In this document: one piece after another, positions 1-64,000 of the stretch | Layout of the letters: the number at the start of each line of letters is the position of its first letter | Position numbering within the stretch: position 1 is the stretch's first letter | NCBI GenBank assembly: GCA_963780265.1 | Contig: CAWABQ010000018.1 | Span: forward strand, 2,558 to 66,557 | Direction: 5' to 3' | Source: Candidatus Bathyarchaeota archaeon | Lineage (GTDB): Archaea > Thermoproteota > Bathyarchaeia > 40CM-2-53-6 | Length of the DNA stretch: 64,000 nt | Made by a program: the position numbers and the translations under genes | The notes under the pieces: generated by a model | The model's input: only the letters and a program-made list of their open reading frames with translations | What the model was told of the DNA's origin: nothing | Database searches by the model: none

Positions 1-47
1 GGAACAATCACCTACGACATTAACCCGACGCCGTCGAACAAACCATC

Positions 48-218
48 ATGAACGCCGTAGACACCCTCCGATCTACTTACGATATTCACAACTTGCGGAA
101 GATGCTTGATGTCGACGCATTGCCCCTCGGGGCTTCGCTTCGAATCCCTGTCCTTACTCGAGAGGCCAGGGTTATCATGGATTTCACTTTTTGGACCCAC
201 CGGGAGCTGGCAACGTAG
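48..218 (+). CDS. Small phage protein (56 aa), hypothetical
   Basis: ATG-initiated ORF (MNAVDTLRSTYDIHNL...) read manually. Its TAG stop abuts the ATG of the next gene. Below the ORF-track size cut-off. Confidence 0.4.
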   Translation: MNAVDTLRSTYDIHNLRKMLDVDALPLGASLRIPVLTREARVIMDFTFWTHRELAT

Positions 219-440
219 ATGCATGAACTTCCCAAGGCGTTGAACGCCGACTGGGCGCCGTTGACCTGGCATTTCTATCAGGCCCAGGACGGAAAGCCGA
301 CGGTGTACATCAACGACGGATTCGACTTGCTCTCCTTGGCCAGACATATGATTGAATTTGATGGGACCGTGCGGCCAAGCGTACTCTGCACAACATGCGG
401 CTTCCACGATGACGTCAAGCTTCTAGGATGGGTTCCATAG
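219..440 (+). CDS. Phage protein, hypothetical (head-tail joining region by position)
   Basis: 73-aa ORF, translationally coupled on both sides (tagATG). Confidence 0.45.
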   Translation: MHELPKALNADWAPLTWHFYQAQDGKPTVYINDGFDLLSLARHMIEFDGTVRPSVLCTTCGFHDDVKLLGWVP

Positions 441-797
441 ATGCCTGGTTTCAGTATTCAGATCATATCGGACACGGTGACGGCTAAACTCATTGCGGCC
501 GCGCAGCTGATGGCGCAGGGTATCCAGGACGGGTTGGAGGCAGCTGGCGCGGATATGGAAGCCACCGCCAAGCAGATAGTCCCGGTGAGAACCGGTTTCC
601 TGCGAAGCACCATCTACCATCAAGTTGACCCCGTGGCCCTCAGCCTAGAAGTCGGCGCCGACGCTGACTACGCGTTCTTCGTGGAGATGGGAACCAGGCG
701 GATGGCTGCGGAACCGTACATTCGGCCGGCCTTCGACGCCCACCAAGACCAACTCCTGCAAGCCTTGACCCTCGGCATCATGTCGGCCTTCCAGTAG
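441..797 (+). CDS. HK97 gp10-family tail completion / head-tail connector protein
   Basis: 118 aa. The ...AKQIVPVRTGFLRSTI...ADYAFFVEMGTRRMAAEPYIRPA pattern is typical of the HK97 gp10 family. Confidence 0.8.
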   Translation: MPGFSIQIISDTVTAKLIAAAQLMAQGIQDGLEAAGADMEATAKQIVPVRTGFLRSTIYHQVDPVALSLEVGADADYAFFVEMGTRRMAAEPYIRPAFDAHQDQLLQALTLGIMSAFQ

Positions 798-845
798 TTT
801 TCCTTGTCACAGTCTCATTGAGACCTGACGGAGCGTGAAAAATAT

Positions 846-1283
846 TTGCCAAAATACGATGGTGATGAGGTTGAAGTCCGCATAGGAATAAGCGCGGCCG
901 CCGCCACAGCCGCAACGCCCGTAACTAACCTGGAGAGCATCACATACAAAGCTGACCAAAGCGCCACAGAAGTGCCCGTAGGCATCGGCTCTCGAGCGAC
1001 AGAAGTCCATGAGAAACTCGTCAAGTACACCGGGGCAATTACCCGCTGGAACGATGAAGTCGCGACTGTATCTGGAGGCACGGGATCCCTAGCAACGGAC
1101 GTAGGCGCTTTCACAACAGCAGCGTTGACACCGCTCTACGTGGAAATCAAGAACAAGACGTCAGCTACGAAGATCCAGTTGGTCGGTTGCATAGGCCTCT
1201 ACTCAGAGGACCTCAAGAGCCCTGACGGGTTCCTGATGGAAACCTGGGACTTCAAGTTCTCCTCGATAACCAAGAGCCCATAG
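846..1283 (+). CDS. Putative major tail protein
   Basis: 145 aa with a TTG start. Sits between the gp10-like gene and the tail chaperone. Assigned by synteny only. Confidence 0.5.
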   Translation: MPKYDGDEVEVRIGISAAAATAATPVTNLESITYKADQSATEVPVGIGSRATEVHEKLVKYTGAITRWNDEVATVSGGTGSLATDVGAFTTAALTPLYVEIKNKTSATKIQLVGCIGLYSEDLKSPDGFLMETWDFKFSSITKSP

Positions 1284-1320
1284 GGCTTTTGTTAGCCCTT
1301 AAGATTGGAGAGATGGAGAT

Positions 1321-1635
1321 ATGGAGAAAAGTACCTTAGCGAAAGCAGACGCCAAGCCCCCCAACACTATTTCTTCCGGCGTAACTCAGCCTAGCGGTAG
1401 CGCCGACCTGAAATTCCTGGTCAGCTTCGGTGTTGTGATCAGCTGCCGGCTTGGCGACGTGGAACACATACGCAGCCTGATCCAGGGAGTGGGCGGTCGC
1501 ATCGTGTTCCAAACCGTGAGTAACGGTCCCCTCTTTCTGTTTCGTGCAGGTCAAGTGGAGAGGGCCCTGGCTGGTGATGTTTCCGCGCTTGCGGAAATTC
1601 ACAATAAGAAAACAAGAAGGAGTGAGAAGTTTTGA
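1321..1635 (+). CDS. Hypothetical phage protein
   Basis: 104-aa ORF co-oriented with the module. An antisense ORF of similar length exists, so coding is uncertain. Confidence 0.3.
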   Translation: MEKSTLAKADAKPPNTISSGVTQPSGSADLKFLVSFGVVISCRLGDVEHIRSLIQGVGGRIVFQTVSNGPLFLFRAGQVERALAGDVSALAEIHNKKTRRSEKF

Positions 1636-2003
1636 GTGAGAAAAGGCAAGCAATCCTGGAAGCTCGAGAACAGAACAGAGAACTAGCGAAACAAATCGAA
1701 CAGGGAACCAGCTACCATAAACCCGTCGAAATCAGAGGCAAAGACAACGAACTGCACACGTTCGAAGTCTTTCCTATGTCCGACGCAGACCTGGCAGAAC
1801 TCTTGGAGACTACGAACGTTGACCTGAAGGATATTGGCAACAGGGACAAGATGTTGACGAACGTAAAATTCCTTATGAAAGGTGCCGCCATCGTTACCGG
1901 CGTCCCCGACATCGCCAAGGCATTGATGCCCATGGAATCCCTGAAGTTGATTTCGAAAGGCTTCGAGCTCAGCGGCCTGACTGGGGGCCCAAAACCCGCC
2001 TAG
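1632..2003 (+). CDS. Tail assembly chaperone (lambda G-like)
   Basis: 123 aa and acidic, lying between the major tail and tape measure genes. A slippery heptamer sits 7 nt before its stop. Confidence 0.6.
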   Translation: MSEKRQAILEAREQNRELAKQIEQGTSYHKPVEIRGKDNELHTFEVFPMSDADLAELLETTNVDLKDIGNRDKMLTNVKFLMKGAAIVTGVPDIAKALMPMESLKLISKGFELSGLTGGPKPA

Positions 2004-2155
2004 GTGCATTCGCCCAGGGGTCCGTCTACTCGGCCCCCCTCGAAGTCCTGGTATCAGGGTTCGGTTATCGGCTAACGGACCGTATGGACGAGCTCACCCC
2101 ACTGCAGCGAAACTGGCTGCTACAAATTTTCAAGAAAGAACATTCGAGGAAGTGA
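1632..2155 (+). CDS. Predicted -1 frameshift fusion product (lambda GT-like)
   Basis: After the slip the reading is ...GGPK/TRLGAFAQGSVYSAPLEVLVSGFGYRLTDRMDELTPLQRNWLLQIFKKEHSRK, adding about 54 aa. Confidence 0.5.
1988..1994 (+). promoter_or_regulatory. Candidate -1 programmed ribosomal frameshift site C_CCA_AAA
   Basis: Matches X_XXY_YYZ in the zero frame of the chaperone gene. The -1 frame stays open from here to TGA at 2153-2155. Confidence 0.6.
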
Positions 2156-2183
2156 CCTGAATTGAGTACGAATAGAGATACTT

Positions 2184-2285
2184 GTGACCCAATTCGGCTA
2201 CAAACTCACCAATCGGGTAGAAGACCTCACTCCCTTGCTAAGGGCGTGGTTTCTGGAGATATTTGCCAAGCAACGCCGTAGTTAG
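2184..2285 (+). CDS. Small ORF paralogous to the frameshift extension
   Basis: GTG-initiated, 33 aa: VTQFGYKLTNRVEDLTPLLRAWFLEIFAKQRRS. About 16 of 30 residues match the extension peptide at 2060-2152. Confidence 0.35.
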   Translation: MTQFGYKLTNRVEDLTPLLRAWFLEIFAKQRRS

Positions 2286-2459
2286 TGCTTGCGAAGCAGA
2301 CGAGACTCGGACCGATAATCTCGCCTTATTCTGTAGAATTTCAATCGCTCGCTTCGCGTCGTTGTACTAATTCAAAGCTCTCTAGCTATCTCTGGGAACT
2401 CCTTCTGATGCTCATTTCACTTTTTGGGCACTGGAATCCTTGCGATTGTTGAATGCGCT

Positions 2460-3430
2460 CTAAAAATGCGTTTGGTCTTCGACTATCCAAGAATTCTGCC
2501 AGTTGATAGTATCACTTGCAGGAAGGGGAACCCAATTCGCGTGTAAACAATCAGTCGAGCCGCAATTAGCCGTCCAATAGCCGTAAGGAACTGTGTTAAA
2601 GGGATAAACCGGTTTGTACGGATCAAGGATTTCACCTGTCTTTCCACCCGCAGTACCTAGCTCTAAATGGACAACGATGCTTCTGGTATATCCTCTGTGT
2701 CCTGCTAATGCTACTGGTTGATATCTGGATACACTATCACCTATTCTCACAAGAACTTCTGAACTGTGAGCGAGGCCAATATCATATCCTAGAGTTGAAA
2801 TAATAACCCAGTTATCGGGTGTATCTGGGTAAGCTCTTGTTACAATTCCGGGCGCAAGGACGGAATAATATCACCTTCTTCCGCCAGAAAGTGGGTGCCG
2901 GAATCATTATCAACACTCTCGTCAGTGGCCCCGTTCCAGGCCAAAGTGGAGCCTTTACGAGGATCCCTGTCATAATAACCACCATGGTCAAGATCAATTC
3001 CTTTCTTCGGATAACTTAGAAATCCTTGCAGCAATCCAATGCTCATCTTAGGATTGTTTTCACCAACAGCAATATAGTAACCATGCATAATTCGTCTGAC
3101 TTCGTTAACGCTCTGGCACATGTAAGGGAATTCATCAGTAACTGGATACACAGAATAATTCCCTTTTGGAAGATCGACTTTGAAATCTCCAGACGAATCA
3201 GTAGTCGCTGTTGCAACAACCTTAGTTACGACAATAGCATCAGTAATTATGACCTGCGCGTTTTGAACTGGTGGCTCGCTGTCAGTATCATCCTGTATCC
3301 CGTTCCCTGCGGTTCCATACTGGCTAGTACCCCTGTCGAAAAAGAGCCTTCCTTCCTGCGTGTAAGTCTGCGGGGAAGTGGAGTAGGTTGCGTTTGAGGA
3401 CTCGGTAATCTCCTGGGTGAGGCTGGTCAT
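2460..3430 (-). pseudogene. Carboxypeptidase-regulatory-like plus M23 metallopeptidase, apparent frameshift near 2858-2864
   Basis: The upstream frame ends ...SGTHFLAEEGDIIPSLRPEL*. The next frame continues VLAPGIVTRAYPD...IGDSVSRYQPVALAGHRGYTRSIVVHLELG, an M23 HxH-type core. A 1-nt deletion would explain the break. Confidence 0.6.
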
Positions 3431-3705
3431 CTCCTGCCCCGGGTTGTATTCTGCGGATAAAGCGCATTCCTGATTGGCCCGCCATAAAGAAAATCAGCCA
3501 ATAACCCAGCAACTCCAACGGTTGCAATCAACCCCCCGATAACGAATTTTCTCCTTGTTGCTTGGAAATGAGTTAGCCCATTATTCTCTCCGCTGTAAAT
3601 CATTTCGACATTTTTCTTGATTGCGCTGTTCATTGAGTAAGGAGTGGTCAGCGGTTCGGATGCTTTTATTGCCAATCGGTTTATGAGCTCTCTTATGTCC
3701 TTCAT
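3427..3705 (-). CDS. Small membrane-anchored protein
   Basis: 92 aa with one TM segment (FVIGGLIATVGVAGLLADFL). ATGA overlap with the downstream peptidase ORF. Confidence 0.5.
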   Translation of the reverse strand: MKDIRELINRLAIKASEPLTTPYSMNSAIKKNVEMIYSGENNGLTHFQATRRKFVIGGLIATVGVAGLLADFLYGGPIRNALYPQNTTRGRR

Positions 3706-3947
3706 ACACTCACAGCTTGTTTTCAGCGTGATCTAGTCTGACCTGGGTCCCCACGCCAGAAGGAAACATCTCCAAGAAAGCAATAGTCCGAGTTGCATTT
3801 ACTCTTGTTGCTTTGCAAGAAGTTATGAAAACTGCGAAAGCCGTGAGAACTATCTTCTTCGTTTCTTATCCAAAGATTCTCACGGGTTCTGTACTCAACT
3901 CCTAATGGAATGACTGAGTTGAACTTCAAGTTTCTTGAAGTCCTGCT

Positions 3948-4822
3948 TCAATCACGGCTCTCTTCTCTTGTATAAGAATCCACGGGGCGATTTGATTGAG
4001 CGCCTCCACAACACGGTCCGCACAAAAGGCCGGATTTGTATTGATTCTCATGTTCCCACAGGCGAAGAATATGCCACTTGTTCGCCTTGAGGATCATGTC
4101 GTGTAGGACATCTCTAGAGCGCACATCTGGGCGATTATGCCAGTAGTCACCATCACAAAACACAGCCAGTTTCTTTTCAGGGAAGGCGATATCTGCCTGA
4201 CACCGATTCAGAACCGGATAATGCTTTGCAAAGACCAATCCCCGGTTTGTCAACTCAAACTGCATCGATCGCTCAATTCCCGTGTCCCTGGTCGGGAAGA
4301 TTTGACGCAGCCTCGCTTTCCGAATTTTCTCGCGTTTTCCTGCGAAACTTTGCGTCCCCGAAGTTTCTCGCGTGTTGACTGCGAAACATGACAGCCCCTC
4401 CTTGCTTCATGCAAAATATTCAGTCGCCGTTCGCGCTCTATCGGTGAGAGGCCCTTCCAGTATTCCTTGTGTTTCCGTGCAGCGTTCGCACGAATTGAAA
4501 GTAAGCGGCTGGTGTTCGCTACTCCAAGACAGTGTAGCGAACAATACTTCGGGCTTCGGGTTCCTGGGCGCCTTCGCCTGCTATCCGAAACGTGGAACGG
4601 TTTACCACATCGCATACATGCAAGAGTGACACCTGATTTGTTCCAAGGTATGCGCCCCCGTTTCTTCAAAGACGCAGAGGGGTATCTTTTCCCTGTATGA
4701 ATTGCAACCATATGTTGACGGTATTTAGAATCTCGCCAAACTTCTCTTTGTACTTCGGATCGCATGGCGCGGAAACTCTCGGGCATCTTCCGGTCTTTGT
4801 TCCATGGAACCTGATTGGACAT
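3948..4822 (-). pseudogene. Free-standing homing-endonuclease-like gene: NUMOD3-type repeats plus a Vsr/DUF559-like PD-(D/E)XK nuclease, split by a frameshift near 4310-4324
   Basis: The N-terminal ORF has VPWNKDRK, IPWNKSG and HVSQSTREKLRGRKVSQENARKFGK motifs. The C-terminal ORF has ADIAFPEKKLAVFCDGDYWH...WHILRLWEHE. The nuclease frame stays open upstream through the junction. Confidence 0.6.
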
Positions 4823-4965
4823 TGTTAGGGGAGTTACGATCGCTGGTTTACCTAAGAAAGCGATAGGTGGGTGAAAGTAACGGATTGTCTACGAATATCG
4901 GATCCATCGTATAGTAGCAGCAGCTACGCGAATTTGCGATCCAAGCTGTAGATGAAGCATCGGGT

Positions 4966-7222
4966 GTGATGGGGAAGATTTCTGCTGCCATGGGTTTAAT
5001 CGGTTCGGAGCTTGAGACACTCGGCCCAGGTTTCTCGCAACTTGGCCAGGTGATCCAGGGCTTTGCTGTCGGTGGCCCGGCCGGTGCGGCGATCGTAGGC
5101 CTCGGTGAAATCGCCAAAGGCATACAGGACAGTGTTGCAGCTGCGGCTGGCCTGCAGACAGTGTGGACTGACCTGCAGTCAACCATGCATTTGACCGGCG
5201 CCGCATGGGACGCGATGAAAACCCAGATTGACGCTGTCGTTGAATCCCTTCGAACAACCACAACATTCAGCGACACGCAACTGATTGGAGCCTTTCAGCG
5301 ATTATCAACTTATGGCATGACAGCCGCCCAGTCCATGGATGCGTTGAGGGCTGCAACTGAGCTGCGGCAGCGAAGCATATTGACCTTGAAACTGCAGCGA
5401 CCGCCCTCGGCAAAGCGTTTCAAGGAAATGATATGCTGCTTGTCAGGTACGGTGTTGACGTTGCTACCGTAGCCAAGCAAGTATCGTTGGGTACTGAAGC
5501 CATCAAAGAAATGGGCGTTAATCTTGAGAGCGCTGGGACAACGCAGCTTACAGCCTTCTCTGCTGCAGTGACAGCGGCAGGCTTGAGTCTTACAGATGCA
5601 AACGGGAAGTTGCTTACTCACGCAGCAGTTCTGAAAGAGATAACGGCCGCGTGGAAGGCTGGCTCTATTGACGCTGATCAACTGTCAACGATTGTAGGCG
5701 CCCTCGGCATCAACTTCCAAGGCAGCAAAGCCCTGGCTATGGATTACGCGGCTGTGCTTGGCCAGGTGAACACGCAATATGGAGGCGCCGCCCAAGCCCA
5801 GGCGACCACCTACGCCGGCCTCCAGGAGCGCCTAGCGAATGCGTTCCAGGTGGTGAGTGAGAAAATTGGCACCATGCTTCTCCCAGCCCTGACTTCTATC
5901 CTGGAAGCGCTCCTTCCAGTCATTGATGGTTTCAGCAGGGGCGTCGACGCGATACAATCATGGGTTGCAGCTGTAGGGAAAATCCCTGCTGTGCAAGGCG
6001 CGGTTAGTGCCTTCCAGGGCGTTTGGGACGGCCTCACAAAATCCTTCGACAATGCCTGGAACTCGGTGAAAGGAGACTTCATGCCGGCACTGCAGGACCT
6101 GCAGAACGCTTTCAACGAACTCGCTACCGCCCTGCAGCCCGTATGGGATGCTCTCAACGAACTATGGCATGCGGTCACTGGCAGCACTGGCGACTTCAAC
6201 ATATTCCAAGCGCTTCTCGAAGGCGTCGTGTTCGTAATCAAAGCCCTCGCAGAAGGCATCCGCCTAGTCATCCCCATTGTCAGTTTGTTCGCGCAAGGTT
6301 TCAAACTCCTCGCCGACATTATTGGGCCACCCATCACGTGGATCATGAACACGCTAGGCGCGTCTTCAAATGGTTGACCGATGGATTCCAGGCGTTCTAC
6401 GATTGGCTTGTCGGCCACTCCCTCTGGCAAGACCTGTGGGCTAAGGTTTGGGATGTGGTAGACAGCGCTATCATCGGCCTGGTCAGCAGACTTACAGGCG
6501 GACTGTTCGATTGGTTGAAAAGCAGTTTCACCGACACCGTTAGCGCCATTCAAGGCAGTTGGAACAGCATCGTTAGCGCCGTTACGAACTCACTCGATAC
6601 AATTTCCACCAAGATTCGAGGACAGTTCCCTGAGCTGTCCAAAATCATCACCGGCGGAACAGAGATACTGAAAGGCAACTGGATGCAGGGAATAAGTGAC
6701 ATTGCAGCCGCGCTTCCAGGAGCCTGGGCGGAAATCACTTCAGCAATCTCGAAAGCCCTAAGCGACCTAAACACGGTGCTTGCAAATGCGTGGACTCAGA
6801 TGCAAAGCGCCGCTCAGTCAGCTTTCAATGAGCTGCAAGGCATCGTGAACAACGCTCTCTCAGGTATAGCTGCAGCCGCAAACGCTCTCTGGAACAGTTT
6901 AACGCATCACTCCATTTGGCCGGACATGATGGCTGAACTTGTAGCTCAAACAAAGGCCGGCTTGGACGCAGTTCAAGGTGAATTTCAGGATGCCTTCGCA
7001 TCTCCTACCGGGATTATTCAGACCGTGCAGGCAGGCGGTCAAGCAACAGCTGCCGCGAGTAGCCCAGCCGCAGCGTCTGCAACCCCTGGAAGCCTGGATA
7101 CAAGCCAGGCGATCACCTTACCCATCAACGTGTACCTGGACGGCCAGCAGATCCAAGCCTTCCTCGAGAAGCGCATCGTGGCAACCATGGTGAGAGATGC
7201 GAGTAGGAGTAAGCGAGCATAG
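4966..7222 (+). pseudogene. Tail tape measure protein, read in three frames (shifts near 5362 and 6360)
   Basis: ORFs 4966-5472, 5361-6377 and about 6360-7222 join into a continuous helical Ala/Gly-rich protein (...ALRAATEL/AAAAKHIDLETAATALGKAFQGN... and ...PPITWIMNTLGA/FKWLTDGFQAFYDWL...). Confidence 0.75.
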
Positions 7223-9934
7223 ATGCCGGGCAACCTAGCCAAAACATTATCCGGCCTGATCGTCGCGGAGACCTTCGAATCATACCCGAACGGCTGGACC
7301 TTCAGCCAATCCGGCCAAGTCTCAGGGCATGGCTGCTTGGCGACTGCCGGCGTCGGCTCACCAAGAACCGGCCATGCCGGCAACAACATGTGGCTTGAAA
7401 TCCTTGGCGCCATCGGCGACACTCCCGATGAAGGTTGGGTGAAAGACCAATGGGCACAACTCGTCAAGACCCTAAACCTCGGTTCAGGCGCAGGACGAGT
7501 TGCCAAGGTCTTTCGCGGCTGCGGTTTCAGTGAACCCGTCTACGACGACTTCCTAGGCTCAGCGTACAACGGAGGCTTATGGACGCTTGACAATGGCAGT
7601 GCACCAACAGTCGCAAGCAGCATCGCGACCTTCGCTGTTGGCAGCACCGCACATACCAGGCTGGTGTCAACGACTAGCTACACGAGAGCCTCCAGCAACA
7701 ACCAAGGCTCTATGACGTGGGCTTTCCGAATCCGCAACACCGGAGGCGCTACGGCTAGGCTTTTCGCCGTTTGGAAAGGAAACGACAGCGACGGAATATT
7801 TCTACAGTTCACGTCCATGGCAGTTCAGCTATGCACGAAAAGTGGAGGAAGTCTAGTCCTTGGCGCCGGCATCGCCGTGGATTTAACAGTATTCCACACA
7901 ATCACAGTCACGTGGACCGCGGTCCCTGGTGGTGGCTTCAATGTTGAGATGTTTATCGACGGCGCATCGGCCGACATACATGCAACGGACATTGGCACCG
8001 GTTCAGACCCCATGGCGCTTGGCGCGCATTACAGCAGCACCGACTATGCTGGTTACGATGTGGACTGGTTGGGTGAAAGCGTCCAACCAGGTTGCGCAAA
8101 GGTGTCCTTCATCGTTGGCACGATGACATGGTTCAATGAGAACGCGGGACTTGACGGCCGCGACCCCCACAGCCTCAAAGATAACTCGTACTACCCCATC
8201 CCCGTCGCTTCGATGGCAACGTGGCAAGCGATCACGGACACTGGGAATCAGACCGCCACGTTCAAAGTTCTAAATGCAAACGTCAGGGGTGTTGGGTGGC
8301 CGTATGATGCGTTTCGTAGAAACATGTACTTCGACATTGACGATTTCCTGGTGATGGCAGGCCTCCTTCTCACGGTCAACGCGCTGTCGGGTGGCCAGAA
8401 GGTTGAACTGTACGATAGCGGTGGATCCCTGCGTCAAACTGCCACATGTCCCGTAACGAACACTCCGATTACTTTTGATTTGAGCGGCCTGATACCTTCA
8501 GCGTTCGGCTTCTATGGTTACATGAAAGTGTACGACACAGATGGCATCACCCTTCTCTACACGACACCGACCATGTACAGCTTCGGTGGTGATGGATGGA
8601 CATGGGTTGGTGCAGCGTCGCAAATAGTTCTCGCCGCGGATAATCCGAAAATCTATCGCACCGGCGCCGGCTTGAGCCCTGGGACCGCTACGGTCACCGC
8701 TACGATGACGAATGTGGCGACAGGCCTCCCCGTTTCCGGCGAGACTTTGGCATGGTCATGCTTCCTTGGTTCAGTGAGTCCCGCATCGAGCGTCACGGAT
8801 GCAAACGGCCATGCGTCGACCGTCTTCACTCCCTCGGCAGCTGCTGGCCTGGGAGGTGTTCGATGCGACTTTGCCGGCGACAGTAATTATTCCCCAGGCT
8901 TCGGGATCCAACTCATTGACGTCTACTACGCCCTGCCAGCAGGGGATGCAACGAAGGACTTTCAAGTCTTCGTGCAGGGACAGGAAATGCCGTACAACAG
9001 CGGCAACTACAAGCTTTCTTCAGACTTCAAACCTCAAACCTTCACCGTGACCGGGCCCCTCGGCCCATTGACGGGATTCTGGTGGGCTGTTGAAATCTAC
9101 CGGCTAGGCGTGAAGGAGTTCCAGGGTCGAATCCTGACCCGGAGGCGAGTAAGCGGTGCCAGCGCCCAACTCACCATCACCGGCGTCGACGAAACTATCA
9201 TGCTGCAGAGGCGTGTGGCTAACCGGAATTACCTGGACGACCCGAAATACATCATCCAGGACCTTCTCACGCGCTACCCGACCGGAATTGTGGCCGGCAC
9301 GATTTCATTATTCGCTAATACGATCAGCCTCCCCATAACCTACGACAACGTGTACGATGCGCTGGTTCAAATCGCTAATGCGACCGGTTGGATCATCCGA
9401 CGGAACATAACGAACACTCTTGATTTCGCCCCGTCCTTTGGGTCCCTGAAGAGTATCAGCATCACCGTGGGCGGCAGCAGCGGTGTCACCGCGGACCATA
9501 CTGAAGACGCGACGCAACTAGATACGAAGGTTGTTGTAATAGGCAACCCCTCAACCCTGGTCTCCATCTTCGAGGACACGGCCAGCGAGTTGATCTACGG
9601 CTACATTGAGGAGGTCTTCATCGTGAAGACCATCACCGCCCAGGGCACCCTGGACCTGAACGCCCAAACCACCCTAGCCAACCGAAAAGTACCCAGGGAC
9701 ACAATCATCCTGGACTGGATAGACAGCCTGGCCACAGGATCCTACGCGCCTGGGGATTCTCTCACCGTCACCGACGCTGACGCCGGTCTCTCAGGAACCT
9801 ACACGGTCTATGGCATCACACGGGACCTCGCGGACGCATACCTCGCAAAACTCGAGCTCACCACCCGCCTGGTAACAATCGCGGATGCCCTGCAGAGCAT
9901 TCGGTCCGTCGTGAAAGACCTGGGGGTCCTCTAA
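7223..9934 (+). CDS. Large tail tip / baseplate (anti-receptor-like) protein with LamG-like and Ig-like (Big_1-type) domains
   Basis: 903-aa intact ORF starting directly after the tape measure stop (tagATG). An Ig-like segment reads ATVTATMTNVATGLPVSGETLAWS...TDANGHASTVFTP. The C-terminal part resembles siphovirus minor structural/tail proteins. Confidence 0.65.
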   Translation: MPGNLAKTLSGLIVAETFESYPNGWTFSQSGQVSGHGCLATAGVGSPRTGHAGNNMWLEILGAIGDTPDEGWVKDQWAQLVKTLNLGSGAGRVAKVFRGCGFSEPVYDDFLGSAYNGGLWTLDNGSAPTVASSIATFAVGSTAHTRLVSTTSYTRASSNNQGSMTWAFRIRNTGGATARLFAVWKGNDSDGIFLQFTSMAVQLCTKSGGSLVLGAGIAVDLTVFHTITVTWTAVPGGGFNVEMFIDGASADIHATDIGTGSDPMALGAHYSSTDYAGYDVDWLGESVQPGCAKVSFIVGTMTWFNENAGLDGRDPHSLKDNSYYPIPVASMATWQAITDTGNQTATFKVLNANVRGVGWPYDAFRRNMYFDIDDFLVMAGLLLTVNALSGGQKVELYDSGGSLRQTATCPVTNTPITFDLSGLIPSAFGFYGYMKVYDTDGITLLYTTPTMYSFGGDGWTWVGAASQIVLAADNPKIYRTGAGLSPGTATVTATMTNVATGLPVSGETLAWSCFLGSVSPASSVTDANGHASTVFTPSAAAGLGGVRCDFAGDSNYSPGFGIQLIDVYYALPAGDATKDFQVFVQGQEMPYNSGNYKLSSDFKPQTFTVTGPLGPLTGFWWAVEIYRLGVKEFQGRILTRRRVSGASAQLTITGVDETIMLQRRVANRNYLDDPKYIIQDLLTRYPTGIVAGTISLFANTISLPITYDNVYDALVQIANATGWIIRRNITNTLDFAPSFGSLKSISITVGGSSGVTADHTEDATQLDTKVVVIGNPSTLVSIFEDTASELIYGYIEEVFIVKTITAQGTLDLNAQTTLANRKVPRDTIILDWIDSLATGSYAPGDSLTVTDADAGLSGTYTVYGITRDLADAYLAKLELTTRLVTIADALQSIRSVVKDLGVL

Positions 9935-10010
9935 TGCAAATCCAAGGCATCACGCTTCCACAAGTACAGTTCATTCGCTGAGTTTTCTTTCCAACTTAGC
10001 ACCTTCACGA

Positions 10011-10628
10011 TTGCAAAGGGTGGTGAATGAAAAATTGGTAACAATACTAGGTGCAGGTACGGTAGTTGGTCAACGTGCCCGTTGGGATGGCACAAGTTGG
10101 GTTCCAGTCACACAAGGTCTAGACCTAATCGCAGAATCCGTTGACCCAACCGCTGCAACAAGCCTCACACTTTCAGGGCTGAACGGTGATGCAGACATAC
10201 TCTACGAAGTGATGGGGCGAATCCTAAAGGATGCTTCGACCGGCCATGTTACTTTCCAACTTAACGCAGATGCGACAGCGGGCAATCACGCTTGGGCAAA
10301 CGTCATCAATTACTCAGGGACAATTACAGGCGGAGCCTCGGTGTCAGATACACAAATTTACTATGAGGACGGTACAAGCAACCAGCGACTAGTGGCTAGC
10401 GACCATTTAGATTTCTTTTTCCGATTGTTCGCAAAATCGGGCGTACAAAGACGACTTCTCGGTAGAGCAACTGCTAGAATCTCTAACGGCAGCCTACTTC
10501 TCGGATATGACTTCATAGGAGAATGGAAAAATACAAGCACCAATTTGACTTCAATCAAAATCATATCCGGCGCAGGCAACATCGGCGGCTTAGGCAGCTT
10601 CATTCGAGCCTACAGAATCCTCGACTGA
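10011..10628 (+). CDS. Hypothetical virion (fibre-like) protein
   Basis: 205-aa ORF co-oriented with the tail module. Confidence 0.45.
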   Translation: MQRVVNEKLVTILGAGTVVGQRARWDGTSWVPVTQGLDLIAESVDPTAATSLTLSGLNGDADILYEVMGRILKDASTGHVTFQLNADATAGNHAWANVINYSGTITGGASVSDTQIYYEDGTSNQRLVASDHLDFFFRLFAKSGVQRRLLGRATARISNGSLLLGYDFIGEWKNTSTNLTSIKIISGAGNIGGLGSFIRAYRILD

Positions 10629-10637
10629 TGATTCAGA

Positions 10638-11230
10638 ATGACGACCTACTTCGACAATGCATACTTTGACCCTGCTTACTTCACATCAACCGTCGGCATC
10701 TCCGTTCAAGGTATACCACTTCCACCGTGGAACTCATCCGTCGCATAGCCAGCCTCCTACTTGGCTTGCAACCCATACCAAGCCCAAGCGCCCAGTCCGT
10801 AACCTACTTCGGCAATATGTATTTTGACCCTGCCTACTTCGCAGCAGTCGCAGCCGTTCCTCATTCCATATCTCGGTACACCCGGCAGTTGGCCACGAAT
10901 GGTGATGCCTGGGAAATTGGAGGTCTCACCGACCACGTAACCCTGGAGAAGCTCTTCGCGCTCCCAGACAACGGTACCGTCTGGGTTACGGATTCTGACC
11001 GCGGCTGCTTCCATGCCATCCTCGAAGTTGAAGCAGCCTGGACCACGGAGGATGTCGTGGAGGTCGCGGCATTTGTTCCTTACTTCGGCAATGTGTATTT
11101 TGCCGCTACCTACTTCGCAACTGTCGGTATCGCTGCAAGTGATTCTGGGAGGAGACAGTACATGGTTCGGTTGAGTGTGACTGAGAATGTGTTTGACCCT
11201 TCAGTGTTCGACCCGTACGCTTACGAATAG
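10638..11230 (+). CDS. YF-repeat protein: ORFs 10638-10748 and 10727-11230, possibly one gene
   Basis: Three copies of the motif YF-x-N-x-YF-x-x-x-YF (TYFDNAYFDPAYF, TYFGNMYFDPAYF, PYFGNVYFAATYF). The first copy lies in a 36-aa ORF overlapping the second ORF by 22 nt in another frame. Confidence 0.45.
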
Positions 11231-11989
11231 GTGAAAGCTATGGTTCTCTTTGGTTCCACAACTCTACCGCACGTTCTGTCGATGCAGCGGCAGCAGCCGC
11301 GCATCAAGCAGGAAGTCCCGTTACCAGGTAGAAGTTTCGCTTACCGGAAAGACCGCGGCGGCATCGGCGCACAGTTCGTTCTCAAAGGCGCCATTCGTCC
11401 CAGCAGCCAGGCAACCAGGGACCTGATCGCAGGCCTGGCCGACGGGGCCGCTAGGATTCTGGACCTGCAGGAGGCCACGTTGACGCTCCTGGAGAGCTGC
11501 TTACGATATCAAACCGGGCCCACGTGGACAGATTACACGGCAGAATCCCAAAGCACCATCGGAACACCTTTCACTCTCCTGGGTGCCACGACGGACTACG
11601 GGTACTTTGGCCACCGGGAGAAATGCAATAACCTCATCTTCGCGTTCGCAGCGGTAGGTACCTATGTGATCCTCCTTTGGGAGTACAGCAAGGGATCCGG
11701 CGCTTGGGGGACTCTCACAGTGACGGATGGGACCAGTGGTCTGCACCAGAACGGTGCCGTCACCTTCGCCCCACCCAGCGACTGGAAGCAGGACACGGTC
11801 AACGGTATTGCGAACAAGTTTTGGATTCGAGTCTCGGCGGCCAGCGTTACAACGGCGGCAACCATCTACAACATTCAACTGAACAACGTCTTCCTCTGCA
11901 TCATGCTGAACCCTAGCTTCGACGAAACCGCTGACGACTACAACGAAATCCCTTATACACTCACACTGCTCCAACAGGAGAATCCGTGA
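11231..11989 (+). CDS. Hypothetical virion protein
   Basis: 252-aa ORF with a GTG start abutting the upstream stop. Confidence 0.5.
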   Translation: MKAMVLFGSTTLPHVLSMQRQQPRIKQEVPLPGRSFAYRKDRGGIGAQFVLKGAIRPSSQATRDLIAGLADGAARILDLQEATLTLLESCLRYQTGPTWTDYTAESQSTIGTPFTLLGATTDYGYFGHREKCNNLIFAFAAVGTYVILLWEYSKGSGAWGTLTVTDGTSGLHQNGAVTFAPPSDWKQDTVNGIANKFWIRVSAASVTTAATIYNIQLNNVFLCIMLNPSFDETADDYNEIPYTLTLLQQENP

Positions 11990-12291
11990 GTCGAATGCCT
12001 AAGATGGTGTGGGGACAAAGCCTCGAAGACGGTATTGTTCCTATCGAACTTGCAGATGACGACAAGGTTGCGGAGTGCGATTGTGTTGTCAGCAAAACCA
12101 AGAAGGGCTTGAGGATAACCAAACTCTGCGTCAATGCCACGCTTGCCTATTACACAACTCTTGCCATGTCTCTGAGTAAGAAATCGACGTCCGACTTCAC
12201 TGAGAAAGAAACAAAGGAATACCGAGAACAGTGGGACTGGATCAACGAGCGTGGGCGGCAAGTTATAGTTGGGTATTGTGAAGAAGCCTAG
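11986..12291 (+). CDS. Hypothetical phage protein
   Basis: 101 aa with a 4-nt overlap on the upstream gene. Confidence 0.45.
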   Translation: MSRMPKMVWGQSLEDGIVPIELADDDKVAECDCVVSKTKKGLRITKLCVNATLAYYTTLAMSLSKKSTSDFTEKETKEYREQWDWINERGRQVIVGYCEEA

Positions 12292-12487
12292 CGGGACGAT
12301 CACCCGGGACGACTACAACAACATGGTCGACTTCCTAGGCGGTCCCTCAGGCCTTACAACCCTGTTCGATGATGACCTTCACATGACTGTCGCCAGCAAG
12401 GGCCTAATCGTCATGACGCCGGACGGTACTAAGCGGTACCGCATCAGGGTCGACAATTCCGGCAACCTAGTAACTGAATTGGCCTAG
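12269..12487 (+). CDS. Hypothetical phage protein
   Basis: 72 aa. Last co-oriented ORF of the block. Confidence 0.4.
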   Translation: MGIVKKPSGTITRDDYNNMVDFLGGPSGLTTLFDDDLHMTVASKGLIVMTPDGTKRYRIRVDNSGNLVTELA

Positions 12488-12707
12488 GTTCTCTCTTTCG
12501 GCAGCTTTCTCAGCCTAGCGGTAGCCCTAGGTTTCCTTTTTGGCCGATCTAAGCTCTAATACGCGGTCGTGGAGCATTGCTGCTTTGCTGTATGTTGGGA
12601 GAAGGGTGCGCTCCTAGGCTGGATGTCTTCGTACGGGGAACTCGGAAAATGACTAAATTCAAGGACGCATACAAGCACCCATTTACGCTAGTTCAGGCTG
12701 AGTAACC

Positions 12708-13310
12708 GTGCCGGAGAACAGTGTCGAAGCTCGAGAAAGCCTTCCTGCTGGGGGTAATGCTGTACGGTACGTCGCGTACGCAGTTTTGGCGGTAGCGGTC
12801 ATGGCATTCGTTATCGTTTTTCTTGCCACGCCAGGCTTCTCACAAGCGTTAGGGATTAATGATGTTACAACGACCGTGACGCAAACAACCACGGTAGTAA
12901 CGACTATGTCTGTGGAGGCTACTCCGTCGGCTACAGTGTCCATAGAAACAACGCCCGCAACGACGCTTACCATATCGGTAACCCTTACGGATTCCACGGG
13001 AGAAATGGTAGATACGACGGTAACCACTGTAGCAGCTTTGCCTGTCACTGTCGAGACCACCGAGATAACGATAACTCCAGATACTACTACGACTGTGACT
13101 CCGACCGAGACTTCCACTACGACTGTGACTCCAACTACGAGTGCTACTACGACTGTGACTCCGACTGAGACTGCTTCTACTACTACTTTGACTTCAACCG
13201 AGACCTCGACTACGACTGTGACTCCAACTACGACTGCTTCTACTACGACTGCGACGGCGAGCGTGACCTTCGGCTCGTCACCGCAGAACGTACTGTTCAC
13301 AGTCTACTGA
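12708..13310 (+). CDS. Thr-rich membrane-anchored repeat protein
   Basis: 200 aa with an N-terminal TM segment (YVAYAVLAVAVMAFVIVFLATPGF), then TTTVTPTETS-type repeats. The mirror Val-rich antisense ORF is judged an artefact. Confidence 0.5.
   Translation: MPENSVEARESLPAGGNAVRYVAYAVLAVAVMAFVIVFLATPGFSQALGINDVTTTVTQTTTVVTTMSVEATPSATVSIETTPATTLTISVTLTDSTGEMVDTTVTTVAALPVTVETTEITITPDTTTTVTPTETSTTTVTPTTSATTTVTPTETASTTTLTSTETSTTTVTPTTTASTTTATASVTFGSSPQNVLFTVY
13086..13225 (+). repeat. Coding tandem repeat, 30-nt period
   Basis: The exact 17-mer ACTACGACTGTGACTCC occurs at 13086, 13116, 13146 and 13209. Confidence 0.85.
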
Positions 13311-13565
13311 TACTCTGGCAGTCAACGGCGCCAATTCACGGGTCAACTAAGGGATGCGGCGCGCCGTTAACATTTCTGGGGTCTGCTCCGAGCACGATGA
13401 CAACCCAGCGTAAGTTTCTCTACTCCCACTCTGTAGCTGCTTAGAGGCGAGCTAGGCAGTAGGCTGTTAACCCGTTGTGCGGGTGTCGTTTGAAAATGAC
13501 ATAGGTTTGAGGGTTTTTGCGGGTAGGTTTATCTTCCGTGTTTCCAGCACGTCTACTGATTTCGG

Positions 13566-14114
13566 TTGAGACTTCGTTCCCTAATTACAGTATGCATCTT
13601 CTTGGCGGCGTTGGCAGGTACCTTAAGTTCAAGTCCCCCCGCCTCAGCTAACAGCCTCCAGGGAACAACGAGCATCAGCTTCACCATTACAACCACAACG
13701 AATTATCCAGTCCAGACGGGTGGGGTGTTGCAGGTGAATTTCAACTCGGTTCAGGTTGACACTGTTCCGCCCCAAGCTTACTCGTTCGGGGTTCAAGCCA
13801 AAACCTTTCCAGGGCTTTGGATAACGAGGCTGCACTGGGAGTTCGGCGACGGGGCCTTCTTGGATGTTCCTTACTGCTGCCAAAGCACAGTCAGCGAGGT
13901 ACAAGACCACGCCTACTCTCAACCCGGCTCATACACAGTGGTCGTCGTAGCATACGACAATGCTGGCAACTTCGGCGACGTTTTCGTCACCGTGAATTGG
14001 GTAACTCCCATCCCAGAATACCCGAACTACGGCACGCCACTCTTCATCGCCCTTTTCACAGTCCTAACCGCGGCCGCCTTCGCCAAGCGCCGAGTAACGT
14101 CCCGCTCTCGTTAA
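13566..14114 (+). CDS. Secreted PKD-domain protein with a PEF-CTERM-like C-terminal anchor
   Basis: Signal peptide present. PKD-like WEFGDGAFLD...HAYSQPGSYTVVVVAYDNAGN. The C-terminus reads IPEYPNYGTPLFIALFTVLTAAAFAKRR. Confidence 0.7.
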   Translation: MRLRSLITVCIFLAALAGTLSSSPPASANSLQGTTSISFTITTTTNYPVQTGGVLQVNFNSVQVDTVPPQAYSFGVQAKTFPGLWITRLHWEFGDGAFLDVPYCCQSTVSEVQDHAYSQPGSYTVVVVAYDNAGNFGDVFVTVNWVTPIPEYPNYGTPLFIALFTVLTAAAFAKRRVTSRSR

Positions 14115-14245
14115 TCCACAAGAATCCTCGAACGCCACCAAATGTTGGCGTGCGATGGCACTGTTTGGCACCACCCCATGATGGGTGGACCACCCTAGTC
14201 TATGCCACTAGAACACAACAGAATCCCTTGTTCGGTTTAAAAAGG

Positions 14246-14257
14246 GCTTATATATTG
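14246..14257 (+). promoter_or_regulatory. Candidate TATA box for tbp
   Basis: The AT-rich gcttatatattg lies about 40-50 nt upstream of the GTG start. Position-based only. Confidence 0.3.
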
Positions 14258-14295
14258 AGGGGAGTTACGAGTGCCCAATTCCCCCCGTATATAAG

Positions 14296-14898
14296 GTGGC
14301 TAATCTGCCGGTAAAGAAGGCTTTCATCAACATCGAAAACGTCGTTGCCTCAGCGACCCTTCACCAGAATATCGACCTAAATTCAATCGTTCGCGTTTTC
14401 CCCGGCGTCGAATACCGCCCCGAACAATTCCCAGGCCTCGTGTACCGCCTTAAGAAACCGAAAACGGCGACACTAATCTTCAGTTCAGGGAAGATGGTTT
14501 GCACGGGTGCGAAGTCTGAGCGGCAAGCTCGGAAGGCTGTCATGAAAGTTGTTGATGAACTGAAGAGGAATGGCATCGTCATACTCGGTAAACCGGAAAT
14601 TCAAATCCAAAACATTGTTGCGTCAGCCGGCCTCGGCGGAGCCATCGACCTAGAAAAGTCCACGTATTCGCTTAAACGGACAATGTATGAGCCCGAGCAG
14701 TTTCCTGGCCTAATCTACAGGATGGACGATCCGAAAGTTGTCATACTCCTATTCGCCAGCGGAAAACTTGTCTGCACTGGAGCGAAGAAAGAGACTGAAG
14801 TTCACAGAGCCGTTGCGAAACTTCAAGGAACCCTTGAGGAAAAAGTTCTCATAGCATACGAAGCAGCCCCGGCCCCGGCTGCGACGCCAAGCCCGTAG
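14296..14898 (+). CDS. tbp: TATA-box binding protein
   Basis: Two TBP repeats (NIVASATL...EQFPGLVYRL...SGKMVCTGAKS and NIVASAGL...EQFPGLIYRM...SGKLVCTGAKK). Confidence 0.95.
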   Translation: MANLPVKKAFINIENVVASATLHQNIDLNSIVRVFPGVEYRPEQFPGLVYRLKKPKTATLIFSSGKMVCTGAKSERQARKAVMKVVDELKRNGIVILGKPEIQIQNIVASAGLGGAIDLEKSTYSLKRTMYEPEQFPGLIYRMDDPKVVILLFASGKLVCTGAKKETEVHRAVAKLQGTLEEKVLIAYEAAPAPAATPSP

Positions 14899-14947
14899 GC
14901 GAAAGCGAAAAATAAGCAAGGTCCGCCCTAGCTTCTCCTGGTTAGCA

Positions 14948-15211
14948 ATGGTCGAGAAGCGAAAGATCGGGGCTTACGTTCTGATTAAGATCGCCCCAGG
15001 CAAGTCTAGAATCATCACCGAGCAGATATCCAAGATTGAGGGCGTTAAGACGGCGCACCCTGTTACCGGGATGTTCGATATCATCGCGTACATTGAAGCT
15101 GTTGACATTAACAACCTCACTGGAACCGTGAGGGCAAGAATACAGACATTAGAAGGCGTGCTGCGAACTCACACTGCGATAGTAGGCGAACTCGTCACTA
15201 CAGGTGACTGA
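14948..15211 (+). CDS. Stand-alone Lrp/AsnC-type ligand-binding (RAM) domain protein
   Basis: 87 aa. The pattern AYVLIKIAPGK...IEGVKTAHPVTGMFDIIAYIEA fits. Confidence 0.7.
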   Translation: MVEKRKIGAYVLIKIAPGKSRIITEQISKIEGVKTAHPVTGMFDIIAYIEAVDINNLTGTVRARIQTLEGVLRTHTAIVGELVTTGD

Positions 15212-15261
15212 GGGCCGAAACACGCTTAGATGTTCGAAGAAGGTATCCGCGAGGATATGCT

Positions 15262-15807
15262 CTACCTGCGTTTCCCGGTAGCAGATTTCGATTCGTTGTA
15301 TTCAACAGCAATGATTAACACAACCAGCAGAATTATGAGAGTAACACCTAGGGGCCCGCGTAGTTCTAGGCTTATCAGCCCAACGTAAGGGATCTTCACA
15401 ACGTATACTCCGATGAGATTCTCAGCGGGTACCTTCCAGCCATCCTGAATCTCATTATGGTCGCCCTTCGTCTGAAAGAAAAGCGAGCCTCCATCGTTGA
15501 CCACGGCAACAACACGATGCACTATCGGCATATCATATTCGTACGGGCTGTGGAAGATGATTATCGTCCCCACGCTGATGGCCTGTGGGTCTACGCCACG
15601 AACAATAATGATATCTCCAACGTTTAGGACGGGCACCATGCTTCCCGACGAGACAACCATCAACGGGGAATCTGTATGAAGCGCCAAACGCATAACCTCA
15701 ACCCCACCATACGTTGCCGCGAACAGTATGATAATGAGTATCAGGACGCGCACCATAGGATTCTTGAAAGCCCGGACGGCCTTCGAGACAGAGCTGTTCT
15801 TAGACAA
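15262..15807 (-). CDS. Signal peptidase I (archaeal S26B/Sec11-type)
   Basis: SGSMVPVLNVGDIIIVRG, PIVHRVV and TKGDHN motifs with TM segments at both ends. Confidence 0.85.
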   Translation of the reverse strand: MSKNSSVSKAVRAFKNPMVRVLILIIILFAATYGGVEVMRLALHTDSPLMVVSSGSMVPVLNVGDIIIVRGVDPQAISVGTIIIFHSPYEYDMPIVHRVVAVVNDGGSLFFQTKGDHNEIQDGWKVPAENLIGVYVVKIPYVGLISLELRGPLGVTLIILLVVLIIAVEYNESKSATGKRR

Positions 15808-15872
15808 GTTTAGGTCGGAGCCTCGAAATCACTCATCATTGATATTGCTTTCGAATTCGCCACGAGACCGAT

Positions 15873-16217
15873 TCAGGGTTTTGATGGCAACGGCTGCCCT
15901 TGCATGAGTCGAGCAAGTTCGAGCGTGGCACGTTCCCCTGCTTCCAAAAAGGTGATTCCGCCTTCAGTGATTTTGTAGATTCTGCGGCCGCGGCCCTTCT
16001 CAGATTCCCATTCCCCTTGAATGTAACCATCCTCTTCAAGTGAATGCAGCAACGGATACAATGTTCCGGCGCTCAAGTACACCCGATACTTGTCCCGGAT
16101 TGCAATGTTCACTTCGTAACCCCATTGAGGCTTCGCGCGGAGGAGCCTAAGGATTATTAAGTCAAGGTTGTTTTTCACAACCCGCTCACGCCAATCCTTC
16201 TCCATGTTCCTTATCAA
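15873..16217 (-). CDS. PadR-family transcriptional regulator
   Basis: WGYEVNIAIRD...SAGTLYPLLHSLEEDGYIQGEWE...RRIYKITEGG. Confidence 0.85.
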   Translation of the reverse strand: MIRNMEKDWRERVVKNNLDLIILRLLRAKPQWGYEVNIAIRDKYRVYLSAGTLYPLLHSLEEDGYIQGEWESEKGRGRRIYKITEGGITFLEAGERATLELARLMQGQPLPSKP

Positions 16218-16346
16218 ACGCTAAGCCTCAATGACTCACACGCATGCAGGCGCTTATGGGATGCACCTACTGCGTTCATGCCCCGAATTATAAGTTCCCC
16301 TCGGTATTTGGCCGTAGACCAAATGGTCAACAGAGGATACTCGAAA

Positions 16347-16574
16347 TTATTCGATTATTGTGACTTGGCTTCCTTGGCCGAGGCCAAGTGGTTGCTCTTC
16401 GAATTTAACCACGAGAAAATCAGTCTCGACCCCAATGACTTTTCCCTTGAAATCCTTGGCCTTCGAGAATTGGAAACTTGCATCATGGCCGACGAAACGG
16501 TCCAAGTCGGTTTCGGAAACTGTTATCCATGCCTTGTTCTCTGCGTCGTCGAATGTGATAACCACGCCTATCAA
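16347..16574 (-). CDS. Hypothetical small protein
   Basis: 75 aa with balanced composition. A competing plus-strand ORF (16278-16589) looks less protein-like. Confidence 0.35.
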   Translation of the reverse strand: MIGVVITFDDAENKAWITVSETDLDRFVGHDASFQFSKAKDFKGKVIGVETDFLVVKFEEQPLGLGQGSQVTIIE

Positions 16575-16791
16575 TCTAGCCGACCCTAGTACGTTACGTA
16601 ACTGCGCTAAGTCTTGAAGTTTTCCAACTGCTTCCAGGAGCGACGATGGTGTGGGAAAAAAAGATGCCTAGCATATGTTATACACACCTAGCGGGTGAGA
16701 ATAGTGCGGTCGCACCTACAACGGCTTACTTCATGCCTTGTCTAGGCGGTTCCCTAAGAAAGTGTGGAAAGAACGATGATAAGCCTACTCG

Positions 16792-17235
16792 TCACCTTTG
16801 CTGATTTCTTCGAGTCTGGCGTTTCTCGTCTTCGGTTTCGGGTTTCAGCGGAGGCACAGGGATGGGTCTGTGTTGCCTGTCGAGGGCAACATACGTAAGG
16901 AAGCACGTGCCCGTGTGCCGAACTTCCCCGGTCAGAGGATTCTCAGCTTCGACGCGGACGCCAATTTCCATTGAAGTCCTATGAACGTAATTGATCGAAG
17001 CGATTAGTCGAAGCATGTCGCCGATATAGACCGGGGAATAGAAGTCCATGCGGTCTATTGATGCGGTCACCACGTTGCTGCGCGCATGCTTGAAGGCTAC
17101 AATTGAGGCAGCTTCATCTATCATTCTGAGTATGCTGCCCCCGAACACGTTCCCTGCCACGTTCGCATCCATGGGCATCATGATTCTGACCATGGTGGTC
17201 GACGATACACTGGGTGTCTTAGCAAGCTGAGCCAT
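16792..17235 (-). CDS. Acyl-CoA thioesterase (hotdog fold)
   Basis: MPMDANVAGNVFGGSILRMIDEAASIVAFKHA...VVTASIDRMDF pattern. Confidence 0.85.
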   Translation of the reverse strand: MAQLAKTPSVSSTTMVRIMMPMDANVAGNVFGGSILRMIDEAASIVAFKHARSNVVTASIDRMDFYSPVYIGDMLRLIASINYVHRTSMEIGVRVEAENPLTGEVRHTGTCFLTYVALDRQHRPIPVPPLKPETEDEKRQTRRNQQR

Positions 17236-17478
17236 AATTACTTACCAACCGGTGAGGGTTGCCCTCTACTGGAATAACGATTTCTCCCAGAAACCTTCAC
17301 GGTCGCTACATGCGTCGGGCCTAATCGTTGACATGTTCACCTAGTGTAGATCAGTGCGCTTTGCACAGGGATTAACCCAAGAATTGGTCGCTTGGTACCC
17401 ACACCTTTCACCTTCGTTTTGGTTTGGAAAGCATTAATATAGATAAGCGCGAAGGCCCGCGATAGTTCACCTAGTACG

Positions 17479-19155
17479 GTGGTTAATATGGAAACTATTC
17501 AGGTAGAAAGGGCTGAGACTAAGCTAATCAGGGAAACCAGAAGCATCTGCCCTGATTGCAATAGGATTCTTGCCGCAAACGTCTTCGAACGTGAAGGCAA
17601 AATTTGGTTAGGCAAAACTTGCCCAGAACATGGGGAAATTGAGGAACTCTACTTCGGTTCCGCCGACATGTACTACAAGTTCGCCAAGTACTCCCACAAC
17701 GGGAAGGGTATCGAGAACCCGAACGTTCCTCTAGAGAAGTGTGCTTGCCCAACCAACTGTGGCCTTTGTACAAGTCACCTTAGCCACTCAGGACTAACTA
17801 ACTTGGTCGTCACGAACCGCTGTGACCTAACCTGTTGGTATTGTTTCTTCTACGCTAAGAAAGGGGTTGAGGGCGCCTACGTGTACGAACCCACACAAGA
17901 GAAGATTCGCGAGATGGTTCAACTCCTTCGCGCTGAAAGGCCTGTACCAGGCAATGCTATCCAGATCACAGGCGGAGAACCCACCCTACGAGAAGATCTA
18001 CCCGAGATTGTTCGAATATGCAGGGAGGAAGGCGTTGAACACATCCAGCTGAACAGCAACGCAATCAATATGGCACTAGATCAGGATTGCGCAAGGCGGG
18101 TCAGACAAGCAGGTGTTAACACAGTTTACATGAGCTTCGACGGTGTTACGCCGAGAACGAACCCGAAGAACCATTGGGAAGCACCAATTGCAATTGAAAA
18201 TTGCAGAAAAGCAGGACTCGGAGTCGTCCTCGTGCCAACGGTCATCAAGAGCATCAATGACCACGAATTAGGCGGGCTCATCAGATTTGGCCAAAGGAAC
18301 ATGGACGTAATTCACGCCGTTAACTTCCAACCAGTCTCGCTGACCGGGCGATTATCAAAGTCCGAGCGGGAAAAGTACCGAATAACAATCCCCGACTGCA
18401 TCCAACGCATCGAAGAGCAGACGAACGGAGAAGTAAGGAGTGAAGACTGGTTCCCAGTCCCAAGCTGCGTTCCAATAACACACTTCGTGGAAGCCCTAAC
18501 GAAACGCCCACGATACGAGCTTTCAATCCACTTCGCATGTGGAGCCGGCACATACGTCTTCAAGGACGGCGACAAACTTGTGCCACTCGCTACCTTCGTT
18601 GACCTCGAAGGTCTCCTCGAATACTTGGAGGAAAAGGCTGATGAGCTAAGGGCCGGGCAGAACAAGTACCTGGTCGTAGCGAAAGTTCTTGCCAAGATGG
18701 GGACCTTTATCGACAGAAGCAAACAGCCAAAAGGCCTAGCACTCAGCAAACTCCTGTTCAACGCACTCGTAAAGAACGACTACAGCTCACTCGGAGCGTT
18801 CCATCACAAGTCGATGTTCTTGGGCATGATGCACTTCATGGACAAGTACAACCATGACGAAGAACGCCTACGAAGGTGCGACATCCACTACCTAAGCCCA
18901 GACATGAGAATCATCCCATTCTGCGCATTCAATGTGATTCCAGAATGGTACAGGGACGCAATCCAACCCAAGTACGGAATCCCCATCGAACAATGGGAGA
19001 AAGAGCACAAAACAACCCTTGAGCAAGGATTGTACAAGGGTACACTCAGAAAAGGTAAAGGACACTCTGCTGGGTGCGGATGCCCACTAGGCGCTCTTAA
19101 CACACCAAGTTCAGAACTACTCTCAATCGAGAACGGCATGATCCAAGGCAAGTAG
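17479..19155 (+). CDS. Radical SAM enzyme with an N-terminal Cys-rich metal site. Tentatively tetraether lipid synthase (Tes / GDGT-MAS) family.
   Basis: CPDC...CPEH, CPTNCGLC and the radical SAM CDLTCWYC motif. 558 aa. Adjacent to a geranylgeranyl reductase. The family assignment is from memory, not searched. Confidence 0.6.
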   Translation: MVNMETIQVERAETKLIRETRSICPDCNRILAANVFEREGKIWLGKTCPEHGEIEELYFGSADMYYKFAKYSHNGKGIENPNVPLEKCACPTNCGLCTSHLSHSGLTNLVVTNRCDLTCWYCFFYAKKGVEGAYVYEPTQEKIREMVQLLRAERPVPGNAIQITGGEPTLREDLPEIVRICREEGVEHIQLNSNAINMALDQDCARRVRQAGVNTVYMSFDGVTPRTNPKNHWEAPIAIENCRKAGLGVVLVPTVIKSINDHELGGLIRFGQRNMDVIHAVNFQPVSLTGRLSKSEREKYRITIPDCIQRIEEQTNGEVRSEDWFPVPSCVPITHFVEALTKRPRYELSIHFACGAGTYVFKDGDKLVPLATFVDLEGLLEYLEEKADELRAGQNKYLVVAKVLAKMGTFIDRSKQPKGLALSKLLFNALVKNDYSSLGAFHHKSMFLGMMHFMDKYNHDEERLRRCDIHYLSPDMRIIPFCAFNVIPEWYRDAIQPKYGIPIEQWEKEHKTTLEQGLYKGTLRKGKGHSAGCGCPLGALNTPSSELLSIENGMIQGK

Positions 19156-19326
19156 GCAAGCCGTAACGGCTTCACCCCTACGCCTCCTTTTCCTTTCTTT
19201 CGAACCCAATTCCCGTCTACTGCACTCTCTCTTCCGGATTTGCTTGAAGAAAATCGGATCAACCGCGAACCTGAACGTTTTTGTGCTGAACCAGTTGTTA
19301 GTGCGTATCGATGAGGCGGGCCTAGC

Positions 19327-20784
19327 ATGGAAACCGATTATGATGTAATAATTGCTGGGGCCGGAATTGCTGGAATGATTACTGCAGCATCTGCTGCAAA
19401 GCATTCTAATCAGAATCTTAAGATCCTCGTCGTGGACCGAAACCCCAGGTCTGAAGCGGGCATGAAAACCTCGACTGGTTGGGTTTGTGGAGACGCCGTT
19501 AGCAAAGCCAGCCTAGATTACCTAGCCTCCGAGGTCGGGTTACACTACGGGGAACCCGAACTTGAGCGGCCCGTTCATGGAGTAGTCGCCTACTCGCCAG
19601 ACCATGAGTCAAAAGCTAAGTTCGAGGGGCCGGGATTCGTGTTAAACCGCAAGCTTCTCCCCCAGAGGCAGTTGAAGGATGCGGAGAAACTTGGGGTAGA
19701 GTTCCTCTTCGAAGCCTATGCTGATGCGCTTGTGGAAGAGGACGGTTTCATCACGGGCATACATTGCAGATCCTCAAAGGACAACTCGACGTTCAAGAAA
19801 ACTGCGAAACTGGTCGTAGACGCTACGGGATCAGCTTCACGGCTTCGAACAAGCCTTCCGATAAAGAGCTACATTGAGAAGGAAATCGACAAGGAAAATG
19901 ACCTGGAATCAACGGGACGATATATTCTCAGATTTGAAGTCGGCAAGAAAGACGGAACTTTCTTCGACCCCGATTGCTGCATTATTCATCTGGATCAAGA
20001 GATAGCGCCAGGAGGGTACGCTTGGGTATTTCCCAAAGGCGAGGACAAGGTCAACATAGGCCTCGGTATTCAGAAGCGCCTTCTTGAGCGGCGAAACAAG
20101 GATTTGGGGCGAAACGATACCCTGCAATCGCTAATCGATGAGTATGTGCGCAAGAATCCTGTCATCAAGAACTGGAAACTGGCTGAAGGCTCGGAGGATA
20201 AAGGAAATGAGAAGGGGAGCTGGCAGGTGCCGGTTCGAAGGCAGAACGATTGCTTGGTAGCAAACGGGTACATGATTGTTGGCGATGCCGCTTGGATGCC
20301 ACGGCCAATCGACGCTGGAGGGATTGGGCCCGCAATCTACGCTAGCACCATGGCGGGTAAAGTGGTTGCTGAAGCTTTGCAGGCGAATGACACTTCTGAG
20401 CGGAGACTTTGGAAGTTCAACATTGAGTATGTAAGGGCGTACGGTTACAAGATGGCCAGCTTCGAGATTCTCAGGCGTTTCCTTCAGATACTGAGCAACG
20501 CCGACCTGAACTATGGGATGAAACATTTTCTCAGCGAAGATGATGTAGATAGCATCATTCGGAGGGAGCATCCAGAATTCAAACGCGTCGACTTTGTAAG
20601 CCCTTCAAGGATTCTCTGGGCTCTACCACGCCTGGCTTTGGCGAGGGGATTGCGATACACGGTAGAAAAGAGTATGACGCTAATTCAACATTACATGAAC
20701 TACCCATCCTCGCCGGATAGCTTTCCTGAATGGCATAGCAAGTTAATGGCGGAAATGCACGAGGCTTACGCACGATTCTCCTAG
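19327..20784 (+). CDS. FAD-dependent geranylgeranyl reductase family protein
   Basis: DYDVIIAGAGIAGMITA dinucleotide-binding motif and a GDAAW motif. 485 aa. Confidence 0.8.
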   Translation: METDYDVIIAGAGIAGMITAASAAKHSNQNLKILVVDRNPRSEAGMKTSTGWVCGDAVSKASLDYLASEVGLHYGEPELERPVHGVVAYSPDHESKAKFEGPGFVLNRKLLPQRQLKDAEKLGVEFLFEAYADALVEEDGFITGIHCRSSKDNSTFKKTAKLVVDATGSASRLRTSLPIKSYIEKEIDKENDLESTGRYILRFEVGKKDGTFFDPDCCIIHLDQEIAPGGYAWVFPKGEDKVNIGLGIQKRLLERRNKDLGRNDTLQSLIDEYVRKNPVIKNWKLAEGSEDKGNEKGSWQVPVRRQNDCLVANGYMIVGDAAWMPRPIDAGGIGPAIYASTMAGKVVAEALQANDTSERRLWKFNIEYVRAYGYKMASFEILRRFLQILSNADLNYGMKHFLSEDDVDSIIRREHPEFKRVDFVSPSRILWALPRLALARGLRYTVEKSMTLIQHYMNYPSSPDSFPEWHSKLMAEMHEAYARFS

Positions 20785-20838
20785 ACTCGACTGCTATCGA
20801 GAAGCCTGCTCGCCGGCGAGTCCTACCCCTCCGGAAGA

Positions 20839-21294
20839 ATGGACGCATCAAATTCAAATAGGGCCAAGAGTGGACCAGAAATAGGCATTGGAGTGCTCTG
20901 GACAAGAATGCAGGAATTTCTGGCGAAGGTCAACCCGAAGCAGAAGAAGTATTTCACTCAACTACGAACAGCGCTCCGCGAGCTTCCTGAGACTGAAGAG
21001 TCTATTGAAATCGACGACGTTTCGGGGGAATGGTGTCCAGCCTACCGCGTCAAGGGCTCAGACCTAGTTTGGGTTCACTTCGACGAACACTTATGGATCA
21101 ACTTCCCGGTCGAACCGAACTTCGAGAAGAAGGTCCTTCAAGACGAGAACCTCGACACTGAGGTCGTTGATTTCGTGAAAGAAGCTGAGGAGACCGGTGG
21201 CGTCAAATGGGCGACGGTGGAAATAAAGTCCGGCGAACGCGTAGACCAGGTCATACCGCTACTGAAGCTTAGGCACTCCATCCTAGCATCCTAG
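20839..21294 (+). CDS. Hypothetical protein
   Basis: 151-aa ORF with no recognised motif. Confidence 0.5.
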   Translation: MDASNSNRAKSGPEIGIGVLWTRMQEFLAKVNPKQKKYFTQLRTALRELPETEESIEIDDVSGEWCPAYRVKGSDLVWVHFDEHLWINFPVEPNFEKKVLQDENLDTEVVDFVKEAEETGGVKWATVEIKSGERVDQVIPLLKLRHSILAS

Positions 21295-21382
21295 AAGCCC
21301 CATCTGACTCGAGTTGCTTCCTCGGCGGGAAATACGCTGGTTAATACGAACTGTCATATACGCAGAGGTCTGATGATGAGAT

Positions 21383-21802
21383 ATGTCGAACCTTAGTTAC
21401 CAGGGTATTGGGCCGAGGCTCATCGCGCAGGTCATCGATACGGTAGTACTCATTGTGTTATTCTTGTTGGTGGGCTTTGCGCTTTCCGGCTCATTCACTT
21501 TCGAATACCAAGGTGAAGCTGCCTACCCCTTCCTCTCTGCCTACGGCTTAATCGTCCTACTGTACTTCGCAATTCTCGAGGGCACTATGGGCGCAACTCT
21601 TGGCAAGAAACTCGTCAAGATTAAGGTCGTCAGGGAAGATGGGTCCGCGTGTGGGATTGGACCAGCGTTCGTCCGCACCTTACTTCGTATAATTGATGGA
21701 TTGCCATTCCTCTACATCATTGGCATGGTCCTTATTGCGCGATCAGACAAGAAGCAGCGGCTGGGCGACCGCCTAGCTAAGACGGTCGTTGTCAAGGCAT
21801 AA
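21383..21802 (+). CDS. RDD-family membrane protein
   Basis: RLIAQVIDTVVL..., TM segments, and a ...RLGDRLAKTVVV tail. Confidence 0.75.
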   Translation: MSNLSYQGIGPRLIAQVIDTVVLIVLFLLVGFALSGSFTFEYQGEAAYPFLSAYGLIVLLYFAILEGTMGATLGKKLVKIKVVREDGSACGIGPAFVRTLLRIIDGLPFLYIIGMVLIARSDKKQRLGDRLAKTVVVKA

Positions 21803-22018
21803 CGATAACGCGGCTAATCTCAGGGCTCCGCGCCGAAGTCCTGAATCAAGTTAACCTCTATGGTTTGCCTTTGGCCGGTTTCTGATGTGCGTCCACTTGG
21901 CGTCGGGTATTTTTCGAGGTCGGGTTCGGGGACGCTGGCTTCTAGCTGCCAACGAAAAGACTGAATCTTCGAACGGAAAGTCTTTTGAATAATTCGAAAT
22001 CCTAGTCAGCTGACTTTA

Positions 22019-23874
22019 ATGAATCGGTTGATGGCGTTAGTGTTCCTCCTGTTCTTTGCGATATCGCCAGCTCCTTCTGTGAGAGCGACAGATGTACATG
22101 GTGCTAATCTGATCATCAATAGAGTGTTCGGCGGCGCAGGGACCGGGCGGTCCGGTGCTCCCTGGAATTAATGAAACCTTCTATGTGCATGCATGGATCG
22201 CAAATACGGGAGACCAAGATGCCAAAAACTTTACCGCGGTTCTCGACGCAACATGGCAAGGCGTTGCGGGTTCGAGTCCACAGGACATGACGATTCACTA
22301 CGATAGCTTAAGCGCAGGACAGATCAACGACTCGGATCGCTGGGGACCTTTTCGCTCTCCTCAGCCTGCAAATCTTACTCTGACAGCCCAACTTAACCCT
22401 GACCACGCAGTGAGCGAAACGAGTTACTCTGACAATGTTCTCACAGTCAGGATTCCGATTGGAGACCTATTCAATGTGGGTAACGCTCTAACTCTTCAAC
22501 CTCTCTGGTCGGTAAGCGAGAGTCAAAACTTCACACCCGCAGGTACTTCAATCCCGAATTTTGTCTACGGGGCAGTTTCAGGCGACGGCAAAATCGCGCT
22601 AGTTCGTACTGATTCAGGGCACCTTAGAGTTCTCAACAACGGTAAGGTCGTCTCTGACCTGCAGATCGGCTTGGATAACGGCTTCTTCCCATCACTCTCA
22701 CCTTCCGGGAGGTACGTTGCATTAGGTTTCTACTACAAAGTGCAGGTATACGACCTGAACAAAAGCGCGAGTAGTCCCGTGTTTTCAAGGACAGTTAGTC
22801 AGCTGAACATGAGCTTGGCCATTTTGACCGCGATCTCCGATAGAGGCGTGTTAGCTCTGGCTGGTAGTGGTAAATCGACCGGGGGAAACGATTTGGTATC
22901 TTTCGGTTCTCTCACTGAAGTGGATACGGCGACGGGGAAGGTGCTCTGGTCGGAGAACTTTGACAAGGACTTGTTGAACCTGGGGCAAGGACAATATTAC
23001 ACGAACTGGATATCCTCGCTCGCATTTGATGACGCTGGCGACCTCGTCGTCGGTGTACGGGACGCTTTCTCTAGCCCTGATCACTTTTCTCTAGCAATCT
23101 TGCACGAACCTCATCCATGGCTGTATTTGTTTCATCCTGACGGATCGGTCGCTTGGAAAAGTGACCTACCCTCCTCTGTGGTGAGTGGCATGTCTGCAGT
23201 CTCAACGAATGGCAACTCAATAATGGTAGGCACATACTCGGGTTTGTTTTACTTCTTCGATATCCATCAAAATCTGAACCTCGCGTTCTACCACGGCTTA
23301 GGTGTCGAAAGTGGACAAAAGTATTGGAATTATCCAGTGCAATTTACTCTATCGCCTGAGGGGGACTGTGTCGTCATCTCTGATTCGCGGAACATCTATG
23401 TTCTAAACGCTTCTGGCACTCCACTCATCAAGTTCCCGGTGGCAAATGTCACTGGCCTTTCAATGGGAAGCGGTTACCTTCTAGTTGGAAGGGTAGGCGG
23501 CGCAATGATGGCAAGCTTGTGGGGACCAGTAAATGACACCATAAGTGAGGCTAGCGCGGGTATAGATTCGGCGAAAAGTAAAGGTGCTGATGTCGCTCGA
23601 GCTGAAGGCTTACTTACTTACCCAGGCTCAATCGGCCCAGTTGGAAGGAGATTGGTTCCAAGCCTATAATGCGGCAACGCAAGCGATCACAGCTGCTGAA
23701 GAGGCTACAGCCTCTGTTACTCAAACTACATCTACGAGCCTCTCAACGTCTTCTTCGAGTGTCGGCATTTCGCAACAGCCTATTCCCTCAGGATTGGTGG
23801 CAGCTATCGCTCTAGTTGTCGTTTTGGGTGCTGTTGTTGCCTTCGTATTTCTCAGACGTAGAAGAAACGCATGA
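22019..23874 (+). pseudogene. Surface protein (signal peptide, CARDB-like domain, beta-propeller-like repeats, helical stalk, C-terminal TM) with two frameshifts
   Basis: The signal-peptide ORF (22019-22171) and the main ORF join if one G is removed from GGG at 22139-22141. The stalk/TM ORF (23584-23874) joins if one CTTA is removed from (CTTA)3 at 23609-23620. Confidence 0.7.
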
Positions 23875-24029
23875 CTCACCGGAAACCGAGGTAGACCTGA
23901 CGTTAACTTTTGAGCATTTTACGTAGCCCCCGAGCCATTTAGCAGATTTTCGGCGAATCCGGACAAGATCAACAAGAACACGGGACTGTGAGACGATCTC
24001 CAAGTCCCTGATTATGGGACAGTGAGAAA

Positions 24030-24258
24030 ATGTGCCCCAGCTGCCACGCTAAAATGAGGTTCCTGAGGAGAAAAAAGAACATACTCCTACGATGAAGAAC
24101 GGGTGTTTGAATACTACAAATGCGAAAACTGCGGAAGCACCTGGACGCATGACCCCCCCAAGACAGGGACCCGCATCGCCTGGACATGCCAAGCATGCAA
24201 GGCCCGCGGCTACTTCTTGGGACCACGGAACGAGAAAGCAATCCTACTCGAGGCGTAG
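24030..24258 (+). pseudogene. Small zinc-ribbon protein with a frameshift in an A6 run (24071-24076)
   Basis: MCPSCHAKMRFLRRK.. then ..RTYSYDEERVFEYYKCENCGSTW...WTCQACKARG in the +1 frame. An A5 run would restore a single ORF. Confidence 0.55.
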
Positions 24259-24311
24259 TTCGCGAGCTCCGGGTGTACCCCCCCTATAGGGAGGGTACCC
24301 CAGCTAATGCG

Positions 24312-24335
24312 AATGTAGTACTAGGGTACTACATT
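24312..24335. terminator. Perfect 10-bp inverted repeat between convergent genes
   Basis: AATGTAGTAC-tagg-GTACTACATT. A role as terminator is inferred from position only. Confidence 0.3.
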
Positions 24336-24449
24336 GGAGTTTGTGGTGCTACCGGGCAAATGTAATGCACCCTACTCAGGGACATTCTTCACACCGTCAT
24401 AGTACCCGACGCATTCTCACTCCTAGGTTAGAGAACTGGAGAATTACAT

Positions 24450-27400
24450 TTAGGCGGCTGTCCTGTTCTTCATTACGGGCGTTATTTTTCGCAGGATGAG
24501 AGCTGGGGTCAGAAGCAGGGTTTCAACGACTGCCAGCGCGGTTAAGTTCGCTGCCGCGTTGAAGGTTCCTGTGGTTAGTGTGGCTAGGAAGGTTAGGGCG
24601 GCCGCTACTACGACCAGATTGCAGATGGTTCGCTTGGTCATTCTTCGTTTGGATAGCTTCCAAACTAATCCGTAGACTGGGCCGAGATAAATGAGACCTA
24701 GAATGGCGCTTGCGAGTAAGCCAGCTAAGAGAACGGCCAGCTCAGGGCTTGCCGGAGCGAGAGCGGCGAACACCATGTGGCTTACGTATAGGCTTCCTAT
24801 CAGCGGACTGATGAGCATTCGGGTGGCTGCTTTGTAGTTCTCGTTGGGCGCTATCTGTTGAGCTATCGTTGGCGCCCATGAGTAGTACCAGCGGTTGAAC
24901 GCGACCATGAAGTTTGCGCCGAGTGCGGTCTTCTGCACCTCGTTGTCCCTGAAGTTGCGCAGGAACTGAACTGGAGCGGCCAGTTCGCTTCCGTAGGCTG
25001 CTGTTGCAATCACGCACTTAGGCGTCGTGCTGCTTGCTGACGAAGTACTACTGCTACTACTAATGTTCCATATTACGCTAGGATCGCTTAACGCCACCAT
25101 CAACTGAAGCATTTCGAGGTTTGTCTCGACATTCGAATCTAACGGATTGATAGAATGTCCGGTAGCGATCTCCACGTCGAAACCTACGTTCGTGTGGACA
25201 GGTCCATTCCACACGTTCTGAAGATCTGTTTGCTGCTCGTTGTTTCCAGTGGCCCAGAGGTAGAAACTGTTCGCCATTGTCTTATACTTCTCGTCGTTAA
25301 AGAAGTTCCACCCGCTCGCCGTCGTTGTTCCAAGAGCGGCGGCTGCGAAAGTAGACTTTGGATACGGAGATACATTGGGGGCGGCTGATACTGTGTAAAG
25401 AGGGCCCCAATATTGATCATGTGTTCTGTTAACCCAATCGTCCAGCCAAACTTCTATAGCATTTCTAATTTGAGCTTGATTTGGTTGGAATATCGCAGCG
25501 TTATTGAAACCATACAGAGCAAGGCCAAACACAGCCCTACCGTTTGATGAGGAAGACTGATCTACCAACTCAGGGTTATCGTAGAATCCTCCATATCCAC
25601 CCCCACCGGTCCATGTTCTATCCGTGTGGTTCTCTTGGAGTCCAAGCAGCCAGTTGGCAAGCGACTGGGCCCAACCTGCATACATCTGCACATTACGATA
25701 CGCAATTCCACTAGACAAATTCAGCTCATATGTGCTGACAGCAACTAGCGCCGCAAGTAGCTCTCCGTTCTCCGCCAATTGAGTGTCCTGCGTTTCTACA
25801 CCTTGATTTATGTATACGAAATTCCATGACCCGTCACGGTTTTGGCTGCCTTGGTACGAGTTCAACGTTTTTTCTACAACTTTGATGATATTGTCGTAGA
25901 AGGTGTTGTCTGCCGGATCACCGAACCCGTTCCAACGCATCTTCGTAGCCACAATGGCTAATCCCTCAAGCACAGCTGCGTTCCAATAGTACAACTTTCC
26001 AGACCGATCCCCCCACCCATGGTTGCTCAAATCCCAATAGTGGTAGAAGTCGTTGGTTTCGTTCGATTGACTCTTCAGAACGAACTGAAGGGCCACTTTG
26101 ATTTTACCATAAAGATTCGGACAATTTTGACTTCCACACCACGTTGACTCTGTAGAATTCTTGTGAAGCAGTTCCAACTCAAGAGTCAGCGCAAGCGCCA
26201 ATCTGGCGTTACTATCAGTGTATGCGCGAGTTTGATCGCTACTTGTTAGTGCCTCTGCGAAGGTCGTTTGTCCCTGTGTGTAGGTTTGTTCTTGCCCGAG
26301 CAGCCAATAAATCACGTTTATGGTTCTGTCACTCACCGTGGGCATGTTAAAGTTTGCTGACACAGTAACGTCACCATTCATGACAACGCTACAAGGATTC
26401 ACCGACGCACCAGCAGAACAGTATCCCCCATTCCAACTTGAAAATGCCCAACCATTACCAGGCATTGAACTGATTGGGACGCTCTGTCCGGCTTGATATC
26501 GACATCCACTCGGACAGTATGGGTTAACCGATCCACTGCCAGTCGCTACACTAGTTTCCAACGATGGTTCTATGATTGTCAGGCTAAAACTGGTCGCGCG
26601 AGTGGTCGCACCCGCCACTCCGATGACGGTCACTTGATATGTTCCAGGAGCTGTTGAGGTTGATGTACTGACCGTTAGTGCACTTGAAAACGTTGGGCTT
26701 CCTGATGAAGGTTTGAAACTACAAGAAGCGCCGGAAGGAAGACCGCTCGAACAACTCAGACTGACGTACTGAGGAGAACCACTAGTCAAGGTCACAGCTA
26801 TCGAAACTCCAGACCCGACGCCTCCCTGTATGACCGATATGTCACCATTCGCTGTCAAAGTAAAGTCAAACTCAGGAGAGATGGTGACCTCCACTCTATT
26901 CGAGTCAAGACCCGAAACAACATCTTTCACATAGAATGCCTGTTGACCGATAGGAATCTTCGGGCCCACTAACATTGTTCCCGAAGCATATCCGTTGACG
27001 TCGGCGTTGGGTTCCGCTAGGCAAACAGAAGCATCGATATTATCCGTCGTCAAACAAGCGGAGATGGGGCCGTTAGGTGTGAAGCCTTGACCAGTAAAAT
27101 TGATCGACTCTCCTTGCGTATATGTTGTCTTGTCTGTTGAAACAAAAGGTTGGGTTGAAGATGTTCTGGGTGTTGCAATTGTGTTCTGAGCCACGTCGAA
27201 ATACGCAATGGCGCTACTGAAACCGGAACAGAAGTCATCCGCCTGCAAGTTCACCGTCCATCTTCCAACTTTGTCAGCGGTCAGAGAGAACACGTACGAG
27301 GAACTGTATGCGACAAAAGGGATTACGGAAGGCGTACCGGATGGTGGGGAGATCGTCAACATCCCCTCAGCAGGTCTGTTCGCAGTCATCTGAATGGTCA

Positions 27401-27609
27401 CCGTGTCTTCGATTCGATAGGTCGGCTTGTCTGTTGTCACGGCAACCCGCGAGCGGCGGTCCCGTATTGCAGGCGAAAGTACTGGAAGTTACCTGTTGGG
27501 CGGTCTTCCCTAGGATAGGCGTGATAATCAAAGCAACGGAGGGCAAGCTTACGATGAGAATCATAAAAGCAAGCGAACTGGTTCGAGCTTTTGCCTGGCG
27601 GAAGTTCAT
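24450..27609 (-). pseudogene. Large surface protein (Ig-like domains, prenyltransferase/terpene-cyclase-like alpha/alpha toroid, multi-TM anchor). The signal peptide is separated by a 1-nt frameshift.
   Basis: 996-aa ORF plus an upstream ORF (27367-27609) encoding a signal peptide. The two join as ..TGPPLAVAVTTDKPTYRIEDTV if one C of CCC at 27446-27448 is removed. QW-like SQNRDGSW motif. The anchor starts CVIATAAYGSELAAPVQFLRNFRDN. Confidence 0.7.
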
Positions 27610-28553
27610 GGGAACCCCATACGACAGCTGGCTTTCGTTAACTAATTATTCTATGCTTTCGGCCTAGAGAGATTAACTAATTGAGCGGTCAAGCCAAGTC
27701 ATCGTGGGCATTACAGGAAAGCCATCCCATTCGAGGAGTAGTGTCGTTGCGCCGGCATGATCAATGGGCCTTGTTGGTTGCTAGCCTTAACTGCTATTCA
27801 ACGCGTTGAACATGATCGGCGAGGGTCCCGAGGTGTACGTGCCAGCGGGTACCTGTGCACAATTCGGATTTTTGCCACCCCCCATGGGTAGGGGGGGGTC
27901 CCCCCTGTACGGTGTCCTTCTCGCCATGTCGCTTTCTCCGCTGCCGTTGCCTCGCAGTTCTCCTTCTCCCGTTCATGCTTATGTTGCGGATACCAGTGCG
28001 ATCGGAGCATCGGCGGGACCTGGCATCCCGGCCAAGCACACTTCACATCCCGAATCTTGGAACCGACTGCGTCCAGGCTGCGAATCCCGGCCCTTCTCCA
28101 ACATCTCCTTTACAAGCTGCCCTGTTCTAGGAATTGAATCAGAAGGTCACTTCTGCTCCGCCCCGTCAACCTGGCGTAGAGGCTGGCCGTCTTGAGGAAA
28201 CGGGTTGGAAACCGCAGAGACACGGGTTCGCCCAGGGCTGGTACAATTCGAGGCTCATGGCCGCCTGAGCCTTCAGGCCTCCGCTCAACCTAACATCACT
28301 CAGGAAGGCGTCGACTCCTTCCTGCTTCTCAAGGCGCAGGAAATACAACATGGAAGCGAACTGCATCAACATCTAGCAGAGCTCTGTGACTGGGATATCC
28401 AGTTCAGATCGCGAATCTTCGAACGCTCCCCGTCACCCCGCGAGGCACGCGAAGCGACACTACGCTTCGCCTTCCGGGGGACTGCGCAGTAGCGATCCCT
28501 TAACGCCGGCTGCCTTTCCTATTTGAAAAGTGTATGTCATTTGACATGCGGTT

Positions 28554-29351
28554 TCAGTTTTTCCGGGTTGCGTTATCTTTGGTCAAGTATGAATCTGCCC
28601 ACAAATATTCGAAATAGTTTTTCGCGAATTTTGCGAGGCCCATGTGGTCGGACCATATAGCTAGGCTGATCGCCTCATCCCCTTCTTGTCCCAAAAGCAA
28701 GATGACTTCGCGGCCATCGGCGATTATTCCGCCGCCGAACATTTGCTCGCGGACGCGCATCTCACAAAACTTTTCCAGCTTGGCCATAGTTTCACTCATT
28801 GGGCTCTTCATAGTCATTATTTGCACTTTGACGCCCCTTTCCACAATCGTTTTCACTAGTGGAATAAGCATCTCAGCGGTTTCGTCCGGTATTCCGGGAA
28901 CTGCAACTAGGATTTCTTTCTGAACGTGTTCAACGGTCTCCCTGATCTTGGCGAGAACGTTGAAGTCTCCGCGCACAATCCAAATGTCTGGGCGTTCTCT
29001 CACGCCTTTCTTCTCGTATATTGGTTGGAGTTCGTCTAGGACTAATCCCTCGTTCGTCTTGAGCGAGTTCTCAAGTTGGGATTTCGTAATCTCGAGAGCT
29101 ACTGAGGGCGGTTTCGGATAGTACTTGCTTGGCCGCCCATGTTCCATTTCAATCCAACCTTTCTTTTCGAGCGACCCTAGGACTTCGTAGATTTTCGAAT
29201 AGGGCACACCGGAGGCTTCGCTCAACTCGTTTGCAGTTGCGGGGCCAATTTCAAGCAGTGAGGTGTATGAGCGGATCTCGTAGTCAGTTAGTCCGAATTC
29301 TTGGAGCGAACGCCTTACCCTATCGCTTATCGTCAATGTTGGCCGGTCCAC
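28554..29351 (-). CDS. TrmB-family transcriptional regulator
   Basis: N-terminal wHTH LQEFGLTDYEIRSYTSLLEIGPATANELSEASGVPYSKIYEVLGSLEKKGWIE. Confidence 0.85.
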   Translation of the reverse strand: MDRPTLTISDRVRRSLQEFGLTDYEIRSYTSLLEIGPATANELSEASGVPYSKIYEVLGSLEKKGWIEMEHGRPSKYYPKPPSVALEITKSQLENSLKTNEGLVLDELQPIYEKKGVRERPDIWIVRGDFNVLAKIRETVEHVQKEILVAVPGIPDETAEMLIPLVKTIVERGVKVQIMTMKSPMSETMAKLEKFCEMRVREQMFGGGIIADGREVILLLGQEGDEAISLAIWSDHMGLAKFAKNYFEYLWADSYLTKDNATRKN

Positions 29352-29412
29352 GAGTTGTATTGTTGGAGCTTTCTAGCCAGGATTGAATATAAGATTTCAC
29401 TACTGAAAGTGG

Positions 29413-29871
29413 TTAACGATTAGTGTTCTTGTCGTGTTCGTTTGAGAGCCAGTACGATTCCTTCGTTGTGAATTCCTTCTTCCAAATTGGGACTTCCTTC
29501 TTCACTCTCTCAACCGTCTCAGAAAGTGCTGGAAAAACATCCTGGCGATGTTTTCCAAGCACAGCGACGAAGAGGCTTGGTTCACCAACCTCCAAAATGT
29601 CAATGATATGGTGAATCGAGACCTCGAGAACCCCTGGGCGTCTCTTGATCGCGTCTCTAATCTCCTGCATGCGTTTGAGGGCAACCTCGATGTAGGCTTC
29701 GTATTCAAGGCGGACCACCTTCGCCTCAGACGCTCGCACAGGATCTTCGCGGACGACACCGACGAAGCACGCTACTGCCCCGGCCTCATGATAATCAGGA
29801 AGATGAGAAAGGTCGCTCATTATTTGGTTCAGGTTAACCTCCCCTTTCTTGTGAAGTCCGATAACTTCCAT
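29413..29871 (-). CDS. moaE: Molybdopterin synthase catalytic subunit
   Basis: GAVACFVGVVRE...LEYEAY...VSIHHIIDILEVGEPSLFVAV...PIWKKE. Confidence 0.85.
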   Translation of the reverse strand: MEVIGLHKKGEVNLNQIMSDLSHLPDYHEAGAVACFVGVVREDPVRASEAKVVRLEYEAYIEVALKRMQEIRDAIKRRPGVLEVSIHHIIDILEVGEPSLFVAVLGKHRQDVFPALSETVERVKKEVPIWKKEFTTKESYWLSNEHDKNTNR

Positions 29872-29954
29872 CAGAGTGACGCCCGGGAATTAGGTAGTCA
29901 CGCTCAATATGAGAACTGCTCTTTGAAACTGGCGAGCAAAGCCGATTGTCTGAC

Positions 29955-30200
29955 CTACGTTTTCTGCTGTAACTCGTTTTTCATTTTCTCGACGTGCTGG
30001 TTTTCAGTGTCGAACTTTGTTCCGACAATCTGCACTTGGTAGATGCATTTGGATGCGTTACAGAAGTCGCACGGTGGCCCAAACCCTTCGGGGCTTGGTG
30101 ATACCCTAAGCCAGAGCTGGTTAATTCCAGCATACGTAAGGTCAAGTTTGATCTTATCCCGAGCACAGTTTTCGCAAAGATAGAAAGGCATCGCATCCAC
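29955..30200 (-). CDS. Small Cys-rich hypothetical protein
   Basis: 81 aa with CENC ... CDFC pairs. Confidence 0.45.
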   Translation of the reverse strand: MDAMPFYLCENCARDKIKLDLTYAGINQLWLRVSPSPEGFGPPCDFCNASKCIYQVQIVGTKFDTENQHVEKMKNELQQKT

Positions 30201-30294
30201 TGGGGGACGCGATAGGTATCAACCCGTTATTAATACTTCGAATCCGCGAGCCTGTTGACTAAGAGAAAACGCCTTATCAAAACCAACAATCAAA

Positions 30295-31098
30295 TTGGAC
30301 TCAGCTAATGTGAAGGTGCGTCAAACGGAGAACGTCGATCAATTCTACTTTCTTCAACCAACCATTACGATTCTGTTCAGCGTAGCCCTCGTTGTCTATT
30401 GGCGCTACCGGAGAGATTTCACAAGCGCTGTTCTGCTCTATTCTTTGCTAGCATACGCTGGTGCGATAGCAATTAAAGCGGTTTTGCAAGCCGCGACGTT
30501 CAACGGGTTCGAAGCGCGCTACGGAGGCAATGCCGTCGCGCTTGGGCTTTACCTCGGGGTTCAAACGATGGTTCTCGAAATCGGTGGAGCATTCCTAGTC
30601 GCCGCATGGGCAGTTTCACGCCGTAAACTTCAGGCCAAGGACGCTGAAGGATACGGGCTCGGTCTAGCACTATGGGAGAACGCAGGACTCTTGGGAGTTC
30701 TAGGTCTAGTCTCTTTGGTAACCATTAGCTTAACGTTGTCTTCCGGTAGCCCAGCCGCACAAGAATCTTATTCTAACCTGATTCGAAGTCGTCCGGATCT
30801 CTTCTACCCGCCATCCCAAGCTTTACCTTTGATCGCTTGGGGTGTTCTTGAAAGAGTGACCTCCCTGCTTTTCCATTTCTCGTGGGGATACCTGTGCCTT
30901 CTTGCGGCATGCTTTCACAGGAGGAATTATGTTCTGCTGGCTTTGCCGATGGGCTTGGTCGATTTCTTTGTGCCATTTTACCAAAGCCTCCCTCTTCCCG
31001 TGTTCGAGTCATCCCTATTTGTACTGGGGCTAGTATGTCTTGGTTTGACTTTGATAGTTGGAAGAGGCTTGCGTTCGCCTAGCCGGCGACGACGTTAG
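30295..31098 (+). CDS. Polytopic membrane protein, possibly a YhfC/CPBP-like intramembrane protease
   Basis: 267 aa with about 7 TM segments and conserved-looking E and H residues (LWENAG, LERVTSLLFHFSWG). The function is tentative. Confidence 0.5.
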   Translation: MDSANVKVRQTENVDQFYFLQPTITILFSVALVVYWRYRRDFTSAVLLYSLLAYAGAIAIKAVLQAATFNGFEARYGGNAVALGLYLGVQTMVLEIGGAFLVAAWAVSRRKLQAKDAEGYGLGLALWENAGLLGVLGLVSLVTISLTLSSGSPAAQESYSNLIRSRPDLFYPPSQALPLIAWGVLERVTSLLFHFSWGYLCLLAACFHRRNYVLLALPMGLVDFFVPFYQSLPLPVFESSLFVLGLVCLGLTLIVGRGLRSPSRRRR

Positions 31099-31326
31099 GA
31101 AGTCCCACGTCCTATCGGCATGATGCGACTCAGGGTAAATGCCTTATCAACACAAAATGTTCAGATTAACTCTGATTCCCTCATCGTCGCAATCGAATTA
31201 TGGATTTGGAATCAGTTTAACTTTCTGGGAGAATCGTTCTTTGTTGGGCTAAGATGTCTTGGGGGCGGCGTTACGACTTGTTTTAAATAGACACGTTCAG
31301 CATAACCTACTCCGAGGCCCCCGAAT

Positions 31327-32862
31327 GTGCTGAGATATTCCAAGGTAATCTTGTTTGTCGCTATAATGGTAGTTGCGTCTTTTCTGCCTTCAAATGTTGC
31401 AGCAGCGGGAATCACGATTTCAGCGCCTCAAATCATTGCACAAGGTAGTCAAGCGTCATATACTGTAACAGTGCTGCCAGCTGGTCCTGCCGGTCAGAAT
31501 TACCAACTGGGGGCATCAGGGGTAGCCGGGTACTTTACAACCAACCCCGTCGGCCCGTGCGGCCTGGCTACTTGCCCTGACACCACTTTCGTCGTAGATG
31601 CGAGTACGCTTCCAACCTACTGCCCAGGAACTTACTCCTTTACTGTGACCGCGCAAAGTACGAGCACTGCAGATTCAGGAAGCAATACAGGTTCGGTGAC
31701 GGTTGCGCAAGTCGGCGCCCCTCTTCAAGTGGCAGTTTCCACAAACAGTCCGTCCTACCACAATGGCGACAAGATAACAATATCTGTGTCGGCCAGCCGC
31801 ACCGCGGAGGGAGTACTTCAAGTCACTCCGCCCTCTGGTGCCCCTATGACATATCAATTTGCCTTCACTGGCGCCACCTACGGGGTAACGAAGACATTGA
31901 CTGCTTCACAACCCTACGGAACATATGATGTGAGTGTTCAAGCAGACGACTATTGCAGCGGTGGAAGCATAGCCTCAACTACCTATACCGTCGGGCCTGA
32001 CACATACGACATATCCTTATCGATGTCAGGCATTCCTTCGCAAGTTTCTGCGGGTTTGATGGTTGACGGCCAACACGGAGGCACTGTTGGGGGCTCAGAA
32101 AACAAGAAACTGAGTTTTACGATTGGAAGCTCGCATTCAATTCAAGTTGACCAATATGTTTCAGGTGATACTGGGGTCCGATACTACTGTGCAGACAACA
32201 CGTGGAGCGTCAGTGATCAGGGCGCGCACACCTTCAATTATCAAACTCAATACCAGTTCAACGTGCTTACCGATCCGAGCGGCGTTACCCCTACGACAGG
32301 GGGAGGATGGTACAATGACGGCCAATCGGTGCAGACGAACCAGGCTCTTCCGACCGTGGCAGGCCCAAGCGGCTCTCAATACGCTTTCAAAAACTGGGAA
32401 TTGGATGGAGCACCCCAGAGTGGTAACCAACTTACTGTCACAATGGATAAACCCCACACCGCCGTAGCCAAGTTTTCAATTCAGTACCAGCTTGTGATCG
32501 ATTCACCCGGCGGACTTGGTAATCCGCAAGGAGCAGGTTACTATGACGCTGGCTCGACCGCAACGTTCTCCGTAACCTCGCCCGTAGGCTTGCTAGTGCA
32601 ACAAGTCCTCGTCCAATGGCAAGGCGACTACACTGGGACGAACCCGCAAGGCACAGTCACTATGGATAAGCAAAAGACCGTGCACGCAGTTTGGACAACG
32701 AGCTACACACAAGCTTACATCGTCGGAGGCATTCTAGCAGTTGTTATAATTGCTGTTGCAATCTTGATGATGCGGCGAGGGAAGGGCGGCACGAAGCCTG
32801 ATAAGCCGGCTAAGAAGAAAGGAGTCGGTTTGCGTTTAGGTAAACCGAAAACCGAGAGTTAG
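31327..32862 (+). CDS. Surface protein paralog A (Ig-like domains, repeat beta domains, C-terminal TM)
   Basis: 511 aa. Shares the ...VAVSTN..Y..GD.ITI...A.R.AEG...PSG.P...QADD(F/Y)CSG domain with 33294-34910 and 24450-27609. Confidence 0.7.
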   Translation: MLRYSKVILFVAIMVVASFLPSNVAAAGITISAPQIIAQGSQASYTVTVLPAGPAGQNYQLGASGVAGYFTTNPVGPCGLATCPDTTFVVDASTLPTYCPGTYSFTVTAQSTSTADSGSNTGSVTVAQVGAPLQVAVSTNSPSYHNGDKITISVSASRTAEGVLQVTPPSGAPMTYQFAFTGATYGVTKTLTASQPYGTYDVSVQADDYCSGGSIASTTYTVGPDTYDISLSMSGIPSQVSAGLMVDGQHGGTVGGSENKKLSFTIGSSHSIQVDQYVSGDTGVRYYCADNTWSVSDQGAHTFNYQTQYQFNVLTDPSGVTPTTGGGWYNDGQSVQTNQALPTVAGPSGSQYAFKNWELDGAPQSGNQLTVTMDKPHTAVAKFSIQYQLVIDSPGGLGNPQGAGYYDAGSTATFSVTSPVGLLVQQVLVQWQGDYTGTNPQGTVTMDKQKTVHAVWTTSYTQAYIVGGILAVVIIAVAILMMRRGKGGTKPDKPAKKKGVGLRLGKPKTES

Positions 32863-32873
32863 GGGCAATAGTC

Positions 32874-33116
32874 TTGTCAACCGAAAAGGACGCGCAGAAA
32901 GACCTGCTGAAACTCTACGCTTACGGCACCCTAGCAAACTTCTGGGTAACCGTCGGTGGAAAGGACGCAGTAGACGAGGACGAGGCTCAAGCATTTCTTC
33001 AGCTTCAACAGTCCCTAATCAAACAGCTCGACCAAACCCTGGAGGCACATTTGGACGAAGACTCAATGGAGTCCTTCAGAAAATTCGTCAGTCGCTATAG
33101 AATTCGCACAGAATAG
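32874..33116 (+). CDS. Hypothetical protein
   Basis: 80-aa acidic ORF with a TTG start. Confidence 0.4.
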   Translation: MSTEKDAQKDLLKLYAYGTLANFWVTVGGKDAVDEDEAQAFLQLQQSLIKQLDQTLEAHLDEDSMESFRKFVSRYRIRTE

Positions 33117-33293
33117 GTATTATTCGTTCCGACCATCGCAACGTGCAGAAACGGGTGCATTGATCGGTCCTCAACTTGAGGAAAGCACAGTCAGCCTAAC
33201 CTGTGAACTACGCGTAGGCAACTAGCTCCGCTCGCACACCTATCTTAAATATTATCTCCCATCGCATACGAAGTCAATCAGGATGGGTTCAGC

Positions 33294-34910
33294 GTGAGCT
33301 ATTCCAAGCCGCTATTCTTACTCGGCGTCATGATCATTGCTTTCGTGCTTCTACCGCGCGCCTACGCATCACCTGTTACCGTAAACATAACACCCACAAC
33401 GCAAGCTGTACCTCAGACTTCCACAGCATCCTACTCGATCGGCTTGTCAAGTGCAGCGACGACAGCCTACAAGCTCAGCCTTTCGGGCTTGGTGTCCGGA
33501 TCGTCGTACACCTTCTCACCCAATCCAGTTTCCACGCCTGCAGGTTCAGGGAGCAGCAGCCTCACCATCGATACGAGTATCCCCCCGCTCTATTGCCCTG
33601 GAACCTATTCGTTCACAGTCTCCGCAAGCAACTCAACTTCAGCTCCGCCGGCCGGTGATTCAGGCAGCGTAAGTGCTAGTCTTACGGTGATTCCAGTAGG
33701 CCCTCCATTAGTCATTGCCGTCTCGACGGACAAGTCGGCGTATAGAATCGGTGACACAGTGACGATTGCGCTCACTGCAAATCGGCCTGCGGAAGGTCAA
33801 CTGATCATTTCATCCCCGTCCGGAACTCCCGCGACGTTTTTCTACAGTTTCCTAGCTCCAACTTACTCGTTAACGAAAACTCTCACTGCAAACTCAATTG
33901 GGCAGTGGACCGTGGCCTTTCAGGCAGACGATTTCTGTTCCGGGTTCAATAGTGCGTCAGCTGCCTTTGACGTGGCGCCAGATACGTACGACATCTCCAT
34001 ATCTTTGGATGCGGTGCCAGCACAATACTCGTCGCAGGTGAAGGTTGATAGTCAGCCGCAAGGAACGATTGGGGGCGCTGAAATCAAGAAACTTACATTC
34101 AAAGTCGACACGACCCACACCGTCGCCGTGGATCAGTATGTTCAGGGCGACGCGGGTGTTCGTTACTTTGCGTCTCAGAATAGTTGGACAGTTAGCTCAG
34201 CTGGCAGTCATACCTTCGCATACGAAACCCAATACTTGTTTACCGTCGTAACGGACCCAGACGGAATCACTGATGTGACTGGTGGGGGTTGGTACAAGGC
34301 CGGGACGAGTGTGCAGACGAACCAAGTTCCTACCACGGTCCCTGGATCAGCCGGGACGCAATATGCCTTCAAGGGCTGGGAAGTAGACGGCGCTGCTCAA
34401 TCGGGCAACGGAATCTCATTAACTATGGACAAACCCCACACAGCCATTGCGAAGTATGAGACCCAGTACCAGTTGCTAATCGACTCGCCGTACGGCAATC
34501 CGAAGGGCCAAGGTTACTACGCGGCCGGTTCCACGGCGGCCTTTTCAGTAACCACCCCTTGGGGCTTCCCGATGCAACAAATCTTCGTCGATTGGCAGGG
34601 CGACTACACAGGCACCTCGCCGCAAGGTTCAACCACAATGGATAAGCCGAAGGTGATACACGCAGTCTGGTCAACCAGTTACGTTCCACTCATAGCCGTA
34701 GTGATAGTCGGCCTTGCAGTCGTCGCTGGTTTCTTGTTCTGGAGGAAACGAAAGGGACCAGCCCCAGAGAAGAAACCTACTCCAAGCGCCGGCGGCGCGG
34801 AGGCTGAAGGCGTGAAATGCGCCTCATGCGGAACCGAGAACCTTGCCGACCAGAAATTCTGCACGAACTGCGGAGAAAAGCTACCTAAACCCGGAAAGCA
34901 CCACACTTAA
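33294..34910 (+). CDS. Surface protein paralog B with a cytoplasmic zinc-ribbon tail
   Basis: 538 aa, collinear with paralog A. After the TM segment the tail reads ...KCASCGTENLADQKFCTNCGEKL. Confidence 0.7.
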   Translation: MSYSKPLFLLGVMIIAFVLLPRAYASPVTVNITPTTQAVPQTSTASYSIGLSSAATTAYKLSLSGLVSGSSYTFSPNPVSTPAGSGSSSLTIDTSIPPLYCPGTYSFTVSASNSTSAPPAGDSGSVSASLTVIPVGPPLVIAVSTDKSAYRIGDTVTIALTANRPAEGQLIISSPSGTPATFFYSFLAPTYSLTKTLTANSIGQWTVAFQADDFCSGFNSASAAFDVAPDTYDISISLDAVPAQYSSQVKVDSQPQGTIGGAEIKKLTFKVDTTHTVAVDQYVQGDAGVRYFASQNSWTVSSAGSHTFAYETQYLFTVVTDPDGITDVTGGGWYKAGTSVQTNQVPTTVPGSAGTQYAFKGWEVDGAAQSGNGISLTMDKPHTAIAKYETQYQLLIDSPYGNPKGQGYYAAGSTAAFSVTTPWGFPMQQIFVDWQGDYTGTSPQGSTTMDKPKVIHAVWSTSYVPLIAVVIVGLAVVAGFLFWRKRKGPAPEKKPTPSAGGAEAEGVKCASCGTENLADQKFCTNCGEKLPKPGKHHT

Positions 34911-34942
34911 CCAAGACCCACGCCCCTTAAACTCGTTCGGCG

Positions 34943-36019
34943 ATGACTTCACTAACGGCGCCGCTGCAAGAATCAACACGAGCCAGCAGATTATTTTTCG
35001 TGCTTTCAGGCGAGCACGCATCGCTGCCCGCAGCAGAAGTAGGAGCGATTCTGGAATCGAGTGGCGTAGAATTTCGCGCCCTCGCTCAGAGTTACAGGTT
35101 GCTAACACTAGATGCTCCTTTCGCTGCTTTGAAGTCTGTTTCAGAAAGAAGCCTGATGTACGATTGGTGCGGTCTCAGCCTAGGTGAATGCGATGCCGCC
35201 GAGCAGCAAATTGAGTTTTTCGTGAGGAATCAACCGATTGAACAGTTAATGAGTGGTGCTGAAAGCTTCGCCGTCCGGTCGGTGCGGTTGGGTGGTGCAA
35301 ACAAGTCGATTCGGCGCGTCGACTTGGAAAGTAAGATCGGTTCTGTGGTGAAAGCTATGGTTCCAAGGATGCACGTGCGCCTTCAGAACCCTGACCTGAT
35401 CCTTGCCTGCGTACTTTACGAGAACAGGTTCCTGCTCGGGGTGTCAGGTTACTCGAAGCCGTCCGGCCTGATCGCGCCTAGGCGACCTCGCAAGCGTCCC
35501 GTATTTCACCCTTCCACAATGCCGCCGAAGATAGCGAGGTGCATGGTCAACTTGGCGCGAGCGGTTCCGGGGGCGACATTTGCAGACCCATTCTCAGGGG
35601 TGGGCGGTATAGTGATTGAGGCAGCAGTAATCGGCTGCAGGGTTCTGGGGCTGGATGCGAATTTACGGATGGTTAGGGGCGCTCGCAGAAACATGAAGTA
35701 CTTTGGACTTGCGGCGGAAGGTTTTCTCAATGCAGACGCACGATTCCTCCCTGGGCAAGGCCTAGAGGCCATAGCAACCGATCCCCCGTATGGGCGGGGC
35801 TCATCCACCATGGGATCGAAGGTAACCGCTTTGGTGAAAGAATTCCTCGAAGGGGCGAAGAGCTCACTGAAGAAAGATGCCCACCTATGCATATCAGCCC
35901 CAATGGAGGTTGATGTTGAAGGATACGCGCATCAAGCTGGCTTCGCGCTGAGAGAAAAACACCTTGCAAAGGTCCACCGCAGCTTAACAAGACAGTTCGT
36001 CGTCTTACAAAACTCGTAG
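34943..36019 (+). CDS. THUMP-domain tRNA (guanine-N2)-methyltransferase (Trm-G10/Trm11-like)
   Basis: 358 aa with an N-terminal THUMP-like region. SAM-binding DPFSGVGGIVIEA and a catalytic DPPYG motif. Confidence 0.75.
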   Translation: MTSLTAPLQESTRASRLFFVLSGEHASLPAAEVGAILESSGVEFRALAQSYRLLTLDAPFAALKSVSERSLMYDWCGLSLGECDAAEQQIEFFVRNQPIEQLMSGAESFAVRSVRLGGANKSIRRVDLESKIGSVVKAMVPRMHVRLQNPDLILACVLYENRFLLGVSGYSKPSGLIAPRRPRKRPVFHPSTMPPKIARCMVNLARAVPGATFADPFSGVGGIVIEAAVIGCRVLGLDANLRMVRGARRNMKYFGLAAEGFLNADARFLPGQGLEAIATDPPYGRGSSTMGSKVTALVKEFLEGAKSSLKKDAHLCISAPMEVDVEGYAHQAGFALREKHLAKVHRSLTRQFVVLQNS

Positions 36020-36033
36020 AATGGCTTCGAAAG

Positions 36034-36954
36034 ATGTCTGTGTCAGTAACCTTTCTAGGGACGGGAGGAAGCGTCCCAAGCAAGTTTCGGAACCTCCCAA
36101 GCGTCTTGGTACGTAGGGGCCCAGAGGTGATGCTCTTCGATTGTGGGGAGGGTACGCAACGGCAATTTCTCCAAGCCAGGGCAGGAACAAACCGGAAGAT
36201 GCGCATCTTCATCAGCCACATGCACGGCGACCACGTGTTCGGCTTACCGGGATTACTGCACTCCCTATCGTTCATGGGTAGAACAAACGAGCTGGAGATA
36301 ATCGGTCCGAAAGGCATCGCAGATTTTGTGACTTCCGTTAACCGGGTCGTGAAATTATATTCACGATTTCCGATGCGAATTAAGGAGGTGCGTTATGGCC
36401 GTGTTGTCGACGACGAGGAATACGAGGTACACGCCGCTCCGGCAGAACATGGCATGCCTTGTCTATCTTATGCGTTCGTGGAAAAACCGTGACCGGGAAA
36501 GTTCTATCCTTCCAAAGCCCAGAAGTTGGGTATCCCAGAGGGCCCGCTATGGAAGAAACTACAGACTTCTAGGTCTGTGACGGTCGAAAGAAGAGTGGTC
36601 CCAGCTAGGCTCGTTGTTGGTCCCCCAAGGTGCGGCGTGAAAATCACTTACGCAGTTGACACGCGGCCGTGCGAGGCGGTCGTCAAATTGGCGGGTGAGT
36701 CGGACCTTTTGATTCATGACAGTTGTTTTGCGGAAGCTGCATCCACAAAAGCGAAGGAGTATGGCCACTCCACCGCGAGCGAGGCCGCCCGGGTTGCGAA
36801 GAAAAGTAAGTCCCGAAAATTGGCGCTCTTCCACATCAGCGCTATGTACGAGGACCCCGCGCCACTCTTAGCCCAGGCCAAGAGAATATTTCGTGACACC
36901 ATTCTCCCTAGAGACATGGTTACCGTCTACGTCGCCCCATCTGTTTGCGGCTGA
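36034..36954 (+). pseudogene. rnz: Ribonuclease Z interrupted by an in-frame TGA at 36490-36492
   Basis: HMHGDHVFG metallo-beta-lactamase motif. Both halves are in the same frame: ..YAFVEKP*PGKFYPSKAQKLGIPEGPLWKKLQ.. The stop sits where homologs as I recall them carry Arg (CGA to TGA). The RNase Z identity is high confidence. The pseudogene status is uncertain. Confidence 0.6.
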
Positions 36955-37363
36955 AGCCCTCCCCGGGGCTCGCCGCAAGGAAATCTATTACCGATTCCGG
37001 GACGGGTGACTCTATCTCAATTGAGACTGGTCCATGGGCAGACTCGCCTTCAGGCTCACAGAATGAAACTCGCCCAGCGAAAGCAGCTTGCTTGTTGAGG
37101 TAGATTCGAATCCGTTGACCGCGGGTTCTACTGAAAAGAATCGACCTAGCGGCGCTGCGAATCCTTTCCTGTTTTATCATGATGCGCAGATTCGACAGGA
37201 AGTCAATATCATCGCCATGAATTCCAAGAACGATATCATCCCCACGCGTTCCCAGTTTCTGTATCGGGGCCGAGGGGAAGATGTTATGGAGGGCGCGTTC
37301 CACTTTCGCTTCATCCTCAGTTGGATGAACCACCGTTTCAACGGTGACCTTCAGATCCATCAC
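36920..37363 (-). CDS. UPF0201-type RNA-binding protein (DUF54-like)
   Basis: 147 aa, paired and overlapping with the upstream UPF0200-like kinase gene as in many archaea. Confidence 0.6.
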   Translation of the reverse strand: MMDLKVTVETVVHPTEDEAKVERALHNIFPSAPIQKLGTRGDDIVLGIHGDDIDFLSNLRIMIKQERIRSAARSILFSRTRGQRIRIYLNKQAAFAGRVSFCEPEGESAHGPVSIEIESPVPESVIDFLAASPGEGFSRKQMGRRRR

Positions 37364-37911
37364 GCCTTCATCTTAGCGAGGATGGCTTTGAGGGACGACT
37401 GCAGTTCTGCAATCGTGCCTTCATTTACTACCACAGTATCGGCTAACGCGATGACATGGCCTAACCCGACTTTTAGTTCTCGATTATCGTGCTCGTAGAA
37501 TGTTTCCCACGTCTTTGGGTCGTCGCTTCTGCCTCGAGATAGGAGTCGCTGAAACCGGGTCTTTGGTGAAGCGTGAATGGCCACGGTGACAACCTCGAAT
37601 TTTGATTTGAGCTCAGCGAGTTCCTCGGGCCCTCTGACTCCCTCAACAATAACCACATCGGACCGGCGTTCTTCAATCCTGGAAAGTAGTCTATTCGCAA
37701 CGGCGGCAGGTCCCTCTTCCTCCCTAACCTGCAACATAACCGTGCCCATGTTCTGAGGTGTTGGGTCCAAGCCCCTTCGCTGAGTCTCCTCCCTAATCAC
37801 ATCACCGAGAACGAGCACTTCTATGCCGAGCTGTTTCGCCGCCTCGGCCGCAACCCCTTTCCCAGCGCCGGGCATGCCTGAGATAGCGATAACTTTCTTT
37901 CTTGACCGCAT
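37360..37911 (-). CDS. P-loop nucleotide kinase (UPF0200 / dephospho-CoA-kinase-like)
   Basis: Walker A ISGMPGAGKG. 183 aa. Confidence 0.7.
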   Translation of the reverse strand: MRSRKKVIAISGMPGAGKGVAAEAAKQLGIEVLVLGDVIREETQRRGLDPTPQNMGTVMLQVREEEGPAAVANRLLSRIEERRSDVVIVEGVRGPEELAELKSKFEVVTVAIHASPKTRFQRLLSRGRSDDPKTWETFYEHDNRELKVGLGHVIALADTVVVNEGTIAELQSSLKAILAKMKA

Positions 37912-38002
37912 TTCCTGGTAAACGTCTCCGAGGTCTTCCGCTCATCGCCCGTGAACCGTTAAATTAGGTCATTCAATATTAGCCTTCGCTGGTGGAAATC
38001 AG

Positions 38003-38575
38003 TTGTCGCAAGAACGCATAAGGAGCTTCATTGCAGTGGACTTAGATGAGCCCTCTATACGCGAACGAATAATCGCGGCTCAGAAGGGGTTGGAACAGAC
38101 ACGCGCGCAACTGAAAATCGTAGAACCACAGATAATGCATCTGACCCTCCGCTTTCTCGGAGAAGTCCCACTGGCAACAGTAGAAAGAGTCAAAGAAGCA
38201 ATGGATTCCGTACACTTTCCGCCCTTCGAAGCAGAGTTCACTGGCCTCGGCGTATTCCCAAACCCGAGGCGAATCAACGTGGTCTGGGTAGGGATCAAAC
38301 AAGGGCAAGAACAACTAAATCACATTTTCCAACAACTAGAGCCAAAGCTTAGGCAGATCGGGTTGCCACCAGACGACAAGGGTTTCAGCCCCCACATGAC
38401 CATCGCCCGAGTCCGATCCGCCATAAACAGAGATTCTCTGGTGGCATACGTTGAAAGTATGCGGAGTGAAGAGTTCGGGAAGATGGCCGTAGGGGCTGTG
38501 CGATTGAAAAAGAGCACGCTGACCCCAAGGGGGCCAATATACACGACAATCCATGAGGTAGTCGCTTCGTCCTGA
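38003..38575 (+). CDS. thpR: RNA 2-prime,3-prime-cyclic phosphodiesterase / 2-5 RNA ligase family
   Basis: Two HxT motifs (HLTLRFLG, HMTIARV). Confidence 0.85.
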   Translation: MSQERIRSFIAVDLDEPSIRERIIAAQKGLEQTRAQLKIVEPQIMHLTLRFLGEVPLATVERVKEAMDSVHFPPFEAEFTGLGVFPNPRRINVVWVGIKQGQEQLNHIFQQLEPKLRQIGLPPDDKGFSPHMTIARVRSAINRDSLVAYVESMRSEEFGKMAVGAVRLKKSTLTPRGPIYTTIHEVVASS

Positions 38576-38593
38576 CGGATCAAGTGCACGTTC

Positions 38594-40023
38594 TTGGACA
38601 AATTCGCAGAAGTTTGTGACGCTGTTAAGAAGAAGATTGTGCCCCCGCCAAAATTGAAAAGCGCCGTCGAGTTGCGGGCCGAGCAGATCAGGAGCGATGT
38701 GGAGCGAGAGTGCATTAAGGCGAATCTCGAAGCGGAGGTCCGCTTGGACGGTTCCGTAGCGAAGGACACGTGGATACGGGATTATGCTGACGTCGACATA
38801 TTCATGAGAGTCTCTCCGCAGCTTAGCAAAGCGCAGCTCCGAGATGTATGCTTGCCAGTCGCCCGCGAAGCACTCCGCCCTCACAAAATCGTCGAGAGAT
38901 ACGCGGAGCACCCGTACATTGAATCAACAGTCGATCTGGGAAGAAGCAGTGTGCTTCGGGTCAACGTTGTCCCATGCTACAAGGTCGAGAAGGGTAACTG
39001 GTTAAGCGCCACAGACAGGAGCCCCTACCACACCGAGTACATTCGGCAACACCTCACTGAAGCGCGGCGCAACGAAGTTCGCCTGCTAAAGGCCTTCATG
39101 AAGGGCATAGGGAGCTACGGAGCGGACATCAAAACTGGTGGCTTCAGCGGAATGTTATGCGAAACGCTCATTGTTTCGCAGGAGAATTCCAACAAGTTGT
39201 CAGCGATTTCACACAATGGCAAGAGAACGAATTCGTAGATGTCGAAAACTACTACAAAGGAAGACGTGAGGAAGCGCATCGCATCTTTAGGGAACCGTTG
39301 ATCGTCATCGATCCCGTGGACAAAGGCCGTAACTTAGCCGCCGCAGTCCGACAACACCAGCTTTGGAATTTTGTCGCTGCATGCAGGCAGTTTAACTCGA
39401 GACCATCAGCCGCTCTCTTCGATGAACCAAAGGTGAGAAGGCTGACGCCGACTGACTACCAGAAACTCGTTCGAACTCGTGAGTCGACAATTCTCTGCCT
39501 AGTCGTTGGGGAGATAGATGCAGTTGTCGATATTCTCTGGAGCCAACTCTACCGGACGCGGAGAGCGCTCCTAAGCCTTCTCGAAAATACTGACTTTAAA
39601 GTACTGCAATCATGGGCTTGGACCGATGAAAAGTCACTGACTATCATTTTGTTCGAATTGGAGCAAGGACAGCTACCCAGAACTAGGCACCACGCTGGCC
39701 CCCCAGTTTCCAAGCTTGAGGAAAGTGCTTCCTTTCTATCAAAACATGCGAAGAACGCGAGTACAGTCTCCGGTCCCTGGATTGAACATACCCGGTGGGT
39801 AGTTCAAAAGAGGAGAACGGTTGTTTCCGCAAAGGCCTTGCTCGCCTCAGCCCTCCGTTCGGGGGGAGAAGATGTCGGCGTTGCTGCTTTGCTAGCCAAG
39901 TCCTTCCGGAAGAAGACACGAATTCTTGAAAATGAGAAGATTGGAATGCTGATTGCCTCAAATACGGACTTTGCTAAGGCCATGAGAACCTACCTCTCAG
40001 GAAGGCCAGCATGGTTTGAATGA
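38594..40023 (+). pseudogene. cca: Archaeal class I CCA-adding tRNA nucleotidyltransferase with a frameshift near 39172-39178
   Basis: The N-terminal ORF ...RLDGSVAKDTWIRDYADVDIF...GGFSGMLCETLIV continues in the -1 frame as ..FAGEFQQVVSDFTQW... A 1-nt deletion would explain it. Confidence 0.7.
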
Positions 40024-40774
40024 AAACGAAATTCCACTCCGTAGGCTTCTGGAACCCCATTACTCACGCATACTAACCTATCCAGATACGGATACCAAAG
40101 AAGCAAAGGCAAGGATAAGGGAGCTATCCGAGATCGGGATCTCGGCTTTTCGTTTCGAGGGAGTTACACAGATTGGCGGTATCCCGGTTCTTGGGAAGGG
40201 CTGCGTCGGCGTCGTGACGAAGGCGCGGCTTGAAGGGGAACTGGTAGCCTTGAAGATCCGGCGCTTAGACGCCGACCGGCCATCGATGAACGACGAGGCT
40301 AGGCTGTTGCGGTTCGCGAATAGCGTCGACGCTGGGCCGCGTTTGATTTCTGCAACGAAGAACTTTCTTGCAATGGAACTTTTCCGTGGCATTCCGCTAT
40401 TCCGATGGGCCGAGGGCTCAGGCGCAAGCGGTAGGGTGGTGGGGAAGCTCGTCTCACGCCTCCTGAGCTGTTGCTTCATGCTCGACTCGATTGGGCTTGA
40501 TCATGGGGAGTTAAGCCATGCTCCCAAGAATGTTCTTGTCGCCAAGTCTGGCCATCCCTGCATTGTTGATTTCGAGAGTGCGAGCACGGCAAGGCGCGTC
40601 GCAAACGTCACATCCCTGCTACAATACTTCCTGTTCGGAAGAGTGTCGAGAACGCTTCACGCGTCACGAGTCTTCCCAGACAAAAGGAACATCGTTAAGG
40701 CTCTAGGAGTATACAAGCGGGAAGGCTCGGTCGAGAATTTCCAATGCGTCTTGGATGCGCTTGGCTTGCTGTGA
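40016..40774 (+). CDS. Atypical (RIO/Bud32-like) protein kinase
   Basis: 252 aa. GVVTKARLEGELVALKIRR (VAxK-type), HGELSHAPKNVLV (catalytic-loop-like) and IVDFESA (DFG-like). Confidence 0.6.
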   Translation: MNENEIPLRRLLEPHYSRILTYPDTDTKEAKARIRELSEIGISAFRFEGVTQIGGIPVLGKGCVGVVTKARLEGELVALKIRRLDADRPSMNDEARLLRFANSVDAGPRLISATKNFLAMELFRGIPLFRWAEGSGASGRVVGKLVSRLLSCCFMLDSIGLDHGELSHAPKNVLVAKSGHPCIVDFESASTARRVANVTSLLQYFLFGRVSRTLHASRVFPDKRNIVKALGVYKREGSVENFQCVLDALGLL

Positions 40775-40813
40775 AAAGTTCTTATGAGCGCTCAATTTCT
40801 CTCTGCGATGAAC

Positions 40814-40994
40814 GGGGCCGTCGTCTAGAAGAGATTGCGAGCGCAACTCTCTGGACAGCTTGGTCTGGGAACACGATTCCGCCAACAGGATACCAGAGCG
40901 CAACTGCGCGCGGTGAACCTGGGGCGCTGGCGTCCCCAAGAAACAAGGGTCTTGGGGCCAGAGGTCGTGGGTTCAAATCCCACCGGCCCCACCA
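40814..40994 (+). tRNA. Intron-containing tRNA gene with genomically encoded CCA. The anticodon is unresolved (CCC/Gly in my manual fold, while the acceptor stem looks Pro-like).
   Basis: Acceptor GGGGCCG/CGGCCCC, T arm GTGGG-TTCAAAT-CCCAC, discriminator A, then CCA. The 178-nt span needs about 100 nt removed. Proposed introns are 40829-40858, about 40870-40923 and about 40937-40955. Confidence 0.7.
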
Positions 40995-41008
40995 CTTCGT
41001 GGGTTCAG
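40967..41008 (+). repeat. attL-like direct repeat (tRNA T arm through CCA plus 14 nt)
   Basis: GTGGGTTCAAATCCCACCGGCCCCACCACTTCGTGGGTTCAG. Confidence 0.75.
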
Positions 41009-41056
41009 AACATTCTTTAACCTGCTTCCGCGCTCTAGTTTAGCGCAGGTTTCCAG

Positions 41057-42493
41057 TTGCCGTACAAGGGTCTGGATAAGCTCAAGGAGAAAATTACCGA
41101 GCCGTGTGTTAAGGAGTGGGCGGACACCCTGAAGGAGGGCGATAAGACCACTCTGTATGGCGTTCTGAAGTATCTGGACTGGGTTAGGGAAAACGAGTAT
41201 TTTCAATCAGCGCAGGAGATGCTGGACGACCAGAAGCTCTGCATGCAATCGACAGACGAGGATGTGAAGTACAAGCACCTAGAAATCGTGAAGAAGTACG
41301 TGGGAGGCAAGCGATACCTTACCGGGTCGCATAATGGGGAGCTGGTCGGTGTCCGTGACCGTAGGGCAACTTTTGATTCAATAAAAAGATTCTACGAACA
41401 TTACCGTCGGAAGCTTCCCGACCTGACGAGGAGTGAAGCCAAGGAGCTGTTCGTAGCAACTGAGCTTGACAGGCGTAGGGCTAGACAGATGAAAAAACCG
41501 CTTACAGCCGAGGAAGTCCAAAGGCTGGTAATGGCTATGCCCCAGCCGTACAGGGCGATAATCCTCGTGCTCTTTCAGGGCGCTTTGGGTTTGGCGGAGT
41601 GGGATCAGTTCAACCGTGAACTTTGGCATAACATTGTGCCCGATCTCGACAAGCCAGGCCCGATTAAGATCGATGGATTGATCCGGGTGAAAACGGAGGC
41701 ACAGAAGACCGCAATGAGTGGTGAGGTGCCCCTATACTATACCTACCTTGGTCACGATGCAAAAACGATGCTGAAGGAATGGCTGAACATTAGGCAGCGC
41801 ATGAAGACCGACCTGCCCCATCTTTTTGTCGTAAGAAGCAAGGGGCCGAGAAGCAAGGGTACCTTTGTTCCTGTTACTGGTTGGCTTGTGGAGAAGAATG
41901 TGACGGATCATTCGAAGAGAATTGGATTGATTCCGTACAAGAGCGATGTCAATCGATACCGGGTTCATCCGCACAGGCTTCGAAAGCTGTTCAAGAGCCT
42001 CTGCTCAACGCACGGAGTAGACGAAGTTGTGTCAGAATGGTGTATGGGTCATAACATAGACCGGCTCGGCTACGACGAAAGCCCCGACCTAGATGAGAAA
42101 TTCTTCCGTGACGAGTACAAGAAGGTTGAACCTTCCCTGAACATAATATCGAATCCAGCGGGTGGTTCAGTGGCGGAAGAGGCGAGACGTGAGGCAAGAG
42201 CCGAATTGAATCGCCAACGTCTTCTCGTTGCCCACTACTCGGAGAAACAGATCGAGCAGATGGGTGACCTTTCACGATTCACTACAGACGAGGTTCGAGA
42301 AATGGTCAGGAAGAAACGGCAGCTTGCCAAACAGAAATCCACGGCGCTTAACGGTGGTCAACCCGACGGCAAGGCTGGTAGGCATAAGGTTGTTCCTGTT
42401 GACGAAGTTGCTAAGTGGCTTGATGACGGGTGGGTTTTCGTTCACCGGCTCTCGGATAATCAGGTGGTTATCCGGTTTCCGCCAACCGCTTAG
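41057..42493 (+). CDS. Tyrosine recombinase / integrase
   Basis: 478 aa. HPHRLRKLF (HxxR), CMGH and LGYDE (Tyr) motifs. I could not identify the box I Arg by eye. Confidence 0.8.
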   Translation: MPYKGLDKLKEKITEPCVKEWADTLKEGDKTTLYGVLKYLDWVRENEYFQSAQEMLDDQKLCMQSTDEDVKYKHLEIVKKYVGGKRYLTGSHNGELVGVRDRRATFDSIKRFYEHYRRKLPDLTRSEAKELFVATELDRRRARQMKKPLTAEEVQRLVMAMPQPYRAIILVLFQGALGLAEWDQFNRELWHNIVPDLDKPGPIKIDGLIRVKTEAQKTAMSGEVPLYYTYLGHDAKTMLKEWLNIRQRMKTDLPHLFVVRSKGPRSKGTFVPVTGWLVEKNVTDHSKRIGLIPYKSDVNRYRVHPHRLRKLFKSLCSTHGVDEVVSEWCMGHNIDRLGYDESPDLDEKFFRDEYKKVEPSLNIISNPAGGSVAEEARREARAELNRQRLLVAHYSEKQIEQMGDLSRFTTDEVREMVRKKRQLAKQKSTALNGGQPDGKAGRHKVVPVDEVAKWLDDGWVFVHRLSDNQVVIRFPPTA

Positions 42494-42662
42494 CTTTGGC
42501 GTCAAGCATTTTGCTGTAAGCGTCCATCTTTATGTCCGCCTCTATCTCGGGAAGAGTGTCCGGTTCAGCGAGAATAGCGTCACGAAGCTCGTTGTCGGCT
42601 AGGTATTTGTCCGTTCTCGCCCACGCCTTAACGCCTTCGAAGCTCACCATGTCCTCAGTCAA
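42468..42662 (-). CDS. Hypothetical small protein
   Basis: 64-aa acidic ORF, convergent with the integrase. Confidence 0.4.
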   Translation of the reverse strand: MTEDMVSFEGVKAWARTDKYLADNELRDAILAEPDTLPEIEADIKMDAYSKMLDAKAKRLAETG

Positions 42663-42726
42663 CCACGAGCGCCCAGAAAGAGAGTTATACTGTCACTTTG
42701 ATAAGGTATGCCAATGTGTTTCCAGT

Positions 42727-42966
42727 ATGTCAGAAGAGAAGCTGAGCGGTGCCGAAAAGGCAAAGGAGCTTCTGCGATCAGGTCGGCATGTCTTCCTGCA
42801 AACGGTGGGATATTCTGAGCATGAAATCCTTGGATTCGGAGATCTTGGCGAGCTATCTTCTGATAAAGTAAGCGAACTGCTTCACAGGAAAGCCTTGGAA
42901 GCGTTCGCTAGGTATTTTGACAAGGAAAATGTTCGGGTCAAGCGGCTCAATGAAGCAAATGAGTGA
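42727..42966 (+). CDS. Hypothetical small protein
   Basis: MSEEKLSGAEKAKELLRSG... The internal Met of ORF 42532-42966 was chosen to avoid overlap with the minus-strand ORF. Confidence 0.4.
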   Translation: MSEEKLSGAEKAKELLRSGRHVFLQTVGYSEHEILGFGDLGELSSDKVSELLHRKALEAFARYFDKENVRVKRLNEANE

Positions 42967-42996
42967 AACTGGTTTGCCGTCCGGTCTTCCGAGCGT

Positions 42997-43485
42997 ATGC
43001 GGCTGAAGTTAATGAAACTATTTGATCTGTTTCGCAGAGCAAAGGCTGAACGGCCCGAAAACATGGGTGCGGACATTCTAAGAATCGAAAATAGAACTCA
43101 AATGTTCTGCTACTACAATACATTGGCATTGGAAATCTTAGCAGCTACCCTTGCCAGCGTTATCGCTTTAGAAACTCTCCCATTCGTTGTCAACAATGAA
43201 CTCCGCAACAAAATGTTCCTTCCAATCAACGCTGGATGCACTCTGATACTCGTAGGCGGAGCATATCTCTTTTACCATCTGCGAAGTCTTGCGGCCAGGT
43301 GGATAAGTTTCCCTTGGGAAGATGATCGCACGAGTCCTAAAGCGTGGATAGACTATGTGGAGATAGGCGACTGGAAGACACGTCGCTCGCCCAGGGAGAT
43401 TATAACCGATACTGGCTTGATTGCCTTCATCGTTGCAGCAGCAATCATTGGCGTTTCGGCGTGGTTCTGGTTCGGATTGAAATGA
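42997..43485 (+). CDS. Membrane protein, hypothetical
   Basis: 162 aa with 3-4 TM segments. Confidence 0.5.
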   Translation: MRLKLMKLFDLFRRAKAERPENMGADILRIENRTQMFCYYNTLALEILAATLASVIALETLPFVVNNELRNKMFLPINAGCTLILVGGAYLFYHLRSLAARWISFPWEDDRTSPKAWIDYVEIGDWKTRRSPREIITDTGLIAFIVAAAIIGVSAWFWFGLK

Positions 43486-43617
43486 TCGTGTTGAGATGAA
43501 TCAGTGCGCCGCTGAATCGCTGTGGTTCTTGCATAAGTTGCCACAAGAATTTTGTTTGAGTTGTCACGAAGAATCGGACGAGTTGCCTGCTAACCAGCGT
43601 AAGGAACCTTGGAAAGT

Positions 43618-43980
43618 GGAGACAACAGCTATTCGTTTTTCTTGGTCAAACCCTTTCGGTCTGTTGTCTCTTATGACAGAGTTTTCACCACCCCCGCGGA
43701 CGCTCGCCACCCGCCGAAATCCTGACCATTATTCCGTTGTCTCCGGTTTTCGATGGAATTTGCGTGGAAATTCGCCACGAATTCCACCCTTGCTTATATC
43801 CTCGCTCGGCCAGAGCTAGTTCACGATGCGAGTGAGCCTTTCAAAGGACATCATTCGATCGTTACCGTGACAACGTGCGACGACGTGCCCGGGCGGGCTG
43901 ATTTCGACTTACTCGTTATTGTATTCGTTGACTAACGCTTTCGAGGATACACAGGACGGAGACAACGGGTGGGAGACAGC
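43618..43980. repeat. Iteron-like GGAGACAAC repeats in a mostly non-coding stretch
   Basis: GGAGACAACAG at 43618-43628 with its inverted partner at 43661-43670. CGTTGTCTCC at 43735-43744. GGAGACAACG at 43958-43967. GGAGACAGC at 43972-43980. Confidence 0.6.
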
Positions 43981-44055
43981 AATTTCGATTCGAAGAAGAA
44001 CAATCTCGTGCGGAGAGCATCTAATTCGATGAGAAATGCGGCTATTTGAAAACGC

Positions 44056-44523
44056 TTACCGACAAGTAGATTCCATGAGCATTGCGCTCATTCCGCTTCT
44101 CAGGACGTGCGTGCGCATCACGCTGGCGGATTTGGCATGTAAAGTCACTTCGAGGAACGTGCGCCTAGCCTTCATCAATTCTCGACACGCACGCTGAGTC
44201 TCAACGCTAAACATCATAGTAGATTTGTTTTGACTCAAAGTTGCAAAGTGAATCCAGGAGCAAGTCCAGATGCAGGCGCAGGCGCCGACACACGCTTCGC
44301 TTTTTGAGGTTTTGTTTTTCTTGTCCATCACGGTAGAGGTTGCTACATTTTCCTCTTTCCTACTTGATTTCCAATTACCTTTTCTGCTCTTTCTTTGCTT
44401 CGGCCTCTTTCCGCATCTGGCGCTTTTCAGAGCTGCTGGTCTCTTCCTGTCACTTCTGCTTTGGTTGTGGTCGCTTTTCTTCCCTTTTGTCTTCGCTTTT
44501 CGGCTCGCTTTGTTCGCTTTCAC
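44056..44523 (-). CDS. Highly basic Lys/Arg/Ser-rich hypothetical protein
   Basis: 155-aa ORF lying in a tract that is pyrimidine-rich on the plus strand. Coding status is doubtful. Confidence 0.3.
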   Translation of the reverse strand: MKANKASRKAKTKGKKSDHNQSRSDRKRPAALKSARCGKRPKQRKSRKGNWKSSRKEENVATSTVMDKKNKTSKSEACVGACACIWTCSWIHFATLSQNKSTMMFSVETQRACRELMKARRTFLEVTLHAKSASVMRTHVLRSGMSAMLMESTCR

Positions 44524-44615
44524 TCTTTTCTGAAGCCCGCCCTTTCTTGGCGGCGGCGGTCTAAATGTCGATTAACGATATTGAAGCGAATTGAGAGAAG
44601 AAAGAGGAGGCGAGG

Positions 44616-44831
44616 TTATTCTCGGCGTTTCGCTGGGCGAGGCCCCGTAGGGCGTTTTTCTGATCGGTACTTTTCGATTGCTCTGTCGAGAAGTTGCATA
44701 TCGTGTTGAATGGATGAGCGGTATCTCTCTATCCTCCAGAAGAGTTGGTGTATGCTTCTCATCCTGGCACCTGTACGGAGGAATACGTCCAATTTCTTCC
44801 GTTCGTTCTCGCTGAAGATTGAGCTGTTCAT
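44616..44831 (-). CDS. Small putative DNA-binding regulator
   Basis: 71 aa, divergent from the NYN gene across an operator-like repeat array. Confidence 0.45.
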   Translation of the reverse strand: MNSSIFSENERKKLDVFLRTGARMRSIHQLFWRIERYRSSIQHDMQLLDRAIEKYRSEKRPTGPRPAKRRE

Positions 44832-44861
44832 GGAGATACTTCCTTGAAGATATTCCCTGTA

Positions 44862-44914
44862 ACGGAATATTTATATCTTTATTCCGTGTATAGGAATATT
44901 CCGTGTGACGGAAT
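44862..44914. promoter_or_regulatory. Array of ACGGAAT / ATTCCGT half-sites in a divergent promoter
   Basis: ACGGAATA (44862-44869) pairs with TATTCCGT (44880-44887) around tttatat. GGAATATTCC palindrome at 44893-44902. ATTCCGT-gtg-ACGGAAT at 44898-44914. Confidence 0.6.
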
Positions 44915-45514
44915 ATGGCTCAACAATCCGTGAACGCCGAGAGTGACGAAGTAGGTAGGGGTGTCCAGCTGCTTATCGACGGAGAAAACCTCTACATGAG
45001 GACGGTTGAATACTTGAAAGCACGGAACATGCCTTCAGACACGGCAGCTGCAACCGAATTTATCCTTGCAAAAATCGGCGAACTTGTTGATTCGATTGAA
45101 GACAGATAGGTCTCCGGATCGATGTAGGATACTATTACTTGACCAGCGTCGGCGTGGACGCATTACGAAGCAGAAGAATGCTTGGTGGGATTCAAAGAAC
45201 AGTTAAGGCAGTTGGGAATCGAGATACGGTGTAATAGACAAGCGGAATGACAAGGCAGGAAACGTTGACCCTCGCTTAATCTCGGAGGCATACCGGCTCC
45301 TGCTTATTGAGAAGAAGGCGCCTTCTAACCTGGTTCTTGTGAGCGGCGACAAAGACTACGAACCCATGCTCGCAGACTACGAGAAGCAAAGCCGACAAGT
45401 AGCCATATGCTTCTATCTGCCTGGAGGCGGAGGAGCATCCATAGACCTACTGAGCATAAGAGGAACAGAATTCATCAACTTTGACAATCCGCAACAATCG
45501 TGGATAATTGCGTA
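44915..45514 (+). pseudogene. NYN (LabA-like) domain nuclease gene, heavily degraded
   Basis: N-terminal VQLLIDGENLY and C-terminal LVLVSGDKDYEPML are in the same frame. They are separated by TAG (45107) and TAA (45203), and the middle segment reads in other frames. Confidence 0.65.
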
Positions 45515-45633
45515 GCGACCTGCAGGATCTTACTGAACTTCGCCTCTTACTATCTTGGGGAGATTCATAGCAGCCTGTTGGTAGGCTTCCATCATCCGTT
45601 GAACAATAGTTACTTTCGGGGAAGAAAGTGGGC

Positions 45634-46332
45634 TCAAAAAGCCAACTTAACTACGGCTTGATCCAATTTCAGTATTTCACCGGCGCCAAGAGCAATGAGT
45701 TGGCTTTTTTTCTTCGGTTTATGAAAGTTGTTGTCCTCTGTTAGGAAGATGCCACCACCGTATCGAATGTGGCTCCACATTGCGAGTACATCACATTTTG
45801 GGTTACGCCAGTGTCGGTCTATTTCCCCACTTTTCGGGTCAAGATCCTTTTTCTTACAGAACTCTTCGTAGGAAAATTGGATCTCTGGAAAGAGTATTTC
45901 ATGTATCTTTTGCTCAAGTTCCAGCATGGGAACACTGGCAGTTACGCACCAATCAATGTAGGTAATGTCCAAGTAACATAGTGGCTTTAGAATCTCTACC
46001 TTTCCAAGCCCCACGGCAGTAATCCTGTTCCTAAACTCAGAGAAATTCGAAGCATATGTTCGATCAGGTTTTTTTTCAGAAGCGCTGATTGCGACTACTC
46101 TCAGGTTGATCCTGTGGTCGTCATGCATCTTGGCGAGTGTCCTTAGTCTACTCGCTCTGCCTTGTACCGCTTGACTCGCTATGCCTACTGCCTTTTCAAG
46201 ATCGATGATGTAATTGGTATCAAGCGTCACATTGACATTCTGAAACGGCGCATCACCCAAGCTCTTCCTAGGTGCAACTGACAGTAATTTCAGTGTTGCC
46301 TCAACCGAGTATGCGTCAGCGGTGTGACACAA
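45634..46332 (-). CDS. PIN-domain-like nuclease
   Basis: VTLDTNYIIDLEK near the N-terminus and GIFLTEDNNF near the C-terminus fit PIN acidic motifs. 232 aa. Confidence 0.5.
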   Translation of the reverse strand: MCHTADAYSVEATLKLLSVAPRKSLGDAPFQNVNVTLDTNYIIDLEKAVGIASQAVQGRASRLRTLAKMHDDHRINLRVVAISASEKKPDRTYASNFSEFRNRITAVGLGKVEILKPLCYLDITYIDWCVTASVPMLELEQKIHEILFPEIQFSYEEFCKKKDLDPKSGEIDRHWRNPKCDVLAMWSHIRYGGGIFLTEDNNFHKPKKKSQLIALGAGEILKLDQAVVKLAF

Positions 46333-46346
46333 CAGTTAACAGAGGA

Positions 46347-47348
46347 ATGAGGGAACCTATACTCTTGTGGTGGAGCTTGCCATATTGTTCAAGATGCGGA
46401 ACGGAGCTAACCGCAGGCATTAAGTTCTGCACAAATTGTGGAGCATCAACCTCAGCTCCACTTCCAACCGTGCCCCCCGTGCAGACTAAGCCTTCGCACA
46501 CGAAAAGGAATCTTGCCATCATCGTAATCTTTGTGATTCTGGTTGGAGTTGTCGCAGCCGCCTCTTCCAGGGGCCCCTCTCAGAGTGGCACCACGCAGAC
46601 CACGATTGGTGAATTACCGACAGGGAGTACAGTCACCATCGGAGAGCCGTTCATTGTGAAAGGCACGGACGATGTGCCTGTGCAGCTAAACTTCACATCA
46701 GCTTGGTTCGCAATGCGGTACGACGACACTGGAGCCGTCTCACCCAACAAGTATTTCGTGCTCGAATTCCAGATGAAGAATGTTGGAATTAGATCGACCA
46801 GTGTGTTTTCTCTTGCGTTCCTGAAGTGGGATGCGCTCGTAGATAAGGGGTACATTTACGAGTCCGACAATTACGCTGACTGGAATTTCAGCTCAGGTGT
46901 GGGGCCTGCAGAAGTTGCCACTAATAATGTGGTCTTCAATATTCTGGCGGCAACGACTCCGCTCGAAGTCAGGTACTACGATACGTGCGCAGGGAGCACT
47001 GCGGATTGTTCTCCCACTTTCACGGTGAACTTGCGTGGAATCACCATCCCTGCCAAAGAAGAGTTGACTGTTGAGTCTTCCTCCTCCTTCTGCGCCTTCC
47101 AAAATGGAACGGTAAACATGCTCAATGTCACCAACTCAGGGCTCGCTGCTGTAACCATAGCAGAGGTCTACTACGCTGACCAAATTGTCAATGCGAACCC
47201 CACACAGATCCGGCCCGGAGAAACAGTCGGCATACCCATCACCATCCCAAGCAACATTCAGGCAGGCTTCGCTCAACAGTACGAAATCAAAGTCGTCACC
47301 ACTCAAGGTAACACGTTCACAGAAAACTGCTACTACGAGGGGTCGTGA
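46347..47348 (+). CDS. Zinc-ribbon / single-TM / extracellular beta-domain protein
   Basis: YCSRCGTELTAGIKFCTNCGAS, then the TM segment LAIIVIFVILVGVVAAA, then a DUF4352-like segment. The start was moved to an internal Met. Confidence 0.6.
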   Translation: MREPILLWWSLPYCSRCGTELTAGIKFCTNCGASTSAPLPTVPPVQTKPSHTKRNLAIIVIFVILVGVVAAASSRGPSQSGTTQTTIGELPTGSTVTIGEPFIVKGTDDVPVQLNFTSAWFAMRYDDTGAVSPNKYFVLEFQMKNVGIRSTSVFSLAFLKWDALVDKGYIYESDNYADWNFSSGVGPAEVATNNVVFNILAATTPLEVRYYDTCAGSTADCSPTFTVNLRGITIPAKEELTVESSSSFCAFQNGTVNMLNVTNSGLAAVTIAEVYYADQIVNANPTQIRPGETVGIPITIPSNIQAGFAQQYEIKVVTTQGNTFTENCYYEGS

Positions 47349-47810
47349 ATGGCTGAAAGAACGCCCGAGTTCGTTCTCGGACTCGCCGGCGGGATACTGG
47401 GATTGGTGGCGGCTCCGATCATGTTTCTTGCCGGAGGAATACTCGCCGCCTTTGGTCTAAGCTCTGGCGTAACCCTAGTTGGAGTCTCGGTTGTAGGTGG
47501 GATTCTATCGATAGTTGGATTGATTGGGGCGGCGTTCGTCAAAAGTCATCCAAAAGCGTCGGGTGTCATGATGCTTCTGAGCGGTCTGCTCGGCCTGTTT
47601 GTTGTCCTAGGCTTCTGGCTTGGCGCTCTATTGCTGCTGGTGGCAGGTGTTGTAGCGCTTCTAAGGAAAGAGAAGTCTACCAAGCCTCCACCGCCGCCAC
47701 CATCGACCCAAACGAAGGTCTTCTGTACGAACTGCGGCAAACCCTTGACCTATGTTCAACAGTACCAGAAATGGTATTGTGAAAACTGCAAACAGTACGC
47801 CCCCTCCTAA
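47349..47810 (+). CDS. Multi-TM protein with a C-terminal zinc ribbon
   Basis: Gly-rich TM segments, a PPPPPP linker, then FCTNCGKPL...YCENCKQ. Confidence 0.6.
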   Translation: MAERTPEFVLGLAGGILGLVAAPIMFLAGGILAAFGLSSGVTLVGVSVVGGILSIVGLIGAAFVKSHPKASGVMMLLSGLLGLFVVLGFWLGALLLLVAGVVALLRKEKSTKPPPPPPSTQTKVFCTNCGKPLTYVQQYQKWYCENCKQYAPS

Positions 47811-47976
47811 CGAGTTTCTTTGTTCGCCGAAAAATACGTGAATCGTCTCCGAAAAACGCCTTATTTGTCTGCTCTGCGTTAACGCCTCTGATGGACAAGG
47901 AAAATAGTCCGATGCGAAGACATAAGTCAATCTTTACTCCTTATGCTGTCAGATTCTCTCTCATCTGTGAGCGTGT

Positions 47977-48861
47977 ATGAAAATTAGCAGTGCGTCGATG
48001 TTACTCGTTCTCGCTCTGGTGGCAACGCCAAGTCAAGTATTTGCTAGCATGACCTTTCCTCAAAACGGATCAAGTTTGACCTATGCGAGCTTTGTCACTT
48101 CCAAAACGTCGCAAGGAAACATTACTGCAGCTTCAACCGATTCATACAGCTTTCAACAGACAGGGAGCCAATGGAATGTGACAGAAAGGATTACAGGGAA
48201 AATCACTTGCTCTCCTCAGGCAGCGCAATTGAGTGTCAGGTTTCGTACAACGTCGGATATCATGGGAGCAAACTCAATCGTCTCAAATGACCCGAACATA
48301 GACATCAAAGTAAGTTACGTGGTACAAGACAGAGTCGTTGAATCGACTCCAATTGGGTCAAACGTACCAGCGGGATATTCCGCAGAGTGTACTGTTGGAG
48401 GAATTGACGTAGCGGCTGTTTCTCAAGCGACACCTGCATTGTACGTGTCTGGCTTTCGCTACTACGTCTTGCTCTATATTCAAACCGCCGGAGTCGCTGT
48501 GGGAAGTTCAGTGCCGGTTGCAATTATGACTTCTACAATATCAGGAATTCAGAATGTGATAGTACTGAATACTTCGCGGCCAGCGTTTGTGGGAACCATT
48601 ACAGGTATCACAAGTGGAAGCTTGTACTGGGACAGGGACAGCGGTATCCTGCTCTCGGAAGAATCGACCAGCAGTACACAATCAGAGAGAATGTTGCTAA
48701 CTTACAGCACTGTACCTATTCCAGAATTTGAGTTGTCACAAATCATCGCAATCGTAACCACAACCATTACATTGTTTGCGCTCGCAGTAAACCGAAAACG
48801 ACCTCATTCAAGCTCACGTCGATTATCCGTACCCATAATTTCCTATTTGTCTTCGCCTTAG
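47977..48861 (+). CDS. Secreted protein with a PEF-CTERM-type sorting signal
   Basis: Signal peptide present. The C-terminus reads VPIPEFELSQIIAIVTTTITLFALAVNRKR. Confidence 0.65.
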   Translation: MKISSASMLLVLALVATPSQVFASMTFPQNGSSLTYASFVTSKTSQGNITAASTDSYSFQQTGSQWNVTERITGKITCSPQAAQLSVRFRTTSDIMGANSIVSNDPNIDIKVSYVVQDRVVESTPIGSNVPAGYSAECTVGGIDVAAVSQATPALYVSGFRYYVLLYIQTAGVAVGSSVPVAIMTSTISGIQNVIVLNTSRPAFVGTITGITSGSLYWDRDSGILLSEESTSSTQSERMLLTYSTVPIPEFELSQIIAIVTTTITLFALAVNRKRPHSSSRRLSVPIISYLSSP

Positions 48862-48930
48862 GTTATGTGACTAAGAGGGGATACGTGCGAATCCTTCCTG
48901 TGGTAGGAATATTACTGAACCCACGACCTA

Positions 48931-48972
48931 GTGGGTTCGTATCCCACCGGCCCCACCACTTTCGTGGGGACG
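48931..48972 (+). repeat. attR-like tRNA 3-prime fragment (DR2)
   Basis: GTGGGTTCGTATCCCACCGGCCCCACCACTTTCGTGGGGACG. It is preceded by the inverted copy GAACCCAC (48917-48924), forming an 8-bp hairpin. Confidence 0.75.
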
Positions 48973-49150
48973 ATCAGCAACCGTCGTCCATATCGTAATT
49001 TCGTGTGTCTGGGTCTAATGGTGCGCACACACAAATCACATGTGCTCGCTTCGCTCGCAGTAATCCTTTATGATCTAAACTGATGAGCGCTTCAGCGTCG
49101 CAGAAGCTATTACGTGTAAGTATTTCTAGGGCTTTCCTTGGTGGAATTGT

Positions 49151-49999
49151 GTGACGGACCGTCATCCGAGCAACACCGCGATCGGTGCTGCAACAATGCG
49201 TGCTGTCCACCAGCTCATCGATGAAGAACCAAAGATTCTCAATGACCCTATTGTGCTTCGACTTCTCGACGCATCCACCCTTGACCAGATTCACTTGAAC
49301 CCAAACAAGTTCCGGACACCGAGGATGAAAGCGATGCGCTCACATATCGTGTTACGCAGCCGGTACACGGAGGATCGGTTGGCCGAGGCGGTCGACAATG
49401 GCGTTCAGCAGTATCTGATGTTGGGCGCTGGCCTCGATACCTTCCCTTATCGACAACCTCATTGGGCGAGAGTACTGCGGATTTTCGAAGTAGATCACTC
49501 AGCAAGTCAGCATTCGAAGCGCGAACGGCTGGCCTTGGCTGGGATTGAAGCTCCGGCGAACGTCGAGCTAATCGCTCTTGATTTTGAGACCACCTCTCTC
49601 CGTGATTGTTTGCGCAAAAGCAGTTTCGATTTTGGGAAACCTGCATTTCTTTCGTGGCTCGGTGTTACGATGTATCTGAGCACAGACGCGATCGATGCAG
49701 TATTCAGGTTTGCAAATTCGTTGCCAAGATCGAGCGAGATAGTTTTCACGTTTGCATCTCCTGCTTCCACAGTGAAGGAAAATTACCGTGAACGCTTGAT
49801 TGCTGTTTTTGCGGCGGGGCACGGGGAGCCATGGCTTACGCGTTTCGAGCCAAATGGCTTGGCCCACAAGTTGCATGGGTTGGGTTTTTCGACAGTATCG
49901 TTTCTTTCGGCTTCAGAGGCGGATACACAATATTTCCGAGGTCGTCACGATGGTCTTAGTGCACCGCGAAAGGTTGGGATTGTGGCCGCTACCGTCTAA
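49151..49999 (+). CDS. Class I SAM-dependent methyltransferase (leucine carboxyl methyltransferase-like family)
   Basis: NTAIGAATMRAVH...LNDPIV...RSRYTEDRL...QQYLMLGAGLDTFPYR...EVDH. Confidence 0.75.
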   Translation: MTDRHPSNTAIGAATMRAVHQLIDEEPKILNDPIVLRLLDASTLDQIHLNPNKFRTPRMKAMRSHIVLRSRYTEDRLAEAVDNGVQQYLMLGAGLDTFPYRQPHWARVLRIFEVDHSASQHSKRERLALAGIEAPANVELIALDFETTSLRDCLRKSSFDFGKPAFLSWLGVTMYLSTDAIDAVFRFANSLPRSSEIVFTFASPASTVKENYRERLIAVFAAGHGEPWLTRFEPNGLAHKLHGLGFSTVSFLSASEADTQYFRGRHDGLSAPRKVGIVAATV

Positions 50000-50154
50000 G
50001 CCGATTCGCTTGCAGTCTTTAACTAAGTACTCTACAGTTCCTTGGGCACAAGTCCGGTAGTGTACTAATAGGCTTGTAACTTGAACCATCAATTTGTGTG
50101 TGCCCTACACCAACACACCCACACAAAAATGGAAGGATTGTACCCACAAAATTG

Positions 50155-50182
50155 GTGGGTACATATCCCATCGACCCCACGA
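50155..50182 (+). repeat. Degenerate tRNA 3-prime-end copy (DR3a)
   Basis: GTGGGTACATATCCCATCGACCCCACGA, about 21/28 identical to the tRNA end. Preceded by the inverted copy GTACCCAC at 50140-50147. Confidence 0.55.
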
Positions 50183-50184
50183 CA

Positions 50185-50300
50185 GATTGCATTCCATCTT
50201 TAGTACCGGAAGCAGAAACGACTCGAAATGGGGCGTTTCAGAGATAGCCCACCGAGAATTCCAAATAAGTCCCACCGGCCCCACCATATCATGGGTTCAA
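50185..50300 (+). repeat. Repeat R-A, ending in tRNA-end copy DR3b (TCCCACCGGCCCCACCA at 50270-50286)
   Basis: About 100 nt, homologous to 60591-60689. The 17-mer is identical to the tRNA 3-prime end and is followed by tatcATGGGTTCAA. Confidence 0.7.
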
Positions 50301-50659
50301 TAGCCCGATTTTGACATGGCTTGTTTCGTAAGGCGTCAATTGTTTTCTAACCATAATCTTATTAATGACGTAAGACTTAAATATGGTTTGCTGGCCGTGC
50401 GCAAACATGGTCGGCCCTGAAAGACGGGCAGAACTAGGTTGTTGCACTCGGGAGTGCCTTGAGAAAAGAGTGCATTCGCGTCCGGCCAACATTATATTGT
50501 TTTCATACATCCCACCATAATTCTTGCGTTCGCGCGTGTATTGCGGCAAACATCTACTCGTTGACAGGGGCAACCAGTCTGGTCCCGCAACCAAAAGTGG
50601 ATTCGATTTGGAGCGAGCGTTTTCATATCGCGATGAGCTCTCTTTCCTTTGTGTGAATC

Positions 50660-50941
50660 ATGCGTGAGAGAGATAGTTTTCGAAAGAGGACTCTGCTGAC
50701 GAAAATTGAAGATCTAATCGCCGAGAGGGAGGCGGAAAAAGATAAGCTGCCATACGAGGAATACAAATCGGACGCGCAATACATACAAGGTTACGTTGCG
50801 GGCTTGGAGGAAGCGCGACGGATAATCAAAGGTCTTCCATCGGGCGGATGGCGTCCATCGGCGGTTCACCAACGGCTTGTCGAGAGAAGGAAGAAGGAGA
50901 GAATCCGGACAGCAGGGGAAGAATCTCGGACTACTTCCTAA
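50660..50941 (+). CDS. Hypothetical protein
   Basis: 93-aa charged ORF. Confidence 0.4.
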   Translation: MRERDSFRKRTLLTKIEDLIAEREAEKDKLPYEEYKSDAQYIQGYVAGLEEARRIIKGLPSGGWRPSAVHQRLVERRKKERIRTAGEESRTTS

Positions 50942-51434
50942 GCGCCATCGCGTTCAATGATGATTCCTAACAAGAGAAGAACATTGCCTGTGTCCTTTTC
51001 GGACGTGTCACTTGATGTGACACTTGTGAAGGGCGTTCTGCTATCTGTCTGATGGCGCACTGGATATGTGTGCGCGGTTCTTTTTGCGCTTGCTCCTAAC
51101 TGGAGTTAGACCAATTCCCCCGCGTCTCGCTTTGCCTTCAAGCAAGGTGAGGTCAAACTCAATCTTCTTCCTCCTCTTGCGGCCAACTTTACTTTCCTTC
51201 CACGCCAAGATGGTTCAACGACCAGAACGCAACAAGACTAGATTTAGATTCCGGCAGCCCACAGACACACATAAGTTGGGCTGTGTGTGAACTACTAAGA
51301 ACTCAGCGGAGCTCTGGTAATCCGCGTTTCAGATTGGGGCGGTTACCTCATGCCTAGCGGTCAAAAGACCCAAGAAGCCATTAATGATGGAGCAAACGTG
51401 AATAAGATAGAAGCATGCGGCGGAGGCGATAGTA

Positions 51435-51653
51435 TTGAGTGAAGAGTCCGACGAGGAAGAGGAAAAGCAGCGTGAAGAATCGCAGGAAGACGATCAGCGA
51501 GAGATGGAAGATAAAGAAGAGCTGGACCGGGAAGGCGCTGATGAGAGTGCCGAAGAGGAAAAGGACGAGGATAGACTGGAGCAGGATGAGGAAGAGCGTG
51601 AACGTGAAGGGACACAGCTGAAGGTCAAGAAACCCAAGAAAAAGTCTCCATGA
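51435..51653 (+). CDS. Extremely acidic low-complexity protein
   Basis: 72 aa, Glu/Asp-rich, with a TTG start. An antisense ORF also exists, so confidence is low. Confidence 0.3.
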   Translation: MSEESDEEEEKQREESQEDDQREMEDKEELDREGADESAEEEKDEDRLEQDEEEREREGTQLKVKKPKKKSP

Positions 51654-51716
51654 AAGCAGAATGATTCAGCAGCAGGTTGGGCAGATGGTTGCGCGCGCTA
51701 CCACCTAAGCCATGAT

Positions 51717-52136
51717 TTACTTCGCGATGAGGCGCCCAATTATCGTAAGCATGATGCCCAGCACGTACCCCCATGTCGATGAGACATATCCTTCGAACAA
51801 TTCGTTGATTGGTATTCCTTGGTGCCAAGCGAGGCTCATGGGGATCATGAAACCTACCAGACCTAATCCGGCACCGAGCATTACCAAGAGCTTTCCTATC
51901 CTTGGTACGTGGAAGATCAAGAGGCCACCTATTATGACAGAGATTCCACCAAGGGCGGCTATGAATATCAGCACCCTCGTGGCGAGGATTGGGGACGCGT
52001 TAACTGCTGGTTGAATGTAGTTCAGGATTTCCTCCAGCAAGGGCTTCATGCCGGTGGTTCCTGCGACCACAAGAAGAGCACCGCCGACAATGCACAGGAT
52101 ACCGGCAGTTTTGTTCCTTGGAGTCACAACCTCCAC
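51717..52136 (-). CDS. Membrane protein, hypothetical
   Basis: 139 aa with 4 TM segments. Confidence 0.5.
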   Translation of the reverse strand: MEVVTPRNKTAGILCIVGGALLVVAGTTGMKPLLEEILNYIQPAVNASPILATRVLIFIAALGGISVIIGGLLIFHVPRIGKLLVMLGAGLGLVGFMIPMSLAWHQGIPINELFEGYVSSTWGYVLGIMLTIIGRLIAK

Positions 52137-52275
52137 TTCCCCATAGCCTGTTTGGTCCGTATCGTTTTGATGCGATACCCATGATCTTATGGCTTCAACG
52201 TTTTCAATTTAATAAGAGAAAAGAGGACGAGCACAGTCAGTGCTCGGTCTAGTCGGTTTAGTTTCGATGCTCTGA

Positions 52276-52562
52276 TCACCAATAGTACGGATATCCGTAC
52301 GAACCGTAGCTGTACCAAGGGGAGTAATAGTTCCATCCATAGTAAGGATAACTATACGAACCGTAGCTGTAACCGTACGACGGATAGCCATACGATGGGT
52401 AACCGTACGATCCGTAACCGTTCGATGGGTAACCGTACGATGGATAACCGTACGATTGGTAACCGTTCGATGATAACCGTACGACGGATAACCATACGAC
52501 GGAGCGAACATGTAGTCCGGTCTGCGACCGTAATAATTGTTCCCAATACATGCACATGACAT
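52276..52562 (-). pseudogene. Tyr/Gly/Ser/Pro-rich low-complexity protein with a 1-nt frameshift near 52471
   Basis: MSCACIGNNYYGRRPDYMFAPSYGYPSYGY, then in the other frame (P)SNGYQSYGYPSYGYPSNGYGSYGYPSYGYPSYGYSYGSYSYPYYGWNYYSPWYSYGSYGYPYYW. A GGAGGTGA ribosome-binding site lies upstream. Confidence 0.6.
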
Positions 52563-52583
52563 TTCTTTTCTTCACCTCCCTTC

Positions 52584-52766
52584 TTACGTCCGACGATCTC
52601 CAGGCTTCGACCAGTCCTTACCTAGCCAGTCACTGACAGCTTCCTCTATCGCGACACTGAGGTCTCCTTTCTTCCCTCCGAGCCTCTTCACGATTGTCAA
52701 TCGCAGTCGGCGCTCAATGTCATCCGAGAGTACTACGTAGATTTTCCCAAAGGATATCTGGCTGAA
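52584..52766 (-). pseudogene. Ribbon-helix-helix (CopG-like) paralog lacking a canonical start codon
   Basis: FGKIYVVLSDDIERRLRLTIVKRLGGKKGDLSVAIEEAVSDWL compares with MGKMYIVLSDETERRLRLAVVTILGGKKGDLSSAIEVAIKEWL at 53151-53369. The Met position is TTT here. Confidence 0.5.
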
Positions 52767-53150
52767 CTATATAGTGCGCAAAGCACGATATAAGCTTATA
52801 TATTTAACGATTTATACTGTATAACTGCGGGCCGAATTCCAGTGAGGAAGGAGACTTATTCGTGTACACATCGGTCTTCTTGGGAATCATGCTCATTGAT
52901 TCTCGTTCTTTGGTTGATTCTTCGTTAGAACTGAAGCTTTTTCGCGCTTAGAGGCGATTCCCGTAATACTCATGTAGAGATACTACGGTTCCAGAAATGC
53001 GTGAAGAAGAGGGATTTGCGCCTACAAGTAATTAGAATGACTTAGGGTATGCCAGAATTATGAGGGGAGCGATGAGTTCTAACAACAGGAAACCTTGAAG
53101 CCAGTCACTGGATTCGAGGTTCAATATTGGTCGGACATGATCCACAAAGA

Positions 53151-53369
53151 TCATTTCGAAGCACGGGGTCTCCCTGGACCTCTTTCATGCAGCTGGCCGC
53201 GCACCCATTTGGTAATGTTGGCTTCTGTGGCATGTTTGTCCAGCCATTCTTTGATAGCCACCTCGATGGCACTGCTTAGATCGCCTTTCTTTCCGCCGAG
53301 AATTGTGACAACGGCCAGTCGGAGTCTGCGTTCCGTCTCGTCAGAAAGAACTATGTACATCTTGCCCAA
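53151..53369 (-). CDS. Ribbon-helix-helix (CopG-like) DNA-binding protein
   Basis: 72 aa with an N-terminal beta-strand / helix pattern typical of RHH proteins. Confidence 0.65.
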   Translation of the reverse strand: MGKMYIVLSDETERRLRLAVVTILGGKKGDLSSAIEVAIKEWLDKHATEANITKWVRGQLHERGPGRPRASK

Positions 53370-53402
53370 GGTCTACATTCCCGGAGTACGCTACGTTCAG
53401 CA

Positions 53403-53418
53403 TTAACGATATAAATAT
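53403..53418. promoter_or_regulatory. Conserved 16-mer TTAACGATATAAATAT (copy 1), in the promoter/operator zone between the RHH gene and 53433
   Basis: An identical 16-mer is at 57983-57998. A related sequence TTAACGATTTATAC is at 52804-52817. Confidence 0.55.
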
Positions 53419-53432
53419 ATAACCTTATAAGC

Positions 53433-53729
53433 GTGATTCAACTACTGTTAGGTCCTGAGTTAATTGATATGAGCAAGATCTATTCTATGATAGCGCCTTT
53501 ACTTGGTGTAAGTCTGTTTCGGGTCCTTAACGAATTAGGTGTGAATCAGAGTGCAGGTTCCATGGTTAATTCAGCGTACCAGTGGCTGCTGACACTGAAC
53601 CCAATCGTTGTGATAATTCTAGGTGTGATCGTGTTCTTCGCGGGCAAGCTAGCGAAATGGGTCGGCGTCATAATGATTATCGTCGGCATCATCTTCCTCG
53701 CCCTGCCGTACCTATTGAAACTCATTTAG
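53433..53729 (+). CDS. Small membrane protein
   Basis: 98 aa with 2-3 TM segments. Confidence 0.45.
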   Translation: MIQLLLGPELIDMSKIYSMIAPLLGVSLFRVLNELGVNQSAGSMVNSAYQWLLTLNPIVVIILGVIVFFAGKLAKWVGVIMIIVGIIFLALPYLLKLI

Positions 53730-53752
53730 AATCTAAACGTGCGTGATTCTCG

Positions 53753-54070
53753 ATGGCTAAAGCTTCCTTAGGACGGCTTGCGTACATTCTCGCATTGATA
53801 GGCGGAGTAATCCTCGTAATCCAGGGTCTCCTGAGCTTCGTGGGAATGGCCTTCATGATGCTCATGCCATCGGTGCTTGGGTCCCTCGGTGGAGCCTTTT
53901 GGGGAATCATTGAAATCATCCTCGGCATTGTTGCCATCTATGGCGCCAAACGTGCTACCGACCTCACTTGGGATATTGTTCTCATAGTCGTAGGAGTGAT
54001 CGGAGGCGGCCTTGGCGGCGTACTCGTACTCATCGGCGGCATAGTCGGCTTAGCATCAAAGTACCTCTGA
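53753..54070 (+). CDS. Gly-rich 4-TM membrane protein
   Basis: 105 aa. Similar in style to the N-terminal part of 47349-47810. Confidence 0.5.
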   Translation: MAKASLGRLAYILALIGGVILVIQGLLSFVGMAFMMLMPSVLGSLGGAFWGIIEIILGIVAIYGAKRATDLTWDIVLIVVGVIGGGLGGVLVLIGGIVGLASKYL

Positions 54071-54135
54071 ATGAGCTCAGCATGAACGAGCGAAGGAAGA
54101 TGCGCATTGTCTTGTGTACCTCCCTCGACCGATAG

Positions 54136-56962
54136 GTGTGGAGCAACTTGAGTGAGAAAGGAAAGAGAGCTTTCCTTCAAACAGTAATAATTCTCCTTAC
54201 GTTATTTTCCTCTTCCGCCATGGCGGTAAATGCGCAACTGCTTCCTACATTCGCGCTGGCCACTTCACCTTCCAGTTTGAATTTGGTGGCAGGTTCGCAA
54301 GCGAGCGTAGTTGTAACCGTTACTTCGGTGAGCGGATTCAGTGATCCGGTGCAACTGTTTTTCTCAGTCCTTCCAGTTGGTGTGACGGTTAATCTCAGCT
54401 CAAATCCTGTTACGCCGCCTGCGGGAGGTACCGTGACCACAACCGCGTCGTTCACGGTGGATTCAAGTGTGTCCGGTAACACATACTATCTCACGCTTGT
54501 TGGATCGAGTGGTTCAATTATCCACACTTATACGTTTGGCCTGCAAGTAACACCCCGGACTATCCCGCAGGACTTCGGGATCTCTGTCTCCCCGCCAGTC
54601 CTCAACATAGCACCCGGCGGACACGGATCCTCGACCGTCACCGTCTTCTCCTTCAACGGTTTCTCTTCAGGCGTATCTTTGATACATAGCGGGGGACCTT
54701 CGGGTGTGTCTTTGAGTTTCTCGCAAAGCCACTTGTTTCCGCCCTCAGGCGTTTCGAGCCCTTATGGTACATCAGCTAGTTCAGTCCTTTCGATCTCCGT
54801 TCCGTCATGGGTTGCTGTTGGGCTTTACCCTATCGCCGTGACCGGTACAAGCGACCCGTTAGGTGTCTCTCAAAGCGTAATCGTTCATTCGACCCAGTTC
54901 ACTTTGCAGGTGGTTTCACCTAAGGATTTCACTATCGCAATTGCGCCTTCGAGCCTAAGCATGCAGCCTGGCACATCTACGACCGCCACTGTAACCGTGA
55001 GCTCTTTCGGCGGATTCTCTTCTGCCGTAGAACTAACAGCTAATGGTCCCTCCGGGGTGTCTTTGAATTTCTCACCAAATCCGATGACCGAATTGCCGGG
55101 AGGGGCAGCAACTGCAACCGCGGTCATATCAGTTAGTCCGTCGGCTAGTTCGGGAACTTACCCGATGCTGATTACTGGAATCGGCGGAGGGTTAACGCAT
55201 AGCACAACCATCACAATTATCGTATCGCAAGCTGCGAGCCCAGACTTTTCCATCACCTCTTCGTCTGCTCCGATCGGAATTAATCAAGGAGCGAGCTCGG
55301 GAGGAACCGTCTATGTGTCCTCAATTAACCACTTTACGTCGCCCATCACCCTGTCCGCATCCTGGTTTGGCATATCCCCTCAAGGCCTATCCTTCACTAT
55401 TCCTGGATCTGCCACCCCGCCGGACGATGGGTCGACTCCTGCTGCCGTAACATTTTCCGCCTCGACTACGGCTCAAGTGGGAACCTATACGCTCAACGTA
55501 GTAGGGACGAGTGGTTCACTTAGCCATGCGGTGAATATCTTGATCCAGGTCATAGTATCAGGAGGCGACTTCAGCGTCTCAATTTCACCGACAACGATTA
55601 ATGTGATTCAAGGCTCACAAACAACCTCAACGGTAACATTGCAAGCTTCCGGCACATTCTCCTCTCCTGTCACTCTCACAACAACCGCCGTGAACGGATT
55701 GAGCCTTAGCTTCAATGCGAGCCCTATACTTGTGCCGTTAGCGGGAACCGCAGCCGCCCAGCTTATCGTATCAGTCGCAGGATCAACACCAACGGGAACT
55801 TACACGATACCGATTATTGCAACAAGCGGATCCCTGTCGCATTCCACAAGCTTGACGGTAACCGTGATTCGGGCTGGCTTGCAAGACTTCGCAATTGGAG
55901 TTTCGTCAGCGACGATCATGATAAATCAGGGAAGTTCAAAGACGGCAACGATATCTGTCTATTCACAAAACGCATTCAGTTCCAGCGTCTCACTGTCAGC
56001 CTCCTGGAGTAGCATAGCTCCTGACGGAGTCACGATCAACCTCGATGGACCTGTAACCCCATTGTCAAACGCAGTCGCCTCCTCGACTCTAACCATAACT
56101 ACTTCCCTCACATCCACAACGGGAAGCTACCTGCTGCAGGTCACCGGGTTCAGTGGATTGCTTATACATACAGCGAATGTGACTATTCAGGTCACGTCCT
56201 CTTCAACTACGATTACATCCACGATTACATCCAGCAGCGCGTGCGTCCACCAGCAAAAACCGGATTGTGTCTCATCGCGACTGCAACGTATGGTTCGCAG
56301 GTGGCGCCTGAGGTTCAGTTGCTCCGCAACTTCCGTGACAATTCCCTCATGAAGACCAAATCTGGTTCCAGTTTCATGTTGGTCTTTCAACGCTTGGTAC
56401 TATTCGTTCAGCCCCAACGTTGCCGCGTACTTGAACACGCACTGGGTTGAACGAACAGTGATGAAGGGCGTGCTCTATCCGCTCGTAGGAATCCTATACC
56501 TAACATCAAACCTGTTCTCAGCAACCTCCGCCTACCCTGAGCTTGCTGTGCTAATATCCGGCCTACTAGCTAGTTCTCTAATCGGCGCTTTCTACTTGGG
56601 AGTACCCTTGGGTGTGCTGAGAGCTAGAGTTCAGGCGTCTCCGCAATTGGAAGGGTCAGGGGATGCTTGAGAGAGCGCTCGCTGCCATGCTGTTCGGCGG
56701 ATTAGGAACCCTCATGTTCGGAGAGCTGCTCTCATCACAACCAGCCCTCATAATATCCACAGCCACGATAGTGCTTGTCGACGCTCTTCATATCCTCAGC
56801 AATAGTATCCAAGAAAATCTGCAGCCGACTCTAGAAACCAAATCTCGACAGAAAACCACCACATGCCAATCGGTGAGTATTAAGTCTCAGTTATACGTCG
56901 AATTTCAGCAGTACCTACGTACCCAGCAAGGAGCCAATCAATCTAGATCCCGCGCACCATGA
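54136..56962 (+). pseudogene. Repeat-rich surface/adhesin protein (about seven Ig-like repeats of about 100 aa) whose C-terminal membrane anchor is broken by three frameshifts
   Basis: The 738-aa ORF is followed by ORFs at 56241, 56431 and 56663 in other frames. Joined, they read ..GLCLIATATYGSQVAPEVQLLRNFRDN..FMLVF/NAWYYSFSPNVAAYL..PELAVLISGLLASSLIGAFYLG.., collinear with the anchor of 24450-27609. Confidence 0.7.
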
Positions 56963-57042
56963 GACTCACCACCGAAGCTTACATTTGACGACGGTCTGAA
57001 CGAAGGATAGTGGCCCAAAAGGGTTAAACTTGTAGAGGCAAC

Positions 57043-57360
57043 ATGAATGTCTCTATGCCAAGAACGATCGATGAAGCTGAAGCAAAGAAAATCGCCCTGG
57101 AGTATGTCAAGAAAGAGGAATCAGGCGCACAAGCGGAAATCAAATCAGTAGAACGGCAAGACATATGGGTATTGGAAATTTCCTGGGCGATGCAGACGGA
57201 AAAAACAAAGGGCACCCAATACGCCAATGTAACCGTTTCCGGGACAGGGGAAGTTAGAGATTACAAGAAGACACGTTTTCAAAGCGGTTCTGTATCACAA
57301 AGAATCCTTTCAAAGGTACGGGACATATTTTCGCGCAGCAAGCCCGGAGAAAAAAGCTAG
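57043..57360 (+). CDS. Hypothetical protein (PepSY-like by eye)
   Basis: 105-aa ORF. Confidence 0.4.
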   Translation: MNVSMPRTIDEAEAKKIALEYVKKEESGAQAEIKSVERQDIWVLEISWAMQTEKTKGTQYANVTVSGTGEVRDYKKTRFQSGSVSQRILSKVRDIFSRSKPGEKS

Positions 57361-57494
57361 AACCTCGAATGATTGCGACAGGAGTTAACCGTGGGTGTCC
57401 ACCACCATCGCTTAGTCTACTGTGGCAGGTCTATGATGCAAAAGAAAAAACGTACGATTAAGCTATTCGCTTAATCGTCACTTAGAAATTCAAC

Positions 57495-57644
57495 TCAAAT
57501 CGATGCCTTAGCCTTTTGCCATTTTTCGCGAACCTTTCCTACCCGCTGTTCAGACTTGCCCTTAATCACCTGGCCCATATTCAATGTCAATTTGCCTTCT
57601 AGTTCACGAAGCTTACCCTTTATCTGCTGGTTTTTACCCCTCAT
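57495..57644 (-). CDS. CsbD-like small stress protein
   Basis: Manually read 49 aa: MRGKNQQIKGKLRELEGKLTLNMGQVIKGKSEQRVGKVREKWQKAKASI. AAGGTGA lies upstream. Below the ORF-track cut-off. Confidence 0.55.
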   Translation of the reverse strand: MRGKNQQIKGKLRELEGKLTLNMGQVIKGKSEQRVGKVREKWQKAKASI

Positions 57645-57982
57645 GATTTCTTTTCACCTTCCTTACCTGATATATAGATATCAGTACACATATGTAAGCA
57701 TTGTTCTGCATAACCGGGGGTATGAATGTTCCTATGTAATCCAGCTCTTGACGCAGTCAATTACTAGAGCGTAGATGTCTGACTCATCCATGTCGCCGTT
57801 TTATTCGCTTTGTCCTAGGTGCAGGTCAACGACGCGATTCGAATCGGAAGCTTGAGAATCCGTTAGGCGCTATAGGAGCTGGAAGGAGATAGAGGCATCC
57901 ACACGTGGCCACGCGATGGCCTACAGAATTGCGGGAGATTGCAGTGGCCTCATCGGGGCACTAGGTTTTTACGTCTCCCAGT

Positions 57983-57998
57983 TTAACGATATAAATAT
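57983..57998. promoter_or_regulatory. Conserved 16-mer TTAACGATATAAATAT (copy 2), about 50 nt upstream of 58051
   Basis: Exact repeat of 53403-53418. Confidence 0.55.
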
Positions 57999-58050
57999 GT
58001 GGCGCTTCTTAGCGCAATTCAACTATGTTACGTCGTGAGGCGAATCGTTG

Positions 58051-58203
58051 ATGGACCTATTGGTTGCTATAATCGTGGTCATCGTGATTCTCTGGCTACT
58101 GGGACTCGTTGCCGGTATCGCCGGAGGTCTAATCAATATATTGCTCGTCATCGCAGTCATAGTGATAATAGTTAGACTACTTCGAGGACGTCGGATATTG
58201 TAG
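58051..58203 (+). CDS. Small hydrophobic membrane protein (lmo0937-like family by eye)
   Basis: Manually read 50 aa: MDLLVAIIVVIVILWLLGLVAGIAGGLINILLVIAVIVIIVRLLRGRRIL. Confidence 0.5.
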   Translation: MDLLVAIIVVIVILWLLGLVAGIAGGLINILLVIAVIVIIVRLLRGRRIL

Positions 58204-58217
58204 TCGGAGGTCTTGCT

Positions 58218-58436
58218 ATGAGTTATTCTAGTAATTACTGCGATCAGTGCGGCGCCAACCTGAAGGTCCAGTTCGAGTTCCGTGAGGACCAGCCCATGCT
58301 GTTCTACTGTCTTCAGTGCAAAGCCCCTAGAACCGTCGTGGCCACAGAGCATAAGCACCGAACCGACTACGCACTGGCTGATTGCCCCACATGCGGCTCA
58401 AAAATGAGCACGTACGAAGCGAACCCTGCAGGATAG
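58218..58436 (+). CDS. Zinc-ribbon protein
   Basis: 72 aa with CDQC...CLQC...CPTC. Confidence 0.5.
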   Translation: MSYSSNYCDQCGANLKVQFEFREDQPMLFYCLQCKAPRTVVATEHKHRTDYALADCPTCGSKMSTYEANPAG

Positions 58437-58474
58437 ACCAGACCTGAAAAAGAAATTCAAGGGGTGATTTCAAA

Positions 58475-58594
58475 ATGGCGAAGAAGAGTAGAGGCGGCAG
58501 AATGACTGCGGCTAAGAGGCGTGCCGCTAAGTCAGCTGGTGGACGCGGTCCCGTGAAAAAACGTCGAGCGGGTCGAAACATCATGAGGACTTAA
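58475..58594 (+). CDS. Very basic 39-aa peptide
   Basis: MAKKSRGGRMTAAKRRAAKSAGGRGPVKKRRAGRNIMRT. GGGGTGAT lies upstream. Confidence 0.35.
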   Translation: MAKKSRGGRMTAAKRRAAKSAGGRGPVKKRRAGRNIMRT

Positions 58595-58979
58595 GAGTGA
58601 AGGAGCATAGGATTATTACAGCTCCTTCCCATGGCCGGCTTTCCACAGCCCGGTAGACCAAACGGGGACTTCACAAAACCAAAATTCAGCCAAGCAGGAC
58701 TGACTCGCGTACAGTTAATCGAGGCATTTCTCTTTCATTCTAGTTGTGTGTTCGCACCTTTAGGCCTGTGCAGGAGTATTATGGTGCGGGGAGTGGGATT
58801 CGCCTCCGCTATCGCAGATCGAGCGTTTCGCTTATCAGAAATCCCCGGCACAGTACCTTCTTAGTCCGCTTCGTGAGAATTATTCAGCTAGTGCCGAATC
58901 TTACCCTCCACTCCCTGACTACTTTGTAGTTAGCGTTTATCTAGCAACTTAGTTATGATGAGTATAGTGATGCCACAGA

Positions 58980-60512
58980 ATGATCGACCATGTTTTTGTC
59001 GTAATGTTAGAGAACAGAAGCTTTGACCATATGCTTGGGTTTTCGCAAATTCAAGGCACCGATCCATCCGGAAAACTTACGAAGATCGAAGGGCTCACCG
59101 GAAAAGAAAGCAACATTTCACTTAGTGGCGACCTCGTCAATGTCTCGTCGCCAGCAGATTTCGTACTGAACTACGGTCCAGGTCATGAATTTAATGACGT
59201 GAAAGAGCAACTCTGCGGAAAAGGCCACACGTATTCTTCGCCTGCTCCGTCGCCAGGCCAAATTGATCCTAACATAAACAATAGTGGTTATGTTTCTAAC
59301 TACAGCGTATACGATCGCAAGAATCCCGGAAATATTATGAAATGTTACCTGCCAGAACAGTTGCCAATCCTGACAACGTTAGCCAAGGAATTTGCAGTGT
59401 GCGACCGCTGGTTTTCATCAATGCCCGGACCTACGTGGCCTAATCGCTTCTTCATACACGCTGCCTCCTCTGGAGGTTTGGACGACAGCCCCTCCTTCTC
59501 CCGCGAGTTCAAGTCCATACTCTATGACGGCTTCAAGTTCGACAACGGCACAATCTATGACCGGCTAGACTCTGAGGACCATGATTGGATGATTTATTGC
59601 GATGATGAATTTCCTCAAGTGCTCTCAATCGCTGGGATGCGTTCCCATTTCACTAAACACTTTACACCATTCAATCTATTCAAACAGGACGTGAGTAATC
59701 CTCTTTTCTCAAAATCTTACGTATTCATAGAGCCGGATTATCATGCCTTCACGGGTAATTTCCGAGGTGGCAATTCTCAGCATCCAATGGACGACATAAC
59801 TCGGGGGGAGAAGATGCTTAAGGAAATTTACGAAACCATACGTCAGTCTCCCCACTGGGAAAGCAGTCTACTCATCATAACCTACGACGAGCACGGCGGA
59901 TTCTATGATCACGTTGTGCCACCCGCCACTGTACATCCAGGAGATTCTATCACCGACCCGAGTAACAATCATAACAACTTTGACTTTCAACAACTCGGTG
60001 TTAGGGTGCCGACAATAATTGTCTCACCGCTAATCCCTAAGGGCACGATTGATCACACCGTTTACGACCACACTTCTGTTCTCGCTACGGTTGAGAAACT
60101 GTTCAAGCTCAGCAGCCTAACTAAACGGGACGAGAAAGCAGAAACGCTGAACCATCTACTCACGCTTAGCGCTCCTCGAACCGATACACCTGCGGTATTG
60201 CCTAATCCGGCTGACTCAGGCTTTAGCTATAAGGACGAAGACGAGAAACCAAAGAACGCTATGGTGTCGTTTCTGAGCGGCATAATGTCCGGCCGCATTT
60301 CGCTCCTGCGCCGTGAACCGGTTGATCCATCATTGCGAGGCTTCCACCATGTCGCTCTCTTAAGAGATCTTGGAGATTCACCTTCAACTGGAAAGGAGCA
60401 ACACTTTGAAAGATTCTTGAGGCATAAGAAAGTTGATGCAGTAAGATACATGCAGCAGGTCAGACAGAAGGTGACTGCCAAAGGTCACGAAATATCAGCC
60501 AAGGAATCATAA
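58980..60512 (+). CDS. Phosphoesterase-family protein (non-haemolytic phospholipase C / acid phosphatase type)
   Basis: IDHVFVVMLENRSFDHMLG, PTWPNRFF, ITYDEHGGFYDHV and YDHTSVL motifs. Confidence 0.8.
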   Translation: MIDHVFVVMLENRSFDHMLGFSQIQGTDPSGKLTKIEGLTGKESNISLSGDLVNVSSPADFVLNYGPGHEFNDVKEQLCGKGHTYSSPAPSPGQIDPNINNSGYVSNYSVYDRKNPGNIMKCYLPEQLPILTTLAKEFAVCDRWFSSMPGPTWPNRFFIHAASSGGLDDSPSFSREFKSILYDGFKFDNGTIYDRLDSEDHDWMIYCDDEFPQVLSIAGMRSHFTKHFTPFNLFKQDVSNPLFSKSYVFIEPDYHAFTGNFRGGNSQHPMDDITRGEKMLKEIYETIRQSPHWESSLLIITYDEHGGFYDHVVPPATVHPGDSITDPSNNHNNFDFQQLGVRVPTIIVSPLIPKGTIDHTVYDHTSVLATVEKLFKLSSLTKRDEKAETLNHLLTLSAPRTDTPAVLPNPADSGFSYKDEDEKPKNAMVSFLSGIMSGRISLLRREPVDPSLRGFHHVALLRDLGDSPSTGKEQHFERFLRHKKVDAVRYMQQVRQKVTAKGHEISAKES

Positions 60513-60590
60513 GAGCCTGAAGTGCCGGATGCTGAATCTTTTAAGTTCAGAGCGATGTTGGTCTGTTGAAATCACATCAACCCTGCGAAT

Positions 60591-60689
60591 GATTGCGTGC
60601 TATCTTACTCGGGAAGCAGAAACGGCACAAAATGGGGCGCTTCATAAGTAGCCCCACCGTGAATTTCAATTGTCCCACCGGCTCCACGA
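60591..60689 (+). repeat. Repeat R-B, ending in a degenerate tRNA-end copy (TCCCACCGGCTCCACGA at 60673-60689)
   Basis: Roughly three-quarters identical by eye to R-A over about 100 nt (shared GGAAGCAGAAACG, AAATGGGGCG and TCCCACCGG blocks). Confidence 0.65.
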
Positions 60690-61033
60690 TTTGGCATGCT
60701 TTGCGCTTGCCACTAATTGGATAGATAGAGGACGTGACGTGAATGCATGATTCCGGCAACGTGTTATTGGCTCTCTCGAAAAACCTGCGGTCTTCGAAGT
60801 TCCATCTTTCTAAGAAAGACACTCAAGCTGAATGGGCTTAGAGGCCGAAGAGCTTTTCATGTGAATCGTCTCCTCCGCTTGGGCATAGCAAGTATTGGGT
60901 CACTTTTTATAGTGGTCTTGCCTGTTGCGAAGGTAGTATACTGGAGATCTTACCTGCGTGGATGATGGGAGGGCCTTAGGCCTGTGCCGATTGTCGCGGC
61001 GAGTATTATCTTTCGTATAACTATAGAACAGGG

Positions 61034-61201
61034 ATGGTGGAAAACGAAATGGGTTATGAGAATAGACGTTCTGGTGCCCCGAGGCAAATGACGAAAGTCA
61101 AATGCTCCGACTGCGGTGCAGACACGGAAGTACCGTTTGTGCCGACGACGGGCAGACCAGTCTACTGTAGAGACTGCTTCCAGAAGCACAGAAGGTATTA
61201 G
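61034..61201 (+). CDS. CxxC-x17-CxxC zinc-binding small protein
   Basis: Manually read 55 aa: ...KCSDCGADTEVPFVPTTGRPVYCRDCFQKHRRY. Confidence 0.55.
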   Translation: MVENEMGYENRRSGAPRQMTKVKCSDCGADTEVPFVPTTGRPVYCRDCFQKHRRY

Positions 61202-61516
61202 GCAAACAGCCTAGAACCGATACTGACCAGAATTTCTTCATTTTATTTTTCTTCAAATATACTTCCTGTAGGGTCCCATGTTATAGATGTGTCACGGTTA
61301 GGTTTACCAAGCATCTGTATCGGAAGCGGCCGATTCACATGTTGGATAGACGCGGGTTTCTCTCTAACTGAACTAATCCTTCTAGAGCATGGACACTGCA
61401 AACAAATCACCCTGACGAGAAAGGAATTAGCAACGAGCGCAGATACTTCATAGCAAGGGCATTCTCAAGATGTAGCCCCGTAGGCTCAATGGTGCTGCGC
61501 ACAAAAGCCAGATGCT

Positions 61517-62635
61517 TCAAACGGTCCCCCAAGTGTGCTCGCAGTTGCAATAACTTTTGCCAAAGTCATCTTTCCCTACCTTGCGAGTGCCGCTTTTGAA
61601 TTCGAAATTCGTGACCCTTGCAGGGTACTCGTTGTAGAATATTCCGTGCCAAATTGGTCCTATGAGGGGTTGCGATATGTCCCAGCAGCACCTTGCGTAG
61701 GTTGCCATCTCTATGTTGAGCTCGCATTCATCGGACCATGCGTTCACACTGAATATCGGTAGGTCATTCTCGTAACGTTTAGTTATTCTAACATCTTTCA
61801 TGGAATATTCCTTCCCCTCCGTAGGGTCGTAGAAGTTGAAAGTCTTTGACACCATCTTCTCCCCCCAGTCCATCAGGCTCTTGTGCGAAATCGAGCGTCT
61901 GAGCATTGGCATTCCGAGATGCGGCAGGAAGTACTGCAGGTAAGCGCCATTATCCCACTGTACTGTACCCCAGTACCAGCAAGGTGTTATCGAGGATATC
62001 CGAACTTTCTGGAAATAGGATCTGCCCTTTACGGGAGTCTCGGCATCGCCTACTCGGATCTTTCCCGAAGACGTGAGTGCCCTGTATTTCAGCATGGAAT
62101 ACCCCATGTTTCTGAAGAAATTCTTTCCTGTCGGTATCAGTTCTGCCATCGGATCTTTCCATCGCTGCATCGACAGTTCGATTCCGACCTCCTCGCTGTC
62201 TATATCCATCCAGAAATCCGCAGGGCTCCCACCAAAGGAATAGACACCGTCATCGCTTTCCATTCTCATTCGTGCAGAGTTTTCATCCCACCCAGTTTCC
62301 GTCTTGCCGTGGTCGAGGATGAAGGGGTCATGCATCTTGTTTCCGTCATAATACCAAGAGGCGACGATTGATTCGAAAGCGGCACGATTTTCCTAGATCT
62401 CGATTGGGATTTTTGGCTCCCAGTAAGAATCGTTCACGCGAACCTTTCTGCAGTTCCTGGTGCCCCAAAGAACCATGAGCTGCCTGGGGAATTCTGGGTT
62501 GTCTGGGTTTTCGAAAAAATGTATCCACCACCACCAGTGCCAAGTGCGGTTCTTGAGCATGTTTTCAGGGTAAATCTTCCATATATCGCTGAAGACTTTA
62601 TGCATCCGTCCTCGCAAATCAGATGACGATTGCAT
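61517..62635 (-). pseudogene. AttH/CrtC-like (lipocalin-fold hydratase family, tentative) gene with an in-frame TAG at 62393-62395
   Basis: ORFs 62393-62635 and 61517-62335 are in the same frame and read through as ..EPKIPIEI*ENRAAFESIVASWYYDGNKMHDPF.. A WHWWWWIHFF motif is present. Confidence 0.5.
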
Positions 62636-62687
62636 TAGGCATTTTCCTCTCGCACTTCCTCTTGCGCACTTTGTGAATGATATTTCA

Positions 62688-63050
62688 CTATTTTTCCAAT
62701 CTGTATAGCACGTAAGTAGCTGCAGTCATCCCTAAGAAAAAGTACAAAACTGCAATTTCTATTGGCAAGGTTCCACCTATCATATAAAACGGCGAACTAT
62801 AGTAACCCCACAATCGATTTCCAGTTCCATAAAGCTCCCACACCGTATCTGCGACAAAACCAATAGCACCAAGTTCTAAGATTACAGGATTTCTGAATTT
62901 AACAAGTCCAGCTATTCCGATAACACCAAACAAGACCATTAGAACGGTACTCGTCCAGACATTCTTGCCCAATTGACTTGCAAGAAAAGTAGAAGGTATG
63001 ATGACCAAGATTATGATCGAAACCATTGGAACGCTATTTTGGAGTTTCAT
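62688..63050 (-). CDS. Lycopene-cyclase-domain-like small membrane protein (tentative)
   Basis: The internal Met gives 120 aa with 3-4 TM segments. GNRLWGYYSSPFYMIGGTLPIEIAVLYFFLG resembles the W-x-Y...P-x-E-E...FF cyclase-domain motif. Confidence 0.4.
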   Translation of the reverse strand: MKLQNSVPMVSIIILVIIPSTFLASQLGKNVWTSTVLMVLFGVIGIAGLVKFRNPVILELGAIGFVADTVWELYGTGNRLWGYYSSPFYMIGGTLPIEIAVLYFFLGMTAATYVLYRLEK

Positions 63051-63191
63051 AATCTGCCCTGTAATGAGTCGCTGATTTAAGTTGCACCGGCTACTGTGCA
63101 CGAAAGTTGTTAGATCAATTTTCACGATAACGATTGGCAACGGGACATATGGTCCAGAGTGTCTGGTACCAATAGACCCAACACACGCCAA

Positions 63192-63210
63192 GAATTCATG
63201 GGTTCAAATC
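63192..63210 (+). repeat. Possible outermost tRNA-derived remnant
   Basis: GAATTCATGGGTTCAAATC equals the R-A flanks (GAATTC ... CATGGGTTCAA) with the internal 29 nt absent. It also matches the tRNA T arm TGGGTTCAAATC. Confidence 0.35.
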
Positions 63211-63474
63211 TTGACTCTGCTACTCGGAAGATAGGTCTCGCTCGCAACTTGCCCGCCGGCTTGATCGTATGAGACCTTCGAACCGATCAAGATCAGGCTG
63301 GCAATCGACGTCAACATGCCGTTCGTTAGATGTGCTTCTTTCAAAGGATTTCGCCAAGATAGGCGCATCCTAAACTAGATGAGTCCGAATATTAATATTC
63401 TCGGCTTCAACGCCTGGAAATTATTAAGTAAAACATAAATGTTAATAACTTGCTTTTTCACATACCATGGGCCA

Positions 63475-64000
63475 TGGAGAGTAAGAAAAATCGCGGACCA
63501 TGGGTGCTTGCAATCGCACTGTTTCTTGTTGGCCTTACTATCGGCGGTGCCTTGGTCGGCTCTAGCAGGGGAATGAATTCACCTACTAGCAGCACAGTCA
63601 CCACCACTGCCCCAATTAGTAATGGGCCTGTCCTGAAAGTCCTGGCGACGTTCTTTCCACTACAGAACTGGGCCGCAGCCGTAGGAGGAAACAAAGCGAA
63701 AGTATCACTCCTAGTGCCTGTGAGCATCGACGTACATGAATTCGAACCCAGTCCCGCTGCAATTCAAGCCATAGCGGAAGCCAACATTCTGGTTCTAAAC
63801 GGGGCGGGTCTCGAAACATGGGCCTCTGCAGCCATAGCCGCAGCTAACAATCCCCATCTCATCGTTGTCGACTGCAGCGTAGGCATCAGCCTGATCAAGC
63901 TTCCTCCACAGTTTCAGCTCGGTAATAGAACAATCGACCCGCACATATGGAACGACCCTGTTGACGCCATGGCCATGGTGAAGAACATCCTAGCGGGATT
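63475..64000 (+). CDS. Metal (Zn/Mn) ABC transporter substrate-binding protein, 5-prime partial
   Basis: Read manually; it runs off the window. Signal anchor present, then LKVLATFFPLQNWAAAVGG...VHEFEPSPAAIQAIAEANILVLNGAGLE...IDPHIW. Confidence 0.75.

Follow-up and report, generated by a model that had tools for sequence, protein, structure and literature searches.

Head-tailed viruses of Bathyarchaeia have been described as 'Fuxiviridae' and 'Kunpengviridae' (Duan et al., 2024, PMC10848311), and eight tailed proviruses from this class, including BATPV1 and BATPV2, have also been reported (PMC11705971). The locus presented here, located at the left end of a window of 64,000 nucleotides, is a further one. 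It shares with the published Caudoviricetes members the host class, an HK97-type capsid (in the relatives of the window element), a tail module with a tape measure protein (TMP), and chromosomal integration, but differs in habitat (peat or soil, as against hot springs or vents) and in that the window copy is degenerate. When the GenBank phage collection was searched, no sequence relationship to the published Bathyarchaeia viruses was detectable; the capsid of a close relative had a Methanomicrobiales-associated virus as its sole match (27% identity), and the 903-aa tip protein of the window had none. The original prediction held that the host lineage matters. The host indeed belongs to Bathyarchaeia, but the novelty is smaller than this implied, since tailed proviruses of the class have been published (PMC10848311, PMC11705971). 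The finding is solid yet fairly ordinary, as elements of this kind have already been reported for Bathyarchaeia.

The tail operon of the lambda/HK97 type reportedly produces gpG and gpGT through a programmed -1 frameshift. The window module shares its gene order (tail completion, tube, G, GT, TMP, and tip), an X XXY YYZ heptamer near the end of G with a short T extension, and the absence of a sheath gene. In contrast to lambda/HK97, G is preceded by an additional 104-aa gene, the hub domain of the tip protein is C-terminal, and only gp10 and TMP are recognisable by sequence. A separate Dit gene was not recognised in the window tail module.

Results

Positions 1 to 12,530, the left 12.5 kb of the window, hold a siphovirus-type tail module on the plus strand, as originally predicted, with the elements named there at or near their predicted positions. 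The window contains the tail half of the element, whose left part, with the head genes, integrase, and att sites that this copy may have, lies beyond the window edge. We consider it likely, with a probability of about 85%, that a temperate, siphovirus-like virus of Caudoviricetes is integrated in the chromosome of this Bathyarchaeia host and that window 1 to ~12,530 represents its late half, which serves tail morphogenesis. This reading builds on gene identities, colinearity with head-containing relatives, lesions, host lineage, and the right junction, all of which were observed; the element presumably entered by integration.

The module is colinear with proviruses on long metagenome contigs at ~76-79% nucleotide identity (blastn), and the colinearity with head-containing relatives supports the earlier view that it is the tail part of a tailed virus integrated into an archaeal chromosome. 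The closest relatives, L001 and L007, both lie on one contig of 347,927 bp, share 77-90% amino-acid identity per gene with the window copy, and are complete head-plus-tail elements at differing chromosomal sites. In the relatives, terminase, portal, and HK97-type capsid genes are located directly upstream of the same tail module: L007 carries a terminase (phrog_2, 1e-26), a portal, and an HK97-type capsid gene (phrog_1650, 4e-9) in this position, and L003 and L004 have the same gene order. The head genes upstream of the module in L001 and L007 therefore speak against interpreting the family as tailocins or PLTS clusters. On their right side, the relatives are flanked by host genes, e.g. those for SecY and ribosomal protein L15, and the fetched loci of related elements are embedded in contigs of 145-348 kb. 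Members of the capsid cluster are labelled 'phage major capsid protein [Candidatus Bathyarchaeia archaeon]' by NCBI, on contigs of up to 1.8 Mb; no capsid homologue linked to the window's own 82,637-bp contig was found.

The host is a soil/peat archaeon of Bathyarchaeia, and the flanking genes are archaeal, as had been noted. TBP (14296-14898) is 95-97% identical to proteins of Bathyarchaeia MAGs, a geranylgeranyl reductase gene is located farther along, and window 13,492-21,886 is syntenic with Bathyarchaeia SPRUCE 232, a genome without the provirus (82% nucleotide identity). Compared with L017, the flanking host genes have no frameshifts, and their orthologues each align in one continuous segment, so that indels are not a general problem of the assembly.

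The window opens in the 3' part of a head-tail connector gene cut by its edge (3-218, plus strand), a homologue of the 149-aa gene at L001 5276-5725 (85% identity over aa 87-147 at 27-209, tblastn). This gene probably carries a 31-nt frameshifting deletion at about nt 24: in pairwise alignments, the sequence after GACATTAAC is 31 nt shorter than that of L001 and L011, and stop codons occur in both candidate frames (21-23 and 49-51). The lesion is tentative because the window holds only 24 nt of upstream sequence. The following conserved gene of the virion module (219-440, plus strand; 73 aa, dN/dS 0.12) shares 86% amino-acid identity with L001 5726-5947 and has no family match in Pfam or PHROG. 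The predicted HK97 gp10-like gene is present at 441-797 (plus strand); its 118-aa tail-completion/Neck1 product, 81% identical to the L001 counterpart, matched PF04883 (3.1e-6, above the cut-off) and phrog_5 (2.8e-20), which is labelled 'tail completion'. Given its position between the tail-completion gene and the chaperones, the 145-aa protein encoded at 846-1283 (plus strand) is a putative tail tube protein. It is kept in L001 (77%), L003, and L098, and one homologue matched phrog_290, 'minor tail protein' (2e-5); the window protein had no Pfam, PHROG, or PDB match, and its single-sequence AF2 model was unusable (pLDDT 42). Among the window ORFs, no sheath-sized gene occurs between the tail-completion gene and the chaperones. 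A conserved 104-aa gene (1321-1635, plus strand; 85% identity to L001 6841-7155) ends with a stop that overlaps the TTG start of the next gene (TTGA), with a GGAG-type ribosome-binding site upstream.

This next gene (1632-2003, plus strand; 123 aa, 77% identity to L001 7152-7526) was assigned to tail assembly chaperone G by its position immediately upstream of TMP. Its slippery heptamer, C CCA AAA (1988-1994), leads into a T extension of ~50 aa in the -1 frame (1988-2155, plus strand; stop at 2153-2155), and -1 slippage at CCCAAAA would yield a GT fusion. The heptamer is found at the equivalent place in L001 (7511) and L003 (7662), and the peptide of the T extension is kept, reading SVYSAPLEVLVSGFGYRL... 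in the window and L001 and SVFSAQLEILVTGYGYRL in L003; identity of the extension to L098 is 45%. The prediction of a chaperone with a slippery site was thus correct, but the site lies at the end of the 123-aa ORF (1988) and not at the junction of the 104- and 123-aa genes. A frameshift fusion at that junction is implausible, the -1 frame being open for only ~3 codons before a stop.

Between the GT stop and the TMP start lies an intergenic 2.7-kb insertion (2175-4897, genes on the minus strand), which does not interrupt the TMP ORF and is absent from L001-L005: window 25-2166 corresponds to L001 5532-7699 and window 4951-7309 to L001 7740-10087 (blastn). Its GC content is 47%, compared to 54-55% in the flanks. 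A repeat search revealed a flanking 14-bp imperfect direct repeat, with the left copy ATTGAGTACGAATA at 2161-2174 and the second copy ATTGTCTACGAATA at 4884-4897, 2723 nt from the first; both align to a single L001 site, ATTGAGCGTGAACA, at the TMP start. The insertion encodes a homing-endonuclease-like protein of the Vsr/MTES_1575/DUF559 type (3948-4822, minus strand; PF18741, 4.5e-10, above the cut-off), whose gene is split into ORFs of 190 and 105 aa by a frameshift that falls within an imperfect tandem repeat of 38-39 nt, at about 4340-4349 (tblastn: N-terminal part, frame -1, 4786-4340; C-terminal part, frame -3, 4349-4047). Homologues P0175-P0177 are single proteins of 263-273 aa that span both halves, and more distant ones carry NUMOD3. 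The presence of homologues at the same GT/TMP junction in two other, diverged tail modules is, as judged from sequence, homing-endonuclease behaviour, and the endonuclease probably mobilised the cassette. The cargo includes a 196-aa ORF with a CarboxypepD_reg/prealbumin-like domain (2840-3430, minus strand; PF13620, 6e-7, below the cut-off; SdrD_B, 1e-5) and no NCBIfam match of note; insertion ORFs other than the endonuclease had no homologue in any other fetched provirus. Because cassettes of the homing-endonuclease type also occupy the GT/TMP site in other viruses, the insertion alone is no sign of decay. A foreign insertion had been predicted and is present, but it is not within TMP.

The TMP gene itself is a pseudogene of ~750 codons (4966-7222, plus strand). 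In tblastn, the L001 TMP, which is intact and 767 aa long, aligns in three different frames, at 4885-5424, 5364-6362, and 6344-7216, and PHROG TMP families match all three pieces (1e-5 to 1e-11). The predicted split into three frames is therefore real in the sequence as assembled and results from the loss of one nucleotide at each of two places, about 5364 and 6363. In front of the first start codon that TMP could use, there is an insert of 21 nt that includes TAGTAG (about 4911-4931). Each piece is otherwise open, with dN/dS of 0.14-0.24, which fits very recent inactivation and, equally well, an artefact.

The 903-aa tail tip protein (7223-9934, plus strand) combines a conserved N terminus with LamG/CBM-like and Ig-like (Big_1) domains and a C-terminal hub of the gp27/Mu gp44 type. 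Matches to Big_1 (residues 488-540) and Prophage_tail (783-892) were both weak, phrog_400, 'tail protein', covered residues 623-880, and 12 full-length homologues share 40-46% identity, with one further homologue at 52% over 63% of the query. Using Foldseek, the AF2 model (pLDDT 61.5, poor over 658-824 in the hub region) matched 3d37, 3cdd, 1wru, 9h4p_BD (HFTV1 tail), CBM40, LamG, and intimin, and the LamG/CBM40-like and intimin-like Ig folds agree with the domains first noticed, Big_1 being weak. The HFTV1 tail tip (9h4p) and the Mu gp44-type hubs (1wru, 3cdd, 3d37) match the C-terminal third (E 1e-7 to 1e-5) at a sequence identity of 12-16%; the low TM-scores are due to the several domains of the model and its poor confidence there.

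Behind the tip gene, a remnant (9934-9981, plus strand) comprises the first 15 codons of the homologue of an L001 101-aa gene (tblastn aa 1-15, 73% identity), translated as MQIQGITLPQVQFIR and followed by a stop. A 205-aa ORF (10011-10628, plus strand), with weak PHROG matches only and no homologue in L001-L099 (tblastn, blastp), ends in a double stop, after which a remnant of the YFDNAYFDPAYF motif (10647-10692) follows in frame. The 167-aa ORF at 10727-11230 (plus strand) is a fusion: the body of a 101-aa-type gene, frameshifted at its 5' end and with a GTG start, is joined to ~55 C-terminal codons, which are the end of the gene preceding the 248-aa gene in relatives. In blastp comparisons, its aa 1-113 match the L001 101-aa protein (55%), aa 112-166 residues 206-261 of the L001 262-aa protein (52%), and aa 140-166 the C terminus of the L004 620-aa protein (78%). 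Of the L001 genes, those for 199 and 504 aa and most of that for 262 aa are absent from the window copy, and tblastn searches with these missing sequences gave no match across the window. The large, presumed fibre genes of all relatives are missing, and no fibre-sized gene is left.

The 252-aa distal tail protein (11231-11989, plus strand; dN/dS 0.14) is conserved: it is 89% identical to the 248-aa protein of L001, and identity to the L004 and L003 counterparts is 68% and 52%, respectively. The 248- and 72-aa genes abut in L001; the window has a ~280-bp stretch absent from relatives, in which a 101-aa ORF was called (11986-12291, plus strand) that has no homologue among the fetched relatives. 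The last gene of the module encodes a conserved 72-aa protein (12269-12487, plus strand; 61-74% identity to L001, L003, and L004). The module had been proposed to end at 12,487, which is near; homology to the relatives, however, runs 45 nt farther, to ~12,530. A three-way alignment and a terminator scan identified a conserved 3' end (12488-12533, plus strand) with a terminator-like hairpin (12512-12533) and a T run, and homology stops here (blastn end point 12528).

Discussion

In an intact relative, the connector and tail-completion proteins would come first, and a small tube protein would polymerise around a tape measure of ~750 aa, to which chaperones G and GT are bound; GT would arise when translation slips into the -1 frame at CCCAAAA. 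The tail would be closed, and the host bound, by a hub/tip protein of 900 aa that carries lectin-like and Ig-like domains, together with fibre proteins encoded downstream. The window copy would be unable to build such a tail, with TMP cut by two frameshifts, fibre genes deleted or scrambled, and the first gene probably frameshifted. The 2.7-kb cassette may have entered the intergenic GT/TMP site with the help of its Vsr-fold, homing-type endonuclease, whose gene would have decayed afterwards. The module had been suspected to be decayed and probably defective; the split TMP and missing fibre genes make this copy degenerate, and the decay is wider than was noted, extending to lost fibre genes, remnants, and probably the first gene. 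Per-gene dN/dS values of 0.12-0.30 suggest that it is recent.

It is unlikely that the provirus is intact and inducible, its frameshifts and rearrangements being assembly or consensus artefacts or normal host-range cassette variation. Every TMP segment is stop-free and under purifying selection, the remaining tail genes are undamaged, and the loss of single bases could reflect errors of the consensus where the sequence varies between strains. Similarly, distal tail gene content varies among all relatives, 46-nt repeats in this region could drive cassette exchange, and the endonuclease cassette is found at the GT/TMP site of other, apparently intact modules. However, at least five independent lesions fall within 12.5 kb of the provirus copy, compared to no broken gene in the host flanks (vs L017), cassette exchange does not explain the 15-codon stub and the 5'-frameshifted second copy, and no fibre-sized gene remains. 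We infer that the lesions are real mutations and not assembly errors.

A domesticated tail-only element, either a tailocin-like particle or a PLTS-type cluster, would account for the lack of head genes in the window and linked to its contig. We regard this as very improbable, given that the window opens inside a connector gene that follows the capsid gene in all relatives, that the closest relatives are complete elements, with head and tail, that occupy different chromosomal sites, and that a sheath gene is lacking; moreover, a tail machine that is useful and maintained would not have a broken TMP and lost fibres. The 1 kb at 12,531-13,491, which matches neither virus relatives nor host synteny, might point to a chimeric contig, formed by an erroneous join between a free viral contig and a piece of Bathyarchaeia chromosome. 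Yet, related elements sit in long contigs that NCBI assigns to Bathyarchaeia, GC is continuous across the junction, and the syntenic genomes also vary at precisely this position, leaving a mis-join the most remote of these alternatives.

The cassette carried by the degenerate provirus resembles the free-standing homing endonuclease genes of phages, e.g. T4 seg and mob, and Vsr-fold 'EDxHD' homing endonucleases such as I-Bth0305I. As in these systems, the Vsr/MTES_1575 domain of the window gene follows a basic N-terminal region, and like free-standing phage homing genes, the cassette is intergenic between conserved genes and occurs sporadically at one site among homologous genomes, and distant homologues of the endonuclease carry NUMOD3; the gene is not inside an intron or intein. 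Unlike T4 seg/mob and I-Bth0305I, the window gene has a frameshift and lies beside 1.8 kb of unrelated cargo. Classical homing produces no flanking direct repeat, whereas the window insert is bordered by the 14-bp imperfect one.

A siphovirus-type tail module

The evidence supports reading window 1-12,530 as the tail-encoding half, now degenerate, of a siphovirus-like provirus integrated in a Bathyarchaeia host. Its genes form a co-oriented run on the plus strand, with minus-strand genes between 2.2 and 4.9 kb. The plus-strand run includes a gp10-like tail-completion protein (441-797; PF04883, 3e-6; phrog_5, 3e-20), a putative tube protein of 145 aa (846-1283), a G-type tail assembly chaperone of 123 aa (1632-2003), the tape measure protein (TMP) in three overlapping ORFs (4966-5472, 5433-6377, and 6023-7222; tape-measure PHROGs, 1e-5 to 1e-11), and a 903-aa tip protein (7223-9934; weak Big_1 and Prophage_tail matches). 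The siphovirus-type tail module of the original prediction is thus recovered at the left end, with gp10-like, G/GT, TMP, and hub/tip proteins all present. The TMP gene is preceded by chaperones with a -1 frameshift and a sheath gene is absent: between the tail-completion gene and the chaperones there are only the 145-aa ORF and a 104-aa ORF, none of sheath size, and family searches of the window proteins matched no sheath family.

The chaperone frameshift can be placed precisely. A canonical X XXY YYZ heptamer, CCCAAAA, lies at 1988; the 123-aa ORF terminates 9 nt past it, while the -1 frame stays open for about 50 more codons, to 2155. The heptamer occupies the identical position in the window and in two related loci (L001, L003), and the GT extension peptide SVYSAPLE[V/I]LVSGFGYRL, common to the window and L001, is also recognisable in the more distant locus L098. 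This is the gpG/gpGT arrangement of tape-measure-dependent tails, which Xu, Hendrix and Duda are said to have found in 2004 to span bacterial and archaeal viruses, and this Bathyarchaeia provirus lineage has kept the classic G/GT frameshift and tape-measure logic known from bacterial siphophages. The slippery site noticed earlier therefore exists at the 3' end of the 123-aa ORF, but not at the junction of the 104- and 123-aa ORFs, which was probably the place meant. There, the -1 frame is open for only about three codons, and a stop codon overlapping a start (TTGA), preceded by a GGAG-type ribosome-binding site, explains the junction without a frameshift.

The 145-aa ORF at 846-1283 is the only tube-protein candidate, a putative assignment made by position: it gave no significant family or PDB match, PDB and PHROG profile searches were uninformative, and its single-sequence AF2 model (pLDDT 42) was too poor for a fold search. 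For the tip protein, an AF2 model from 13 sequences is of good confidence at residues 370-650 only; its best fold matches are baseplate hubs, namely Mu gp44, MuSo2, Neisseria prophage tail proteins, and the Haloferax tailed virus 1 tail. Further matches to LamG/CBM40-type lectin domains and intimin-type Ig domains agree with the LamG and Ig-like domains first read from the sequence.

Relatives with head and packaging genes

Searching with the tip protein returned 12 homologues, all metagenomic (11 full-length at 40-46% identity, one at 52% over 63% of the query), and the gene order of the window module is repeated on their contigs. The gp10-like protein as query against genome contigs matched no relative, and an exact 60-mer of the window had no match among viral contigs. 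The closest relative, L001, lies on a 347,927-bp JGI contig and is colinear with the window at 76-79% nucleotide and, for most genes, 77-90% amino-acid identity. The large terminase gene (phrog_2, 1e-26) found upstream of the module in locus L007 of the same contig is joined there by genes for a portal, an aspartyl-protease-like product, a protein of 558 aa, and a major capsid protein of HK97 type (phrog_1650, 4e-9). L003 and L004 have the same head-to-tail order, and the right flank of the L001 element holds SecY, adenylate kinase, and ribosomal protein L15. Given these head genes upstream and SecY and L15 downstream, the relatives are complete tailed proviruses in archaeal chromosomes; L007 is still conserved at its left end, and neither the left boundary nor an integrase of the relatives was reached in the fetched sequence.

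The first gene of the window, cut by its edge, is the connector gene, which in the relatives comes after the capsid gene (85% identity, last 61 codons), so the element extends to the left. No HK97-fold capsid, portal, or large terminase lies within the 64-kb window, which starts downstream of their place in the relatives. Among the members of the capsid cluster, none is on a contig of 82,637 bp, the length of the window's own. Together with Bathyarchaeia synteny on the right flank, the colinear, head-carrying relatives bear out the proposal of a tailed-virus provirus fragment in an archaeal chromosome.

The large terminase of the relatives consistently comes in two pieces, an ATPase and a nuclease, the second in the +1 frame (or after a spacer of about 300 nt, as in L008, L009, and L095). 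Two-piece loci are found at L007 3152-4069 / 4014-4595, L003 1-556, L011 552-1962, L096 7391-8801, and L097 6255-7641, and the feature holds across 35-88% amino-acid identity. Programmed frameshifting, a genuine split of the terminase, or a small element lying between the pieces could each explain it. In L095 (1-10000; IMG/VR UViG 3300018018_000453), the region upstream of the head module encodes two DNA methyltransferases (one N6_N4, one Dam-type) along with HTH_17, AIPR abortive-infection-type, and DUF3800 proteins, with no integrase in the part covered. A tRNA-Leu call inside L008 falls within a tail-protein gene and is likely a false positive.

Decay of the window copy

That the module shows decay, as first suggested, is supported by its broken TMP, missing fibre genes, and gene remnants. 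Relative to the intact 767-aa TMP of L001, single-base deletions at about 5364 and 6363 account for the tape measure in three frames. Between the tip gene and a conserved 248-aa gene, all relatives encode one or two large genes of 362-644 aa; the window has none. Instead, a 15-codon stub of a 101-aa-type gene, closed by a stop, follows the tip gene, a second copy of the 5' end of this gene is frameshifted, and a 167-aa ORF is a composite in which the body of the 101-aa-type gene runs into the final ~55 codons of the gene that, in the relatives, precedes the 248-aa gene. A 205-aa ORF, considered as a counterpart of the relatives' 177-199-aa genes, shows no similarity to them. The first window gene is 31 nt shorter than in L001 and L011 and has stops in both possible frames, which we tentatively read as a frameshifting lesion, given only 24 nt of upstream sequence. 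A 46-nt repeat occurs at distal-tail gene junctions in three copies (10647-10692, 10805-10850, and 11081-11126; 78-87% identical to the reference copy) encoding a YFGNxYFDPAYF-type motif; recombination at these repeats could plausibly have exchanged fibre cassettes or produced the deletion in the window.

A tailocin or PLTS-type cluster would offer another account of a tail module standing by itself. It fits poorly: the relatives carry head and packaging genes, no sheath is encoded, and TMP and fibres are broken in the window copy, which argues that the cluster is not being maintained. It is also possible, though unlikely, that the apparent lesions are a local assembly artefact. Each host orthologue in those parts of 13.5-31 kb alignable to the related genome L017 is one unbroken segment, so the assembly is not generally indel-prone. 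A chimeric contig is argued against by members of the capsid cluster to which, on contigs of up to 1.8 Mb, NCBI gives the annotation 'phage major capsid protein [Candidatus Bathyarchaeia archaeon]'; they also support the host assignment. With the lesions taken as genuine, every gene, the three TMP pieces included, has a pairwise dN/dS of 0.12-0.30 against L001, and these pieces contain no further stops; both features suggest, as far as sequence comparison can tell, that the provirus was inactivated recently.

An endonuclease cassette at the chaperone/TMP junction

A decayed cassette of the homing-endonuclease type sits at the chaperone/TMP junction. Homology to L001 stops at window 2166 and restarts by 4951, and the insertion (2175-4897) is bounded by direct repeats of 14 bp that match imperfectly: positions 2161-2174 read ATTGAGTACGAATA and positions 4884-4897 read ATTGTCTACGAATA, both copies corresponding to one site at the L001 TMP start. 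The homology break and the repeat positions relative to L001 place the insertion between the GT stop codon (2153-2155) and the TMP start, so that it does not interrupt TMP. As a sign of decay, the foreign insertion consequently holds only in part: an insert with a GC content falling to 47% between 2.2 and 4.9 kb is present, but its position is intergenic and the TMP gene is left uninterrupted by it.

The largest feature of the insertion is a minus-strand Vsr/MTES_1575/DUF559 endonuclease gene (3948-4822; PF18741, 4.5e-10; Vsr, 4e-5). Its homologues are single proteins of 263-273 aa that share the motif CDGDYWH, distant ones with NUMOD3 motifs. The window gene is split at about 4340-4349, inside an imperfect 38-39-nt tandem repeat, and this frameshift leaves it without the intact ORF of a homing endonuclease. 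Endonuclease genes homologous to it also occur antisense in L098 (8001-8924), directly between the GT extension and the TMP start, and in L099 (4242-4853), immediately upstream of TMP, where the GT end is not mapped. The tail modules of both loci have diverged from the window (gp10 35-50% identical). The gene is absent from the five modules L001-L005. Such sporadic presence at one conserved intergenic site is, judged from sequence, what marks out free-standing homing endonuclease genes.

The remaining 1.8 kb of the insertion is cargo; it includes three small ORFs and one of 196 aa whose product has a prealbumin-like domain. This CarboxypepD_reg ORF has no similarity to the relatives' 504-aa fibre gene and is not a translocated piece of it. 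In the life cycle we envisage, the endonuclease would invade the GT/TMP junction together with cargo and then decay. A broader proposal is that a Vsr-fold family of free-standing homing endonucleases specialises in the GT/TMP junction of Bathyarchaeia siphoviruses, with the window at the end of its life cycle, and that the element belongs to an undescribed family-level lineage of tailed viruses of peat and soil Bathyarchaeia whose large terminase is consistently in two frames; we give this combination roughly one chance in three. The window catches a prophage in decay, with a selfish endonuclease gene aimed at one site of its tail operon.

Relation to published Bathyarchaeia viruses

Head-tailed viruses and proviruses of Bathyarchaeia have been described: 'Fuxiviridae' and 'Kunpengviridae', in a set of 56 viral genomes (PMC10848311), eight complete tailed proviruses (PMC11705971), and larger surveys (PMC13573593). 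The importance initially attached to the host lineage thus stands in part: the host is an archaeon of the Bathyarchaeia, but this class already has published tailed proviruses. With such proviruses published since 2024, the kind of element is known, and only the recurrent endonuclease site and the two-frame terminase of the relatives go beyond the routine.

Against the GenBank phage collection, the L007 capsid matched only a Methanomicrobiales-associated virus (27% identity) and the tip protein nothing; no Bathyarchaeia virus record was matched in this collection, in which the presence of Fuxiviridae and Kunpengviridae genomes is unconfirmed. As no close relative is found among these records, the window lineage may be a separate family. 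The provirus opens no new category, related capsid genes already carrying NCBI phage capsid annotation. It adds a well-anchored tailed provirus for Bathyarchaeia, an uncultured class of archaea abundant in soils, peat, and sediments; capsid gene homologues are widespread in metagenomes, several attributed by NCBI to Bathyarchaeia MAGs.

Chromosomal setting

From 14.3 kb on, the window carries archaeal housekeeping genes, including TBP, a signal peptidase, a radical-SAM enzyme, and a geranylgeranyl reductase. Among species-representative genomes, TBP as query found 79 loci, the best of which, at 95-97% identity, come from peat (SPRUCE) and Danish-soil MAGs that carry the label Bathyarchaeia or Bathyarchaeota. 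Window 13,492-21,886 and 28,594-30,000 align with Bathyarchaeia SPRUCE 232 (L017) at 82-87% nucleotide identity, and a second host-type locus, L016, gives a similar result. TBP identity and right-flank synteny therefore confirm that the flanking genes are archaeal. Nothing in L016 or L017 resembles window 1-13,491; that the provirus is embedded in a host chromosome at a site empty in these genomes is shown for the right side only. Both loci are mutually syntenic further left, except for a variable stretch just before TBP, and the window element ends at this stretch. No tRNA or Rfam family was found in window 1-16,000, which includes the right end of the element.

A 1-kb gap (12531-13491), a spot also variable in related genomes, separates the last provirus homology from the first host synteny. 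It contains a 200-aa ORF (12708-13310) whose product has a hydrophobic segment at its N terminus and long repeats rich in Thr. Further right, a 6.7-kb block (21886-28594) lacks a counterpart in the otherwise syntenic L016 and L017 and may be a second variable or inserted region; its contents include, on the minus strand, a gene for a 996-aa protein (24450-27440) that has an InlB B-repeat-like domain, and also an ORF of 504 aa without family assignment (22155-23669). Finally, the paralogous ORFs 31327-32862 and 33294-34910 match, via 31330-32334 and 33285-34316, one 346-aa protein of L017 at 46-52% identity, which suggests tandem duplication of a gene of this type in the host lineage of the window.

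Follow-up and report, generated by a model that had tools for sequence, protein, structure and literature searches.

A predicted −1 frameshift in a tail assembly chaperone gene of a Bathyarchaeia provirus, with a probable relic of a second T gene downstream

A tail assembly chaperone gene in a Bathyarchaeia provirus carries a conserved slippery heptamer, C_CCA_AAA, on which a minority of ribosomes are predicted to slip by −1 and extend the G-type product into a GT protein, as in tailed phages, and a second peptide resembling the extension is most likely a relic that arrived with a foreign insert rather than a working paralog. The frameshift reading of the chaperone gene and its extension is well supported, and the joint reading, frameshift and relic together, is given a probability of roughly 0.7. 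The window, meaning the whole stretch of DNA that was analysed, is 64,000 nt long, and viral genes occur again at the start of its contig, as a second copy that is inverted and 73% identical; the locus is the remnant of a tailed provirus that has been rearranged and is decaying.

The open reading frames and the heptamer reported in an earlier sequence-only reading of the window were found again in its letters, and that observation holds. The chaperone ORF (1632-2003, forward strand) encodes 123 aa, starts with TTG downstream of a Shine-Dalgarno (SD)-like GAAGGAGTGA at 1616-1625, and stops at a TAG, with the product ending in ..LTGGPKPA. The heptamer at 1988-1994 (forward strand), the proposed −1 shift site, has the X_XXY_YYZ form and sits in the canonical phase that had been claimed for it (GGC CCA AAA CCC GCC TAG). 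It does lie close to the chaperone stop, although 6 nt rather than the claimed 7 separate it from the TAG at 2001-2003, an error of one at most. The −1 frame is likewise open, from 1826 to a TGA at 2153-2155, and the T extension (1994-2155, forward strand) contributes 53 new codons after Pro-Lys, not 54, for a GT product of 174 aa with a predicted junction peptide in which ..LTGGPK is joined to TRLGAF... The last codons of T also contain the SD for the tape measure protein (TMP) gene. No ATG, GTG or TTG was found in the −1 frame upstream of the Met in ..DRMDEL.., so the conserved part of T would be unable to start alone. The TAG is read as a stop because a search of the genome for PylS found none; a pyrrolysine reading of this codon, and of a TAGTAG in the TMP gene, was ruled out on that ground, and the G stops of relatives are TAA or TGA.

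Evidence for the frameshift comes from related loci in Bathyarchaeia MAGs, among them L002-L005 from peat and soil samples, whose predicted junction peptide has the form ..GxPK joined to (T/R)RL(G/A)(A/S)FAE... The in-phase CCCAAAA is identical in 11 of 11 related lineages, down to 54% identity in G, and its flanking codons vary; judged by how codons are used in these loci's G ORFs, any one lineage would make this choice by chance with a probability of about 0.033. The −1 peptide is conserved across the same 11 lineages, while the 0-frame tail past the heptamer, 2-15 codons in length, is not. Homologs of G numbered 50 (54-100% identity), and all 39 that were inspected finish with ..LSGLTGxPK followed by 2-17 residues that vary. 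A stop closes the −1 frame 21 nt before the heptamer in three lineages, and the nearest 0-frame stop in the family falls 6 nt downstream of it, so the shift is confined to about 34 nt, an overlap in which CCCAAAA is the only conserved element. Sequence comparison between lineages shows purifying selection on the T frame (pN 0.04-0.07 against pS 0.41-0.58), and an HMM built for T scores 112-127 bits in every locus. The comparison with homologous proviruses proposed as a check thus found both the heptamer and the −1 ORF kept throughout, and the suggestion that the G/GT strategy of tailed phages operates in an archaeal context is well supported by these 11 lineages.

More distant relatives keep the two-frame G/T layout, but with the T-type peptide in the +1 frame. 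Predicted slip sites among the related viruses are −1 sites at CCCAAAA or AAAAAAC and candidate +1 sites at CC_UUU_CGN, such as those of L011 (ACC_UUU_CGC) and L036 (UCC_UUU_CGU). A single protein family that switches between −1 and +1 and shares a candidate +1 motif would be useful for studies of archaeal recoding. Matches in the genomes G129, G156 and G237 were rejected as chaperones, being ribbon-helix-helix-like proteins with marginal E-values.

The outcome of RNA structure prediction downstream of the heptamer counts against the frameshift reading. Folding of the loci revealed no convincing stimulatory structure at the usual spacing of 5-9 nt from the heptamer, and single-sequence folds of the downstream region differ among loci. 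A conserved hairpin at 2010-2043 (forward strand), with the core GGGGuCCG-N6-CGGCCCC at 2017-2037, begins 15-22 nt 3′ of the heptamer; its one compensatory pair, in locus L004, was equalled by 75 of 500 shuffles, and its fold z-score is −1.1. This hairpin is doubtful as a frameshift stimulator and was not counted as one, since the spacing is too wide and compensation is limited to one change.

The chaperone gene sits between the tube gene and the TMP gene, with one extra ORF between the tube gene and G. The gene at 846-1283 (forward strand) encodes the putative major tail (tube) protein, for which an AF2 model (pLDDT 72) gave tail tube proteins as its top Foldseek matches in the PDB (8q01, 8gtb, 9occ and a monocin tube; E-values from 4e-5 to 5e-4). 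The extra ORF (1321-1635, forward strand) encodes 104 aa, occurs in the same place in relatives, and has a TGA that overlaps the start of G (TTGA); searches of Pfam, PHROG and NCBIfam gave no convincing match, the sole match being a weak, untrustworthy one to PHROG at E 0.097. In relatives, 5-40 nt lie between the end of T and the start of TMP, and the TMP ortholog in L001 matches PHROG tape measure families at E 3e-22.

The AF2 model of G (pLDDT 80.5) weakly resembles phage G/GT chaperones. Its top match in the PDB is the HK97 tail assembly chaperone 2ob9, a weak one (E 0.17, TM 0.39-0.43), and its matches in BFVD are to proteins labelled G, GT and tail assembly chaperone (TAC), at modest values (E 1e-3 to 0.3, TM 0.4-0.55). 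Neither G nor GT matched the chaperone families of Pfam, PHROG or NCBIfam, and a sequence search of the PDB with G returned nothing. Chaperone families of this kind are many and divergent, so the lack of a curated match does not exclude chaperone function.

Immediately downstream of T, homology to relatives stops at 2166-2172. The resident TMP start survives as a remnant (TTG AGT ACG AAT A, 2162-2174, forward strand) that has been severed by an insert and now opens a junk ORF of 39 aa (2162-2281). The foreign insert of about 2.77 kb (2175-4938) has no counterpart in relatives (blastn, L001-L005 and G260), occurs once in the genome, and has a lower GC content (0.46 versus 0.54). Four cargo ORFs occupy its minus strand (2840-4822) and were searched against Pfam, PHROGs and NCBIfam. 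The first (2840-3430) has a prealbumin-like or CarboxypepD_reg domain, these being the only two match types in Pfam, and the second (3427-3705) is small, with a hydrophobic stretch that appears membrane-spanning by eye. The third (3948-4265) encodes 105 aa with a Vsr/MTES_1575/DUF559-type nuclease domain, scoring 39.9 bits against MTES_1575 (cut-off 38.2) and less against Vsr and DUF559, and the fourth (4250-4822), in another frame than the adjacent nuclease ORF, encodes a 190-aa orphan for which no homolog was found in 5.8 billion proteins, IMG/VR or the congeners. The cassette was not found elsewhere in its own genome, in 22 congeners, in IMG/VR or in the protein database. An interpretation of the insert as a free-standing homing endonuclease cassette or known mobile element was rejected because those searches found no homolog of the 190-aa ORF.

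On the right side of the cargo, a second SD (AGGTGGGTGA) and a second TMP start occupy 4865-4911 (forward strand), the start itself reading TTG TCT ACG AAT ATC GGA TCC ATC GTA at 4885-4911; the TMP start is thus duplicated, at 2162 and 4885. A similar rebuilt (G/A)TAGGTG SD precedes TMP in other insert-bearing loci, L005 and L023. The second start is followed by a 27-nt filler, TAGTAGCAGCAGCTACGCGAATTTGCG (4912-4938, forward strand), which has two in-frame stops and a small hairpin and stands in place of 6 nt (two codons) in relatives, a net gain of 21 nt or seven extra codons. The remainder of the tape measure gene (4939-7222, forward strand), located by tblastn with intact TMPs from L001 and L002, can be read through only if the frame changes twice, around 5364-5424 and again around 6344-6362.

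The second T-like sequence lies at the left edge of this insert. It had been described as a stand-alone ORF (2184-2285) encoding a paralog of T, and the relationship is real: the 33-aa product, which begins at a GTG, matches the tail of T at 16 of 31 residues (52% identity, 25 of 31 positive) with a pairwise BLASTP E-value of 7e-13. The homology, however, reaches upstream of that GTG to about 2172 (..IEILVTQFGYKL..), and the T HMM matches 2172-2276 over profile positions 18-52 at 58.7 bits. The unit is a 3′ piece, 37 codons long, of a T gene that has diverged (2172-2285, forward strand), ending in ..IEILVTQFGYKLTNRVEDLTPLLRAWFLEIFAKQRRS and a stop and containing the proposed ORF, rather than a stand-alone gene. 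No SD precedes it, the ..KQHPR end is missing, and it has Leu where all other T sequences encountered share an invariant Gln in LTPLQ. When 17 loci including G260 were scanned with an HMM, a second T-like copy turned up in the window and, in shorter form, in the provirus G260, but in none of the 15 others; apart from the G260 fragment, the second peptide is not conserved in relatives. The fragment is probably a leftover piece of a T gene that came with the foreign insert, and in annotation the G and T of these viruses should be joined and 2184-2285 not called a gene.

The divergence between the two copies informs its origin. Over 31 codons they differ at 12 first, 4 second and 27 third positions, with synonymous sites saturated, a pattern indicating that most of the divergence dates from a time when each copy was a functional T gene. 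Copy 2 stands at much the same distance from all T sequences, sharing 17-20 of 31 residues with them. Its donor was sought with back-translated patterns: that for YKLTNRVEDLTP was absent from the viral, genome and metagenome collections scanned, and that for EDLTPLLRAWF from the metagenome collections scanned, an outcome that weighs against the donor reading below.

The best reading of the second T peptide and the insert together is a recombination scar. A diverged relative within the same virus family would have supplied a segment of about 2.77 kb that recombined into the 5′ end of the resident TMP gene, and this donor would already have carried cargo between its T stop and TMP start, as L005 and L023 do. 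The left joint would be illegitimate, linking resident TMP nt +13 to donor T codon −37, possibly through AATA microhomology, and the right joint would fall in the TMP 5′ region beside the 27-nt filler. After such an event the T 3′ end and the TMP start would each be present twice, and the TMP gene would be disrupted. A single crossover that brought the whole right side from the donor was rejected, as both flanks of the insert are closest to the same relative, L002, at similar identity (left 79%, right 76%).

A comparable structure occurs in G260, a congener provirus, in which a 58-nt junction repeat (51 of 58 positions identical) surrounds different cargo. That repeat pair is much more alike, at 88% identity, than the copies in the window, which would suit a tandem duplication of the T-TMP junction arising locally in a single genome, followed by drift and later arrival of cargo, as would the fact that both TMP starts in the window encode MSTN(I), unlike those of most relatives. 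Neutral drift would nevertheless spread changes evenly rather than over 27 of 31 third against 4 of 31 second positions, copy 2 is no nearer to copy 1 than distant lineages are, and MSTN is also the TMP start of G260 and hence a trait of the sub-lineage, all of which make tandem duplication an unlikely origin for copy 2.

An assembly chimera of two co-occurring related viruses would also produce such a duplication, and the source genome is a 75%-complete MAG whose contig is scrambled at its start. However, no more than 4 nt are shared at the left joint, much shorter than any assembler k-mer, the insert has unique genes with continuous sequence at both sides, and G260, an independent assembly, has the same kind of structure, which renders a chimera distinctly improbable.

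The fragment could instead encode a functional small protein, a free mimic of the T domain that might act as a decoy, binding the tube protein or TMP and hindering tail assembly by superinfecting relatives, or as a second chaperone module. Its frame is intact over 37 codons, most motif residues are present (FGY, LTPL, W and IF), and its divergence carries the mark of past purifying selection, but that mark is equally expected of a piece of a once-working donor gene. Translation would depend on a GTG start with no SD, as the upstream TTG at 2162, which does have an SD, reads the stretch in the wrong frame; with the invariant Gln lost and such an ORF present in no relative, a function for copy 2 is very improbable.

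The recombination scar may be less accidental than it appears. In two independent proviruses, that of the window and G260, unrelated cargo is accompanied by a T 3′ fragment inside the insert and by a stop-containing hairpin filler of 24-27 nt near the right joint, and the left breakpoints, at TMP nt +13 and +11, differ by 2 nt, a hint that the process was more specific than illegitimate recombination at random. Cassettes that bring along their own junction copy to serve as ‘attachment’ homology, by Campbell-type or template-switch insertion, would fit the pattern, as would a nuclease with its cut site at the TMP start. That the duplicated chaperone-TMP junction is the footprint of site-directed cargo loading in this virus family, and not a random scar, is a tentative suggestion and on balance a doubtful one. 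The junction duplications do show cargo, including toxin-antitoxin pairs and a nuclease, accumulating where the chaperone and TMP genes meet in decaying proviruses of archaea.

As for the frameshift itself, synthesis of T by internal initiation, or from a single G+T frame broken by sequencing error, can hardly be credited. Nothing specific speaks for it, although L001 happens to have a TTG before ..VTGFGY, whereas the frame break and heptamer recur in 11 lineages from independent assemblies, the T frame has no conserved start codon, and a run of four A residues is too short for transcriptional slippage.

The observed shift site, frames, conservation and gene neighbourhood are those of a G/GT system, for which slippage, the frequency of slippage and the contacts between the proteins are inferred. 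ORF 1632-2003 would encode a tail assembly chaperone of the G type, belonging to a siphovirus-like virus that infects Bathyarchaeia. At C_CCA_AAA some ribosomes, a minority, would slip by −1, with tRNA-Pro in the P site shifting from CCA onto CCC and tRNA-Lys in the A site pairing with AAA before and after, and would then translate 53 more codons to complete the GT protein of 174 aa. If phage lambda is a guide, the G portion common to both products would coat the tape measure protein, the T portion would bring in the tube protein, and slip efficiency would set a fixed G:GT ratio. This amounts to a predicted but well-supported case of −1 ribosomal frameshifting in one family of viruses infecting Bathyarchaeia, a class of archaea that is abundant but uncultured, and the site is clean and conserved enough to be testable in reporters. 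One survey of Bathyarchaeia viruses makes no mention of frameshifting or of a chaperone.

Mosaic joints and moron insertions in tailed phages are attributed to illegitimate recombination of the kind described by Hendrix. The insert resembles them in that its cargo lies at a gene boundary, on the opposite strand, with different GC content and with the ends of flanking genes partly duplicated. It differs in that the joint falls inside the coding start of TMP and disrupts that gene, and the near-coincident left breakpoint of the second provirus is more site-specific than a random-joint model would have it.

One of the closest known parallels is the gpG/gpGT system of phage lambda, with the conserved chaperone frameshift of long-tailed phages (Levin 1993; Xu, Hendrix and Duda 2004, 2013, 2014, as summarised in PMC5009743). 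Both chaperone genes follow the tube gene and stand just before the tape measure gene, both have two overlapping frames with an X_XXY_YYZ heptamer near the end of G and a T without its own start; the model of the archaeal G bears a weak resemblance to chaperones of this kind. Unlike its lambda counterpart, G in the window has no detectable sequence similarity to named chaperone families, the T part is short (53 aa), an additional conserved 104-aa ORF intervenes between the tube gene and G, and the host belongs to the archaeal class Bathyarchaeia.

Among archaeal viruses, the account of haloarchaeal tailed viruses in PMC5009743 lists predicted G-T frameshifts, of the −1 type in four viruses and of the +1 type in HSTV-2. 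These viruses share with the present family an archaeal translation apparatus and the occurrence of both −1 and +1 solutions among relatives. Tailed viruses numbered 1, 2 and 5 appear among the −1 cases, which would be HCTV-1, HCTV-2 and HCTV-5, with HVTV-1 as the probable fourth. The Bathyarchaeia viruses belong to another virus family and infect another host phylum, and because G/GT frameshifting has already been reported for haloarchaeal viruses, they represent another instance of a known phenomenon.

The chaperone-type gene G lies at 1632-2003 on the forward strand of the window, which is C18:2558-66557 in a genome that is 75% complete; it opens with TTG preceded by GAAGGAGTGA and encodes 123 amino acids ending in ..LSGLTGGPKPA. 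The slippery heptamer proposed by the sequence-only reading, CCCAAAA, stands near its end at 1988-1994 in the phase C_CCA_AAA. It lies 6 nt before the TAG at 2001-2003, and the -1 frame stays open between 1826 and a TGA at 2153-2155. A -1 slip would add 53 codons, the T extension, and yield a 174-amino-acid GT product.

Upstream of G are a tail-completion gene (441-797; HK97 gp10-like, PHROG 5, E 3e-20) and a gene for a 145-amino-acid protein whose model, built like that of G on a shallow alignment, resembles tail tube proteins (phage 812, siphophage R4C, Sf11 and the monocin tube; E 4e-5 to 5e-4). Downstream lies the tape measure (TMP) gene, whose intact 772-amino-acid ortholog in the related locus L001 matches nine PHROG tape-measure families (best E 3e-22). 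Compared with the usual tube-G-T-TMP order, the window has one extra gene, a conserved 104-amino-acid ORF at 1321-1635 between the tube gene and G, with its stop overlapping the G start (TTGA). The G protein has no match in Pfam, PHROG, NCBIfam or a PDB sequence search. The fold similarity of its model (pLDDT 80.5) is modest: the best PDB match is the HK97 tail assembly chaperone 2ob9, at a weak E of 0.17 and TM of ~0.4, and named matches among viral models include 'pre-tape measure frameshift protein G', the N15 'tail assembly protein GT' and several 'tail assembly chaperones'.

Relatives of the locus came from Bathyarchaeia MAGs and IMG/VR contigs, and DNA was compared across 11 lineages (the window; L001; L002/3/32-35; L004/27/28; L005/29/30; G260/L010; L020/21; L022; L023; L024; L031), among which G identity falls as low as 54%. 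Both the heptamer and the open -1 frame are kept throughout. CCCAAAA occurs in identical phase in 11/11 lineages, while the preceding codon differs (GGC, ACC, ATC, TCC, GCC) and the 0-frame tail past the heptamer varies in length (2-15 codons), sequence and stop (TAG, TGA, TAA). By chance, NNC-CCA-AAA would be expected at a Pro-Lys with a probability of ~0.033 per lineage, given the codon usage of the G ORFs of these loci. The -1 frame reads ..SVYSAPLEVLV(S/T)GFGY(R/K)LTDR(M/I)(D/E)ELTPLQ..KQHPR... in every lineage, and among near relatives pN in the T frame is 0.04-0.07 against pS of 0.41-0.58, over 31 codons. Of 50 protein homologs found, 39 were inspected, and each of the 39 finishes with ..PK followed by a few residues that vary. 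Because the -1 frame is closed by a stop 21 nt upstream of the heptamer in L010, L023 and L024, and given the nearest 0-frame stop in the family, the shift is confined to ~34 nt. One public contig, L022, terminates at 2600-2631 in Illumina adapter (AGATCGGAAGAGCACACGTCTGAAC), which cuts the T frame and is a trivial artefact of the record.

Judged from sequence, this conservation pattern is the hallmark expected of programmed -1 shifting, and a real -1 frameshift that would produce both G and GT is the preferred reading, at a probability of about 0.9. Sequencing error as a general explanation of the frame break is excluded by the 11-lineage pattern, as is independent initiation of T by conservation across lineages. 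Expression of T without a frameshift is very unlikely: the window's -1 frame has no ATG, GTG or TTG upstream of the Met in ..DRMDEL.., and the heptamer and frames conserved in 11 lineages argue against it.

A hairpin at 2010-2043, beginning 15-22 nt past the heptamer, is conserved and carries one compensatory change, but 75/500 shuffles equal that signal and folding of the region is not better than that of shuffled controls (z -1.1). No stimulator role is claimed for this hairpin; the lambda G-T site is not known to need a stimulator.

The sequence-only reading had also described a second, stand-alone T-type peptide. The sequence is present: the product of ORF 2184-2285 is identical to the end of the T extension (copy 1) at 16/31 positions, with 25/31 positive. 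Relatives have the TMP start within a few nucleotides past the T stop; in the window, homology to all relatives is interrupted from 2166-2172 to 4939-4951. A remnant of the resident TMP start persists at 2162-2174 (TTGAGTACGAATA), directly abutted by copy 2, which represents the final 37 codons of a T gene (ATA GAG ATA CTT GTG ACC CAA TTC GGC..; stop 2283-2285). Then come ~2.6 kb of minus-strand cargo, which includes a nuclease domain of Vsr/MTES_1575 type and three ORFs whose database matches are uninformative, a second TMP start with a new Shine-Dalgarno sequence (SD) before it (4885-4911, MSTNIGSIV), and a 27-nt filler containing TAG TAG (4912-4938, TAGTAGCAGCAGCTACGCGAATTTGCG); TMP resumes at 4939, its codon 12. 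At 2840-3430 on the minus strand, Pfam gives only sub-threshold CarboxypepD_reg, SdrD_B and prealbumin-like matches and none to M23 peptidases. Given this order of parts, the T 3' end and the TMP 5' start are each present twice, and the insert lies within the TMP coding start.

Copy 2 probably does not function as a paralog of T. Its GTG at 2184 lacks an SD, and the TTG at 2162 opens a 39-amino-acid junk ORF that passes through copy 2 in another frame. It has Leu in place of the Gln of LTPLQ, which is Gln in every other T seen, distant ones included, and it lacks the ..KQHPR end; both changes fit relaxed constraint since copy 2 arrived. When 17 loci were translated in six frames and scanned with the T profile, a second T-like stretch turned up only here and in the congener provirus of G260. 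A functional decoy peptide is correspondingly improbable.

Over 31 codons, copies 1 and 2 disagree at the first position in 12, at the second in 4 and at the third in 27, with synonymous sites saturated, and most of their divergence therefore arose under selection for the T protein. This rules out a young local duplicate that drifted, and leaves local duplication with drift in general a poor explanation. Copy 2 is roughly equidistant from all T peptides (17-20/31), as against 27-28/31 between copy 1 and its near relatives. Both insert flanks are nearest to L002 (left 79%, right 76%), so the insert is foreign sequence set into a genome resembling L002. At the T/TMP junction, L005 (6509-6915; also L029 and L030) and L023 (~710-978) carry small minus-strand ORFs (85 and 68 amino acids) and a rebuilt (G/A)TAGGTG SD resembling that at 4865; these loci show that the arrangement expected of the donor exists. 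No donor with a copy-2-like T was found in viral, genome or metagenome collections. Copy 2 is quite probably a recombination relic from a diverged relative.

That the arrangement is an assembly chimera is hardly likely; G260 has a comparable one. There, G, heptamer and T are intact, and the TMP start is interrupted after TTGAGTACAAA; 1.77 kb of unlike cargo (a DUF5678 protein and a GNAT acetyltransferase) separates T from the final 17 codons of a T gene, an SD and a complete TMP start. Its two copies of the junction agree at 51/58 positions. Between the 104-amino-acid ORF and G, MazE/ParE and PIN/UPF0175 toxin-antitoxin pairs sit beside a duplicated G 5' fragment, and each G260 insert is bordered by partial duplicates of the junction that it splits (both inserts: L026, G260:C4:78000-92000, reverse complement 300-4600). 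Only the first half of TMP is left, with a stop-containing 24-nt mini-insert close to its start (CCGTAACAAAAACGGCGCCGTCAC; L026 reverse complement ~4525-4548). Each of the two decaying proviruses has such an in-frame mini-insert of 24-27 nt in the first 20 TMP codons, bearing stops and a small hairpin; these may be joint filler. L005 has a 16-nt stretch matching the coding sequence of the T-internal ..LVSxFG..; it starts with the final 4 nt of its T gene (CTAG, stop included) and continues beyond, and 0/300 shuffles reach its score. Left breakpoints that nearly coincide although the two events are independent, the hairpin-bearing stop fillers and this match lend some, though low, probability to a more specific, site-directed insertion process.

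The window and G260 loci are provirus remnants with cargo gathered at gene junctions. Against intact orthologs of 767-772 amino acids, the window TMP needs two frame changes (5364-5424 and 6344-6362), reflecting either real decay or assembly indels. The 2.5 kb preceding the window on contig C18 holds no long ORFs and no Rfam match. It consists largely of a second, diverged and inverted copy of the viral connector and tail-completion genes, which faces the provirus head to head. Together the two make contig positions 75-3364 (window -2482 to 807) a very large, imperfect inverted repeat with 73% identity over ~3.6 kb; contig positions 2305-2585 skip ~1.08 kb relative to relatives (L025). Short direct repeats (45-79 nt, 82-87% identity) occur within downstream virion-module genes at 10644-11126 and 13084-13255.

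A T-peptide profile search also matched small called ORFs in other viruses. L037 encodes a 178-amino-acid G-like protein ending ..RPPKN*; its gene has an in-phase A_AAA_AAC, and T is encoded in the -1 frame. In L011 (genome G115) and L012 (G131), which share the same order, and in L036, the T-type peptide is in the +1 frame; profile comparison supports homology of L011/L012 (G, E 1.7e-16; T, E 4.9e-7). Each short overlap of these three contains CC_UUU_CGN, a plausible candidate +1 site at which P-site UUU would shift to UUC ahead of the Arg CGN codon. One further virus, with a Phage_tube_2 protein encoded upstream, has a T-like ORF in the +1 frame between a 144-amino-acid ORF and a TMP confirmed by Pfam. 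With both -1 and +1 layouts among distant relatives, the two-frame layout therefore predates the particular slip signal.

A conserved tail-chaperone frameshift is textbook for phages. A 2024 survey of Bathyarchaeia viruses mentions neither a frameshift nor a chaperone (PMC10848311), and a review describes chaperone frameshifts already inferred in haloarchaeal siphoviruses (-1) and HSTV-2 (+1) (PMC5009743). The window case is therefore of a known type, to which the -1/+1 switch inside one protein family and the junction duplications are modest additions.

Follow-up and report, generated by a model that had tools for sequence, protein, structure and literature searches.

A Bathyarchaeia provirus with an insertion encoding a predicted Vsr-fold homing-type nuclease and an exported M23/LytM-fold protein between its chaperone and tape measure genes

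Structure of the interrupted tail module

The window is a 64,000-nucleotide stretch of Bathyarchaeia DNA, and the locus described here belongs to a siphovirus-like provirus within it. The features of the locus are listed in Table 1. Between the tail assembly chaperone and the tape measure protein (TMP) genes, the minus strand carries a nuclease gene, a 220-bp spacer and an M23-like gene, whereas the remaining long ORFs of the viral module (441-11989) all read along the plus strand. A sequence-only reading of this DNA had pointed to an opposite-strand block lying between two normally adjacent genes. The ORF calls bore out the strand of the block, and the adjacency was seen directly in four relatives (L002, L003, L004, and L010) with a compact junction. 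The chaperone gene G was 73-78% identical in four viral contigs. Its features are those expected of a programmed -1 frameshift for G/GT, namely a slippery heptamer near the G end and a -1 frame that stays open to 2155 ahead of the TMP gene, and the same G/T arrangement was found in L029.

Table 1. Features of the chaperone-TMP region of the provirus (window coordinates).
Feature	Position	Strand	Basis and remarks
Tail assembly chaperone G	1632-2003	+	ORF calls; left neighbour of the insert
Slippery heptamer C_CCA_AAA (-1)	1988-1994	+	Near the end of G
T extension of G (-1 frameshift)	ends 2155	+	T of L010/L004 aligns to 1751-2152
TMP leader, left copy, start TTGAGTACGAATA	2162-2174	+	Final recipient-type sequence before the insert
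T-prime, FGYKLTNRVEDLTPLLRAWFLEIFAKQRRS, 33 codons	2184-2285	+	Diverged copy of the C-terminal part of T, within the insert
Spacer, T-prime to 3' end of M23 gene	2286-2459		2394-2459 also conserved downstream of M23 homologues at other loci
Exported M23/LytM-fold protein, one gene, about 415 aa	2460-3705	-	20 intact homologues; Pfam; structure model
Spacer, nuclease stop to M23 start, 220 bp	3706-3925		Contains a 68-codon ORF, 3929-3723
Free-standing nuclease, about 298 aa	3926-4822	-	Pfam, family profile, PHROG; transcribed divergently from TMP
Two tandem 39-nt (13-codon) units, GCHVSQSTREKLR / GRKVSQE(K)REKIR	4320-4397	-	Repeat spacings 38 and 39
TMP leader, right copy, MSTNIGSIV	4885-4965	+	TMPs of L010/L004 align from 4885
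Tape measure protein (TMP)	4966-7222	+	Right neighbour of the insert; main start 4966; weak PhageMin_Tail match

The comparison with block-free proviruses that had been recommended as a check defined the ends of the block. When positions 1-20000 of the contig (C18) were searched by blastn, three IMG/VR contigs (L002, L003, and L004) and a provirus in genome G044 (L010) were collinear with the window up to 2166, and the collinearity returned at 4951 (4939 in L010), with only 28-40 bp between these points in the four relatives. Since the relatives without the insert join the T stop and the TMP start (TTG) within 6-8 nt, window 2175-4884 is an insertion of about 2.71 kb. Composition relative to the flanks, also recommended as a check, differed in both measures: the GC content was 0.47 in the block vs. 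0.54-0.55 in the flanks, and GC3 was 0.34-0.56 vs. 0.63-0.66. Searched for terminal inverted repeats or transposon-like structure, the block ends gave only short, chance-level matches, and for the virion proteins on either side little was found with Pfam and PHROG.

The TMP leader start occurs on both sides of the insert. The two copies (2162-2174 and 4885-4897) form an imperfect direct repeat (14 nt, 86%), which is weak when taken alone because its local alignment score of 19 was reached by 33 of 500 shuffles. The right copy is preceded by a vestigial T-stop/Shine-Dalgarno-like sequence, GGTGGGTGA, and is followed by an in-frame TAG TAG (4912-4917) and 21 extra nt. Just inside the left end lies T-prime, within an ORF at 2166-2285; residues 104-137 of the T protein of L010 matched window 2172-2273 with 62% identity (E = 1.7e-11), and on this alignment T-prime is read as a fragment of the T gene of a donor virus. 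The small ORFs at 2156-2285 had no match to a Pfam family. The TMP itself is readable only across three frames (4885-5424, 5364-6362, and 6365-7216), to which the intact TMPs of L004 and L010 (771-772 aa) align. The 220-bp spacer is probably the promoter region of the M23 gene; the 68-codon ORF in it had no Pfam match and no matches outside the present locus.

The reading frames of both minus-strand genes are broken. In the M23 gene, 1-nt deletions have shortened a run of G (about 3437-3440) and a run of T (about 2856-2857); in the nuclease gene, an A-run lacks one A (about 4335-4338) and one A is surplus (about 4045-4046). All four breaks in the block are single-base indels. Pseudogenization, and with it a dead provirus, was considered and rejected after a genome-wide comparison of frameshifts, in which host coding DNA was compared with a genome of the same genus: frame changes numbered 63 in 83,302 aligned aa of the metagenome-assembled genome (MAG) vs. 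6 in 59,656 in the reverse control, or approximately one frameshift every 4 kb. The four breaks in the block are thus probably assembly errors and not decay, and in the actual genome the two genes may have unbroken frames. Some real decay within the block may also have occurred, because its break rate (approximately 1.8 per kb) exceeds the genome-wide rate (approximately 0.25 per kb).

The Vsr-fold nuclease

In the nuclease, PWNK motifs, a CxxC...YCSxxC zinc ribbon, and a pair of 13-residue NUMOD3-like repeats accompany a Vsr/PD-(D/E)xK domain in which ADIAF...FCDGDYWH is intact; the zinc ribbon and the repeats belong to a putative DNA-binding N-terminus. Scored as a frame-corrected protein against the gathering thresholds of Pfam, it matched MTES_1575 (PF18741) with 46.2-46.4 bits (cutoff 38.2), Vsr (PF03852) with 31.7-33.6 bits (cutoff 27), and DUF559 (PF04480) with 22.1-22.6 bits (cutoff 20.6), which upheld its earlier assignment as a Vsr/DUF559-like nuclease. 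The family profile matched Escherichia coli Vsr (1cw0) and the catalytic domain of I-Bth0305I (3r3p, "mobile intron protein"; E = 1.8e-5, 88 of 105 residues), and the nuclease matched the PHROG family phrog_3339 "homing endonuclease" (3.3e-6) as well as a PHROG "endonuclease" family. The resemblance to Vsr-fold homing endonucleases of the I-Bth0305I type, which had been proposed without database searches, was recovered by profile comparison. In the alignment to 1cw0, "qaDiaf" stood opposite "rPDFVV" and "YwH" opposite "FWH". Asp211, Asp224, and His229 were invariant in 16 family members and are all present in the window copy; Asp211 and His229 are the equivalents of the catalytic Vsr residues Asp51 and His69. 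The family comprised 105 homologues, the closest of which were 50-57% identical over their full length.

The two repeats follow the pattern G-x-x-V-S-Q-x-x-R-E-K-h-R. The downstream unit is 38 nt long, which produces an apparent frameshift; a 38-nt duplication arising by decay was rejected as an explanation, since the unit is a 39-nt in-frame repeat short of one A. Homologues carry one repeat unit only (...TRERIRKARLRQIFP). The repeats had been called NUMOD3 from their letters, and two NUMOD3-like 13-codon units are indeed visible, but the Pfam NUMOD3 model (PF07460) gave no match to the corrected protein even at E <= 10. Approximately 40 more distant homologues have a precomputed PF07460 assignment, and the nuclease of L029 scored 12 bits against a cutoff of 20.4. 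The earlier proposal that the repeat protein and the nuclease were fused through one frameshift was right in that the frame is broken, but two frame corrections are required.

Several known systems can be set beside this protein. Vsr-fold homing endonucleases of phages include the intron-encoded VSR-superfamily nucleases of Bastillevirinae (PMC11878797). With I-Bth0305I and these other phage enzymes the window nuclease shares a Vsr-like PD-(D/E)xK fold, a virus-borne gene that is present or absent at a fixed site, and modular N-terminal DNA-binding parts. Unlike I-Bth0305I, however, the window nuclease is free-standing and not intron-encoded, its host is an archaeon, its homing is predicted, and its motif is of the Vsr type (aDi...FCDGDYWH vs. 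...IEVNGVYW in I-Bth0305I). The resemblance to Vsr extends to the above-cutoff Pfam match and the conserved equivalents of Asp51 and His69. The window protein differs from Vsr in some 165 additional N-terminal residues that include a zinc ribbon and repeats, in the location of its gene in a viral structural module, in having Asp in place of His64, and in the lack of an adjoining cytosine-5 methyltransferase gene; no methyltransferase domain was found in the block, where the neighbours of the nuclease are the M23 gene and TMP. Free-standing homing endonucleases of T4-like phages, the Seg and Mob proteins, are GIY-YIG or HNH enzymes with NUMOD modules. Like them, the window nuclease is encoded by an optional intergenic gene between conserved genes, combines DNA-binding repeats with a nuclease, and is proposed to be transferred together with neighbouring DNA, in this case the M23 gene and the fragment of the donor T. 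It differs from Seg and Mob in its Vsr-like fold, in a NUMOD3 signal below Pfam detection, and in that its homing is a prediction.

The exported M23/LytM-fold protein

The sequence-only reading had taken the remainder of the block as an operon of a membrane protein and an M23 peptidase. The 20 intact homologues (360-440 aa, 48-69% identity, 100% coverage) contradict this, as they show a single gene in which the supposed separate membrane-protein ORF (3705-3427) is the N-terminus of the M23 protein. The N-terminal region of the encoded protein contains a twin-arginine motif (TRRKFV) together with a hydrophobic helix. Next come a CarboxypepD_reg/prealbumin-like beta-sandwich and the M23 domain, and the C-terminal tail is conserved. 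In the homologues, too, a prealbumin-like beta-sandwich and an M23/LytM domain are joined to a Tat-type signal/anchor. The frame-joined protein matched PF01551 with 30.3-32.5 bits (cutoff 28.7), whereas the separate, unjoined ORFs did not match it, and all 20 homologues have a precomputed PF01551 assignment. An AF2 model of the homologue P0001 (69% identical) had a core pLDDT of 80-90 and a mean of 61. When it was searched with Foldseek, it matched 54 PDB chains at E <= 0.001, those listed being M23/LytM structures, with a probability of 1.00 and a target TM-score of up to 0.74. The LytM beta-fold of the family was thus confirmed at the level of the predicted model.

The assignment as an M23 metallopeptidase stood as regards the PF01551 score after frame joining, but the HxxxD and HxH motifs are missing. 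In place of the zinc-binding HxxxD, the family has (D/N)-S/A/P-G-T-H-F, i.e., (D/N)xxxH, so that in the alignment to ShyA "HNGTDF" an Asp or Asn occupies the His position and an invariant His occupies the Asp position. In place of HxH, which consists of the catalytic His and a zinc-ligand His, the HMMER alignment gave (V/I/L)-(V/I/L)-H-(L/F)-(Q/E/G), in which only the second His of ShyA "HLHYE" is retained; the central His of YxH and the last His are conserved. PF01551, the fold, and two His residues are shared with M23/LytM peptidases (LytM, lysostaphin, ShyA, and EnpA) and with the degenerate LytM factors (EnvC, DipM, and Csd2). The family differs from these peptidases in the swap of His and Asp in HxxxD, in the replacement of the first HxH His by V/I/L, in its Tat-type signal/anchor and prealbumin-like domain, in the lack of a peptidoglycan-binding domain (none was found with Pfam), and in a host lineage for which murein synthesis is not known. 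Bacteria-killing M23 peptidoglycan hydrolases of archaea, such as Halogranum "Woldo", contain two PG_binding_1 domains and were acquired from bacteria; no case from Bathyarchaeia was reported in that study (PMC12352652). The window family resembles the "Woldo" type as an M23-domain protein with a patchy distribution in archaea without murein, and differs from it in lacking PG_binding_1, in its altered active-site motifs, and in its location on Bathyarchaeia mobile elements. The M23-like protein, which would be exported by the Tat route and then either anchored in the membrane or secreted, is predicted most likely to act outside the membrane on an envelope substrate of the host or of neighbouring cells; alternatively, since one catalytic His is lost, it may bind as a LytM-type module without catalysis.

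The M23-like homologues lie on other mobile elements, beside genes for DNA polB, ParB-methylase, DUF87 ATPase, and integrase, and the family occurs in 5 of 59 genomes of the host family. Relatives were not found in IMG/VR, and the gene is therefore not usual in catalogued viruses; PADLOC gave no match. The blastn homology of six homologue loci (L013-L018) covers window 2394/2427-3583/3644. In none of the eleven M23 homologue loci elsewhere (L013-L019 and L021-L024) did the gene adjoin the nuclease, and a fixed two-gene mobile unit was rejected on this lack of linkage. The host genome contains a single copy of each of the two genes, as well as a distant Vsr-like match on C36.

Occupancy of the junction and origin of the insert

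The nuclease gene is optional at a fixed site, being absent in L002-L005, L010, and L011 and present in the window, L029, and L030; in the latter two, the homologue is on the opposite strand directly upstream of TMP. L029 is a syntenic but distant relative whose gp10-like, major tail, G, T, TMP, and 903-aa proteins are 30-52% identical. Its nuclease gene lies between T and TMP and shares with the window a nuclease domain that is 60% identical, whereas the N-terminal DNA-binding modules vary (zinc ribbon and NUMOD-like repeats in the window, HTH in L029). Immediately upstream of G, L029 also carries an opposite-strand gene for a LAGLIDADG_1 protein (30.3 bits vs. a cutoff of 23.1). In L030, the nuclease gene immediately precedes a 1102-aa TMP homologue, a 17-nt repeat of the leader start is present at the flanks, and approximately 5 kb of additional genes separate G from TMP. 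The shared placement is confined to these three viruses: the chaperone or TMP genes of the window were found in 0 of 50 IMG/VR loci of more distant nuclease relatives, which belong to unrelated viruses, and in the best six of these loci the nuclease was mostly on the same strand as its neighbours. Inserts without a nuclease also occupy the junction, namely a 1.9-kb insert with GNAT-toxin-like genes and small ORFs, flanked by a 26-nt direct repeat, in a provirus of G042 (L011), and approximately 400 bp with an 85-aa ORF in L005. Because these unrelated inserts occur there, the T-TMP junction is in any case a permissive insertion hotspot.

We consider it moderately probable that 2175-4884 is a composite cassette, acquired horizontally and consisting of a predicted free-standing homing-type nuclease and a hitch-hiking M23 cargo gene. 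The nuclease would cut nuclease-free relatives at the conserved T-stop/TMP-leader sequence, and repair from a nuclease-bearing genome would copy the nuclease and adjoining DNA, here the M23 gene, into the cut site. The right end would be resolved through homology in TMP and the left end joined illegitimately, and this illegitimate join would have left the 13-nt duplicate of the TMP start and a donor T fragment of roughly 100 nt. An endonuclease-driven insertion had been suggested at the outset. It is plausible because nuclease homologues occur at the same position in two other viruses, but the nuclease-free inserts of L011 and L005 mean that a nuclease is not necessary to explain insertion at this site.

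These same inserts, together with the additional genes of L030, are what an accessory-gene (moron) hotspot would produce, in which DNA enters passively by illegitimate or short-homology recombination and the nuclease is cargo with another role, for example attack on the DNA of competing viruses, defence or anti-defence, or Vsr-type repair. Morons and accessory-gene hotspots are known from phage tail modules, and the block resembles them as a compositionally distinct, oppositely transcribed gene between structural genes, with cargo that varies among relatives (L011 and L005). The weak PADLOC matches of the nuclease (PDC-S37, 3.7e-8; Vsr nicking endonuclease model, 3e-4) point in the same direction. 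On the other hand, the insert itself includes the gene of a candidate mobility nuclease, and in three viruses of decreasing relatedness this gene immediately precedes the TMP start, each time on the opposite strand; the N-terminal modules differ around a common nuclease domain, as in modular homing endonucleases; and for Vsr-type repair the usual partner, an adjoining Dcm-type methyltransferase, is missing. Passive entry is therefore regarded as a somewhat unlikely origin.

The presence of a nuclease at this position in L029 and L030 would also be expected if the block were ancestral to the virus group and had been deleted in the block-free relatives. Yet the junction is compact and conserved in four relatives, where the T stop and the TMP ribosome-binding region overlap, the GC and GC3 values of the block are far from those of the viral flanks, no relative of the M23 gene turned up among IMG/VR viral contigs, and a deletion cannot create the second, diverged T fragment and the duplicated TMP start of the insert, all of which make ancestry highly improbable. 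It is extremely improbable that the block was misjoined into the provirus during assembly: the MAG is indel-prone and the first 2.3 kb of the contig contain scrambled fragments, but virus-specific sequence (the TMP leader copies and T-prime) is present at both junctions, and the independent contig L029 has the same arrangement of nuclease and TMP.

The composite cassette, as the preferred reading, is viral mosaicism of the ordinary sort, here in a host group that has received little study. Tailed viruses of Bathyarchaeia were described only recently (PMC10541130), and the describing paper names neither homing endonucleases nor M23-like proteins in them. For a Vsr-fold homing-type nuclease of archaeal viruses, the locus is a clear case in which both the empty and the filled site can be seen, with the T-stop/TMP-leader sequence as the candidate target. 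The exported M23/LytM-fold proteins form a small family that is carried by mobile elements of archaea not known to make murein, and with their altered metal-site motifs they can serve as a test case for roles of the M23 domain beyond peptidoglycan biology. At approximately one frameshift per 4 kb, "pseudogene" calls in this MAG need read-level confirmation. A bolder reading, which we hold to be quite unlikely, is that the M23-like proteins are mobile-element-specific exported LytM-fold enzymes with a non-murein target and an apparently rewired metal site (Asp/Asn-x3-His for His-x3-Asp, with one catalytic His lost), spread by an archaeal-virus homing endonuclease. Such enzymes might be envelope-opening enzymes (for lysis or entry) of Bathyarchaeia viruses and plasmids, or antibacterial weapons on archaeal mobile elements, and the Vsr-fold nuclease would spread this cargo through cuts at the chaperone-TMP junction.

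Insertion between the tail assembly chaperone and tape measure genes

The window (C18:2558-66557) belongs to a 2.08-Mb Bathyarchaeia metagenome-assembled genome (MAG G000; 48 contigs, 75% complete). Its first 12 kb contain the tail module of a siphovirus-like provirus, in which all of the listed tail genes are on the plus strand (see table), and archaeal host markers, including an HMPTM-type radical SAM enzyme, geranylgeranyl reductase, and TBP, are located farther along. Both named genomes that harbored related proviruses (2/2) were MAGs of "Candidatus Bathyarchaeia archaeon".

In a blastn comparison, C18:1-20000 was aligned with the four IMG/VR contigs L002-L005 and with the proviruses L010 and L011, which lie in the same-genus genomes G044 and G042, respectively. 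L002, L003, L004, and L010 were collinear with the provirus up to window 2166 and again from 4951 (4939 for L010), with a gap of only 28-40 bp; in these relatives, the stop of T, the -1 frameshift extension of chaperone G, is followed by 6-8 nt and the TTG start of the tape measure protein (TMP; GGAAGTGAACCTGAATTGAGCGTGAACATCGGCAGC). At the left junction, the sequence common to the relatives continues to TTGAGTACGAATA (2162-2174) and diverges thereafter, and at the right end of the insert another copy, TTGTCTACGAATATCGGATCC, begins at 4885 and runs on as the TMP leader. Because the empty-site relatives join the T stop to the TMP start and leader copies are found at both ends, window 2175-4884 (2.71 kb) is an insertion. 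The sequence-only reading had placed an opposite-strand block at 2300-4860 between the two genes, and alignment with these nearly uninterrupted relatives confirmed the block and fixed its ends. Base composition agreed: the GC content was 0.472 in the insert vs. 0.542 and 0.550 in the left and right flanks, and GC3 was 0.34-0.46 in the M23 gene and 0.48-0.56 in the nuclease gene vs. 0.63-0.66 in virion genes.

Fragments of head-tail connector genes in C18:1-2300 and window 1-30 were scrambled or inverted relative to L010 (C18 777-1014, for example, matches L010 5973-5710 in reverse), and approximately 1.1 kb of L010 was absent at window position 27. Neither head nor packaging genes were seen before the end of C18. 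The provirus may be truncated or the end of C18 misassembled; this scrambling is separate from the frameshifts described below.

Features of the tail module, the insert, and related loci (window numbering unless a locus is named)
Feature	Coordinates	Strand	Remarks
HK97-gp10-like protein	within 1-12000	+	tail module
Putative major tail protein	within 1-12000	+	tail module
Chaperone G	1632-2003	+	canonical -1 slippery site C_CCA_AAA
T extension of G	ends 2155	+	-1 frame
T' ORF	2184-2285	+	33 codons; just inside left end of insert; diverged copy of T C-terminal part
M23-like gene, three ORFs	3705-3427, 3430-2840, 2870-2460	-	stop to stop; parts of one gene
M23 gene, frame break	~3437-3440		missing G in G-run
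M23 gene, frame break	~2856-2857		missing T
Nuclease gene, frame break	~4335-4338		missing A in A-run
Nuclease gene, frame break	~4045-4046		extra A
TMP		+	right neighbor of insert
903-aa distal tail protein	within 1-12000	+	tail module
Leader region, window	4885-4965
Leader region, L011	9380-9520		reverse complement
Leader region, L029	7880-8060		reverse complement
L011 insert (G042:C4)	9426-11337		26-nt direct repeat of T-stop/TMP-start junction at flanks
M23 paralogue, L013	6307-7320
M23 paralogue, L014	14693-15778
M23 paralogue, L015	12158-13288
M23 paralogue, L017	11872-12489

The two genes of the insert and their frame breaks

When joined, the three minus-strand ORFs aligned over their entire length with 20 intact homologues (360-440 aa, 48-69% identity). 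They therefore represent a single gene rather than the membrane protein and M23 peptidase operon that had been proposed. The protein contains, in order, a conserved N-terminal segment, a twin-arginine motif with a hydrophobic helix (ATRRKFVIGGLIATVGVAGLL), a CarboxypepD_reg/SdrD_B-like beta-sandwich, the M23 domain, and a conserved C-terminal tail (LDPYKPVYP...NW.NYWIVEDQTH). Pfam M23 did not match the separate ORFs, scored 30.3-32.5 bits on the joined protein (cutoff 28.7), and was precomputed (PF01551) on 20/20 intact homologues. The AlphaFold model of the closest intact homologue (mean pLDDT 61, core 80-90) matched M23/LytM structures with target TM-scores of up to 0.74, including the active enzymes EnpA, LytM, lysostaphin, and ShyA, as well as the inactive LytM factors EnvC, DipM, and Csd2. 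Compared with ShyA, HxGxD is replaced by (D/N)xGxH, with an invariant His and Asp or Asn at the first position, the His of YxH is nearly invariant, and HxH is replaced by (V/I/L)xH. Judged from these altered motifs, the family could retain two of its three usual zinc ligands, in swapped positions, but it has lost one of the two catalytic histidines. The M23/LytM fold assignment thus holds, but the family is not catalytically canonical.

The M23-like protein is predicted to be exported by the Tat route and to act on an extracellular or envelope substrate; Bathyarchaeia are not known to have murein. Candidate roles are envelope remodeling for virus or plasmid exit or entry, non-catalytic LytM-type binding, and, by analogy, attack on bacterial neighbors. 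The last has been demonstrated for other archaeal M23 proteins, which carry PG-binding domains (PMC12352652), whereas the protein in the window does not.

The nuclease gene (4822-3926, minus strand) encodes, after two frame corrections, a protein of about 298 aa that aligned over its full length with intact proteins of 260-273 aa (50-57% identity). The earlier assignment to a Vsr/DUF559-like nuclease held in profile searches: the C-terminal 120 residues exceeded the MTES_1575, Vsr, and DUF559 thresholds, and a profile built from 16 family members matched E. coli Vsr (1cw0, E = 9e-6) and 3r3p, the "mobile intron protein" catalytic domain of I-Bth0305I (E = 1.8e-5, 88/105 residues). Invariant residues include the Asp of FCDG and the Asp and His aligned to Asp51 and His69 of Vsr. 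PHROGs matches were to "endonuclease" (8.7e-13) and "homing endonuclease" (3.3e-6). The N-terminal part contains PWNK motifs, a CxxC...YCSxxC zinc ribbon, and two tandem 13-residue units (GCHVSQSTREKLR / GRKVSQE-KREKIR). These units resemble the NUMOD3 repeats that had been suggested, but membership did not stand, as Pfam NUMOD3 gave no score on this protein even at E <= 10; about 40 of the more distant homologues carry NUMOD3.

Four frame breaks were found in the insert (see table), and TMP also required two frame changes. Reading the break at ~4335-4338 as a 38-nt duplication was rejected, since a repeat finder gave unit spacings of 39 and 38 nt, which indicate an in-frame 13-codon duplication minus one base. 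When ORFs of >=200 aa from 400 kb of the complete same-genus genome G046 were placed on MAG G000, 63 adjacent frame changes were found in 83,302 aligned residues (for example on C13, C42, C16, C37, and C3), affecting about one-fifth of the genes, vs. 6 in 59,656 in the reverse control. MAG G000 is therefore indel-prone, with at least about one frameshift per 4 kb of coding DNA, and the breaks in the insert are not usable as evidence of pseudogenization. A fusion through a frameshift had been proposed for the nuclease; the breaks are there, but they are probably assembly artefacts. Their density in the insert (~1.8 per kb) is above the genome average, so some real decay may also have occurred. 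Any gene of G000 that looks like a pseudogene, among them TMP, cca, and RNase Z, calls for confirmation in the reads.

Nuclease recurrence and the proposed route of insertion

Endonuclease-driven insertion, as the sequence-only reading had suggested, is supported mainly by recurrence of the nuclease at the T|TMP junction. L029, a JGI metagenome contig, is a syntenic but distant relative of the provirus (gp10-like, major tail, G, T, TMP, and 903-aa proteins 30-52% identical). In L029, a nuclease gene in the opposite orientation sits precisely in the interval from T stop to TMP leader; it encodes a nuclease domain 60% identical to that in the window with a different, HTH-type N-terminus. In the more distant virus L030, a 1102-aa TMP homologue is immediately preceded by a nuclease homologue, also in the opposite orientation, and a 17-nt repeat of the leader start flanks this nuclease gene. 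Another 50 relatives of the nuclease domain were found in IMG/VR contigs of unrelated viruses, 0/50 of which contained the chaperone or TMP genes of the window; at the six best-matching loci checked, the nuclease was mostly on the same strand as its neighbors. The repeated presence of an optional gene at the same junction of diverging genomes, combined with exchanged DNA-binding modules, has the look of a free-standing homing endonuclease. Vsr-fold homing endonucleases such as I-Bth0305I are known in phages, and free-standing homing endonucleases, like morons in tail modules, are familiar as well. Intron-encoded VSR-superfamily nucleases have been described in Bastillevirinae (PMC11878797).

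L029 also encodes a LAGLIDADG_1 protein with several HTH motifs (9231-10133, plus; 30.3 bits vs. 23.1). Its gene is likewise in the opposite orientation and lies between the homologue of window ORF 1321-1635 and G, just before G; the product is a putative second homing endonuclease of this tail module.

In the simplest reading, the donor DNA would have come from another virus of the same group, in which the order was already T'-(M23)-nuclease-TMP'; T' is 62% identical to T of L010 (E = 1.7e-11). The right crossover would have been homologous, within TMP, and an illegitimate join at the left end, immediately past codon four of the recipient TMP leader, would have produced T, a 13-nt leader stub, the donor T' fragment, the cargo, and a donor-type leader. 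The nuclease would cut empty genomes at the conserved T-stop/TMP-leader sequence and be copied into the cut site by repair, carrying the adjacent cargo along. The 13/14-nt repeat flanking the insert is statistically weak (its score was reached by 33/500 shuffles) and is meaningful by position, not by score. The junction is also a general insertion hotspot, which may take inserts passively, without nuclease action. At the same junction, L011 carries a 1.9-kb insert with GNAT-toxin-like genes and L005 carries about 400 bp with an 85-aa ORF, both without a nuclease. A nuclease is thus not required for insertion there, and the passive hotspot keeps appreciable weight beside nuclease-driven insertion.

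The L011 insert contains a GNAT acetyltransferase split over two ORFs (9851-10365), a 42-aa ORF upstream of it, and a 71-aa ORF, which are tentatively read as toxin-antitoxin-like. L002-L005 and L010 have the 20-codon leader (MS.NIGSIV..AI.AVDEASGV) fused in frame to TMP. In the window (TAG TAG, 4912-4917), L011, and L029, it is broken by in-frame stops within 21-24 extra nt, after which TMP apparently restarts at GTGATGGG. The interrupted leader may stand as an upstream ORF in its own right, or the interruption may shield the site from the nuclease. Since the original TMP start is kept at the left junction (Shine-Dalgarno-like GGAAGTGA and TTG 2162), a 39-codon ORF could be translated into the insert (MSTNRDTCDPIRLQ..., 2156-2281, plus), overlapping the T' ORF in a different frame.

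The M23 gene as mobile cargo

The M23 family is associated with mobile elements. Longer contigs with homologues resemble other mobile elements and encode a family-B DNA polymerase, ParB-methyltransferase fusions, a DUF87 ATPase, an integrase, a LAGLIDADG protein, and HTH regulators. A second, shorter paralogue (SdrD_B and M23, ~30% identity) is usually located within a few kb of the homologue, and a ParB-N6/N4 methyltransferase fusion occurs in L014, L015, L017, and L018; this combination reads as a recurring module of an uncharacterized mobile element. Matches to the M23 gene were found in only 5/59 genomes of the host's taxonomic family, and a search of IMG/VR yielded no relatives. DNA homology to the M23 loci is limited to the gene and ~65 bp downstream (2394-3644), and no Vsr-like nuclease adjoined a homologue among the loci compared. 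Given this patchy occurrence, the short extent of homology, and the lack of a neighboring nuclease, the M23 gene is independent cargo with a scattered distribution.

The published description of Bathyarchaeia viruses mentions neither homing endonucleases nor M23 or peptidases (PMC10541130). The cassette comprises known kinds of element in a new host group, of which the least expected is an M23 family with a swapped His/Asp motif.

Follow-up and report, generated by a model that had tools for sequence, protein, structure and literature searches.

The 64,000-nucleotide stretch of bathyarchaeal DNA analysed here (the window) raises the question of whether an archaeon can do without the two enzymes that finish the 3' ends of its tRNAs. 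In this stretch, the genes for RNase Z (rnz) and the CCA-adding enzyme (cca) are both interrupted, close to a tRNA gene that carries its own CCA. If the interruptions were real, an archaeon would have lost both enzymes at once, and the accepted requirement of the two for tRNA 3'-end maturation would be overturned. They could also be faults in the consensus sequence of the metagenome-assembled genome (MAG).

Gene neighbourhood and the two lesions

The neighbourhood formed by a Trm-G10-like gene, rnz, ThpR, cca and tRNA-Pro is real (Table 1). Among the 22 relatives having both rnz and cca, the two genes lie at most about 7 kb apart on one contig in 18, and they are separated by 2-3 kb in most, within the genus as well as order-wide. 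Three of the gene names given in an earlier note on this DNA, ThpR, RNase Z and the CCA-adding enzyme, hold at NCBIfam cut-offs, the latter two through their conspecific copies. The fourth, Trm-G10, is a weaker call, as the THUMP-domain methyltransferase scores 247.8 bits on TIGR01177, below the cut-off of 316.55. A family search with the 252-aa ORF downstream of cca returned no significant match.

Table 1 Features of the rnz-cca-tRNA neighbourhood, in window coordinates.
Feature	Position	Strand	Remarks
THUMP-domain RNA methyltransferase (Trm-G10/Trm11-like), intact	34943-36019	+	PF01170 (4.9e-28), PF02926 (THUMP)
rnz (RNase Z)	36034-36957	+	single frame, internal TGA
In-frame TGA in rnz	36490-36492	+	CGA (Arg) in conspecific contigs and G018; on a CGCG motif, CCGCGA to CCGTGA
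Small RNA-binding protein	36920-37363	-	PF01877 (6.3e-15)
P-loop nucleotide-kinase-like protein	37360-37911	-	AAA_17
ThpR, RNA 2',3'-cyclic phosphodiesterase, intact	38003-38575	+	TIGR02258, 160.5 bits (cut-off 65.7); PF02834
cca (archaeal class I CCA-adding enzyme)	38594-40023	+	split by 1-nt deletion
cca, first ORF	38594-39238	+	frame 2
cca, second ORF	39157-40023	+	frame 1
1-nt deletion site in cca	39177-39183	+	TCGC-AGGAG in the MAG, TCGCGCGGAG in conspecific contigs; CGCGCG motif
252-aa ORF	40016-40774	+	kinase-like motifs
Probable tRNA-Pro(GGG) gene, four predicted BHB introns, encoded CCA	40814-40994	+	acceptor stem, T arm, conservation
Predicted tRNA-Pro exons	40814-40828, 40859-40865, 40888-40896, 40918-40933, 40963-40994	+	
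Predicted tRNA-Pro introns	40829-40858, 40866-40887, 40897-40917, 40934-40962	+	
Predicted tRNA-Pro anticodon	40921-40923	+	

The in-frame TGA that the earlier note had placed in rnz, at a position where homologs have Arg, was confirmed. At this site, Arg or Lys is encoded in each of the 11 genus relatives with a full-length match, and the closest relative, G018, has CGA, so that the TGA amounts to a single C-to-T change. In the window, the only families reaching Pfam cut-offs on the rnz pieces are PF00753 (on the 152-aa piece) and PF12706 (on both pieces), both metallo-beta-lactamase families, and the tRNase Z family PF13691 matches the 152-aa piece only, with a score below its cut-off. The gene is identified as an RNase Z of TIGR02651 through the intact copy of a conspecific contig (L078:2032-2952; 342.1 bits, equivalog cut-off 292.95), while in the window itself the ORF is interrupted. 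Apart from the stop codon, few base substitutions separate the window rnz from this copy, and the HxHxDH metal-binding motif (SHMHGDH), invariant in relatives, is present in the translation of the window gene. An internal TGA seemingly found in the rnz of another relative, G001, was dismissed as the normal stop codon of that gene.

The -1 shift in cca that had been proposed near 39175 was also confirmed, as a 1-nt deletion at 39180/39181 that lies within an Arg codon, outside any homopolymer, and splits Pfam family PF09249 at profile position 38/39. Here too, the assignment to TIGR03671 comes from the intact conspecific copy (L078:4592-6019; 385.8 bits, cut-off 281.3), the window ORF being interrupted.

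Origin of the lesions

Three metagenome contigs of the same species (97-99% nucleotide identity), L078, L066 and L067, were aligned with the window. Identity to the window is 98.7% for L078 and L066, in alignments of 7004 nt with one gap, and 97.2% for L067. All three contigs have CGA at 36490, and the base missing at 39180 is retained in L078 and L066, the two contigs covering the cca site. In both of these, rnz and cca are full-length and score above the NCBIfam equivalog cut-offs. The 7 kb shared with the conspecific contigs holds only one indel, an observation that counts against an error-rich reading of the sequence.

Selection on the two genes shows no sign of relaxation. Between the MAG and G018, dN/dS is 0.085 for rnz and 0.166 for cca, matching the values for the intact pair of G018 and a control relative, G014 (0.072 and 0.164, respectively). 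Downstream of the lesions, the values between the MAG and G018 are 0.10 for rnz and 0.198 for cca, and thus dN/dS does not rise towards 1 either overall or behind the lesions. The real relaxation of the 3'-end pathway that the earlier note had raised as an option is therefore disfavoured.

Lesions of the same kind are found throughout the MAG. When the ORFs from 400 kb of G018 were searched against it and orthologs of at least 250 aa were counted, 50 of 136 (about 37%) had a frameshift and/or an in-frame stop relative to G018, with 51 frameshifts and 34 in-frame stops in total. In the control, the same queries gave 0 frameshifts and 4 stops in 61 orthologs of G014. Per kb of coding sequence, the MAG carries about 0.3 frameshifts and 0.2 in-frame stops genome-wide. 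At this rate, rnz and cca, together 2.35 kb long, would be expected to hold about 1.2 lesions; the pair is thus not above chance. Essential genes are affected as much as non-essential ones, with family-B DNA polymerase, ABCE1, topoisomerase IA and a Hel308-type helicase among those disrupted. The completeness of the MAG is estimated at about 75%, a value that may have been lowered by broken marker genes.

The lesions are enriched at one motif. When all 4-mers are ranked by indel fraction between the MAG and G018, CGCG comes first with 3.1% (median 0.32%), and it is also the 4-mer most depleted in the MAG relative to G018. A CGCG is found no more than 6 nt away from 16 of the 70 frame-breaking indels, compared with a background of 4% (p = 1e-8). 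In the comparison with L078, the MAG shows a change at 6 of 37 CGCG sites, and only 1 of 32 is altered in the reverse direction. Both the rnz TGA and the cca deletion sit on CGCG motifs. Of all frame-breaking indels, the motif explains only roughly one in four. Indels at homopolymers are the best-known signature of long-read errors; no clear homopolymer enrichment was seen among the 70 indels, 29 of which touch runs of at least 3 bases, the placement of gaps being imprecise at 85% identity.

Besides the MAG, three assemblies of the genus are rich in frameshifts, G005, G016 and G017. In G016, which consists of 3 contigs, a cca frameshift falls at the same CGCG motif as that of the MAG, and an rnz frameshift adjoins ACGCGT.

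Taken together, the genome-wide lesions, the intact conspecific contigs and the CGCG hot spot favour the assembly error that the earlier note had listed among its options. Judging from these sequence comparisons, the rnz TGA and the missing base of cca very probably arose as consensus errors in a MAG assembly rich in such faults, rather than being features of the organism. In this assembly, CGCG is especially prone to substitutions and small indels, presumably through a systematic fault of base calling or consensus building such as might arise from methylated CGCG in long-read data. Species-specific DNA modification is a recognised cause of systematic errors (PMC8011154, the Homopolish paper), and the hot spot is a hint that DNA may be modified in these Bathyarchaeia. 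The organism itself most likely has uninterrupted, working rnz and cca genes, as do the conspecific contigs and every well-assembled relative.

An alternative is that the mutations are genuine in the sampled strain, rnz and cca being recent pseudogenes that are tolerated since every tRNA gene encodes CCA. The earlier note had started from tRNA genes that mostly lack CCA. This does not apply here, as 22 of 26 ARAGORN tRNA calls in the genome, including all credible ones, end in genomic CCA and the other four look spurious, which agrees with the pseudogene scenario, as does the rnz change, a C-to-T transition at a CpG-rich motif and hence a plausible deamination. However, purifying selection on rnz and cca persists (dN/dS 0.07-0.18) in genus relatives whose syntenic tRNA gene likewise includes the CCA, the conspecific contigs are intact, and 37% of genes are hit alike, DNA polymerase B, ABCE1 and topoisomerase IA included, which would not be viable in a cell. 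Nor does encoded CCA make RNase Z dispensable, since the enzyme is still needed for trailer removal: contrary to the earlier view of CCA-bearing precursors as poor substrates, the two archaeal RNase Z enzymes tested process them efficiently, cutting just after the CCA (PMC7479834). Recent pseudogenes are accordingly an improbable explanation, and it is quite unlikely that both lesions are real in this strain. Taken by itself, the TGA in rnz might be genuine variation of the strain, as methylated cytosines are true mutational hot spots for C-to-T change.

Expression of the two genes by recoding, with readthrough or reassignment of TGA in rnz and programmed -1 frameshifting in cca, is consistent with the reading frames being open and conserved on both sides of the lesions and with the G016 frameshift at the same cca codon. 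But G016 is itself frameshift-rich and has lost a different base there; the TGA is absent from the 11 full-length genus relatives and the three conspecific contigs, the cca shift is absent from relatives and conspecifics except the frameshift-rich G005, G016 and G017, and no slippery heptamer was found at the cca site. In addition, in-frame stops across the genome comprise 14 TAG, 13 TAA and 12 TGA codons aligned to many different residues, and stop-codon reassignment is rejected because all three stop codons occur in frame. Recoding thus appears extremely improbable and, as far as comparative data allow, refuted. Hardly more credible is the existence of intact backup copies that would make these genes dispensable, even though a second copy could sit in the missing part of a MAG that is about three-quarters complete. 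A six-frame search of the whole MAG found no second rnz, only a 33%-identical metallo-beta-lactamase paralog that is present in all relatives, and no second cca, just the two fragments; relatives that are 96-100% complete carry a single full-length rnz match, along with weak hits to the metallo-beta-lactamase paralog, and a single cca.

With consensus error as the preferred explanation, the lesions say nothing on tRNA biology, because they are two among hundreds in a draft genome and are missing from same-species assemblies. The MAG is therefore unfit for inferring pseudogenes, recoding or gene loss without re-polishing.

The tRNA-Pro(GGG) gene

The tRNA ending in genomic ACCA, which the earlier note had described, was confirmed as a tRNA-like gene. 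In its unspliced form, the gene is not called by ARAGORN and reaches the gathering score of no Rfam family, RF00005 included; the only Rfam trace is a sub-threshold match to the tRNA-like domain of the tmRNA model. Conservation of the gene extends to 12 genus relatives and to metagenome contigs, and its product spliced in silico is called tRNA-Pro(ggg) by ARAGORN in 13 of 13 genus sequences.

Of the four predicted introns, one lies in the D loop, one at the D-loop/D-stem junction, one in the anticodon stem (30/31) and one in the variable loop. All of them fit the BHB motif, defined here as a 4-bp helix with two flanking 3-nt bulges, each 3' of its own strand and containing the two splice sites, and one cutting rule (after the second bulge nucleotide) yields the cloverleaf. 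The 21 stem pairs of the mature cloverleaf are paired in 100% of cells. The precursor BHBs are paired in 98.3%, a figure that provides no independent test as the structure was derived from the same genus sequences. The predicted mature tRNA measures 76 nt plus CCA, and the junction 40933|40963 is the least certain of its four predicted splices.

Two other foldings were rejected. An anticodon stem TTGGT/GCCAG with the loop CTGGGAA conflicts with the canonical D-loop AGCUUGGUC that results from intron 1. A three-intron cloverleaf with the anticodon stem CTGGC/GCCAG has the best pairing score, yet its anticodon would fall in a segment whose bases vary and covary from species to species. More distant metagenome relatives yielded no form of the tRNA with a lower number of introns.

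The predicted structure suggests, with some confidence, that the locus is a functional tRNA-Pro(GGG) gene with four BHB introns and with exons invariant across this Bathyarchaeia genus. Archaeal tRNA genes are stated to contain up to three introns (PMC8450103, the tRNAscan-SE 2.0 paper), and the predicted number would be one above this maximum, making the gene a small but genuine curiosity. A 9.3-kb integrated element uses the gene as its attachment site.

Comparison with known systems

The faults of this MAG resemble long-read (nanopore-type) consensus errors, in that one-base indels are frequent, occur genome-wide, affect essential genes and do not occur in close relatives. Their enrichment at one short palindromic motif, CGCG, is comparable to modification-linked errors of nanopore-type data. 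Unlike typical long-read assembly errors, they show no clear homopolymer enrichment, and the methylation of CGCG in this organism is putative. The tRNA-Pro gene is similar to the multi-intron tRNA genes of Thermoproteales and Thaumarchaeota, whose non-canonical introns in the D arm, anticodon stem and variable loop are flanked by BHBs and which standard tRNA finders miss, but differs from them in its four predicted introns within one gene and in its Bathyarchaeia host.

Two lesions in rnz and cca

ORF listing and translation confirmed that the rnz frame, encoding RNase Z, is interrupted by a TGA at 36490-36492, the in-frame stop noticed earlier at 36490. The cca gene, encoding the CCA-adding enzyme, consists of two overlapping ORFs one frame apart and lacks one base relative to the closest relative (G018), which bears out the shift placed near 39175. 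The observation of both lesions in the sequence is correct. In Pfam searches, the rnz pieces matched the metallo-beta-lactamase domains PF00753 and PF12706, and the tRNase Z family PF13691 matched the first piece only, with a score below the cut-off. The archaeal tRNA nucleotidyltransferase domains are spread over both cca pieces, with the break at position 38/39 of PF09249. Nearby, ThpR scored above its NCBIfam cut-off, and the THUMP methyltransferase is Trm-G10-like with a score under the TIGR01177 cut-off. A 252-aa ORF (40016-40774), whose position between cca and the tRNA is conserved, contains the protein-kinase-like motifs VALKI, HGELSHAPKNVLV and DFE, and had no significant family match in Pfam or NCBIfam.

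Features of the tRNA-maturation region (window positions)
Feature	Position	Strand	Basis
rnz, single frame with internal TGA	36034-36957	+	ORF listing, translation
cca, two overlapping ORFs one frame apart	38594-39238 and 39157-40023	+	ORF listing, translation
tRNA-Pro(GGG), four predicted bulge-helix-bulge (BHB) introns of 30, 22, 21 and 29 nt	40814-40994		predicted structure
tRNA-Pro exons	40814-40828, 40859-40865, 40888-40896, 40918-40933, 40963-40994		predicted BHB cuts
478-aa recombinase-like ORF	41057-42493		faint XerA-type match

Among genus relatives, rnz is uninterrupted in 11, which carry either Arg or Lys where the window has its TGA. G018 (88% aa identity) reads CGA there, and the rnz lesion is therefore one C-to-T change. 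The cca gene is uninterrupted in most relatives; G018 has TCGCGCGGA against TCGC-AGGA in the window, where one base of an Arg codon is missing at a site that is not a homopolymer. Both genes are also frameshifted in two few-contig genus assemblies (G016:C3:547723-551718, L029; G017:C4:571482-575493, L031), of which G017 has many stops, and both look error-rich like the present MAG.

Origin of the lesions

A metagenome scan with ThpR yielded three useful conspecific contigs. Contigs L078 and L066 align with the window at 98.7% identity over 7004 nt and L067 at 97.2% over 4473 nt. All three read CCGCGACC at the rnz site, where the window reads CCGTGACC, and L078 and L066 read TTTCGCGCGGAG at the cca site against TTTCGC-AGGAG, this lesion being the sole gap in their 7-kb alignment. 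Scored against NCBIfam equivalog models, the conspecific rnz and cca products exceed the cut-offs for RNase Z and archaeal CCA-adding enzyme. The window is contig C18 of the MAG (G000; 2.08 Mb, 48 contigs, ~75% complete), and proteins that cluster with its rnz product bear the name Candidatus Bathyarchaeia. ORFs from 400 kb of G018 were searched against this whole MAG, counting orthologs of at least 250 aa. Among 136 orthologs, 39 carried frameshifts and 23 in-frame stops, with 50 genes affected overall; the density is 0.30 per kb for frameshifts and 0.20 per kb for stops. The affected genes include those for family-B DNA polymerase, ABCE1, topoisomerase IA and a Hel308 helicase. Identical queries against another relative, G014, gave 0 frameshifts in 61 orthologs and 4 stops, indicating a low background of the survey method. 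Two lesions in the 2.35 kb of rnz and cca are what the genome-wide background predicts.

The biological readings raised in the earlier note, namely stop-codon readthrough or frameshifting, backup paralogs and a relaxed 3'-end pathway, are not supported. A search of the whole assembly found no second rnz or cca copy. In the comparison of the window with G018, rnz has a dN/dS of 0.085 and cca one of 0.166, and the intact pair G014 and G018 gives 0.072 and 0.164; 3' of the lesions they are 0.10 and 0.198, the intact-pair control (0.194) covering the cca part only. The parts downstream of the lesions are as constrained as elsewhere, and neither gene shows signs of decay. A changed genetic code is excluded because the in-frame stops comprise all three codons (TAG 14, TAA 13, TGA 12) opposite many different residues. 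Assembly error is very probably the explanation of both lesions.

Both lesion sites are CGCG in relatives. In G000-G018 alignments, indels affect a larger fraction of this motif than of any other 4-mer (3.1%; median 0.32%), and it is the least conserved and has the lowest G000/G018 frequency ratio, being the most depleted. Of 70 frame-breaking indels, 16 lie within 6 nt of CGCG (background 4%; p = 1e-8), the motif covering just about a quarter of them. CGCG sites differ in the window versus L078 in 6 of 37 cases, against 4.8% for other 4-mers (p = 0.008), and in the reverse direction 1 of 32 is changed. In G016 (3 contigs, frameshift-rich), the cca frameshift falls on the same CGCG and the rnz frameshift adjoins ACGCGT. 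Homopolymer enrichment of indels was not evident in G000. The CGCG patterns suggest a systematic consensus error, perhaps one that long-read data show where a motif is methylated, and the hot spot may mark such a motif; DNA modifications peculiar to a species are known to cause consensus errors of this kind (PMC8011154). CGCG in G000 is also a hot spot for C-to-T changes. Noteworthy by-products are this hot spot, the universal encoded CCA and the predicted four-intron tRNA-Pro as attachment site.

Encoded CCA and the conserved neighbourhood

Across G000, 22 of 26 ARAGORN tRNA predictions end in genomic CCA, contrary to the expectation that tRNA genes mostly lack it; the other four have implausible ends or kilobase-sized introns, so all credible calls encode CCA and encoded CCA is the rule in the lineage. 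In all relatives, the syntenic tRNA likewise has ACCA at its 3' end. Nearly all ARAGORN-detectable tRNA genes of G000 have introns; only 26 tRNAs were found, and many multi-intron genes were probably missed.

Of the 22 relatives that possess both rnz and cca, 18 carry the two genes within ~7 kb of each other on a single contig, mostly 2-3 kb apart, a linkage spanning the genus and other families of the order. In examined genus members, the two genes flank ThpR and are followed by the tRNA-Pro gene. The rnz-ThpR-cca-tRNA-Pro array is a conserved tRNA-maturation neighbourhood. The supposition that CCA-bearing precursors are poor RNase Z substrates is untrue for two archaeal enzymes, which handle precursors with and without CCA equally well and cleave immediately 3' of the CCA, inhibition by CCA being a property of Bacillus RNase Z (PMC7479834). 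Conservation of both genes despite encoded CCA fits this report.

A predicted four-intron tRNA-Pro gene and integration at its 3' end

No tRNA was called in the window by ARAGORN, nor by Rfam at gathering score. A relaxed search revealed a perfect acceptor stem, T arm and ACCA across 40814-40994, in agreement with the tRNA gene ending in genomic ACCA described earlier. This 181-nt gene, with three hairpins of variable loops, is kept in 12 genus relatives and further metagenome contigs. Four BHB motifs, each a 4-bp helix followed by a 3-nt bulge per strand, can be drawn, and cutting after the second bulge nucleotide was applied at all eight sites. The product spliced in silico has a canonical D loop (AGCUUGGUC), a D stem GUCU/GGAU, a perfect anticodon stem CCAGC/GCUGG spanning a splice junction, and a loop CUGGGGC giving anticodon GGG and G37; the predicted variable loop is 7 nt. 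ARAGORN called it tRNA-Pro(GGG) in 13 of 13 sequences, from which the structure was itself derived, the tested splice keeping one extra base (40962). The exons are invariant across the genus, and all variable columns among the 13 aligned sequences fall in introns, the variable loop or wobble-compatible stem changes.

Alignment with conspecific contigs ends just past the tRNA, at ~41005. The 3'-terminal 17 nt of the tRNA (TCCCACCGGCCCCACCA, 40978-40994) recur as direct repeats at 48942-48958 and at 50270-50286. Beyond 50286 the sequence returns to the native downstream flank seen in L078, and 40995-50286 is absent from L078 and L066. The repeats, the resumed flank and the recombinase-like ORF together indicate that 40995-50286 represents one or two elements integrated into the 3' end of tRNA-Pro.

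No report of four introns in one archaeal tRNA gene was found in the literature searched; the maximum given for archaeal tRNA genes in the tRNAscan-SE 2.0 paper is three (PMC8450103), one fewer than predicted for this tRNA-Pro(GGG) gene.
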